Below are positions 1 through 64,000 of a stretch of 64,000 bases of DNA, one piece after another. Within the stretch, counting starts at the first letter, position 1. Each line of letters begins with the position of its first letter. The translations under genes were made by a program, and so were the position numbers. This DNA is from Anthoceros angustus (lineage: Eukaryota > Plantae > Anthocerotophyta): contig MU008164.1 of assembly GCA_010909165.1 (NCBI GenBank), forward strand, positions 2,073,595-2,137,594, in the 5' to 3' direction. Below the pieces are notes generated by a model. That model searched no databases, was not told the origin of the DNA, and saw only the letters and a program-made list of their open reading frames with translations.

Positions 1-99
1 GTGGTTTGGTATTTGAATTCGATTTGCTCGTCTGCTTAAGAATGTGAGGCCATTATTGTTCCCTCTCTGACTGGAACCCTGATTGTTTCCTTGATGCAG

Positions 100-3000
100 G
101 AACACAGGTGATTTCATGATGTCTCGTTACAAGGAAGTAGCAGCCATTGTGTTTAAGTACAGGGAGCATCGGGACAAGCTTGTTCGGCGTAGTATTACTG
201 CTCTCTTGCCACGGATTGCTGATTTTCTGCGGGACCGCTTCATAAACTCTTATCTGACGGTTGGTATTGTATGATGCTGTAGCTGTTTTGCTGGCTGAAA
301 AGCGAAAATTGGGTTGTCAGAAGTCATTCATTGTCCGCAGATCTGTATGGAGCATCTTCTAGCTGTCATGCGCAATCCCACAGAGCGGGCTAGCGGTTTT
401 GATGCTCTTGGAGAGATGGCTCAGTCTATTGGTCGGGAACTGAAGTCGTATCTACCTGTCATTGCTGCATTGCTACGGGACGCGGTATCTTTCACCAATG
501 ACTTTGGTTTATTTCACCACATGTTTTGCTACAGACGTCTTTGCTCTGTGCATAACGATCTCATTGGCCCATGCCATTCAAATACTGCCAACCTGAATCA
601 GATGTTGAACTTGGTCTACAGATAGCGCCACGGAGGGGAAAGCCTTGTCCTAGTGCTATAGCATGTGTTGGTTGTCTTGCTGAGGCGCTGAAATCAGATA
701 TGGAAGAGCATGTCCGGGGGCTATTGGACCTGATGTTTGCTGCTGGCCTGACACCAATTCTTGTTGAATCCCTGACGAAAATTGGAAGGAGGTAGGCTCT
801 TTGATCACCTAGAATGCTGTACAGATGTATTTCTTTGTGAGCCCTTTGTTGCTTCTGGCAGTCTTGCACCGTAGGTGTGACACAATGGGTGCAATTCTTT
901 ACAGCATGGACTCGCTCTTACCCAAGATTCAAGAGAAGCTTCTAGAGACAATTTCATATGTTTTGGCTAAAACTCCTTATCGATCAACCAAAGGGGTTGT
1001 GCGGTCTGCTTCTTCTCCTACTTTACAGCCTTTGCCTGATATTCCAGGCCCAGCTCTCACCCAACTTGCGCTCAGGACATTGGCTGAGTTCAATCTCACG
1101 GTAACTGTGTTTGTGTTACCCTGTGCCTGTTTGGACATTTAGCCTTTAATCGCGTTTAAAACTTGTCTGTGACTATGGTTTTTCACAGGGTCATGAGCTA
1201 CTAGAGTTCGCAAGGGAATCTGTTGTGGCCTATTTAGATGACGAAGATCCTGTGACCCGGAGGGATGCTGCAATATGCTGCTGTAGGCTTGTTGAGCACT
1301 CCGTGAGCACAGCTGAGGCCGATGCAGCAGCATCTCGCCTCTGGACAACGCAAAGTCCACGAGGGATCGCAGTAGGCTTCAGAAGGCGTCGTTATCTGAT
1401 TGAAGAGGTTAGTGCATGTTCATTGCATGGCTTGGGGGGGCAGGATGGGGGGGGTGTTTTCTTTCCATGCTTACCTAGGTTTTAATTCATGATCTTGTGT
1501 ATCTTTACCATGGCTGATCCAGTAGGATGATGCAGATCTTGGAGAAGCTTCTGGTGGCAGCAGTAGCAGATACAGATGCTGGTGTTCGCTCAGCCATTTA
1601 TTTGGCTCTTTCAAAAAATCGAAGTTTCGAGGACTTCCTGGCACAGGCAGACAGTCTGCGTGCTGTCTTCATTTCTCTCAATGATGAGGTGAGGTTTAGG
1701 CCCATGTGTCATCTGTTAGTACATTCCTGACTTCTAATTGGCATAATCATTGGCTGTATGAAGTTTCAGAGTGTTTGTATTTGTTTCATACTGTGGTATC
1801 TCATGTGTCTCCAGTCATTTGAAGTACGAGAGCGGGCCATCATCATGGCCGGCAGGCTTGCGGAGAAAAATCCAGCATATGTCCTGCCTGCTCTGAGGAG
1901 ACATCTTCTGCAGCTGCTTAGGGACTTGGAGCAAAGGTACAAGGCTGGGGTTGTATGTTGTGTTGTGTATGGTAATACTTGAATCAGGTCCACTATCTGG
2001 AGATGTTTTGTGACAACGTTGCTTTTGGTATCTTCAGTCCTGAAAGTAAAAGTAGGGAGGAGAGTGCAAAATTGCTGGGATGTCTCATCAAGGCATGTGA
2101 ACGTCTCATGGCGCCCTACATTACTCCGGTTCTAAAGGTGAGTTTGAACACTTTGGAGGAAAATGTTGGCCAGTTTGCTTGAACTATATGGAGAGCTCAG
2201 ATGCAGCAAGAAACTAGATAAGTCTCAATTTCATGCCTCTTTTCTCTGTTGTGCAGACTTTGATTGCTAAGCTGGGTGATGGGCTTGTGGGAAGTGGTAA
2301 CAACGGAGTAGTGACAGGAGTCTTAGCTACAGTTGGGGAGTTAGCCAGAGTGGTAAATATTCCTTTCCTGCAATCTGTTTTGGCTAATTCGTTTGCAATA
2401 AGCTAGCTTGGGTGGGAGCAATTGAAGAAACCAGGTCCGTTCTACTGCTTGGTAAAAGGTTGTTGGGCTCTATCAAAGGGTGATGTTGTTTGTTTCAGGG
2501 GGGCTTGGCGATTGTACCAGATCTTCCAAGTCTGATGCCTCGTATTGTGGATGCACTTATGGATGGTGCCTCTTCAACAAAAAGAGAAGTGGCAGTTTCT
2601 ACCCTTGGGAAAATAGCAGCAAGCACGGGGTAAAGTTGACATACATGGGGCGTGGACTATGTCTATTTGCTTGTCGTACGACCTCTCTTCTCATCTTTAT
2701 ACATTGCTGGCAGGTATGTGGTTGCTCCATATAGGGACCATCCAACCCTGCTTGGAGTCTTGTTACGACTCCTGGATGGTGATCTCAAATGGTCGACAAG
2801 GCAGGAGGTGCTGAAGGTACACCAAGCTGTCTCTGTGGTCTGCTAGACCAGCTGATGACGAGTTTGTTGCTGTACTTTTTTGTAATGTGGTCTGAGTGCA
2901 TGAATCTGGTGATAACAGGTTCTTGGTATCATGGGGGCTCTTGATCCTCATATCCACAAGCAAAATTTACAAAAACTACCGGGTCCGTATGGGGAAGGAG

Positions 3001-6000
3001 CACGTGGGGCAGCTTCTGAATCAGGAACCCTTGTTCGTTCCGTGGAGGAGCTTCCTGTGGAGCTCTGGCAGTCTGGAGGGTTGTCTGGATCATCTGATGA
3101 CTACTATCCTACTGTAGGGATTTGTTTCAGTTGCTGACATCTCGTCTTTCGCTTTTTGGGAATTTGTTGTGAAACTCTCCTGTAGATAATTGCAAGTGTC
3201 AACGCATGCCATACTTTGCTTGATGTACAGGTTGCCATCAATGCACTGATCCGAATTCTTCGTGAGCCCTCCCACTCCAGTTATCACATGAGCGTTGTGA
3301 AGTCACTGATGTATATATTTAAGGTGTTTCCTTGATTTCCCTGTTCTGACATCAATTTTTGGGTAGTTGAAGAAGAGAGTCACCTGTACTTATTTGGTAA
3401 TTGGGAATTGGTATTAACTCTCCAAACTGTATCTATTGTAGGCCATGGGACTAGCTTCTGTGCCATATCTTCCTAGAGTAAGTAATCTTCGTTGTACTTG
3501 TCTTTTCTGCGTAATGCAATTTTTCCCAGAGTGGAATGCTTGTGGTCTGGGCGCCTCAGTCCCTCCGTTTCCTTCTCATTATCACCTGAGTGATTAGCTA
3601 CCTGTCAGTACATTGTCTGTTGTACCTTTACGCCTTCTTAACTCCTTCTTTTGGTTCTCTTCTGATATCAGGTTATGCCGGATCTTCTTGTAATTGTTCG
3701 CACATGTGATGAGGGTCTGCGGGAGTATATTGTTTTGCAACTGGCAGTCTTAGTCTCAATTGTGAAGCAGGTATGGTGTATAGGATCAGACAGCTCCACA
3801 GACACTGGGTGACCTCTGTGTTCTGCTGACCCTGTTTCTGCTGTCGATGCAGCATATACGCAAGCATCTTGACGATGTGCTCGTTCTGATTTCCGACTAC
3901 TGGACAACTATGATCCTTCCGGCATCTTCTCGACCAAATGCTGGTTCTCCGGTGAGAGCATTCTTCGTAGTATGTTTGACATGATTCTCTGGAGTAGGGT
4001 GGTCTAGCAGCTTACAATACCATTGTCTGGATAAGAAAGGTACCTTACACAAATCTCTCTAAAAAGCTGCACATTGCTATATTGTCTTTGTGCTTAATGC
4101 TGATGAAGGTAAGGCTCTGTTTGCAGATTCTGAATCTGGTGCAACAGCTCTGCCTGGCACTGAATGATGAATTTCGCACTTACCTTCCAGAGTTGTTGCC
4201 ACGGTGTCTGCAACTTCTGAATGACCCTGATTCTGCCTGTGTTCCTCAAGCTCTACAGACATTAGAAGTTTTTGGTGGTGAGTACTGGTTGCTTAAGCAA
4301 GTTGGTGGGTTAAACGTAGCATGCAATGCTGCTGACCAGGTCTGCACAATGCTGTGCAGCAAGCTTGGATGATCACCTACACCTGGTTCTTCCGGCCCTT
4401 GTGAGGCTTTTCACACCAGATGCATCTAATGCATCGCTGGAGATACAACGAGCATCACTGAGGACTATGTCCCATCTGTTGCCTTCCATGCAGGTAGGAC
4501 ACAATTCTTGTTTTGATGTGTCCTCATGTTCGCTTGAAGCTGTACTGTCTATTGAGCTTCTTCAACAGCAAATGTCGATGGTGTGTGGACCTATTTTGAA
4601 GAAGTCTATTTGGGTTGACATTCACTGACTGAACCAGGTGTGGTCCTTCATGCAGGTGTCTGGGCACGTATCCACATTGATACATCCATTGATGAGAATA
4701 CTAGATGGGTGAGCTTGATAGTTCTTGAACGCTAGCCATCCTTGTATTTCTTTGAAAATGTTCTTTCCACAGGGGTCTCAAGCCTCTTGAGGTCAAGCAT
4801 GCTGATGGCAAGTGTGTGAGTTCCGTTCTTTTGTCAATTTACTGATGATCTTTTCTGAACTTCTATGTTTCAGCACGGTTGATGAGCTGCGAAAGGATGC
4901 AGTTGATGCTCTTTGTGCCTTGGCAGTAGCACTGGGATCAGATTTCTATCTCTTTGTCTCTTCAGTGAGAAAGCTGTTGCAGAAACATCATCTGCAGGTG
5001 TGACTTTGTGGCAGGTCATTGCATAGTTTTCTCCTTTTTCCTCTCACTTGGAGCTAGCTCGGACATCTGATGCATTGCACACTGCCCTTGTAGCATCCAC
5101 TCTTTGATGAGATAGAGCGTCGACTTCGCCGTAGAGATCCTATTGCCGAGTTGCATCTTCCGTCCCGAATGTCTACTGTTACGGCAATGGGGGATGGGAT
5201 GAGTTTGGCTGGGAACTCTGTTCATGGAGTAGATTCGGAATCCGAGCGCTATGAGCTTGATGCAACAGGCTCTTTCAGATCATTAAAGGTCAGTGCTTTC
5301 TCAATTTGGTGAGTACAAGCTACGAAGGGACTTTATGAAGATTCTGTTGTGACCTTTCTGCAGATGAATGAAGGACATCTACGAAATGTGTGGGAAACTT
5401 CAAAGCGAAGCACCAAGGACGATTGGTCAGAATGGATGCGGCACTTCAGTGTAGAGTTGCTGAAGGAGTCCCCTTCCCCAGCATTGCGCACTTGTGCAGG
5501 GTTGGCGCAAGTGCAGGTATTGGACACACTTTCGATACTTTGTGGCGTTTGTCATTACAGTTTGTCCATATCCTCACTGCTTACTGGTTGTCCGTTGTTT
5601 CAGCCCTACATGGCTAGGGAACTTTTTGCTGCTGCGTTTGTGAGTTGTTGGGGGCAACTTAATGAGCTTAATCAAGATCAGCTTGTGAGAAGCTTGAACA
5701 GTGCCTTCATGTCACCCAATATCCCTCCAGAGATACTGGCAACACTTCTGAACCTGGTTTGGACACCCCCCTTATGAGCATTACTCTAAAGTTGAGAGGA
5801 TGGGTCTGATGCATTTTTCTATACTTAATGCATGAATCGTTCATGGTAGGCTGAATTTATGGAACATGATGAGAAGGAGCTTCCAATTGACATCAGGAAT
5901 CTGGGTGCTCTTGCTGAAAAGGTTTTTGACTTCTGCACTGTGAAATGGGCTTGCTCGGTGCTTTTGTCTCCTGAATTGATGTATCTGTCCACGTGATCAT

Positions 6001-9000
6001 CCCTGTCCTGCTCAAAAGCATTTGGTTGTTCCCAGTGCCACGCATTTGCTAAGGCTTTGCGATACAAGGAAGTGGAGTTTGCTGGTCTAGTAGCTGGACT
6101 ACAAGCTGTTGCCAAAGATGCACAACCCAGCCTTGTTGTAGAATCGCTGATTCACATTAACAATCAGCTCAATCAGCATGAGGTAAAACATCTGCTGGAT
6201 TGATACTCCTCATTTCTCCAAGGATAAACTACCTTTTGTTGAGAAGCAAGCTTTAAGAATTCCCTTGTTCCTGATATTGCGTGCTGAATGCAGGCTGCTG
6301 TCGGCATACTGACATATGCACGGCAACAATCAGTTTTGGGTGATCACCTGAAGGAATCATGGTATTATGGTTGTGGCTTGTTTCTTTTCAGTTGGCTCCC
6401 AGGATCTTACAGTATGACTCTCGTCTCACAAGTGTGTAATGACAGGTATGAGAAGCTGCAGCGCTGGGAGGAAGCACTGGCGGCGTATGAGGGGGCTTGG
6501 CAAGTTGAGGATCCTCACGCTGTGCTTGAGCGCACTCTTGGTATGTGGTTGAGACAGATGGATGCGAGACTCGGTTTAGCTTTGCCATTGTTGTGAGCTG
6601 TTGATATGCTACTACTGATGCTCATCTTCTGTCATGTGCGTAAGCCTTGAGCAAAAGTTGACTCACTTTCTTTATTGCCCTGGTTTTAGGGAAGATGCGC
6701 TGCTTGGCTGCTCTGGCCCGGTGGGATGAGCTGAGTGATCTTTGTCGCAGATCATGGGCTGCGTCCGAGGGGTCTGCCCGAAGGCAGATGGCTCCAATGG
6801 TCTGTATGGACGGGTCCCACTTGCTTCAATGTGAATGGCAAACTTATGGTGAAATTCAACATTGATGGATTTTTGGCTTGACTCAAACAGGCTGCCAGTG
6901 CTGCTTGGAATTTGGGGAAATGGGAGGAAATGAACGATTATGTCCAACTCCTTGGAGATGGGGATGATGTAAACGTTCGCTTGGCGTCCCAGACTATACC
7001 CCTAACTGTTGCTTCTGACAGCGGTGCAAGTGATGGAGCTTTTTTCCGAGCAGTAATGAGAGTCCACCATGGAGAGGAGACTGCTAGGATGATCAGGGAA
7101 GACAAGTGGAAGACTTACTTTTCCAGTAAACGAGAAGCTGAGGAGAAGCTTGAGGAGGAGGTATGGTGCTTGGCAGGTCACAATCACATACCGCATCTGA
7201 TACCCACATACTGCATCTTCTGCTTGTCCTACAGGTGCTTCTGTAATTTGCTCTGTTGCTTTTTGCAGTACAATGAAGCTAAAGCACATATTGAAAATGC
7301 TAGGAAGATCCTGGCAACTGAAGTTGCCGCCTTGGTAATCTACAGTGTTATAATCTTCATTGAGCGGTCTGCTCATACTTAAGTTAAACATTTCGTATTT
7401 ATCAGATTCCCGGGCCATGTGCAGGTCTTGGAGAGTTATGATCGGGCATACACTAACATGGTCCGGATACAGCAGCTTGTGGAACTGGAGGAAGTGAGCA
7501 GCTGTCGCTTTATTGTTTTTTGCCTGATTTTCCCTGAGATGTGACTGGAATCTTTTTGGGATTCTTAACTGCCTATTTGCGATTCAGGTAATGGATTACA
7601 GTTTGCTAAAAGATGAGAATATGAGTAGGAAGGGGTTAATCCGGAAGATGTGGTCTGATCGTATCCAAGGGACAAAGAGAAAAGTGGAGGTACACTATTA
7701 CTACTAGCATAAGAATGTGGCCACCAAGCAGTGGCGAAAATTGGCCTTGTCATGCCTGTTAAGATATCCTTGGTCTTTTCTCCTGTATGTGTTGCAGGTA
7801 TGGCAAGCGCTCCTATCTGTCCGAACGTTGGTACTACCGCCTGAAGAGGATATCAGCACTTGGCTGAAGTTTTCCTCTTTATGCCGTAAGAGTGGTCGAA
7901 TTGGGCAAGCTCGAGCAACTCTGGTTAAGCTTCTGAAGGTGCATACATGTGACGTTGTTTCGTGTGAGGACATGGGACCAGGGTGCCATTATCTAATGGC
8001 TGCTCGCCTGTTGCAGTATGATCCAGAGGCTCCTCCTCAAGATGGGCTCGTCTATGCAAGTGCACCAGAAGTCATGCTGGGGTATTACAAGTACCAGTGG
8101 TCGCTTGGAGAAGAGCCAAAACAACGTGAAGCCTTTCGAGGCCTGGAGGTAGTGTCTATGAGCCTTCCCTTTCTATTGTAGCACGAGTGGTGGGTTATCT
8201 GTTGTATTAGGTTATATTTAATAGCTGATGTGGTTATTAGGTTATATTTAATAGCTGATGTGGAAGTCTTGTGTATACCTTTTCAGGGCTTATGTGCCCG
8301 CCTAAGCGATCCATCGAATGCATCGAACCCGGCTTTGTTTCATCAGTATGGGAATACACATAATGGGAAGGCAAGTCTTCTTGCCCGTATCTTCCTAAAA
8401 CTTGGAGCTTGGCAGTGGGCTCTTCACCCTGGTCTTGAGGAGAGTGCCATTCAAGGTCAGTTGAAACTCTCAAGGACTCCTTGTTGTACTTTGTCTGTAA
8501 TCCCAGAAATAGTCTAAGCCTACATGCTCTCCTTGTAGGTATTCTTACAAAATTCAAAAATGCAACTGACCACTCCAGTGAGTGGGCAAAAGCTTGGCAC
8601 AAGTGGGCTTATTTTAACACTGAAGTAATGAACCGTTACAACTTGAGGGATAGTCCAGCAGCAGCTGCCAGGCATCTTGTAGCAGCTGTCACGGGCTACT
8701 TTCAGTCCATCTCAAAGGCTTCCAGTATGAAAAGCAGTGATGATAGTCTGCAGGTTTGCTCCTGAAATATTCAGTGTGAAAAGTGCTTTACCTCGCTTTC
8801 AATTACAGGAAGGGACATGAGTGAAAAGTGCAGCTCTCATACAGTTTCTTTTGGCAGGATATCTTGAGGCTGCTTACTCTTTGGTTTACACATGGAGCAT
8901 CGGCAGAAGTTCAGGACGCATTGCACGCTGGACTGGAAATGATAAGCATCGACACGTGGCTTGTCGTTCTACCTCAAATTATTGCTCGCATCCATTCTCA

Positions 9001-12000
9001 CATTCCTGCAGTTCATGAACTTACCCAGTCCTTGCTCGTGAGCGTCGGGCACAGGCACCCGCAGGTCAGAAGATGCAAGAATGAGAAAAATTCAGTCATC
9101 TCAATGTTTATGATTCTAACTTTTGGGGTCAACAGGCCTTGATGTATCCACTACTTGTGGCTTGTAAATCATTGAGTCCAGCTCGGCGTGATGCTGCAAT
9201 TGCTGTAGTTGACAAAGTGCGGCAGGAACGTGGCAAACTTGTTGAGCAGGTACAGCATTGTGCGGGAAATATGATGTGGCTTTGAATGTCCTGGTTTTAC
9301 TTTTGATTGTATTTGTTTGGCATGGAAGGTGTTTGCGAATTGAACAACCCTTGGAAGCTGGTCAACTTCCAGGATGTGGTTGGTCAGTCTGACAGACCCA
9401 CGTTGATGTCTGCAGGCTCAGTTAGTCTCTAAAGAGCTGATTCGGGTTGCCATTTTGTGGCATGAGATGTGGCATGAAGCACTTGAGGAGGCCAGCCGTT
9501 TGTACTTTGGTGAACATAATGTAGATGCAATGCTAAATGCTCTGAAGCCTTTGCATGAAATGCTGAATACAGAAGGACCCCTGCGAGCCACAAACAAAGA
9601 GGAGGCATTTATTCAGGTGATGTGATATGTTGCATGTCAATATGTGGGATGCCTCATAACTCTGGTCTCGATGGTAGAGCAGGCTGCGAAAATTGTTGGC
9701 CCTTGATGCAGTCAGTCTTTTGTGCTAGCTGTTGTGCACTGAAATTTGGCGTGTGCACATTTGGGATTTTCGCATGAGGTGAACATTGTTGTTTGTTATA
9801 ACTTGCAGGACTATGGGCATGAGTTGCAAGAAGCCAACGAGTGCTGCAATAAGTTCCGGCGGACAGGAAAGGAGGCTGAGCTTACTCAAGTGAGTCAAGA
9901 AGTTGTCTGCTGTCCAAAATGGCAGGCATCTGAATTTTGGTAGAGGACATGGATTCTTATCTGGGTGCAAGTCAATTTCATGTGTTTTGTTTGGGAGCTT
10001 TGTGCAGGCTTGGGACCTGTATTACCATGTTTTCAGGCGCATCAACAAGCAGCTTCCAGGTCTTACAACACTAGAGCTACAGGTCTGCCTATGTTATTCT
10101 TGCTGTGATGGCAATTGCATAGCTGGACTTGGTGGTGATTTGGGCAAGTATTCTTATGCTGTGGTGTTTCCTACAGCACGTCTCACCTGCATTGGTGTCT
10201 GCCCGTGATCTGGAGCTCGCTGTCCCTGGAACCTATCGGAGTGGTTTGATGCTTGCACCCTGTCCAATTTACAGGCCTCCTTGTATTGTGACTTGGGATG
10301 GCTGTAAGCTAAAGTTGCACTGCGTTCCTTTTTTCCCACAGATCCAGACCTTATTACAATACGGGAGTTTGCTCCACAGCTGATTGTGATTACATCTAAA
10401 CAGCGACCTAGAAAGTTGACTATTCATGGAAGTGATGGTGTAGAATATGTATTCTTGTTGAAAGGTCATGAGGATCTGCGCCAAGATGAGCGTGTCATGC
10501 AGGTACTGTGCTTCCTTTCAAAGCATTTGGTTCTATTGTTCTGATTCATGTGCAGGAGGACCTCATGTTTTTCATGACTTCTTTTACAGCTCTTTGGGTT
10601 GGTAAACACGCTACTCGGTAATGCGAGAAGTACTGCAGAGAAGGATCTTTCTATTCAGCGATACTCTGTTATACCTTTATCCCCTAACAGTGGCCTTATT
10701 GGCTGGGTGCCCAATTGTGATACATTGCACCATCTCATTCGAGAATACAGGGATGCACGGAAGGTTAGTAGTTCTTGCGTGGCCAGATTTGCAGGTGGCA
10801 CCCATGGTTTGTGTTGGGTTTGTGCTGAAACCTATTTTTCCTGGCTGTCAGGTACTAGTAAATGTGGAGCACAGACTTATGGTAGCTTTTGCCCCAGATT
10901 ATGAACATCTCACATTGATGGCAAAGGTGGAAGTGTTTGAACATGCTCTAGATAACACTGTTGGGGATGACCTGGCAAAGGTAATGTTCATGGAAGGTGG
11001 TGATGTTTTGAATGAAAAGTTAATTTAGCGTTCAGGTACTTAAAGTATGAACTCTTTGTACGTGCAGGTTCTGTGGCTCAAGAGCCGCAGTTCAGAAGTT
11101 TGGCTAGATCGGCGAACAAACTATACAAGGAGCCTGGCTGTGATGAGCATGGTTTGTAGCATGGTTTCCTAACTTGCTGTGGATTAGCACCTTGTACTGG
11201 ATGCTATTTTTGGGGGTCCAACTCATTCTCTTCATGTTGGTTACTAGGTGGGGTACCTGTTGGGTCTTGGTGACCGCCATCCCAGCAACCTTATGCTGGA
11301 TAGATTCAGGTCTGTAGTATCTACATTCATTTTCTGTCTCAGCTGTTGGAGCCATTGGCTATAACAGATTGACAGTGCTTTCTGACCTTTCACTTGATGG
11401 GTTATTTTAGTGGAAAGATCTTGCACATCGATTTTGGGGACTGCTTTGAAGCATCCATGAACAGAGAAAAGTTTCCAGAAAAGGTTCGTCCAAAACAGTT
11501 GTTGACAATGTAGTCTACCTTACCTGATTATTTGTAGGGGGGGGTGCCTGAGACCTTGGTCTCACACAGGCGGCCTCCCTCGTCATATCTGACACGTGTG
11601 TTTGATCAGGTTCCTTTCCGTCTGACTCGCATGCTGGTGAAAGCCATGGAGGTCAGTGGCATTGAAGGAAATTTCAAGACAACTTGTGAGAGTGTCATGC
11701 AAGTACTCCGGTCAGAAAGAGACAGCGTAATGGCAATGATGGAGGTGGGTTCTGAACCTGCTAAGCACGGTATCTTTTTCGCTGTGAAGATCTCATGCTA
11801 CTAGACAAGTCATAGAAGAGTTTGTGCAGCCTCTGATCACTTTAAGTCCTTTTGCAGGCTTTTGTCCATGATCCTCTGATAAATTGGCGACTCTTTACTC
11901 TCAATGAGGTAACTGGTGGAGCACCAACCCAGACGACAAATGCGAGAACTGCAACTGGAGGTGGTGGCCTCGGTGAACTAGCCGAGAACCCCCCTTCTCC

Positions 12001-12529
12001 CCCAGGAAGGGTTCTTCGGGAGCGGGAACTACGAGAGGTACTGGTCATATACCATACACGTCCTCCATTGGCAGCCAAGCAAGCAAGTGATTGAAGCCGT
12101 TCCTAAGGAAGTGGTATACCATGGGTGCAGGCAGTCGGTCAACTTGGGGATGCAAACGAAGTTCTAAATGTGCGAGCTGTGCAAGTTATGGCTCGTATGA
12201 AGCACAAGCTTACTGGTAGAGATTTTGCAACAGCTCCACTAAGTCCAGGTGTGGTTACGTCAGTTCCTGGCGTAACTGCTCCGGGGGCACCCAGTGCAGC
12301 AGTGGTGGATGGCCGTGATGCTGAGCCAAGTCTGAGCGTCCAGGAACAAGTGCAAAAGCTGATTGCTCAAGCCAGGTCTCATGAAAACTTGTGTCAGAGT
12401 TATGTTGGGTAAGTATTGAGTAAACATTTTTCTTGTATGGCAATTCATGTTCTTGGGGGAATGTTTTGTTTGTATCTCTTACACATGCTTCCTTCATGCA
12501 CTCTGTCCAGGTGGTGTCCTTTCTGGTAA
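100..12529 (+). CDS. TOR: Target of rapamycin Ser/Thr kinase, multi-exon, 5' end outside the window
   Basis: Spliced exons give HEAT repeats, FAT ([20 protein letters not shown]), FRB ([22 protein letters not shown]...[12 protein letters not shown]), the PIKK kinase domain ([34 protein letters not shown]) and FATC ending [11 protein letters not shown]|WCPFW* (TAA 12527-12529). Introns checked are GT-AG. Confidence 0.98.
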
Positions 12530-13103
12530 TCTGTGGTCCCTCATCTATGGTCCATAGCAAGGACCTGGACCATATCTGAAGCTCCGGAGTCTTATCAGTT
12601 GGCTAATTCGAACATGTCTACAAGTTATGAAGGCAAATGTACATAGAAGCCATGTGTGCGAAAGCTTGCTTGGTGAGTAGCATATGCTGAGGCTGGAGTT
12701 GACATGTGTTTCTTTCGCAACAGTTCAACTGTTCTTCTCTGTTATTGCTTTGTCTGAGTTTGTCTCTCGGCTTTGTGCAGAAACTCTTGTGCAATTTAAA
12801 CTGGAGTTTTTTAGCCCTTACCTAGAAAGGCCTTGGCCTGCCGATTTGAAACTGGACCCTGAGTAGGTTAGGTGTACGATAAAGGTTGGGTTCCTGGGGT
12901 CATGTCTCTTTGTATCTTTACAGATAGCTAGTGGCGTTCAGGGGTTTTTGGGGAGAGAAAGCTATATACTCTTTTCGGACATCGCAGTTCGGTTGGGTAG
13001 TTCTGCCATTAGATCTTAGTGTACAGTAAAACTATGTACGGCTGTTGGAATTCAAGTCTAACACAGTAAAGTATTCTTGATTCCCTATAGAAACATGAGT
13101 CAA

Positions 13104-25761: not shown

Positions 25762-26599
25762 TATCTACCCTTCAGACCTAAGGAATCAACAGATCGCAGA
25801 ACTACCTGGCTCAACGCGTTGCCGCACCACTTGTTCAAATTGCTTGTCCAAAGTCTGGCACTGCGATCCGCTGCAAGACAATTATGAATAAGCATCATAA
25901 AGCTCATCAGCCAGGCAGAACGTAAGCGCAGACGGTACAACACGAGTTCTTACTTGCGGAGTATTCGTCAGCAGGGCCCGGCAACGCGGATGGAAGCCTA
26001 CACCTATCACCCGGACGACTGGAATGACGCGGTCTCCTCCGTATCAGCCCGGACACAGCCCCTTGCCCACCACATTTTGACATTCTGTGCTTATTTTGGG
26101 ACACAGAGCTACTATCGACTATTGCAGCCAGGTCAGCGGCCGGCTCTTTTTCCCCAACCCAGCACTCTGGCTATCACAAAATTCTGGGAGGCGATGGCTA
26201 TGGATGCTGCTCCAGTAGTGCCACGTTTATTGCATCCGGCCAGCTTCCGTGAATTCCACAGCCTCTTGGGATGCCAGGCAAGCAATTTGCATCCTCCTTC
26301 AGGTGGATCATCCTGCAAGACAGTCCAGGCATCGTGGCATCGAAACATCTCGAAGCTGAGCGGCCGCAAGTCGAAGCGATCCCGAGTACTGGTGGCCGGT
26401 TTGTCATTGCAACCATGTTTCACAGCTCAACTCAGTCTGATTGCATGTAACAACTGAAGACTTCCACGGGTTGGAGTGTCACGTCGGCAGGTGATCTCCA
26501 TTTGGCCGACTGCTACGGCAAAAGCGAAAAAAGGGGATAATTTTCAAATTGTGAATTACACAGCACGGTGGATTGAACGCAACCATGGCTACAAGCTTG

Positions 26600-27271
26600 T
26601 CATGAAGCTGGTGCTAGTCTCTTGGACAGGACATAGCAATCAGGTGGTTCAATTCGTTTGTAATAGTCACGGATGGTCTGAGTGATTTGAAAGCCAAACT
26701 TCTCATAAAACTGAATGGCTTCAGTATTGTTGGTCTGCACATGCAGGTATGCTTCCACGATATTGGAGTCCTGCTCACAAAGGTCCAAGCTGTTCTTCAA
26801 GAGCTTCGAACCTGCAACGAACAGGACATACTCAAGGCAGCTCCCAGGAATCCAGAGCATCAACTTCCAGAAATTCAGCACCGCACACAGAATCCTCACC
26901 AATGCCCAGCCTTCGGTATGGAGCAAGAACTCCTAACGTCATGATGTACAAACAGACCCCGGCCTCCTTCTTCTCAAGCCGGCAAGCAATGGAGCCCACA
27001 CACACATCTCCGTAGTAAGCTGAAACGACACCAGAATTGCAAACTTAGCAACCATCTCCCAATGACAGCAGATCTCGACAAAGCATCCCTGGATTTTAAG
27101 CTTCCCCCAGAAGGTACCTAGCTTGGTGAAGTCCCCAGACGACAGAGCGTCAGTGTAAAATTGGTCATGGTACTTCACTGGAAAGATGGCCGTGTTCAGC
27201 TTCCTCAGCTGCATCACATTCTTGTCCCGAACATTGTCGAAAGTGAGTGCCACCTCGTGCGGGCGCCCCAT
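26600..27271 (-). CDS. NAA50: N-alpha-acetyltransferase 50 (GNAT), 3 exons
   Basis: DNVRDKNVMQLRKLNTAIFPVKY...FTKL|AYYGDVCVGSIACRLEKKE...YIMTLGVLAPYRRLGI|GSKLL...YLHVQTNN..AIQFYEKFGF...YYKRIEPPDCYVLSK. Confidence 0.95.
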
Positions 27272-27999
27272 CTCCCTCCGCACCCACAGCTCACCACATC
27301 TGCATCCCAGAGAGGAAGGTGACCACTAAACAGCTCCAACTCTCCAGGCATTCCACCACCAAACCGCCTGCCTACAGCCAGCACCAGGCAATATAGAAGA
27401 AAATAGGCTGGATGGAAAAGCTACCAGCACACTGTTAGGACGGATTCGCCAGGAGATCGGTGTCCAACTGGTTGCGGTAACGCATGGCCATGGCTAGGGT
27501 TTCTTACTACGTGGTCCATGGAGTGAGAACCCTAGCACTTGCCCTTGCTTTGTGTTATACGTTACACACACTGCACATGGGGGTGCAAAGCTCCCAAGCT
27601 GCGGCCCTGCCATTTCCGCTTTGGGCAGTATTATCCGCTTTTTTAAGGAACTTAATCTAGAGCTGAAAGATACTTCTTTGAGAGGCTGGGGTCTACACGT
27701 AACAGGATAGGAAGAATTAGCTTCGACCCCCATGTTCATCCCCATCCTCGCAGGCCACAAAGGCTTCGAAGGAAGCCCATGGTTTTGAACTAGGGAGGCT
27801 GGGGTCTACAGCCCAAGGCGAGTTCGGCGTGCGAGTAGCACCCACCCACCTCCTTTTCTCAAGGTGGTCATGACCTAGACTACTTAAACGTTCCCATGCG
27901 AGCAAGGTGCTGTGTCCTAAAAACTGGTCGATAAATGGCGTTTAAAAAGGGAGGGTATGGTCCCTCCTAACTTGGCCCGAGCTGCAAAGCTGCGAGTCC

Positions 28000-28008
28000 A
28001 AACCCTAA
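28000..28008 (+). promoter_or_regulatory. Telo-box AAACCCTAA upstream of the DUF3223 gene, in the divergent NAA50/DUF3223 intergenic region
   Basis: Exact motif ~40 bp before the ATG. Telo-boxes are typical of plant ribosome-biogenesis and translation genes. Confidence 0.55.
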
Positions 28009-28044
28009 GGCTTGTCCAGCTTCGTGGATTTGTGCCGGATAATC

Positions 28045-28957
28045 ATGGCGGAGGAACGAGAGATGGCGGCTGTAGAGGACGAGGTTATGGTCACAGATGC
28101 AGAAAATGCGAAGAGGAAGAGGGAAGATGAGAGCGGTGTTGCTGAGGAGGAGGGGGGCGATGTGCTGGTCCCCGAGGAAGAGGCCTCTGCTGCTTCCAAG
28201 AAGGTGAAGACTGATGTTGAAGGTGGAAGCATGGAAGCTGGGGCTGCAGACAAAGGGAAGGAAGAGGAAGGGGAAGGTGCGGGCGAAGATGGTGGTACTA
28301 AAACGGTGGCCCTGGGACCGAAGGTGTTCCGGGATCCCGTGGATCTCTTTTCCTATTTCTACAAGTTTATTCATACGTGGCCGGAGAATATCGACGTGAA
28401 CAAGGTGAGGCTGCTTTGCAGGGTCTGCCAGCTGCTGGGGGAAGCTGTCTGTGTGGTGTTCCGGTTCTGAGGGTCGTGTGCTTTTTGCAGTATGAGGCGA
28501 TGGTGATGACGGATCTGCTGCTGAAAGGGCATGCGGATCCTCCAAGCAAAATCGGAGCTGGTGTTGAGACTTTTCAAGTGAGAACACATCCTGATTGGCA
28601 CTCGTTATGCTACTACGTTGTCAGAACGGATGGCTCCGTGGAAGACTTCAGCTATAGAAAGTGCTGTGACCAGATTATGCCGTTGCCTGCAAAGTATGTG
28701 GGGGCTGATGGCAAGATACACATCGACTTGTTGAAGCTTACCGGGGTAGAGAAGCAGCCGAAGAAGCGTCTGGAGCAGCATGGAGGTGGAGGGCGTGGGA
28801 GAGGGGTGGTGGCAGGGGAGGTGGGTTTAACAGGGGTGGGGAGGTGGGTTCAACAGGGGTGGAGGGGTGGGTTCACCAGGGGTGGGGTGGTGGTAGAGGC
28901 GGCCAAAGATTTGGAAGCGGAGGCCGTGGACGCAGAGGTGGCCGTGGTCGGTCGTGA
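28045..28957 (+). CDS. DUF3223/DCL-domain protein (DOMINO1/EMB514-like) with acidic N-terminus and RGG tail, 2 exons
   Basis: LGPKVF...YFYKFIHTWPENIDVNK|YEAMVMTDLLLKGH...KIGAGVETFQVRTHPDWHSLCYYVVRTDGSVEDFSYRKC. The G-rich tail reads GFNRGG...GGRGRRGGRGRS* if homopolymer frameshifts are corrected. Confidence 0.9.
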
Positions 28958-29270
28958 GCAGGGGGAGCTCGATAATGGTGGATCTTTTCAATCTTGACCT
29001 TAGGATCACCAGCATTTGCAATTTTGCAAAGCAGATGTCGGTGGAGGCTTCAGGCGAGAGGACAAAGGGGAGGTTGTCTTTGTGTAGACAGGCAGTCCAT
29101 GTCCTTGTTGTATCCCTGAGATGGATCAACGGGTTCTTAGCCTTTCTTTTAGACGATGACGGGCGCTGTGATGTCATTGAGATTCCCACAGGTTCGTATA
29201 ACGTTGTGCCAATGTTCTCTGCAAATTGCAGGAAGTAGTGGTCAGACGAAGGCATTGAATCCAAGTTTTG

Positions 29271-32200
29271 ACACTAAGTTGAAATTTCATATATCTAAGA
29301 CTCTAGCATTCTGTGCTAAGTTTGTGTCTACTTTCCGAGCTTGGTCTGTCGTAGGTCCTTGTAGTGCTTGAGGAGACGTCTGGGTGCTGGCTGATTTCTG
29401 CGCTTTCAGGAAAGCAGCCACCTCTTCTACAACGCGAACTCTTTCCTCCAGACCTGACAAGGCTGGCTGTGGCTGAGTCGGCTGGTCTTCATGCTCCAAA
29501 CGGGCTTTGGCTTCCAGTTCTTCCAGAGCGACAAGCAGAGAGTATGAGATCCAGGCATCGCTGGCCGCGTATCTGATTTGGGCGAAGCTCAAGCCCTCCA
29601 CAGCCCAATTGCTGCATGATACTGTCTTACTTTTCTTGTAAGGCAGCTCAAGAATGTGGTGGGAGAGTTTGGAGAGTCCCGCCTGACGCATTTCCCTCTG
29701 GTTGAGCAGTTCTGCAGCATACAGGGCCAGGTCTACCTCTCCGCAGCACCTCAACCCGTAGTCTTCAAGCAGCTTCTCAGTATCGCCCTTCACTCCCACC
29801 CCCCCAAGCTTCACCTGTGGGTCAGCCAGCAGCTCCTCAAGTGCAGAAGGAATCCGGTCTATGTAGAGGAGCTGCACCAGAAGACACCTGGAAGCCAGTG
29901 AAAGCTGCAGCAGGGCCACCTTGTTCTCTTCTCCTTTGAATCTGTTAGGGCGCCATTCTACATCCAAGCCGAACAGTTTGTCCTCAGCTGTGCATTTGCC
30001 CAGCCAGTCCTCCACTGCTGCCGCTGTATAGGCCACCCTGACCTGCAAGATCTGCCCGCCAACCTTCACCTCTCTCTCCAAGTACCCTGCATCCACATAC
30101 TCCTGTCCCCAACTCTTATCCTCCAGACACGCGGAGGGAGAGCTCGGGGGGAAGTCAAAGAACCCATCTCCAGACTTAGCCTCCTTCCAACCAGCTGCGT
30201 CAGCCTCCCCCCATCCATCCTCCTGCATCCTCTCCTCAGGTGCTTGCACCTCCCACCCCTTTTCTTCTGCCTTCACCTCCCATGCATCATTCTTCTCTTC
30301 CTGTTTCCCCACCTCAGATGCTTTCCCACCCCTTAGTTCCTCGAACTCCCATGCATTATTCGGGTGTCTGTGCTCAGGTGCTTGCGCCTCCAACCCGGTT
30401 CCGCACTGCCCCTTGAACTCCCATGCATCCTTCCAAACTTCCCCAACTCTGCCTTCCTCCCACTCACTGCTGCTTCTCCCCCCACCCTGAACATGGAACT
30501 CCTGAGCCTCCTCCGTGTAGCCCATTACCTCCCCTTCCCCTTCCTCCTCCTCCTCCTCCTCCTCTTCTGAGAAGCCACCGCAGATGCCTAGATTGCTCGA
30601 CTCCTTCAAGCTCTCTGCTCCAGCCGACTGTGCCCGTGCTGCAGCATGCTCTCCCAGGGAAGTAGAAGCCATTTGCGCTGCTAAGACATCCTGCTCCTGC
30701 TGCAGGACTTCCATGGCACCGCCTCCAGTCCCACTCGTGTGGTAGGTATACCTAGAGCTCCCTCCTAGGGCAGGGCCTCACAGCAACTTTCCTTCTTGAG
30801 ACTCAGGCTGTGCCTACTCCTGTGTGAACATGCTTCTTCCTCTACAGGACCATGGCGTCTGTGCAGCTCGGACATCATTTATATTCGTGTTGCCAGTGGC
30901 TCTACATACTGTTGCAACTGCGCAGGCTACAACCGACAGGTCCGGAAGCCGGAAGCTTGAAGCCCAAGGGGAAGAGGGGTCAGGCAACAGTGACGTCACC
31001 CACCCTGTCAGAGGGGTGTTCAGTCAGCCTCATAAGGCTAGTACATACTTGAAATGAAATTTTGCATGCAAACCGTCGGGAATCATCGTGCGAGCAGCGA
31101 GCTGCTGCCCATCCGTGTCTTGTACAATCGACGCATTATGCGAAACATTAATGAGGTCTCTCTTCAGGCCCGACGTCCAGTGCACATCACCATAATGTGC
31201 ACCCTAGGTACGCAGTAGCTAGCTGACCTGGAGAGGAAATGTCGATGCAGACTACACTGTACATCAGTGAAGCGCAGGCACGCCCTTGGAAGCTCCCAAG
31301 ATCGAAGGTACAGAGCGCTGGACTGGTCACTCCTGGTGGTGTGCACAATTTCCATCAGGTTAAAGGGAGACGTGTTGCGGATGCCTGGAAGTAAGACTGC
31401 GCCTGGATAGGCAAAACCAGCGTTAGCAAGCAAGCCTCGTCCATGGTCAGAAGTTGCTGCAGAGATGAGCTCATCTTTGCAGCAGAGACACGCAACCATA
31501 TGGTAGTTGATTGTCTTCGCTGTGTGTATAATCATGAGACCTAAGCAGAGGCATATCTGCGAAAGAATGTAGGGGTCGCAGGAAAGAGTGTTTTGCGTCC
31601 TAGAGTGTGATGCTAGCTAGGTATAACCACCAAGATGTCTCCTTGGTCTAATACGCATGCCAGATCTAGAAGACCGATGAAGCTCCACCTGCTCATCATA
31701 TGATGAGCGCTGGAACTCATCGGTCCTGAGGCAGGACTTAGCATTCCCCGCCTCGTTGCACTGCCTGACATCATTGGCCCAAACGGGCATTTGCTCCTCC
31801 AGGTTCATCAAATTCTCAGCCAACTGGAGGATTTGGCTTGATTCCCTTCTCAAGGTTGATCCGGAACGAAGCAGGGACCACGGAGGAAGTGGGTTCGGAT
31901 ACAGGCCCGTAACCAGCTCAGTCTTTGAACTTCAACCAAAAAAACCCAGGCTCCACAAACTTCGATCAATCTTCATACTCCAGTGGCCTCTCGAAACCGA
32001 AACAGGCTGGAGCCTCTTCGAGGCTCAAGGTTGTTGAGGTTGCAGCCCGGCAGGCAGGGCGCCGAGATACCTGCTGCTGCAAACTTACACAAACACGTGA
32101 GTGAAGAATTATGCCCAGAATGAGCTCACACAAAGTTCTTCCACCCGTGATAGCATCACTCCGACAGGCAAGACATTTTTGCGCGACACCAAACACATGG

Positions 32201-33050
32201 GTCACGAGCTGTAGCTCGGGCTGCACGATTCTTACCGAATTCGGGTTCAGTATCGCATTCACGCCGGTCGGCTCTCAGAAAAGGCTGAAACAAAACAGCC
32301 GTGAGAAAGCGATCGCGGAGCTGTCAGCGAGATGGCCAATACACGGAAGGAGAGAGAGGTGGAGGCTTACCTCCCTGGTAACCACCATGGCGGAGAAGTG
32401 GGTGACGATGCTGAGCATCTCCCTCAGCGGAATGGACCCGAACTGGTGGAGGAACTCGGCAACGGTCGTCAAAATCTAGACGTCGTCGATCGGGGTCGGG
32501 AAGCCACGAGCTCGAAGCACGCAGGGTTTGGTCCCTGAAATCATCTTCCTCCTCCTCCACCGCGTGCCCGCCTCCTCTCCCGCCTCCTCCGACATTTTCC
32601 CGTCCGCCATGGCAACAGGAAGTCTCCCGAAAAGGAAGGCAGCGCGATGGTTGCCCTCGGCGGGGCTGGAGCGCCGCCGGGGAGGGTAGGACCCGGACTC
32701 AAACTTCTGGTGAAGGTCTGGTCCGAACCGGGTGCGTGGCGCCCAAGCCACCTGCTTTTGTTTGTCCAGCGCTGAGTGAGCTGGCACTCAAACCATTGGC
32801 GGGCAAGAGCACCCCAGTTTGAGGGAACCTGGCAGGTGGGCGGTTCTGTTACGTCTCTCTCTTGCCCGACTGAGTGAGCCGGTACGAGGTCCTGTCCGTT
32901 GATGGCATCCTCAATCCAGGGCCAGGATTGGATAGCATGGGTATCGAGGAGCTGCTTTGCCTCATGACTGCCCCGCCAGGCGGCCAGGTTCGCGCCCCAC
33001 CCATCATACACCCCGGTGTGGGAAATGAAACAAACAACGCAGGCTGATGA
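29271..33050. repeat. Segmental duplication, copy 1 (partner 35921-39072)
   Basis: Colinear similarity from acactaagttgaaatttca to gtgtgggaaatgaaa...gcaggc, covering the exonuclease gene and ~2 kb upstream. Copy 1 has ~400 bp extra at ~31447-31847. Confidence 0.92.
29287..30714 (-). CDS. WRN/WEX-like DEDDy 3'-5' exonuclease, copy A (475 aa, intronless), acidic Trp-rich N-terminus
   Basis: ExoI GLDVEWRP, KVALLQL, ExoII GVGVKGDTEKL, SNW, ExoIII QIRYAASDAW. Confidence 0.93.
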   Translation of the reverse strand: MEVLQQEQDVLAAQMASTSLGEHAAARAQSAGAESLKESSNLGICGGFSEEEEEEEEEGEGEVMGYTEEAQEFHVQGGGRSSSEWEEGRVGEVWKDAWEFKGQCGTGLEAQAPEHRHPNNAWEFEELRGGKASEVGKQEEKNDAWEVKAEEKGWEVQAPEERMQEDGWGEADAAGWKEAKSGDGFFDFPPSSPSACLEDKSWGQEYVDAGYLEREVKVGGQILQVRVAYTAAAVEDWLGKCTAEDKLFGLDVEWRPNRFKGEENKVALLQLSLASRCLLVQLLYIDRIPSALEELLADPQVKLGGVGVKGDTEKLLEDYGLRCCGEVDLALYAAELLNQREMRQAGLSKLSHHILELPYKKSKTVSCSNWAVEGLSFAQIRYAASDAWISYSLLVALEELEAKARLEHEDQPTQPQPALSGLEERVRVVEEVAAFLKAQKSASTQTSPQALQGPTTDQARKVDTNLAQNARVLDI

Positions 33051-34770
33051 GATTGAGAGGGACGCGCACCTTCTCATCCTATCTCAAGTGGGATAATCTT
33101 GTTTTGTTACAAATATTGGATAAGATATGTAGGTTATCTTTATCATCTATGAAAACATTACAAGGTGAATGGATTAAAAAATCCTAGTCATTCTTTTAAT
33201 CCTAAAAAATCTTAAGCTAGAGATGGTAGGTATGTCATAAAGACCATTGAGTGTGGAGGGTTGGAAAATACCAATAGTGGGTGTTTTCATAATTCTACGA
33301 AAAGTTAACAAAGGAGGGTTAGAAAATACGGGTTGTCTTCACACAATCATATGTAGACAAATATGTTGAGCGAGTTAAAGAATACATTTCATTCTCACAA
33401 TCATGTGAAGAGATGAAAGGGTCAGGATGAAGACGGTTGAAGTCGGAAATGAAGATAGTCAGGGTTGAAAATGCACATGGTAGGGTTAGAGAATATTGGT
33501 TATCTTCACAATCATGTGAAGACCCTTATTGTGAACTATGTACCGGGCATCTTCCATTCTCGGTGGGAGGGCCAGGAACTATGTTCTGCCATATGAGGGC
33601 AACGCACTATGTACCGGCCATTTTCCATTCTCAAAAAGTTCGTTTGGTTTGGAGAATATGAGTCAACAAGTTATGAATAGCATGGCAAATGCTAGAGGTT
33701 TAGAAAGTAATTACTCTTTTTACGATATAGTGAAACTGAAAAGTTCAATAAAAAATAAAGTCTTATAAAATTATAAAATCTCAAAATCTTATAAAATTAT
33801 CATACCTTCAAATGTAAGTCATGTTTTGAAACTTAACAGTCACATTTTTTGGAACTTATATAGTTATATGAGTAGAAAATATGATATATGGTATGCATAT
33901 TGACATATCCACAACTAAAGTTTCTTATTTAAGAGCATTGGGAACCTAGCTATTATTAGTTTTTTATTACTTAAAATGATAACCAATGCTAGTTGTATAC
34001 AAATGTTGATATTAGGATTCGAATAAATGGGAGCACAACCTTAATATGTTGCCTTAGACCAACTAGGTCTTGTCAATATAACTCATCTTGCGAAAGAATA
34101 TAGGGGTTGCGGGAAAGAGTGTTTTGCGTCGTAGAGTGTGATGCTAGCCCTATAGGTATAACCACCAAGATCTTTCCTTGGTCTAGTACGCATGCCCGAT
34201 CTAGAAGACTGATGAAGCTCCACTTGCTCATCAATCTTACACCAACTAGGCTATGTCTACTTAACTCAACCTTAATCTAGTGCCTTAGACCAATTAGGTG
34301 AACACAAAGGCGTCGCTTATCTCAATTTACTTAAAGAATGAAACCAAATTGTATATAAAAAGCAAAGAACTAAACCTTCCAAACTACCAAGGGACTTTCA
34401 ATGAACTTATGTATATCAAAGTAGACATGTATGAACACTAAGAGCTTTGTGGTAGGCCATAGGCCAGCTCAATTTGAAGGAAGCCGCCTGGTTCTTTTGA
34501 GCCTCAACAAAACCTAAAAGCTCACGGAGGCAGCGCTCGTCAATCAACCTTCATTTTTCATGCCTTGTCAATTTAAGTTCGTATGCCTATCAAAATTTGC
34601 GTGATAGATGAACAAGACCGAGGCACTAATCTTTCAACTCACAACTTCCACATCATATTTCACTTACTTCGGATCATGGCACACTACAATCAGTGTTTTT
34701 GCTCCAGTTTTGATAGCAATCTAACCTGCACTACCGTGCCATCTTACATGTCCGATATTTGCACCTGATC

Positions 34771-35655
34771 AAGAAGATATATGTTGGTCATGAAGGTGCT
34801 AGCAGCATCACGGGAGAAATGAACAAGATATATGTTGGTCATGAAGGTGCTAGCAAAGTCACGGGAGAAATGAACAAGATATATGTTGGTCATGAAGGTG
34901 CTAGCAGCATCATGGGAGAAATGAACAACTACTGGGCCAGTACTCCTGATAATGATTTCCACATCCACATACATGAGATTTAACAAAAGATCAGCAGAAT
35001 GCCACATTTAAATTTAGGTTAGGTTACCAGGTGAGCCTCCTGATAATGAGCTCCACATCCACATATATGAGAACAAGAGATCAACAGAATACCACATTCA
35101 AATTTAGGTTAGGTTACCAGGTGAACCGCCAAGGCCATGCGACCCTTCAATCCATCACCGAGGCACCGCCAAAGCCATGCGACCCTTCAATCCATCACTG
35201 AGGCACCGCCAAAGCCATACGACACTTCAATCCATCACTGAGGCACCGCCAAAGCCATGCGACCCTTCAATCCATCACCGAGGCACCGCCAAAGCCATGC
35301 GACCCTTCAATCCATCACTGAGGCACCGCCAAAGCCATGCGACCCTTCAATCTATCACTGAGGGATGGGGGATTAGTATTGAATGAAATTCGGGGATTAG
35401 TATTCAATGAAATGCCTACCATTGCTTTCAAGCCATCGCTAGAAAGCACATATTGACAACTTCAAGTAGGTGGACCAATGTGGAGAGGATTGCAAGATAA
35501 ATTCCTATGCAAATGCAAGTAGGTGGACCAATGTGGAGAGGATTGCAAGACGAATTTCTATGCAAATGCAAGTAGGTGGACCTATGTGAAGAGGATTGCA
35601 AGACGAATTCCTATGCAAATGCAAGTAGGTGGACCTATGTGGAGAGGATTGAAAG
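34771..35655. repeat. Cluster of unrelated minisatellites: 51 bp x3 (34771-34928), ~92 bp x2 (34945-35123), 40 bp x6 (35125-35362), 53 bp x~4 (35463-35652)
   Basis: Units read directly, e.g. caccgccaaagccatgcgacccttcaatccatcactgagg (40 bp) and caagtaggtggaccaatgtggagaggattgcaagacgaattcctatgcaaatg (53 bp). Confidence 0.92.
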
Positions 35656-35920
35656 CCAGGGAATGGTAGCAAAAGCTAATTAAACAAGAACCCTCTAGTG
35701 GTGGGTATTGAGGTGAAGAAGAAGGTACATACATTTGTGATGGGAGAAAATTGAAGTAAGCAATATTTTTACAAATTTTAGTAAATAATATTTTTATTTT
35801 TTAATATTTTATTGTAACAGAAAACGTTCTCAATCAAACAAAGGGGATAAGCCCAAAAACACCAAGACTTTGGAGCTCCCCCAGGACATAACGGGGAGAT
35901 ATTTTAGACTACGTCCTTCG

Positions 35921-38900
35921 ACACCAAGTTGAAATTTCATTTGTCTATGGCACTGGCGTTCTGTGCTAATTTTGTGTCAACTGTCCGAGCTTGGTCTGTC
36001 CTAGGTCCTTGTTGTGCTTGAGGAGACGTGTGGGTGCTGGCTGCTCTCTGTTTCAGGAAAGCAACCACATCTTGTATATCACGAATTCGTCCCTCCAGAC
36101 CTGACCAGGCTGGCTGTGGCTGAGTCGGCTGGTCTTTATGCTCCAAACCGGCTTTGGCTTCCAGATCTTGCAGAGCGACCAGCAGCGAGTATGAAATCCA
36201 GGCATCGCAGGCTGCGAATCTGATTTGGGTGAAGCTCAAGCCCTCCACAGCCCAATCGCTGCATGATATTGTCTTCCTTTTCTTGTATGGCAGGTCAAGG
36301 ATGTATTGGGAGAGCTTGGAGAGTCCCGCCTGACGCATCTCCCTCTGGTTGAGCAGTTCTGCAGCATACAGGGCCAGGTCTACCTCTCCGCAGCACCTCA
36401 ACCCGTAGTCTTCAAGCAGCTTCTCAGCATCGCCCTTCACTCCCACCCCCCCAAGCTTCACCTGTGGGTCAGCCAGCAGCTCCTCAAGTGCAGAAGGAAT
36501 CCGGTCTATGTGGAGGAGCTGCACCAGAAGACATCTGGAAGCCAGTGAAAGCTGCAGCAGGGCCACCTTGTTCTCATCCCCTCTGAACCTGTTAGGGCGC
36601 CATTGTACATCGAAGCCAAACAGTTTGTCCTTAGCTGTGCATTTATCAAGCCAGTCCTCCACTGCTGCCGCTGTATGTGCCACCCTGACCTGCAGGATCT
36701 GCCCGCCAACCTCCACCGCTCTTTCCAAGTACCCCACATCCACACACTTCTCTCCCCAACTCGTTATACCCTCCAGACAAGCGGAGGGAGAGCCCGGGGG
36801 GAAGGCAAAGAACCCATCTTCAGACTTAGCCTCCTTCCAACCAGCTGCCTCAGCCTCCCCCTCCGCATCCTTCCTCTCCCCAGATGCTTGCACCTCCCAC
36901 CCCTTTTCTCCTGCCTTCACCTCCGATGCATCATTCTTCGAATTCGCTGCCTCGAGCTCTTTCCCCTCCTCAGGTGCTTGCCCACCCTTCCAAACTTCCC
37001 CAACCCTCCCTTCCTCCCACCCACTGCAGCTTCTCTCCCCACCCTGAACATGGAACTCCTGAGCCTCCTCCGTGAAGCCCACTACCTCCCCTTCCTCCTC
37101 CTCTGAGAAGCCACCGCAGATGCCTGATTTGCTCGAATCTTTCAAGCTCTTTGCTCCAGCCGACTGTGCCTGTGCTGCAGCGTGCTCTTCCAGGGAAGTA
37201 GAAGCCTTTTTTGCTGCAAAGACCGAGTCCTCCGGATCCTCCTGCAGGACATCCATGGCACCGCCTCCAGCGCCACTAGTCTCGCGATGTGGTAGGTAAA
37301 CCTAGAGCTCCCTCCTAGAGCAAAACACCGGTCCTCGCAGCAACTTTCCTTCTATAGACTCAATTGCGGTGCCGACTCCTGTGTGAACATGCTTCGAATT
37401 CTTCCTCTGCAGGACCATGGTGTATGTGCAGCTCGACCATCATTTATATTCGTCGTGGCCAGTGGCCTACACACTGTAGCAGCTGCGCAGGACCGACAGG
37501 TCTGGAAGCTGGAATCCGAAGGCGAAGCGGGTTCAGGCAACAGTGACGTCACCCACCTTGTCAGAGGGGTGTTCAGACAGGCCTCATCTGGCTGGCCATG
37601 GTACTCGGAATCTTGCATGCAAGCCGTCAGGAATCATCGTGCGAGCAGCGAGCTACTGCCTATACGTGTCTTGTGTCTTGTACAATCGAAGCATCATGAG
37701 AAACATCGATCAATGAGGTCTCTCTTGAGGCCCGACGTCCAGTGCGCATCACGATAATATGCACACCAGGTGGCAGGTACGCTGTAGCAAGCTGGTCTGG
37801 AGAGGAAATACATATCGATGCCGACTACATCAATGAACAGCAGGCACACGCCCTTGGAAGCTTCCAAGATCGAAGGAGGTGCAGAGCGCTGGACTGGCCA
37901 CTCCTGGTCTTCAGCTCGTGCACACTTTCAAGGAGTAGGATTATCGGGGACATGCGTTTCGAATGCTTGGAACTAGACTGCGCCTGTACAGGCAAAGAAG
38001 CAGCTGACAAGACGTGGAAGGCCTCCATGTTTTCAAGGTTGATCCGGAAACGTGCACAGGTTCAATCTTGAGTAACCAGCTCAGTCTCCTTACAGATATC
38101 GGTCTTGAACTTCATCAAAAAACAAACCTCCAAAACTTCGATATCAACCAAAACAGCCAGCAGCCTCCTCGAGCTCGAGGCTCAGGGTTGGTGTGGTTGT
38201 AACCCCGGCAAGCAGGGCGGCGAGATACCTGCTGCTACAGACTCCCACCAAAACGTTAAGAATGCCCAGAATGCGTTCACACAAAGTTCTGCCACCCGTG
38301 CCAAAACGAAACACAGGCTGAAACAAATTTACAGCCATGAGCTTAGCTCGGAACTTCAGAGAAAGCGATCGAGAACACTTGCAAAACAGTCAGCAGCGAG
38401 GTGCAATACAAAAAAGGAGAGAGAGGTGGAGGCTTGCCTTCCTGGAAACCGCAATGGCAGAGAAGTGGGTGACGATGCGATGCTGAGCTTCTCCCTCAGC
38501 GGAATGGACCCGAACCGGTGGAGGAACTCCGCAAAGATCATCAAAATTTCCACGTCGTCGATCTGGAAGCCTATAGCTCGAAGCACGCAGAACGTGGTCC
38601 TTGGAATTCTCCTCCTCCGCTGCTCTACCGCCTCTCTGGCCTCCTCCGACATCTTCCCGTCCGGAAGCCTCCGGAAACCGGAAGGGAACGAGATGGTTGC
38701 CCGTTGCCCCGGGCGGCCCCGGGACCCTGGACCACCGCCGGGGAGGGTAGGACCCGGACCCCCGCTTCGGGCAGAGGCCCGGTCCGAACCGGGTGGCCTT
38801 CCCCCAAGCCACCCGGGTTTTTCAAGTGGTGAGTGAGCTGGCACTCAAAGCTTAGAGGAGCCCTGAATGCGGCTCTGTTACGTTTCCTCTTGCTCAATTG

Positions 38901-39072
38901 AGGGAGACGGTACGTCCTGTCCGTTGATGGCATCCTGAATCCAGGGCCAGGATTGGATGGCAGGGGTATCGAGGAGCTACTTTACCTTGTCACTGCCACG
39001 TCAGTTTTGCATATGGCTTTATCCTTCCGACACCAAGTGTGGGAAATGAAATAAACAATGCAGGCCGTGAGA
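35921..39072. repeat. Segmental duplication, copy 2
   Basis: Colinear with 29271-33050. Confidence 0.92.
35937..37256 (-). CDS. WRN/WEX-like exonuclease, copy B (439 aa, intact ORF, catalytic residues substituted)
   Basis: Close paralog of copy A; ExoI GFDVQWRP (E->Q), ExoIII QIRFAACDAW (Y->F). Confidence 0.92.
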   Translation of the reverse strand: MDVLQEDPEDSVFAAKKASTSLEEHAAAQAQSAGAKSLKDSSKSGICGGFSEEEEGEVVGFTEEAQEFHVQGGERSCSGWEEGRVGEVWKGGQAPEEGKELEAANSKNDASEVKAGEKGWEVQASGERKDAEGEAEAAGWKEAKSEDGFFAFPPGSPSACLEGITSWGEKCVDVGYLERAVEVGGQILQVRVAHTAAAVEDWLDKCTAKDKLFGFDVQWRPNRFRGDENKVALLQLSLASRCLLVQLLHIDRIPSALEELLADPQVKLGGVGVKGDAEKLLEDYGLRCCGEVDLALYAAELLNQREMRQAGLSKLSQYILDLPYKKRKTISCSDWAVEGLSFTQIRFAACDAWISYSLLVALQDLEAKAGLEHKDQPTQPQPAWSGLEGRIRDIQDVVAFLKQRAASTHTSPQAQQGPRTDQARTVDTKLAQNASAIDK

Positions 39073-39309
39073 GAGGCGCACCTGCCACCAACCCCACCAA
39101 CCACCACCATTGACTTCAACGTCTGCCCAACAGCGGTGGAGTAGGGATGGCAGCCATGTCGTGCTTTTTTACGGAATACGCCGGTTCATGTAAAGGGGGC
39201 TCAGCGTGTATTGTATGTATGACGTAATGATATTGGAGGAGATACGGCAAAGGTTTACAGTCATATATACTCTCCTACATAAATCATTAATTGGAAAACG
39301 TAACTTAAT

Positions 39310-39900
39310 CTCATGAAGATCGTTGTATACGGAGTTGGGAAATACCGGTCTTCTTCACAATCCTGTGAAGACCGTTGTACCCTTACAGAACCGTCATCTT
39401 CACAATTCTTCACAATCCCATGAAGACCGTTAAACCGTTACATTGCAGTCATCTTCACAATCCCATGAAAACGGTTACTTGTGAAGGGTTGAAAATAGGG
39501 TCTTCGTAATTCCCTAAAGACCGAGTCGAGGTCACAAATACTAGTCGTCTACACAATTCCATGAAGACCGGTGTCGTGAGGAGGGTTGGAAAATACCAGT
39601 CGTCTTCACAATCCCATGAAGACCGCTCTGTGCAAAGGGTTGCAAAATACTCATCATCTTCATGATTCCATGAAACCCGTACTTAGGGTCGGAAAATACC
39701 GGTCATCTTCATAATTCCTTTAAGACGTGCCACGGTCAATACCGGTCATCATCATGATTCCTGGAAGACCGAGGGTCGGAAAATACTGGCCTTCTTCCCT
39801 ACAAATAGCGTTGGTTGCCGGGGAATGTGAAATGACTATACATATTGAGAGTGTCGGAGGATACCTGTCATTATCACAATCATGTGAAAACAGTTATGTT
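39310..39900. repeat. Degenerate array of palindromic units (agggttggaaaataccggtc-gtcttcacaatcccatgaagac-cg) with variable linkers; related array at ~33240-33530
   Basis: About 10 units, each with a GTCTTCA-N8-TGAAGAC inverted core. Confidence 0.8.
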
Positions 39901-40529
39901 GAAGGGGTCGAAATGACCATCGCAGTGAAAGAGCCATGAACTATGCATCGGTCTAGTCTTTTATTTCATGTTCTCAAACCCTGAGCACACGGGACAGGCT
40001 TGATATGATGAATTTCATGCCGCTCTCTGTGAATTTGTGGATTCTATTGATGTTGAATAATGTTTTTCCTCATATGTAATATGTATTATTTATTTTATCT
40101 ATCATAATCTTTTTATCTAATGCCCTCATCATTGGTTTTTCAGCAATTGGGAAAATTTGATCTAAAGTATAATTTCTCCCATATTTTAATATCAATTCAG
40201 TAATATCTTGTATTGTCATCCAAATTACTAATATATTTATGACATATTCCAGGTGCATTATGCATTCTTGTGTCTTGCACTAATTGATTGGCCCTATTCT
40301 ACATCATTTATGTTGACTCATCTGATTTACTTTTTTTTAATTTGATAGTTCCCAGTGCTAACGCGAGTCCCGAGTCATCGAGCGGACTACTCCGGAGAGA
40401 ATTATCCAAGCTCTGGTGACGGACCCCTAACATGTGGTGAGTGCAGGTGTGGAGAAGCCGGGACCCTTGCTCTTCCATGGCCCTGACGGCCAGCAGACTG
40501 GAGCGGGCGTAGAAGGCCAGTCACCAGGG

Positions 40530-40740
40530 TGAGCCTTCATAACCTGGAGGCGATCATCCATGGAGTGAAAAGTCATAATCAATATGCGGTCTCTACCAAG
40601 ATCCTTTCCAAGCCAGAAGGCTCGAGCAACAACCACATCGACCTCTAGCCTATTGAGAAGCTCCTTTGCAGCCACAAGTGGTGCAACAATGTCATTACCA
40701 AGACCATAAATTCTCAAGTTCAATGTACGGCAGCATCGTC
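40530..40740 (-). mobile_element. LINE ORF1p-like RRM remnant
   Basis: RTLNLRIYGL...AKELLNRLEV...RAFWLGK...RILIMTFHSMDDRLQVMKA matches the NLRIxGL...RxG...RP.IVxF..xDR..VLK pattern of LINE ORF1 RNA-binding domains. Confidence 0.6.
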
Positions 40741-41532
40741 CTCGATATTGTGTTACCACCGGGACAAGAAGGAGCAAGGGGATCGATATCATTAACTCCC
40801 ATGGGTTTCTACCGATAGCGTCGGGTAGAAAGGGGTTTCTCCAAGAACCCCTTTTTGCTGCACTTTAAACCCCAAATTGCATGCTAAAAAATCCGCACTA
40901 AAAACGACCATTTTGAATAGTTTAGGTCTTGTTTACGTGTGCACAAACGTACTTGATTTTCAATTTTATCCAATTTTGAGCCTTCCTAAAAGAAGGTCAT
41001 TCTCACAATCCGCACGTGTACAAACATTTAGAGTGTTTAGGGCTTGCTGTGATTTTGGTGTGCAAACTTGTTTGCGCATCAACCTTTCACTCGTACCAGT
41101 CAATCCTAAGACTATACTCTCGCTCTGGGAATCCTACAAGACTTTGTTTCTTAGACATTTGGCACAATAATATCTTCCTTGACCTGATGCTCTTCTTGAT
41201 TCGCATGCAATGCGAGAATGAAAGTGCTATGGTCTGCACTTGGAACTGGGCCCAAGCCAAATGTCTAAAGATTCAAAAGATGCAAAAGGTTCTCACTATT
41301 GTTTTGCCGCTGTTGTTTGAGGTTTTGTTTTGTTTTGTTTTTTTATGTTTTTTTATTTTTTCTTTATTATGCCTTAATTTTTGTTGTGCTAGTGCTTTAA
41401 TTTATATTATTGTAGTAAATTTTTTTTTTCCGTTTGGCCATGAAATTTGAAAATGGAGATAAGATGACAATTCCAATGCTTATGTATTTACAATAAAACC
41501 CCAAAGTAGGTCAAACCACCTATTCCACAACG

Positions 41533-43554
41533 CAAAGTCTCTCATTAACCTCTTATCCTACAAGTCTAGGTTTGTTTTACGCTCTCGTGGTTTGATAGTC
41601 CTTGAAATCATCCTTGAAATCATAATATGATGAGTAGTTCTTTATGTAAAGTGTACAAATTGGATGGTCTCATCTACACTAAAGTATTGGGGTCTCTAAT
41701 TGCGCTTGCCTTGCAATATTGGGCACCTTGATAAAGATTTCGATGCCGCGAAACTAGATATACGAATGGCTCCTTTTGATGAAGGTTTGAATGCCATGTA
41801 CAAACATTTAGAGTTTTTAGGGCTTGCTATGATTTTGGTGTGCAAACTTGTTTGCACACCAACCTTTCACTCGTATCAGTCAATCCTAAGACTATACTGC
41901 TACAACCGTATGAGAGGGACTTTGGAGATTGGACGTTTTTCATCGCTGAGATACTTGTACATATATAGGAGACGGGGACAGGCCAAGAAGGCGGTGTCCC
42001 TCGTCCAACAACCTTGGTTGTTGCTCTTAACTGTCCGTTAAAGCTAAAGCTATCTCCTACACTACCTATTTACCCCCGTCTATTTACTTGGTAATCTAGG
42101 TATTATTACAATATTATTCAATAATGATTCATCTAGCACTTATCTTTCACCGGCTATAAGTCACATTATAAAATCACTCAAGGTACCTTCTGGATCGGTT
42201 CCATTGTCTCGTCGGCTATGGTGGAGGCGACCGTTCGGTAGCTTCACACGCGACCGGCCATCGTTGCGTGTGGATTCTTCCCACTTAGGATGGCGGGTCC
42301 TCTGGCTCGGTGCTGGGGCTCGGGAAGGCTCATTTGAGCCCGTAAGTGAAGGCGGTGCAAAATCTTTGGGGTTCCCTAAGCAAGATTCTGTCGAGGCCAC
42401 AACACCATAATATTCATCTGATGGAATAAGCGAGGAAGCTTTTCAATGAATATCTTGGTAGGTGGGAACATGGGAACGAAATGCCTGTTCCTGCCATTTT
42501 CCACAAAAAATGTTTCAAAAGTACGATTGCTTTGTGTGCAGGAAGCCGGGAACATGGCATGAGTTGGGCTGGAAAAGGGAGATACAACCTCGGTAGGCAT
42601 ACATTTGCCTTGAAATAATGCCCATACATGACACTCTGTTGGTGGCAGCGAAGAGGGCACGAGAGAGGCCTCTTGCTATACATTCAGTACATGAAGGGTA
42701 TATGATTTTGGAAAAACTGTTTTAAGGAGGGTGTAATAACTATTGGAGATGACAATGGAAATTCAACACGCACCAGTGCGAGTCCCTGTTTCCATCTTCC
42801 CGAAATCATGCAATGCAATTGCCGTTTGCATGCCTCTGGTGTGTGTTTTGTACTTGTCAGTCCACCTTCTTCATGGATTAGTGCTATAAAAGAGAAAGCA
42901 GTTGGCAAGGCGACAAAGTCTCTCTCGACTAACCTCTTATCCTACAAGTCTAGGTTTGTTTTACGCTCGTAGTTTGATAGTCCTTGAAATCATCCTTGAA
43001 ATCATAATATGATGAGTAGTTCTTTATGTAAAGTGTACAAATTGGATGGTCTCATCTACACTAAAGTATTGGGGTCTCCTAATTGCCTTGCAATATTGGG
43101 CACCTTGATAAAGATTTGGTCTTGAAACTAGATATCTGAATGGCTCCTTTTGATGAGGTTTGAATGCCATGTACAAACATTTAGAGTTTTAGGGCTTGCT
43201 ATGATTTTGGTGTGTGCAAACTTGTTTGCACCAACCTTTCACTGCAGTCAATCCTAAGACTATACTGCTACAACCGTATGAGAGGGACTTTGGAGATTGG
43301 ACGTTTTTCATCGTTGAGATACTTGTACATATATAGGAGACGGGGACAGGCCAAGAAGGCGGTGTCCCTCGTCCAACAACCTTGGTTGTTGCTCTTAACT
43401 GTTCGTTAAAGCTAAAGCTATCTCCTACACTACCTATTTACCCCCGTCTATTTACTTGGTAATCTAGGTATTATTACAATATTATTCAATAATGATTCAT
43501 CTAGCACTTATCTTTCACCTATAAGTCACATTATAAAATCACTCAAGGTACCTT
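41533..43554. repeat. ~650-bp direct repeats (41533-42189 and 42914-43554); partial third copy 41017-41117
   Basis: caaagtctctc...ataaaatcactcaaggtacctt present twice; near-identical ORF-track translations at 41700 and 43212. Confidence 0.93.
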
Positions 43555-45030
43555 GGAGAACTAGTGGACGCATGAACTCGAAATTCCCGACAAACGCGTT
43601 CAAACATATGAGGAGTGAAATGTGCGGGGAGGTATAAGCGGTGGAGGCGCGGCATGCGCCTCCATTTATATCTTCTACAAACGATAGAAACAAGTGACTT
43701 ACCTTGAGAACTAGGGACGCATGGTCAAATGCCGTCCCGCCGACAAGCGTTCAAACATGAGGAGTGAAATGTGGCGGTGTAAATAGTGGAGGCAGGCATG
43801 CGCGCCTCCTTATTCTCCTTCTACAACCAGTGAAACAAGTGACTTACCTTGAGAACTAGGGGATACATGGACTGCGAAATGCGTCCCATCGACAAGCGTT
43901 CAAACATATGAGGTGAAGGCTTGTAGGAGTGTAAGCGGTGGAGGCGGCATGCGGCGCCTCCACTTGTTACTGCTACAAACTAGAAACAAGTGACTTACCT
44001 TGGGCGAGAAATAGGCATGGACCCGCGAATGCAGTCCCATCGACAACGCGTTCACATATGAGGAGTGAATGTAGGGCGGTGTAAGCGGTGGAGGCGCGGC
44101 ATGCGGTGCCTCACTGTTACCCCTATAAACGGTAGAAACAAGGACTTACCGTGGGCGGAACTAGGGACATATGGACTCGCGAAATGCCGTCCCATCCGAC
44201 AAACGCTCAAACATATGAGGAGTGAAATGTGCGGGGAGGTATAAGCGGTGGGCGCGGCATGCGGCGCCTCCTTGCTATATCTTCTACAGTAGAAACAAGT
44301 GACTTACCTTGGAGAACTCGTGACGCATGGTCCGAAATGCCGTCCCGACAAGCGTTCAAACATATGAGTGGTAGTGGGCGGTGTAAATAGTGGAGGCATG
44401 CGCCTCCCTGTTACACCTTCTACAGTAGAAACAAGTGACTTACCTTGGAAAGAACTAGGGACATGGACCCATGAAATGCGTCCCATCGACAAGCGTTCAA
44501 ACATATGAGGTGAGCTGTAGGGCGGTGTATTGTCGGTGGAGGCGGCATGCCGGCGCCTCCACTATCTACAAGCAGTGAAACAAGTGACTTACCTTGAGAA
44601 CTAGGGGACACATGGACCCAAATGCCATCCCCGACAAGCGTTCAAACATATGAGGAGTGAATGTAGGGCGGTGTAAGCGGTGGAGGCGGCATGCGGCGCC
44701 TCCTTGTTTCCCTACAACGTAGAAACAAGTGACTTACCTTGGACAGAACTAGGGACATATGGACCCAAATGCCATCCCATCCGACAAACGCTCAACATAT
44801 GAGGAGTGAATGTAGGGCGGTGTAAATAGTGGAGGCGCCGCATGCCGGCGCCCACCGCTTACACGCTACAAACGGTAGAAACAAGGGACTTACCTTGGAC
44901 AGAACTAGGGGACACATGGACCTGCGAAATGCCGTCCCATCTGACAAACGTTCAAACATATCAGGACTGAACTCTCCGGGCTAGGGTATTGTCAATGGTG
45001 GCGCCAGCATGCCGGCGCCTCCACTATACA
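43549..45030. repeat. ~149-bp satellite, about 10 units, each with a GC-rich hairpin
   Basis: Anchor gaaacaagtgacttaccttg recurs every ~135-158 bp; internal palindrome gtggaggcg-gcatgc-cgcctccac. Confidence 0.95.
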
Positions 45031-45399
45031 TCTGCAATACAACTGGTAGACCACGTAAAAGCATGGACCCGGTAAACGCCTTCATTACATAGCGATGTCC
45101 AAACGTGCGAGCAGTGTTCAGCCAACCTATCTAGTAATTGCCGGCCGAGTATGAAACTCGGAACCCAACATACGCTGACTATATCGTGAACACAAAACCC
45201 TAAAATCTCTAGTCTTGACATCAATTCCTTCACAACCAAAGGACATCCATCATCCACTTCATGGTCATCCTCCTCTCGGGGCTGAGATAAGGTCGTGATT
45301 CATTCTATCTCGAATAGCCTTCTTGTTGGAAGCGTAAAGGTGCTTTCTTGCATTGAGGTTGAACCCATAATAGAGAATAATAGTCTTATTCACAAATAG

Positions 45400-46770
45400 T
45401 TTCTGAATGTTTTTGGGTAAATTTCCCTTTCCCACTCTCTTCCCATTTCGCGATCGTCAATTATCTGATCCTCTAACAAAGAACTCCTCAAAATATTTCC
45501 CTTCAAAAGCATCAGTGTGCTCAGTCCTATACCAGTAGACCATGAGAAATGGGTTCGCACAATCGAAGTCTACGCTTTCCACCTTCCCAATCCAAAAAGC
45601 CTTGTTATGTGTATCTCCTGAGCATGGAGTTGCAATGAACATGCCCTTCCTTATCTCTTTCACATCTCCATTCATCCTTTCTATTCCTTGTTGTTGTCGA
45701 CTTGCATTCTGGTGAGCTCCAAAATACATATCCCTTTGAGGAACTTCTCTTAGTAATGCTTCATCAAGCACAACCTCCTCCGGCACTTGAAGTGGCAGCA
45801 TGTGTGCCTCCACCTCTTCTCTGTTGTACCACCTCCACGGTTGTTTAAGCACCAGAGCAATATTGTTCTCCACAATAGTGGCAATTCCTTCCTGGCCGAC
45901 CCAAAACAACCTCCACTACATCCTCTCCGACGGCGTGATATACGTTGCCAAGTTCAGTAAGCCATGCTTCAAGTGCGCCACACCTGCCGTGAGTGAAAGA
46001 CCTCCATCTTGACCCTTTTTGTCTCTCGCCTTCAGCGGCATGAGGGGAGTGGGGCGTACGGTGGTTGATGGCACAAATTTCAAAAATTCCAAACCATCTT
46101 CTGATTCCCATTGAGGGGAGGTTGAGTACTGCTTGCTTCGGATGACCGTAACTTGACCTCGGTCTTGCTGTTCCTCTCTCGTGATTTTAAATTGATGTTG
46201 GAAGGACAGATTATTCAACTGGTTCAATGCCGCCTTATATGCATATCCTCTCGTCTCCTTCTTAATGGGCCATACATAAGACCGAAAATCTGCCACCTCT
46301 GTTATTACTGCTTGGTTGGGGTGAAAGCGTCAAAATCTCCGAAAGTGTATCAATAGTAAGCTTCTTTGTGCCTAAGAAGCTTGAGAAACAAGAAAACATT
46401 TGATCAACTTTGATCATGGGTATGACCAACCAATAGGAACCCAACCTTTATTTTAACGAACACAAGGTCGATGAGCATATTTAGATGCGAATAGTAGTTG
46501 GTTCTTGTTCTCGCAAGTATTATCCGGGGTAAAGAACTTTAGGAAGCACCCTTCGTAAGAAAATATGACATCTGAATTATATGGATAGTGAGATTGGCGT
46601 CGTTGTGCATTAGCGTAGTGTAAATATGCCCTCGCCTTGAAAGTGTAATTATGTATCATACATCCCACCACATGAACATTAATAAGTGATGCCTCACACT
46701 TGACTCTTTGGGATATCGGAGATGAGGGAGCTCATCTTCTTCTGGTCCATGCAACAAGGTCTCCTAATAA
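45400..46770 (-). mobile_element. Decayed DUF7869-like (Sola-related, RNase H-fold DDE-like) transposase
   Basis: Across frameshifts: MDQKK.ELPHL, DNTCENKNQLLFA, GFLLVGHTHDQ.DQMFSCFS, DFRSYV, HQFKITR, and a C-terminal FWIGKV...VYWY module. Family assignment is from recalled motifs. Confidence 0.65.
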
Positions 46771-46792
46771 GTAGAGACGACTCCTCGTCTCT

Positions 46793-48310
46793 AATTTTGA
46801 GGGTGTGAAATTTGGAGTTTGACGATGGAAAACCGTGCTTTGTCATGTTTTCAAAACTTTGGCCAAAAACTTAAGTGTGAAAGTCCGAAGTGAAGAATGC
46901 AACCATGTTTTTTAGGGTTTTCCCTGTTATGGTTTTTTTTTAGGGTAACACAATCCTCTAATTACCCACCACAAAATGGTTACATTCGAAGATGGAAACC
47001 ATATGTAACAAGCCATGTAGTCATATGGACATCATGAATTTCAAAATGACGACATAAACGGTTTGAAGGGTTGCATGTATGAACGGTTAACAAAAAATGG
47101 TGGATGCCGCATCACTGTAATTCTATGACCGTGGACATCCGGTGAACGCGGCTTCTTCAGTGAACTTCGACTCCAACACAAGTCAAGTGTTGGGATGCCC
47201 TGGATAGTGCCTCGCAACATGGCAGTCATATCTATGTTGCGAAACATGACATGAAAGCCTGGAGGCCGTGCGGCCTGCATTCTCCTGCGTGCTCTCGAAA
47301 GTCCCCCTATAGGCACCAACGTTTGGATGTGTTCAACGTCATTTCGAACCTCACGCTAGCAGGCATAATCCATGCCCATTGGCCTAACCTCATGGCTACA
47401 ATGTTACGCATCGTGACCCTTGGTATGACATATCCATGAATAGGCGATGGTTATGTCATTGGACATGCTCAATGCTTGATGCGTATAGCCATTAGGTAGC
47501 GACGGTCTTTCTTTGGTAGTTTATGCGCCATGATGACAATACGGAATGTGGTAGGAGTTTGATCGGCAATTTTGAGTGTGAAATTTGGGTTTGTGATGGA
47601 AAACCGTGCTTTGTCATGTTTTCAAAACTTTGGCCAAAAACTTAAGTGTGAAAGTCCAGTGAAGAATGCAACCATGTTTTTAGGGTTTTCCTGTTATGGT
47701 TTTAGGGTAATCCTCTAATTACCCACCACAAAATGGTTACATTCGAAGATGGAAACCATATGTAACAAACCATGTAGTCATATGGACATCATGAATTTCA
47801 AAATAGCGACATAAGCGGTTTGAAGGGTTGCATGTATGAGCGGTTAACAAAATGGTGGATGCCGCATCATAATTCTATGACCGTGGATATCCGGTGAGCG
47901 GCTTCATCGAACTTGACTCCAACACAAGTCAAGTGTTGGGTTGCCACGGATAGTGGCGATCATATCTATGTTGCGAAACATGATATGAAATACGGAGGCC
48001 GTGCGGCTTGCATTCTGCGTGCTCTCGAAAGTCCCCACGAGGCACCAGCGTTTGGATGTGTTGAGCGTCATTTCGAACCTCACGCTAGCAGGCATGCCCA
48101 TTGGCCTAACCTCATCGGCTACAATGTTACGCATCGTGGCCAGGCGGTACGGTATGACATATCCATGGTCAAGCGGTGGTTATGTCATTGGACATGCTCA
48201 ATGCTTCAGTGCGTATAGCCATTAGGTAGCAGCCAGTGCTGCTGGTAGTTTGTAAACGCCATGATGACAATACGCGGAATGTGGTAGGAGTTTTACAGTC
48301 GGCAATTTTC
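46793..48310. repeat. Tandem duplication, ~775-bp unit (46793-47567, 47568-48310)
   Basis: aattttgag..gtgtgaaatttgg...gtggtaggagttt..tcggcaatttt repeated; copies differ by many small indels. Confidence 0.93.
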
Positions 48311-49029
48311 AGGCTATTTTACGGGTTATGGCGAAAGCGGGGCAGGGTTCTTATTGCAAGGGTGATCATGGGCCCGCTATGGTAATTTCACGCCTCAACA
48401 TTCAATGGCGACAAAGAACAAAGCGCAAAATCGTATGCTTGCATACGGTAAACAAGCCTGCGAGAACATGCACTCGGGTTGTGGTCATCACGGACACAGC
48501 CGGACAAAGACAACTCGATCCGGCCTCAACACGGTTGTCCGGTGTTTGTGCTCACCGGTGGCGGACACCTCTCCACACGTTGTTCACCAGCGATCTTTGA
48601 GTCGAACACCCAGTTGCGGCCATTACCAATCGCCCCACCGTGATCCAAGATTCACAAACATTAGGTTCATATGCGGGTTTTCGGTATGCGGCCTATCCAT
48701 GGTAGGGGTGAACCAATGGATCATAGTCTTTAGTGGTCATGTCCGAAGGTGACCTTGTCCATCGCCGCCCAGGAGGCTGTAGCACTATGTTCCTGTGCCC
48801 AAAACTCACCCTTTATGTGAGCTCCCTTTTACCTTTGTCAGCAATTGCCACGCCTGACAAGACATGGAAGGATCATCACACCTCAGGTGTAGAATGCTTT
48901 TCGATTGTGTGGCGCTTGAGATCCACAAAACTGCCCCGGCCCCTTGCCACATTGTTCACCATCGGTTCTTTGGTGAGCGTCTTAGGCCCGCCTTCAACCT
49001 CTCCCAACTCTTCCTCCTCGCTTGGCGGT

Positions 49030-49150
49030 TCTCTAAAGTATTGAGACGGAGGTCCATGAATTGAGCTGCTCTGGGATCTACGTCTACTGATATCACGTTG
49101 CGTCCGCACTTGAGAGCGGCTACCATACCTGATTGTGGAAAGGGTTTTTG
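49030..49150 (-). pseudogene. Fragment resembling the C-terminal SAM-binding end of a beta-class N6A/N4C DNA methyltransferase
   Basis: KPFPQSGMVAALKCGRNVISVDVDPRAAQFMDLRL resembles the consensus DPFxGSGTTxxAAxxxGRxxIGxEIDPxxxxxAxxRL. No catalytic motif IV seen. Confidence 0.5.
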
Positions 49151-49299
49151 CATCCGAAGACGCAAAGAGGCCACATTTACCCTCTATGTCGTTATAGTCC
49201 TAGGATTCGATCCACCCACCACCGTGGAAGACTCGGCCACCACCTTGGGAGGTTCAACCACCGTAGTGGCTGATTCAACCAACGTGGCGGGCCCCTGCA

Positions 49300-49960
49300 A
49301 GCGCGCACTTTTCGTGTGGACAGACTATTTGTCCTGCTTCTCAGCGCGGTCCTTGGGGGTAATGGTCATACACACCTACATGTACTCTTACTTCTCTCCA
49401 GGAATACCATATCGGATCTTCTCCGAGGGTTATGCACCACGTCCTCAAACGCCGCGGCGCCTCACTCCGCCGCTGGTTCCCCGTGGCTGCGAGGCCAAGG
49501 CTCCAGTAGCTGCTGCAGGTGTGGGAGTTTCTCCTTCACGCTCCCACGCTGATAACGCCGTTCTGGGAACTTCTGAAAACACACCGTAACAACATGGCCT
49601 GTCTTGTGGCAATGTGTACAATATAATGCTTCCACTGCACATTTGCAAGCTGGTGACAAATGATCAGAACTGCCACAACGATTACACATAGTAGTCGTTA
49701 CTGCAGTAGCTGAGATAGAGGTAGCCACCTTAGCCATCTTAACCTGTCCAGGCTTAAGCACACCAGCAGAGCTGATAAGAGCTGCACCCCATAAGGTATA
49801 CCCTTCCCAGCAAACATGGTTTGATAATGAGCATACGACTTAGTGTGCTTATATGCATAAGCAAAAGACGCCAACTCCTTCCGCTCTGCCTCTTGGAAGA
49901 CCTGATCCAGAGTGCATTGATCTCCATATTTGTCCACAATACCGCTACTGACATTGGTTA
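49300..49960 (-). mobile_element. LTR-retrotransposon gag C-terminal remnant with two CCHC zinc knuckles
   Basis: CNRCGSSDHLSPAC and CTHCHKTGHVVTVC (CX2CX4HX4C), preceded by TLDQVFQEAERKE. Confidence 0.8.
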
Positions 49961-50319
49961 GGGCAGGGGTAGAAGGTTTTCTGCTCATGCTCGCGGTGGT
50001 TCTGTGACATGTCTGCTGGTATTGATCACCAACGTCTACAATACCCAACAAGGGTGACCGGTGGCGATTGTCGTCCGATCTCCGCCAAGTTAATCGCCCG
50101 CCTCATTGTCAAATTGTCCACTCGTTCAGGTTCTGTAAAATCCACCCGTCTTCGAGTAGCCCCTCTTCGACGAGCAACCTCTGGATGATGAGAAACCACC
50201 CTGGATCTCAAATGATAGCGTGGCTCTTCACCCTCCCCAACGACATGCATTACCAAAGGACAATTCGGTGGCTGTTGAAGAGGCAGAAGACTCGAGTGGT
50301 TCAAACGGGATGGCAGAAC

Positions 50320-50520
50320 TTGGATCGGTGCCAACTAGGGCTGATAAATTTTCAGGCAGGCCTGGGACTCAAACTTTGAGAGACTTCAGAATGTTTTTCA
50401 ATTTCCTTACCAGCAGGGTGAAGTTTAAGCATGGTCCGACATATTCTCAGCAATATATGTTTGAACAACTACCCGGATATATGATTGACGAGGCGTTGGA
50501 CTTGTATGAAGATTATAGTC
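50320..50520 (+). mobile_element. Gag N-terminal-like remnant
   Basis: DKFSGRPGTQTLRDFRMFF...LPGYMIDEALDLYE resembles the F.G....W/F...L.G.AL.W/Y start of Ty3/gypsy capsid domains. Confidence 0.45.
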
Positions 50521-50639
50521 GATTTGCCGGGCGACTGCTAAGTCTCCCAATCCGGCTTATCAAGACACTTGCGCCTGTAATACACATTTGCATGCGCAGA
50601 AGAATGGCTCATCATCAAGCTTCAAAGCTTGCGGGGAAG

Positions 50640-52443
50640 GCGGCGCTGTAAAGGGCCCTCGGTGTTTGCATGCGGCTCAGAGAGGCTACCGCCCTCGCCG
50701 GATTGATGAGCATTGTTCACACCTAAGTTTGCCAATCCAGAGAGGAGTTTTTCACTATATTGGAGAAGGCTTTTCCATTTAAAACCCCGGAGAAGATAGC
50801 TGAACTGCCGCTTCCAACGGAAGGTGAGGAGACAAGGTAATGGCATTTCGTCGGTTGCAAAAGCTCAGAGATAGAATGCAGTATGTTGGTCGATCAAGAG
50901 GCTAAAAGTTTCTAAATGCTCTTGAGGCAGACCATTGTTTCATTTTATCAACGCTCACCACCAACCACCCGTTGCCGGACAACCGAAAGGGCTCTAAACA
51001 ATGAACAACGCTTTGACTATGAGAGTTACAACAAAAGATAATAAAATGCGACGAACGCCGACGCTGATCCGCATGTAATTGCAATCTCAGAATACTCAGC
51101 AATTCTTGCGCCGCTAGTAAGTTCGCCCACTAGTAGCAAATTGCCATACCTCCACCTTCCACCGAGAAGCCAAAATGCAAAGACTTCGCTTCCCAGCTGA
51201 AGTAGTTGTGAGAGTAGAGGTTCGAGCTCGCTAAATGCATCAGCATCCGCTCAAAGTGAGTGGAGAGTTCCCTAGTCCACAAAAAACATGCATCAGCAAC
51301 GTGCAAAATGTAGGCTCTTGCTCACTCGCTCGTGCAACATATTGTTCCAACAGAATTGAATTGCACAGAAAAGAGTGACAATCGTGAGCTGTGCTCATCC
51401 ACTATCACGACCACGCTTTTGTAGCTACGATTCTCTGGCCCACTCCGGCTACCAACAGGGACCTCTTAAGCTCGTCCTGTCTCATCGGTCTCCATCTCGT
51501 GCACCGCTGATTTCCTCCCGCCCGCCATCACTCCTCGATAGCCTTGTTTCATCATCAAGCTCGGTTGCGGCGAGGCGGCGGGTAAAGGGCCCTCGGTGTT
51601 TGCATGCGGCTCAGAGAGGGCCCGCCGGATTGATGAGCATATTGTTGTACCTAAGTTTGCCAATCCTGTAGAGGAGTTTTTCACTATATTGGAGAAGGCT
51701 TTTCCATTTAAAACCCCGGAGAAGATAGCTGAACTATGGCTTCGGAAGAAGGAGAGCGATTAAATGGCATTTTAGTCGGTTGCAAAAGCTCAGAGATAGA
51801 ACTGGTATGTTGAGTGATCAAGAGGCAGCACAAAGTTTCATTTGCTCTTGAGGCAGACCATTGTTTCATTTTCAGATGTTTATCAACGCTTCTCACGATA
51901 TGTTGCCAGACAACGAAGGGTCGAACAATGAACAACGTTTGACTATGAGAGTTACAACAAAAGAGATAACAAAATCGTAGAGAGCGACCATTGATGCATG
52001 TAATTGCGGATGCACAATTCTTGCGCTAGTAAGTTAAGCACTAGTAGCAGGTGCCATACCTCCACCTTCAGAAGCCAAAATGCAAAGACTTCCTTCAGAG
52101 TAGTTGTGAGAGTAGAGGTTCGCTAAATCATCGACATCCGCTCAAAGTGGTGGAGAGTTCCCTAGTCCACAAAACATGCCATCGACAGCGTGCAAAATGT
52201 AGGCTCTTGCTCACTCGCTCGTGCAACATATTGTTCCAAAATTGGTGCCTGGAAAAGACAATCGTGGTATTGTGCTCATCACTATCGACCACGCTTTTGT
52301 AGCTGAGACTCTCTGGTGACTCCTGGCTACCAACACAGGACCTCTTAAGCTCGTCCTCGTCTCATCGGTCTCCATCTCGTGCCAGCTGCCTGATTTCCTC
52401 CCGCTCCCGCCATCACTCCTCGATAGCCTTGTTCGCATCATCA
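50640..52443. repeat. Tandem duplication, ~930-bp unit (50640-51573, 51574-52443)
   Basis: ggcggcg..gtaaagggccctcggtgtttgcatgcggctcagagagg begins both copies; both end gatagccttgtt..catcatca. Confidence 0.93.
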
Positions 52444-53626
52444 TTCATGCGAGGATTTGCAACCAAAAGCCTAGATCTACTGACGCCCTATTCCCATGAG
52501 CACCAGCACACTATTGACCTAACCGTGATTTCAACTGTTAAACATATATGCTCATATGTGTGAATTAACCTAGAATTCCTTGTTCTAATCCTACGCATCG
52601 CAGCATGACATGCATGCTCTTCCACTTGGCATGTGCCCCTGATGCCTTACGCCGACCAAAAAGCCCACGTTTCCATCGCCGCAGATGTTGACGCCTTCCT
52701 CCTCCGCCCATCCGGCGATGCCAAGATCTTAGCGCCCTTCCTCCTCCGCCTCGTCATATTAAAGGCACATGCGGGCGCCTCTTCTCCTTCGGGCCTATAA
52801 GGCGTCGAGACTGCGCCTCTTCCGCCTGCCGTGTGACTTTTGCTGATGGCCGGCGGCCGCATAACTCGTGTTGTAGGGAGGTCCGTCCCAAGGAATGATA
52901 GGCCCGCGCATCGCTTGTGTGATTCCTACCGCCTCAGCGCTGCTCGCCTCAACACACACACATACTCCTAACTACTCACAACGTTCACCGTGACAGTCTG
53001 TATGGCTAAACGCTTAAGGACCCGTCAAGGCCCAGATTGCTCACATACATCCTCACGATCCCCTTAAAAATATCAGAAACATGTTAGAGCTATGCAAAAA
53101 AAGAAATTATATAAAAAATAAAGATAAAAAATAGAAAAAGAGATTTGGTGTACGAAGAGAGAGTGGACCACTGGATTGTTGTTTTGTTTTGAGGGTTTGG
53201 TGTTTGTTTTTAGGAAACTACGCTTTTAGTAACACCCCTTTTCGGAGTGGGGCGATCCAGCGATTAGTGACAAAACATCACGGACACCAACACTAGGCCT
53301 CAAGTAGCCCGCCATCCTTCCACGGACGACTCGCGATCGGCACGTCTGCCAGGTGTTTATTCCGGCGAGTCAACAAGAATATATGAGATCGAGAGAGTCT
53401 GTGCATATGGCCGCCATAGCGCATGTGCTGGGCAGTTTGAACTACGCACTCCCCTTATACGGCGGCAAAATAAATCCTTGGCCTTTGGCGGGAAGGACAC
53501 CAAGTTCTTCCTTGGCCTTTGGCCAAAGGCGACAAAGTTCAGCCTTAGCCAAGGAACACAAGGCAAAGGAGGCATAAATAGCCTCCAGGCNTCTCCGGAG
53601 CCACGAACGAAAGGGGAAAAACTGAC

Positions 53627-54940
53627 CTAAGGTGGGATGGCTACGCCGAGGAGGAGGAGCCCGATGAGGATCAAACCAGCCCGAACCGGGCCATGTCCTT
53701 CATGGGAACCAATCCAGTGGAGAAGGCGATGGCGTTGGGTGGAGTGGAAATGGGTAGTGTGAAGGCGAAGGCTCCCAAGGTAGCTGGAATCATGAAGAGC
53801 AGTGGGTTGGCATGCATGGATATGGCCACCTGAGCTAGAAGGAAGGAAGATGGTGGCAGCGGAGTTGTTGAAGTGAACTGGGTGAGCAAGGTGACCAGCA
53901 CCGCCACCACGGGCGCGATCAGCAGATATGGCAGAGAGTCCAGAAAGTGGAGCCACTGTCACCCAGTCCGCCAGTCCGCTGGCCTGAATTCCATCTGCCA
54001 AAGCAAAACCTGCGAAACCAGAATTGGTGAGTGGAACATCATGTATTCATGTTTGCAGAGCGCTTCGCATGCTGGAGTTCATTGGTACCTCCGCCGAGGA
54101 GGAGAACAATGTCCCATGGCAGGTTCTTGCACAGTTTCCAGCTCATGAGCTTCTCCCTTGGGATTTGCAGTCAGGTATCATGAACAGCACCATTGCCATC
54201 ATAATCTGCAAGATGGAACGTTCACTGAAATTGAGATTCCAGGGTAGTGGTGGACTTGTTCATGGACGAAAGAGGAGGGCCTGGAATTGCTTACGCTGAC
54301 TGTGCCATCGCCAGCAAGGCCGTTGAAGTAGTTTCCCCATCCATAATCACCAACAGACCTCGTTATCCACAGGAGAGCGAGAACCTGTACAATAAGAAGT
54401 GTCAGCTCATGCACATTTCCTTCCCTCGCAACGAAAATGGCAAGATTTCACAGCTTAGAGAACGATGGACCACTTTACAGTGAAAGAAGAGAGGACTGTC
54501 TTTTCTGCGAAGGAGATCGGGCCTGCTCACGAGATCGTCTCGATTAGTGAAATCAATGGATGCTTGATGCAATTGGAGGCCAGATAGAGGACTGAAGTCA
54601 CTTACCGAGATTTTTGTACTCTTGTTCGATGACAGACCGATGCAAGGAAGCCGAGACTAGAGTAGACGTGGGCTCGGGGCAGTACCACCAGATGAGCAGA
54701 AGCCACAGGACGAGGGAGGTAGATGAGGCCTAGAGGGAAAGCGAACAGAAACCACTGCAAGTAGGTGATCGGCGCAGCCTCTGGAAACATGCTCTTCCAC
54801 ATTCCCGCCAGAATCAAATTGGGCCCGGTTCCCGTGAGCGTGGACAGGCCTCCGATGGCCACAGCGTAGGCGATGGCAAGCATCAGTCCCCGTAGAGCAT
54901 GAGGCTCAGGCGTCTCGGCAGGCACAATGTCGTCCTGGTT

Positions 54941-54980
<40 letters not shown>

Positions 54981-55685
54981 CCTTCCTTGAAATCTGCCAC
55001 AGTGGAGCTGTGGATGTTGTGCGATGCGCCTTCCTTCACCTTGCGCACCACGCCCAGGGCCATGGGAACCATCATGACGGCAGCTGCGGTGTTGGAAATC
55101 CACATACTCACAAAGGCGGGGCCAACGCAGAAGCCCAGGACGAGAAAGTGGGGTCCATGTTCTGCCCCGAAAAGGAGCAGGATTTTGAGCGCCAGGCGCT
55201 TGTGCACGTTGTGGTGCTCCACAGCCAAGGCCATGATGAAGGAGCCGAGGAAGAGCGCGATGGTATCATTCATGTACACCTTGGCCACGGTGTCGCAATC
55301 CTGAATGTCCAACAGGGGAACAGGAAGAGCGGGATGAGCGCAGTGATGGCCACGGAACCGCCCCGTCAGCCACCAGAAACAGATCCAGATCGCGGCTCGA
55401 GCATGGACCAGATCTTGATGTTTTGGGCAGCCACCTCCGGGGCTGCTGCCCATTGAGGATTCGCGACAAAGCGATGCTGCAAATGGCCAGTGTCGGCCCT
55501 GCAATCACCGCCAGGTTCTTCTGGTTGCACAGGCAGTTCTTCCAGGACAGTTTGCTCCCGGATTCGCCCCTCTGCCCAGGAGGCTGGTCGAGAGCTCTTC
55601 GTGCGAATTCCACCGGCGGGCGCCCAGGGACTCGTACTTCCTCCCCTCGCCCATTTTCCACGTCCGTGATCGACCCCTCGCCCAT
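53627..55685 (-). CDS. TDT: Tonoplast dicarboxylate transporter (SLC13/DASS family), frameshifted; last exon not resolved (N at 53591)
   Basis: YMNDTIALFLGSFIMALAVEHHNVHKRLALKIL, FVSMWISNTAAAVMMVPMA, IGGLSTLTGTGPNLILAG, LPWDIVLLLGG, NPLLFMIPATLG..AFTLPISTPPNAIAF. Several 1-bp indels. Confidence 0.9.
54941..54977 (-). repeat. (CAG)n microsatellite encoding about 12 Gln in the TDT cytosolic loop
   Basis: ttgctgctgctg... run; translation EQQQQQQQQQQQQNQ. Confidence 0.95.
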
Positions 55686-57356
55686 GGCGATTCCTCCCAC
55701 TCACTCTCAACCGAAAGCTGCCCGAATCGCTGGACAAGCCAACTCCCACAGGATTTCCTCAGCTACTCAAATCGCTGGTCCCGGACAACGCAAGTCCAGA
55801 CGAGCCTGTAGGCCAGCTCTGCCGGGAAGGGGTCACGCCGAGCCCGTGTCGCCTGCTCGGACCGTCTACTGGAACCAGGCCATGGCATGACGTTTTATAC
55901 ACCTTCCTTCCACCAGGCGGGAAAGGGACTCCGTAGGAGCCTCGACACAGGTGGTTGATGTGTAGAACGATACGTGCGTATGAGGCCGAGGCGAGAGCCA
56001 AGGGAGGCCTCACCCAGACTTGGCGCCACATACGAATATGGCACTGGCACGGCAAGTAAAGTGAACGAAGTGCCCAAAAACCTTCTCCTGGTCGGCGGAA
56101 TCACATCCTGCTCTACCGATTCCCGCTGACTCACTGGATCGGCTTGCCAACTCCTCACTGTAGGGCCGACGTAGGATCACTTGAATCCTGGACTGCCAAG
56201 TTTTAGGATTACGTAGGTAGTAGCCAGACCAACGCCATTCTGATAAGCAGGCCTCACAAAGCGCTGCACAGATTCGATCTTGTGGGCAACCATTCGCTCC
56301 TTTCACCTCGGAAGGAAGACTTCCCTTTATTTAGCTCACTCCAATAACGTCTCCAGGACTCCAGATAATAGCGTCTCAGCTCTCACCCAGCCGAGTCAGC
56401 ACCTTCCGTTTTGCAGAATGCTGTGTCCTCCAGCTATGCCCCACCACAGCGATGAAGAGACTGGAGGCAGGCTGCGCAACTTGAAAGCCGCTTCCTGCAA
56501 AACAGGTTGTCGAACGACAACGATTGCCAGATGGTTGGCCCAGGCCTCTTTGCCTGATTCCTCATGACATCATGGCCAGACCGACAAAGCCATGCCCATG
56601 TAACTGCTAGTGCACAGCAAGGACGGCACTCGCTGCACCACAACATGTCTGAGAGCCGGTAGGTGTCCAAAGGTTTGAAGTGTGCACCGGCGGTTCCTGT
56701 CCACACAAGCTCATTTTGTTGGACGATGCAAACCACATCCACAAACCAAACTCCTGACATGGCAGATCTTTAAGGCTCTCCGATTCGTCCTGCTGCCCGA
56801 GCCACGAGGGTACAACAGCACTCGCCAAACGTCGACCACACGTGAATCAGAAGGCGACATACGTGATGCCTGCACTAGAAAACATCTACATCTTGGGTAA
56901 CGTGGACTGCATTGCATTTTACATATTATTTTATAACTTTGTACTACCTGTTCGCTGTCCACCGAAGTATTTATGCGTTTGCCTTGCGTCTCTTGCTCTC
57001 TTCCTGAAAAGCCACACATACACTCTACATCTGTACCCTGCGTGAGTGTGTGCTCGCCACCTGCCCTTCTGTACATGTACTGGACAGAGGTCATTATCCA
57101 ATCAGAAACCGGCCATAAAAGCTCGGACGCGAGGCCATGAAAGAGAAAGTTGTTGTAAAATCCCCTGCGGGTTTTCTTTCTGCTCCGTGGACACAGATGC
57201 AAGCTGATGAACCGTCGGAGTAGTCCCTACCAGAGTCACTACCTACAGCTCTCGATCCAGGCAAATGGTAAGTAGAATGTTACATGATTACCGGCCGACA
57301 AAGCGTAGACTCACACAATAAGTAGCAGCCCTAAAGTTCCGAATCCGAAACCAAGT

Positions 57357-58168
57357 TCATCTGGATTGCCCTTCTGCAACGCTTCCCTCGTCTTCATCAT
57401 CAGAGTCAACTGCTTCCTTCACGCCTTTCACCTCTGTCACGTAGTGCATCAGCATATTCTCAATCCCGGACTTCAGGGTGACGGCGGAGCTGGGACATCC
57501 GCTACAAGCGCCTTGCATCTTTAAGGTTACTATCCTGACTCAGGATCAAAGCCCCGGTACTCTATGTCCCCGCCATCATCCTGCACGGCAGGGCGGATCC
57601 TGGTCTCCAGCAGCTCCTTGATCATGGCCACAGTCTCATCGTCATCTTCATGTATGGCGGTGTCAGAAGCAGCTAGAGTCTGCGCATCAGTAAACAAGGG
57701 CTCGCCTGTTGAGTAAAAATCCATAATTGCTGCAAAGATCTCTGGCTTTAAAATCTCCCACGGCTGTTCCTCAGCCTTGGTCACAGTCACAAAATTCGAG
57801 CCGAAGAACACGCGTGTCACTCCATCTATCCTGAACAAAGCCTTGGCAAGCGGCGATGTCACTGCCACGGGCATTCGGGAAATCCGCCCAACTTCCATCA
57901 CCGGCTTTCCTGGATGAAACATCAAGGACAACGGGTTGGGAGTTGTCTCCGTTTGAATGAACATACCCTGCTCTGCCCGGCAGCATGAGGACGCCATAGG
58001 CAGAAGAACCCCTGACCACCAGGAACACCTGTGTGATGCCATGCAGCCAGATTTCACAACCTCTGTTGATGTACCGCTCCTGCTAAGGTTGTCAAAGCTC
58101 TTCGATCCTGCGGAGATTGTACAGCTGCTGGCCGAGATGCAATTCTTCCCAGCAACTGCCGCACGCAT
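57357..58168 (-). CDS. NFU4: Mitochondrial NifU-like Fe-S scaffold protein (NFU4/5 type), intronless, frameshifted
   Basis: MFIQTETTPNPLSLMFHPGKPVMEVG...SPLAKALF...IKELLETRIRPAVQDDGGDIEYRGFD; after a 1-nt shift at ~57530, VTLKMQGACSGCPSSAVTLKSGIENMLMHYV. Confidence 0.92.
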
Positions 58169-58479
58169 TTCCACGAAGCCGCCATCGAGAGAATTCGCTT
58201 CCGCAGTCCGGCTCTCCACCGAGAATGCTCGTTACCTTTGTTCTATAAAGGGGTAAGGGAAGGAGGCATAAACCCTAATTGATGGCCACTTGGCAACCGG
58301 TCTGCCCAACCACGCTATACTGATTGTGCCTTTGCGTCGTAAACACGAGGAGGACTGGATGCCGTGCAGGATGTTGCCTATCAGGCGTGCAGCGGAGGCT
58401 AAGTCACATTATGCCCTTCGCCAAAGGATGGTACAATCCTGATAGGATCAGAAGGAGTCACAATGACGATGGTGTGCAT

Positions 58480-59015
58480 GAGTGTCTTCCGTAAGATACT
58501 TCCACCCTCTCATCTTTTGGCCAACACTCTGGCTAGTATGTATTCTCAAAGGGTGTTTGACAACCTGCAGAGCAAAATTGTTGGTCTGAAGCACGTTACT
58601 TCTGCATCACCTTTGGTCAGGAGGGCACTGAAACTCGGATGGAACTTTCATGGCACGTCATGGATTTGATGCGAGACATACTACGAGCATGTGGCTATAT
58701 CGAAGCTCTAAAGAAAGGGAAGCACATCCCATCCCACATCCTGGTAAGGTTCCAGAAATTGGATGCCAGCGGTTTGCGAGCAGTCTACCAGACACTTAGA
58801 GCAGCTGTTGGAGACCGGTAGAAGCTCACAAAGTGTTTGACCATCTTGCAGCCAGAATCATGGACATGGTATTCTTCTAAAACTGCAGGGTAGAGTCAGC
58901 AAGGATTGTTGAACAATCCCTAAAAGCATTAGTTCAATCTCACATTGAGGGCATGCTGAAAGCTTGTGGCAGCTTTGGAGACATGCAGGAGGGAAGGCGA
59001 GCTCATTCCGAGATC
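58480..59015 (+). pseudogene. Degenerate PLS-class PPR gene fragment
   Basis: LLANTLASMYS..RVFDNL, ILRACGYIEALKKGKHI, AHKVFDHL and MLKACGSFGDMQEGRRAHSEI in shifting frames with stops. Confidence 0.7.
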
Positions 59016-60104
59016 CTAGCCTAAGGACTGGATAGGAAGAGTTTTCTTTGCAAGACTTAGGTAGAGTGCCATATGCCTATGACCAACACGACCCTTGTAT
59101 GTATGTATGGAAATCTCTCTCGACCCTTGTATGTATGTATGGAAATCCAGAGAGATTTGAAGCGAGACCAGCACAAACCGAGCAGAAAAGCGTTCAAAGG
59201 GCATGATGAAAGTGAAAAGCCTTCCGACTGATGAACCGCAAAGCTCCTCCAGTTGTTAGAATATTGTATCTAGACAAATATAATATAAGCCATATCATCA
59301 CATAAAATTTATAATGTATATAGGAATAACATACAAAATATATGCTCAAGATACACTATGCTCATAAGTAGTTTATAACACACATACACCTTCAATGGCA
59401 TCCCGATCTTTTCTGGGACTTTTCGAGGTTGTGTTAAGTTTAAACTCCTACACACCCTTCCTACACATGACATGACTCGACGGGCCTTCCACCCTTGTAC
59501 CGATGTCGTCACAAGCTGATACATTATTATTTCCGTGATACATAGAAGTTTCTCTTAGGGCTAGGGTTGAGTTGCATGATGCATGAAAGGGAAGGAGGCG
59601 TTACGGTCACCAAGTCCCAAGACTGTGCATGCAACCATGATGGTTTCTGAGGCCCTCAAACTGAAATCTGAATTCTTTGTTGAAATCACTAAATCTGCCG
59701 ATTCAAGGCATGCTCGCAACATATTCGGACCACATTCTGACAAACACTCCTCCCTTGTGGTGCACAGGGAAATACTCACCTTGCTCTCGGTGTGTGCTAC
59801 ACACTTTGAAAGAAATGCTCACATTCGCCGCCTCAATAGTTGTTGTAGCCAACGAGCTAGCAATATCAATAGACATAAGCACATTCAGACGCACGAGATA
59901 TATGATTCAAACCACGGATAACACCATTTAAAGCACCTTACACGATGTAAACGATTCTTTGCTACATGGCCTCCTTCCTTCTCGTCCCGCTTCCGCGTTT
60001 GTGAAAGATGGATGCATCAACATCACCAACGAGGATATGTCACACACAACGCGATCGCATTTGCTTGCAATCTACAATAGTAGCCTCCACAACCCGCAGA
60101 GCAT

Positions 60105-61020
60105 TGCCCTTGCCGCGCCGCTTGCCGCGCCTTGCCGCGCCTGCCCGCGCCTGCCCGCGCCCTTGCCGCGCCCTTGCCGCGCCCTTGCCGCGCCCTTGCC
60201 GCGCCCTTGCCCGCCCTTGCCCGCGCCCTTGCCCGCCCCCGCGCCTGCCCGCGCCCTTACCCGCGCCCACGCGCCCTTACCGCGCCCTGCGCCGCCTGCC
60301 TGCCCGCCCTTACCCGCGCCCACCCCGCGCCTGCCGCGCCACCCGCGCCTGCCCGCGCCGCCACCCGCGCCCTTACCGCGCCACCGCGCCCTTACCGCGC
60401 CTGCCGCGCCTTACCGCGCCCGCCGCGCCTTACCCGCGCCCTTGCCGCGCCTGCCACCCGCGCCCCGCCCCGCGCCCGCCGCCCTTGCCCGCCGCCGCCG
60501 CGCCCTTGCCGCGCCTTGCCGCGCCTGCCGCGCCCGCGCCCGCCGCGCCGCCGCTGCCGCGCCTGCCGCGCCACCCACCGCGCCACCGCGCCACCCGCGC
60601 CCCCGCGCGCCCGCCGCGCCTGCCGCGCCTTACCCGCGCCTGCCCGCGCCCCCACCGCGCCCTTGCCCGCCTTGCCCACCCGCGCCTTACCGCGCCCACC
60701 CACCGCGCCTTACCCGCGCGCCTTGCCCGCCGCCTGCCCGCGCCCTGCCCGCGCCTGCCCGCGCCCTGCCCGCCGCCTTGCCGCGCCTGCCGCGCCTGCC
60801 CGCGCCCTGCCCGCGCCCTGCCGCGCCCTTGCCCGCGCCTTGCGCGCCTTGCCCGCGCCTGCCCGCGCCCACACCGCGCCACCCGCGCCCTTGCGCGCCC
60901 GCCCGCGCCACCCGCGCGCCCTTTCCCGCGCCTTTCGCGCCCTTTCCCGCGCCTGCCGCGCGCCGCTGCCCTTGCGCCTTGCCTTGCCCGCGCCCTGCCC
61001 GCCCGCCCTTGCCGCCTTGT
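60105..61020. repeat. GC-rich strand-asymmetric minisatellite (ccgcgc core with cttg/ctta/ctg/ca linkers)
   Basis: About 910 bp of gccgcgccctt / gcccgcgcct variants; explains the overlapping Pro/Ala/Arg and Gly/Arg ORFs. Confidence 0.95.
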
Positions 61021-61231
61021 CCACAGACCACCAAGACCGCCTGTCTCCTCCACACCACCAGTTCCCCCAAACCTGCGGTGTAGGCATCTCCGTCGTCAGG
61101 ACCGCTAGACCGCACTCGGAGCGAGTCCGGTTGTGCTCGGACCCAATCGGGACTCTTAGGCCCCTGTCCGAGTAGGTCGTCCAACTCTTTGGTCCGTTTC
61201 ACGGTCACATTCCTTCTCCGCTCTCCTTCGC

Positions 61232-61591
61232 TTAGAGTCCGGTGGGGGTGAAGGGGTCCGGGAGCAAGCTCTTCCTCTCCCCTATGAGGAGAGAGGACTG
61301 GCTCCGGGTGAAAACTGCCAATGGCCTTGGGCAGCGTAACTTTTCGTCCTCCTCAAACTTTTCGAGCAGGACGGCCTTGCTCGCCGCCGCCAACATCTTT
61401 CGAGCGTACTCCCAAACCAACGCCACGGTCTCGTAGGACCACACCGCCTGGAAAATGTCCAAGTGCCACTTCTGCACGAGCTCGCCCGCTTCGACAAGCC
61501 ATGGGCCGAAATCGGGGTAGCGTCTGGTCACTATGTTCCGCTCCACCAGGCACCAGGGCTCCAAGACCTCCACTGCTTTCTTGGGCCCCAT
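61232..61591 (-). other. Unknown ORF, probably a retroelement accessory protein (MGPKK...)
   Basis: 119-aa ORF homologous by eye to the frameshifted ORF starting at 62889 on the + strand. Confidence 0.45.
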
Positions 61592-62888
61592 GTGTGCTCG
61601 CTGCTTGTTCTGATGCTAAGGTAGGGTGGGCTGCGATGCTCTTCACTGCGCTCTTGAACCCCGGAGAAATTGACGCCGGGAGCAAGGTCACGGCATTGCG
61701 CCAACCTCAAGAGAAAGCGCCAAAGAGCGGGTGCCTAAGCGCGAGGACCGAGAACTACCGAGAAGTCGTTCGAGAAGATGACCTTCTCTCGAGCGTCGGG
61801 TATAATCGGCGCTGGAAGGTGTCCTTCACGCTAGTAATGCCGAGTCCAAGATCGTACGTGCGCGCGACTTTCGCCGACGGCGCCGGCGCGCACAATCCGT
61901 GTCGTTGTAGGAAGGAGTCCGTCAAGGGAATGTGTGGTGACCACATGGTACTCGCAATTTAAAGGAGTGTTTTTTTTTTTGTGTTTAAGTTAGAATCGTG
62001 TGGAGTGGGAATGAAGTAGGTTAGGAATAAAGAAAAGTCTACTAGAGCCTAGTAGGAGGAAGAGGGTCTAGTCCACGATCTGACGGAACCACGGAGGGTT
62101 GGCTGCCGGGGTTGCTAACGCGGTTGCTAGGGGCCGTTGCTTCGAGGCTGTTGCTATGACAAGCCAGGCTGAAGTGCTATGGTAGCAACCAAGTTGGAGT
62201 TTCTTTCCAATGACTTGAAAATCCAATCGGATGGAATTACAAGGGAATACCCAAAGCGGGAGTAAGGGGTCCTATTGGCAATTAAAACGATGGCGGGAAG
62301 AGGATTTGCGAATCCAGCGGATTGAAGACGGCGCGCGCCTCAAGCTCGGAGCGTAATTGTGGGAGGCGGGCGAGCGCCGAGGAAGGACACAAGGGCGGTG
62401 GCACAGTGTCGCGCATCAGTAGACAGCTGCAGGGAGGACCAATCGAGGATTGGTGGGTCCGGAGGATGCGGCGTGGGAGGTGGGCGGTTCAGTCTTCTGG
62501 TGCCAAGAAGTTGGGAAGAGCACGGTGGGTTGGATAGGGCCAGTGTAAGTGGTAGGGCTGTCGCAAAATTGGTGGAAAAGCGGGGTGGTGGTGGCACGAT
62601 CTGGAAGCATTCGAGGAATGTCTGGAAAACATAGGGATTCTTATAACCAGGAAGCGGGAGCATGGTCAACGCCACAAGGGTGGGCATCGAGTAGCTGGAA
62701 CAGAAACGAGGGCTCGGAATAATCGGCGCGGTCACGGGCGGATAGGGGTGAGGCGTGCACCGAGGTCTTGTTTAACCGTGATTGCGATTCCAGCCAGTAA
62801 AATCAGCAGACACTCACCGCCCGTGGTAGGCCAGTGTTCCCAGGATCCTCCATCTTGCGGTCGAGGCTAAGGTGAATTTGGGACGAGC

Positions 62889-64000
62889 ATGGCGCCTAAG
62901 AAGAATACTCTTCGCCATTGAGGCCATTACGACCGCCCAATGGCCCAATATGGGGCAACGGAGAGTGAAGGCGGGGTCTTTGGTGGCTAAGCATCACTGT
63001 CCTTCATGGACAAAAGTGGTGCTACAATAGCCCTCGTTGGTTTTGGAGTGCGAGGCGCATGAGGAGAAGGCCATAGGGAAGGCAACGTGAGGACCAACCC
63101 GCTGGGATATATTCCGGGCTGTTTAGAGACCAAGAGGAATGTGGCGGGATAATCATTGACCCTTTAGAAACCATCTCCTCAAAAGCAGGAGGCACAAGCG
63201 GTCATTGCTCCCACATTGTCTAGAGTGGAGAATGGCTGGGTCACCAACAAGCTAGACCACAGGCTGGATTAGCCAAGTGGATCCTGTGCTCTCGGCTCAT
63301 TAAGAATGGAGCACATTGACCATTTCCTTGTCTTTCTCTATGAGGTGGTGAGAGGGTCCAAGATAGATTGGGCAGGATGTTCTATGACACGTGCAGGAGG
63401 GACCACTTGACCCTACCATCACCTAGCCCCTCTCTATCTCCTTCTTAATCCACGTTTTCGACCATGCCAGTTCTTTGGAGGGAATGGAGATGGTCTCGAC
63501 CTTTCATTTGGAGGCCGTTTGAAAGAAGGAAGCCCAAAGAGGAGTCGGAGGAAGAGGCCATCTCCAGTGGCGGGAGTGAAGATGAGAAGTCCAAGTGTCC
63601 AAGGAATGTGACCGTGGCTAAGGTAGCGACCGGTTGCTAAAACAGCTACGTTGCTAAAATACAGTACCAAGAGGGCGGGAGCAACGGGGACTCCAACGAC
63701 ACCTAGAGCCACAAGAGCTGCAGAGCTCCACAGGCCAAGCAAAGGCAAGGCAAGGCCAGGCAGCACCAATATCCCAGGGCCGGGGGAAACCACGAGCAAC
63801 AGGAGGAATCAGCCCAACCCTTGGGCACGGCCAGCTGGTCCGAGAAAGTGACTACTGCTCAACGGAGTGGCTTTCAAGTATACCCGGAAGTTGTGGCGGG
63901 TCATGCAGATAGGAAGGAGGAGCCCATTCAGCAAGGTCTGGGACCTAACATCACCCTCAGAGTTGGTTCACTTCTATACGCACCGGGCGAGATGGAAGAT
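62889..64000 (+). mobile_element. Frameshifted retroelement accessory-ORF-like sequence (MAPKK...), running off the window
   Basis: MAPKK start, ITTAQWPNMG..VKAGSLVAKHH, later YEVVRGSKIDWA..FYD. IDWA..F-type motifs are typical of extra ORFs of plant Ty3/gypsy elements. Confidence 0.45.

Follow-up and report, generated by a model that had tools for sequence, protein, structure and literature searches.

The 64,000-nt stretch of DNA analysed here (the window) carries two related genes in tandem, copies A and B. An earlier note on this DNA had reported such a pair of open reading frames, and both were found, on the minus strand, exactly where it had placed them. The region is organized as follows:

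29287-30714, minus strand: copy A, intronless open reading frame encoding 475 aa
30715-33050, minus strand: upstream half of duplication unit A, counterpart of 37257-39050
33051-35916, no strand: spacer between the two units, without counterpart in the other copy
34774-35655: minisatellite cluster inside the spacer
35937-37256, minus strand: copy B, intronless, uninterrupted open reading frame encoding 439 aa
37257-39050, minus strand: upstream half of duplication unit B, homologous to 30715-33050
29263-29286 (A) and 35913-35936 (B), minus strand: last ~24 nt of A/B homology past the stop codon

The two genes are carried by a tandem duplication unit of about 3.7 kb, and their synonymous divergence is about 0.12. 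At the nucleotide level they are 90.7% identical (29267-30295 versus 35917-36939), and their coding sequences differ at 122 of 1296 aligned positions and by eight indels. The proteins share 72% identity overall and 88% over the 195-aa nuclease core; the earlier description of this core as nearly identical is generous, since 24 of the 195 residues differ. Upstream of the genes, the proximal ~620 bp of unit A are 86% identical to those of unit B and the distal part about 76%, and some 0.5 kb of inserted sequence in unit A (around 31340-31900) is missing in B. Downstream, the flanks of A and B are unrelated past a breakpoint located about 24 nt after the stop codon, which implies that one copy has a replaced 3′ end; judged by position, this copy is probably B. 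In protein A, an acidic, tryptophan-rich N-terminal tail (residues 1-205) precedes the nuclease domain (about 206-400), which is followed by a C-terminal tail containing a predicted helix. B has lost four of A's nine N-terminal tryptophan motifs.

Both proteins match PF01612 above its cut-off of 23.6 bits (A, 1.4e-19, 71 bits; B, 6.4e-17, 62.3 bits). The closest solved structure by sequence is the exonuclease domain of human WRN (2fbt, 1e-19). An AF2 model of B, spanning residues 171-439, has a mean pLDDT of 82.9, with the core mostly above 90. Its best fold matches are the WRN exonuclease structures 2fbv, 2fbt and 2e6l (E 4e-15 to 6e-14), with a TM-score by target of 0.78-0.82, an rmsd of 2.2-2.5 Å and 31% identity, so that the predicted fold of B is of the WRN-exo type. 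A helix is predicted at residues 387-407 of B with low confidence (pLDDT 52-68), and a V-[AV]-A-F-L-K motif is common to A, B and their nearest relative, P0004. These comparisons point to a gene family, occurring in bryophytes, in which an acidic, tryptophan-rich tail is followed by a predicted WRN-exo-type DEDDy 3′-5′ exonuclease domain.

Alignment with WRN 2fbt placed the catalytic residues of A at D251 and E253 (D-M-E-W), D311 (G-V-G-I-E-G-D), and Y382 and D386 (Y-A-A-T-D-A), a full D-E-D-Y-D set. The corresponding residues of B read D-Q-D-F-D (D216, Q218, D276, F347, D351). The three catalytic aspartates are encoded by GAT in both copies, and the two differing positions are the following:

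29956-29958, minus strand: A codon 253, GAA (Glu), the ExoI glutamate
36603-36605, minus strand: B codon 218, CAA (Gln), aligned with the Glu of WRN D-M-E-W
29569-29571, minus strand: A codon 382, TAC (Tyr), the ExoIII tyrosine
36216-36218, minus strand: B codon 347, TTC (Phe), aligned with the Tyr of WRN Y-A-A-T-D-A

The earlier note had assigned a complete DEDDy site to A, and to B an uninterrupted 439-aa frame with Glu-to-Gln (GAA to CAA) and Tyr-to-Phe (TAC to TTC) changes; the codons, read in the assembly sequence, and the WRN alignment confirmed each of these points. The ExoI glutamate binds metal and the ExoIII tyrosine orients water. Both changes in B are the mildest possible for their codons. 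In WRN, the E84A substitution, equivalent to the ExoI Glu position, abolished exonuclease activity (PMC13377182). Judged by its catalytic residues, B is a PF01612 homologue but a predicted non-catalytic member.

The D-E-D-Y-D set is present in 18 of 21 relatives, the ExoI glutamate in 19 and the ExoIII tyrosine in 18. The earlier note had named orthologues as a check. Both residues are kept in all ten bryophyte/lycophyte relatives (nine liverwort-type, one lycophyte), and the searched collections yielded no B-type orthologue with Q or F, nor any relative closer than about 60% core identity. A column was counted as conserved when A and 80% or more of the 21 relatives agree, which gave 54 columns, five catalytic and 49 non-catalytic. 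A shows no change at family-conserved columns. B differs at two of the 54, both catalytic, having replaced two of five catalytic residues and kept 49 of 49 non-catalytic ones (one-sided Fisher p=0.007, to be read with the fact that the finding was chosen for its two catalytic hits and open frame, so that ascertainment inflates the p-values attached to them). With the probable conversion tract described below set aside, two of four catalytic columns are changed in B versus none of 21 non-catalytic ones (p=0.02), and in a 17-sequence set neutral evolution would leave all 15 non-catalytic invariant sites unhit with a probability of 0.07-0.013. Judged from these alignments, the hits of B on conserved sites are not random. 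Y229, K260 and N369, conserved in the bryophyte/lycophyte set, are also altered in B, and none of them in A.

Divergence between the copies is uneven, and one segment stands out:

29692-29928 (B 36339-36575), minus strand: low-divergence tract, A codons 263-341, 3 differences in 237 nt

The tract sits between the two catalytic substitutions of B and includes the ExoII aspartate. Over codons 262-352, which contain it, dS is 0.044, compared with 0.21-0.29 in the flanking core, and the longest identical A/B runs gave a permutation p of 0.015 for all sites and 0.013 for third positions. The segment is probably a gene-conversion tract, and conversion from A could have helped to keep the frame of B open without selection on B itself.

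Outside the coding sequences, the following elements were identified:

30873-30888, minus strand: TATA-type block ACGAATATAAATGATG, about 160-175 nt before A's ATG
37438-37453, minus strand: identical TATA-type block ACGAATATAAATGATG before B
30980-31004, minus strand: 25-nt block with palindrome TGACGTCA, upstream of A
37533-37557, minus strand: identical 25-nt block with TGACGTCA before B
35793-35813, minus strand: two AATAAA hexamers, 124 and 139 nt past B's stop, in AT-rich DNA

The ACGAATATAAATGATG block has only these two matches in the whole 64,000-nt window, with zero expected by chance, and the TGACGTCA palindrome is presumably an ACGT-core bZIP-type site. The AATAAA pair is a candidate for the poly(A) signals of B's replaced 3′ end. 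The collections searched yielded neither a transcript nor a protein record for A or B.

Copy B is free of pseudogene lesions: it has no premature stop and no frameshift, and its start is kept, set in GCCATGG like that of A. First, all eight indels between the two coding sequences are multiples of three, compared with only three of the 15 indels in the homologous upstream DNA (604 bp); if non-3n indels had accumulated in the 1320 nt of B as densely as they did upstream, a neutral B branch would carry about 13 frameshifts, and none is seen. Secondly, about four stops would be expected for the whole B branch under neutrality, and the neutral probability of B having none is about 0.01-0.04 (at 0.062-0.075 neutral substitutions per site). 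Thirdly, B-derived replacements are conservative, with a mean BLOSUM62 score of +0.50 versus -0.52 for random single-nucleotide ones (p=0.036).

A codon model in which the A and B branches were given the same time yielded an omega of 0.58 for B (profile interval about 0.26-1.25), about four times the family background of 0.14 (p=0.003) and not distinguishable from 1 (p=0.15) or from the 0.30 of A (p=0.25). The N- and C-terminal tails have an omega of about 1.1-1.2, that of the C-terminal tail being about 1.1, with six B-derived changes versus one A-derived. For dN/dS, also named as a check in the earlier note, neutrality is not rejected, and constraint is relaxed about four-fold. The note's argument against random decay stands in part: in-frame indels, the lack of stops, conserved columns, conservative replacements and promoter motifs all speak for it, whereas the omega test and the searches for an orthologue or a transcript do not. 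On the sequence evidence, B does not resemble a pseudogene left to drift.

The explanation that we favour, and to which we give about an even chance, is that B is a young, translated, fold-constrained paralogue whose catalysis is predicted to be disabled. A lineage-specific tandem duplication of about 3.7 kb would have produced two copies of an intronless gene. A would be the conventional enzyme, and B would still be protein-coding, having retained the frame, the promoter motifs, the predicted fold and all non-catalytic conserved residues. B would be expected to fold like the enzyme, could hold a nucleic-acid 3′ end in its pocket, and would hydrolyse that end poorly or not at all. It might then behave as a non-cutting binder, possibly a competitor of A for substrates or partners. 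Since constraint on B is relaxed about four-fold, any such role would be young and maybe unstable.

B may instead have long been a working second enzyme that was lately inactivated and in which neutral decay has just begun, a history that we consider somewhat unlikely. Several observations fit it: omega is four-fold the family background, all five changes at sites conserved in the ten bryophyte/lycophyte relatives fall in B, and B has lost N-terminal tryptophan motifs and the shared 3′ flank. Catalytic residues have also been lost in the lineage-specific Capsicum paralogues P0018 (DKDYD), P0021 (DEDTD) and P0022 (DKDMD), which suggests that such loss is a common fate in the WEX-like family. 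The relaxed omega, with a value of 1 not rejected, together with the lack of any B-type orthologue or transcript in the searched collections, keeps recent inactivation a live alternative. Against it, an intact frame would be plausible (P of at least 0.05) only if the neutral phase had lasted less than about 18% of the post-duplication time, a bound derived from the ~13 frameshifts and ~4 stops expected for the whole B branch. In so brief a neutral phase few substitutions would be expected, and two of these would have to strike the five catalytic residues and none the 49 other conserved ones.

Within the favoured explanation of a fold-constrained paralogue with disabled catalysis, a sub-case, put forward in the earlier note, is that B has been kept as an RNA-binding decoy or regulator acting with A, for example in an A-B heterodimer formed through the C-terminal helix. 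We hold this to be unlikely. The general evidence for preservation of the fold of B (indels, stops, conserved columns) is consistent with it, and EXD1 provides a model of an inactive, RNA-binding DEDD domain that dimerizes through a C-terminal hook. The predicted helix at B 387-407 and the V-[AV]-A-F-L-K motif common to A, B and P0004 could serve such an association, and the identical promoter blocks make co-expression of A and B plausible. On the other side, the helix is modelled with low confidence, and the C-terminal tail that would carry it evolves at an omega of about 1.1, mostly through B-derived changes.

It is more doubtful still that B is a selected "anti-enzyme", occupying the 3′ ends or the partner of A and thereby tuning its trimming. 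The 3′ ends would perhaps be those of Argonaute-bound small RNAs, given the tryptophan-rich tail of the family, and B would have arisen by tandem duplication and been retained beside A under the same promoter logic. If true, a bryophyte-grade plant would provide a pseudo-nuclease regulator whose origin is very young and can be dated; dead DEDD-fold domains as such have been described before (EXD1, Exuperantia).

A slow or differently tuned exonuclease, using another metal or another substrate, seems improbable. Gln can weakly ligate metal, an enzyme that lacks the Tyr hydroxyl is often only partly defective, and at the Klenow exonuclease site a Tyr-to-Phe change is far less damaging to activity than the removal of a carboxylate. 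B also keeps the three aspartates and all other conserved pocket residues, and the mildness of both changes agrees with residual activity. However, WRN E84A abolishes activity, though with Ala at that position and Gln in B, and both changes fall in a site that is intact in 18 of 21 relatives; that a single active site has taken two changes suggests that it is no longer under selection for catalysis. Sequencing or assembly errors at the two codons, or a collapsed or chimeric allele assembly, are hardly credible, because the 122 coding differences, eight indels, diverged upstream region and unrelated 3′ flank make B a separate locus and two errors falling exactly on catalytic codons are very unlikely.

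Among known systems, the WRN exonuclease (human and mouse; PDB 2fbt, 2e6l) also belongs to PF01612 and is the best match among solved structures in sequence and, for the B model, in fold. Plant WEX ("Werner syndrome-like exonuclease") is, like A and B, a stand-alone exonuclease without RecQ helicase. A and B differ from both in their acidic, tryptophan-rich N-terminal tail of 170-205 aa and their C-terminal tail, and B in addition lacks two catalytic residues. "WEX-like" is used here for a resemblance, as Arabidopsis WEX is absent from the hit lists; the sole "WEX" label among the hits is the NCBI name of a Capsicum relative with about 40% identity.

RICE1 (At3g11770; PDB 5v5f) and Nibbler have DEDDy domains of the same fold that act, together with Argonaute complexes, on the 3′ ends of small RNAs. 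Among the fold matches to the B model they rank lower (21, 24 and 32; 17-19% identity), and the tryptophan-rich tail of the family would invite a similar context for A and B.

EXD1, of the animal piRNA pathway, is a nuclease-inactive, ssRNA-binding module of DEDD fold (PMC4712191). As a DEDD fold that has lost catalytic residues, it offers a model of what B could be. In EXD1 all four acidic residues are gone (SDLN/AELE), whereas B has lost two of five catalytic residues; EXD1 is inactive across animals and has an Lsm domain and a proven C-terminal dimerization hook, whereas B is a young copy in a single lineage. Exuperantia and Egalitarian, dead-DEDD RNA-binding precedents from Drosophila mRNA localization (bioRxiv 10.1101/2025.08.03.668247), use exonuclease-like domains for RNA binding and not for cleavage. 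Egalitarian retains all DEDDy residues, and the loss of the site in Exuperantia is ancient. These two adaptors are old and conserved and carry additional domains, and neither is the tandem partner of an active paralogue.

The Capsicum proteins P0018, P0021 and P0022 are likewise lineage-specific extra WEX-like copies with replaced catalytic residues. Their changes, E to K and Y to T or M, are radical, and two of the three proteins have aberrant C-termini, which fits decay, whereas the changes in B are isosteric and its other conserved residues are kept. By its residues and its predicted structure, B shares with the dead DEDD-fold group the loss of catalytic residues within a fold that is kept.

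Two uninterrupted reading frames on the minus strand, copy A and copy B, encode proteins that both match PF01612. These and the neighboring features are as follows.

18262-18333, plus strand, tRNA-Met (CAT) gene, called by ARAGORN and Rfam
28377-28997, plus strand, DUF3223 reading frame (PF11523, 2.8e-21), convergent to copy A
29287-30714, minus strand, copy A, uninterrupted reading frame of 475 amino acids
35937-37256, minus strand, copy B, uninterrupted reading frame of 439 amino acids

Beyond the tRNA-Met, no RNA family was found in the window, and Rfam gave no match at the A/B locus. The gap from the stop of the DUF3223 frame to that of copy A is about 290 bp, so the 3′ UTR of A must be short or overlap this neighbor.

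The best sequence matches of the two copies among solved structures were the human and mouse WRN exonuclease domains and EXD2. Alignment to WRN places A residues Asp251 and Glu253 on ExoI, Asp311 on ExoII, and Tyr382 and Asp386 on ExoIII. The three aspartate codons are the same in both copies, whereas GAA (Glu) and TAC (Tyr) in A are replaced in B by CAA (Gln218, 36603-36605) and TTC (Phe347, 36216-36218). B is a PF01612 homologue with an incomplete catalytic site. AlphaFold, run on residues 171-439 of B, gave a confident core (pLDDT mostly above 90). The fold of this model came closest to WRN exonuclease (TM by target 0.78-0.82), with EXD2, RICE1, and Nibbler next. Within PF01612, copy A falls in the WRN-exo/WEX-like branch and is unremarkable there, save for an unusual tryptophan-rich acidic tail.

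Self-comparison delimited the duplicated segment from 29267 to about 33050 on the A side and from 35917 to about 39050 on the B side, the two being set apart by about 2.9 kb of unrelated DNA. A/B homology ends about 24 nt past the stop codons, which indicates that one copy had its 3′ end replaced. Judged by its place in the tandem array, this copy is probably B. A minisatellite cluster (34774-35655) lies in the spacer immediately downstream of B and consists of four arrays with periods of 51, 90, 40, and 53 nt, 2-6 copies, and 88-95% matches. In the new 3′ flank of B, one AATAAA hexamer lies at +124 and another at +139. Over the first ~620 bp 5′ of the ATGs, the copies are 86% identical, and they share, without a single difference, a TATA-type block and a 25-nt block that includes TGACGTCA. 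Identity is about 76%, with many indels, in the distal part of the unit (32000-33050 versus 38100-39050), compared with 86% in the proximal promoter and 90% in the CDS; a possible cause of this gradient is conversion confined to the end with the gene. Reading frames of the duplicated upstream segment, including its distal part, gave no Pfam match, which leaves no sign of a second gene in the unit. An element of ~145 bp, probably a small dispersed repeat or transposon fragment, occurs at 31555-31698, within a ~0.5 kb insertion upstream of A that is absent upstream of B, and again in the spacer at 34085-34233 (90% identity). A scan for bacterial-type promoters and terminators was disregarded, A and B being plant nuclear genes.

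The nearest named protein relatives come from the liverworts Calypogeia, Marchantia, and Riccia, with one lycophyte relative, and the nearest overall is P0004, from a Logan assembly of run SRR33208241. Since the orthologues in Calypogeia fissa and P0004 are single-exon genes and no second copy lies within 10 kb of the Calypogeia gene, the duplication is specific to the A. angustus lineage. Word searches with A residues 200-475 and the 195-residue core of B found no closer relative, B-type orthologue, or transcript fragment above about 61% identity, and exact-sequence look-ups of A and B returned no transcript or protein record.

The glutamate and tyrosine changed in B are kept in all ten bryophyte and lycophyte relatives. 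When 21 relatives were aligned, 54 core columns were at least 80% conserved and common to A; B departs from these at exactly two, both catalytic (one-sided Fisher p=0.007). With the low-divergence A/B tract described below left out, B changes two of four catalytic columns against none of 21 non-catalytic conserved ones (p=0.02). Both p-values are inflated, these changes having been the reason for choosing the locus. A smaller invariant-column alignment left out relatives P0017, P0018, and P0021-P0023, while the graded-threshold version took all 21; neither revealed a non-catalytic conserved site changed in B. At the 100% and 90% thresholds the test is weak, since degenerate Capsicum paralogues break the Glu and Tyr columns. 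Three sites, Tyr229, Lys260, and Asn369, are altered by B alone within the bryophyte and lycophyte set and are variable in the wider family, WRN having Arg at the Lys260 position and the lycophyte Asp at that of Asn369. The lineage-specific paralogues of Capsicum (Solanaceae) have themselves lost catalytic residues (P0018, DKDYD; P0021, DEDTD; P0022, DKDMD), two of them with aberrant C-termini. These sequences show that extra copies in this exonuclease family often lose catalytic residues, the loss recurring in expansions.

Pairwise dN/dS for A versus B came to 0.76 overall (dS 0.124), with the core at 0.40 and each of the two tails at about 1.1-1.2. To four taxa (A, B, and relatives P0004 and P0001) we applied our own GY94-type, F3x4 implementation of a codon model, rather than PAML. 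When the branch lengths of A and B were left free, synonymous saturation of the outgroups made the model unidentifiable, branch length being traded against omega; equal times were therefore imposed on the two tandem copies. Under this equal-time model, omega was 0.58 for B (profile interval about 0.26-1.25), 0.30 for A, and 0.14 for the background; the B value was above the background (p=0.003) and was separable neither from 1 (p=0.15) nor from A (p=0.25). A relative-rate count in the core gave 10 B-derived versus 4 A-derived replacements, which is not significant (p=0.18). By themselves, the substitution rates show relaxation of B and decide nothing further.

Over A codons 263-341 (29692-29928; 36339-36575 in B), only three of 237 nt distinguish the copies (permutation p about 0.014, likewise at third positions), and this tract probably reflects gene conversion. 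The two catalytic changes flank it, one on each side, in older-looking segments (dS 0.21-0.29). Recurrent conversion from A could have helped to hold the B frame open even if B itself was not under selection.

On whether B is decaying or preserved, the reading frame tells more than the substitution rates do. The two copies can be told apart at 122 nucleotides of the CDS, and all eight indels in the A/B CDS alignment are multiples of three, compared with 3 of 15 in the homologous upstream 604 bp, where inspection of the alignment showed the indels to be well flanked. Scaling the upstream density of indels that are not multiples of three to 1320 nt gives about 13 frameshifts expected on a neutral B branch, and none was observed. 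A stop-free B frame was retained in 1-4% of neutral simulations (0.062-0.075 substitutions per site). B-derived replacements were milder than random ones (p=0.036), and this conservatism and the unchanged non-catalytic conserved sites point the same way as the frame. The earlier note had suggested that B is preserved rather than randomly decaying; the in-frame indels and the stop-free frame favor this, but the omega of B, not separable from 1, does not.

The main rival holds that B was inactivated recently and that its decay has barely begun. The Capsicum paralogues, as cases of frequent catalytic loss in extra copies, favor it, but from the indel and stop figures our own arithmetic makes an intact B plausible (P at least 0.05) only if the neutral phase took up under about 18% of the period since the duplication, and we hold this explanation to be rather unlikely. 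Residual exonuclease activity in B seems improbable; the WRN glutamate equivalent to the Gln218 site is the residue replaced in E84A, the standard WRN protein lacking exonuclease activity (PMC13377182). An artefact is very hard to credit. The two substitutions reported in the earlier note were confirmed by reading the codons directly (GAA to CAA, TAC to TTC), and the WRN alignment sets them on catalytic positions. Plant RNA editing is C-to-U or U-to-C and concerns organelle transcripts, so rescue by editing was rejected, as it can restore neither GAA nor TAC. The best-supported reading, to which we give about an even chance, makes B a young paralogue that is still translated and constrained in its fold and whose catalysis is disabled.

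The N-terminal tail of the family (A, 30100-30714; B, 36747-37256; relatives P0001-P0010) is acidic and rich in tryptophan, with 3-9 residues, often as GW or WG, and an S/A-G-W motif (Trp176 in A) invariant in 12 of 12 sequences. A has nine N-terminal tryptophan motifs and B five, a deficit due to a 33-residue indel and two tryptophan replacements. The C-terminal tail is fast-evolving, with changes mainly on the B side, and the C-terminal helix of B is a low-confidence prediction. A selected RNA-binding decoy or regulator paired to A through this helix, as first proposed, is possible but unsupported. Elsewhere in the window, large tandem duplications occupy 13104-15129 (97%), 41533-43554 (94%), 43549-45019, 46793-48309, and 50609-52443, and a GC-rich block at 60106-61024 contains many overlapping internal repeats of 75-83% identity (bin 60001-62000, about 70% GC).

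Many enzymes have catalytically dead relatives, and among DEDD-fold nucleases such dead forms, EXD1 and Exuperantia for example, are known as RNA adaptors. The inactive DEDD domain of EXD1 is an RNA adaptor (PMC4712191), and Exuperantia uses its exonuclease-like domain for RNA in the same capacity (bioRxiv 10.1101/2025.08.03.668247). On their model, B would hold on to a 3′ end but leave it uncut. The interest of B hinges wholly on its expression: if unexpressed, it is an ordinary young duplicate being lost; if expressed and functional, it would represent an early stage of the transition, in which two isosteric changes end catalysis and the pocket is otherwise kept, and a natural ‘exo-dead’ control for the bryophyte exonuclease family with tryptophan-rich tails. 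B resembles the dead DEDD-fold domains in the loss of its catalytic site, but EXD1 is defined by evidence of conservation and binding, whereas B is known here from sequence and predicted fold. EXD1 and Exuperantia are ancient, so their route of origin is no longer visible; the interest of B lies in its youth, with an active parent adjoining the disabled copy at about 12% synonymous divergence.
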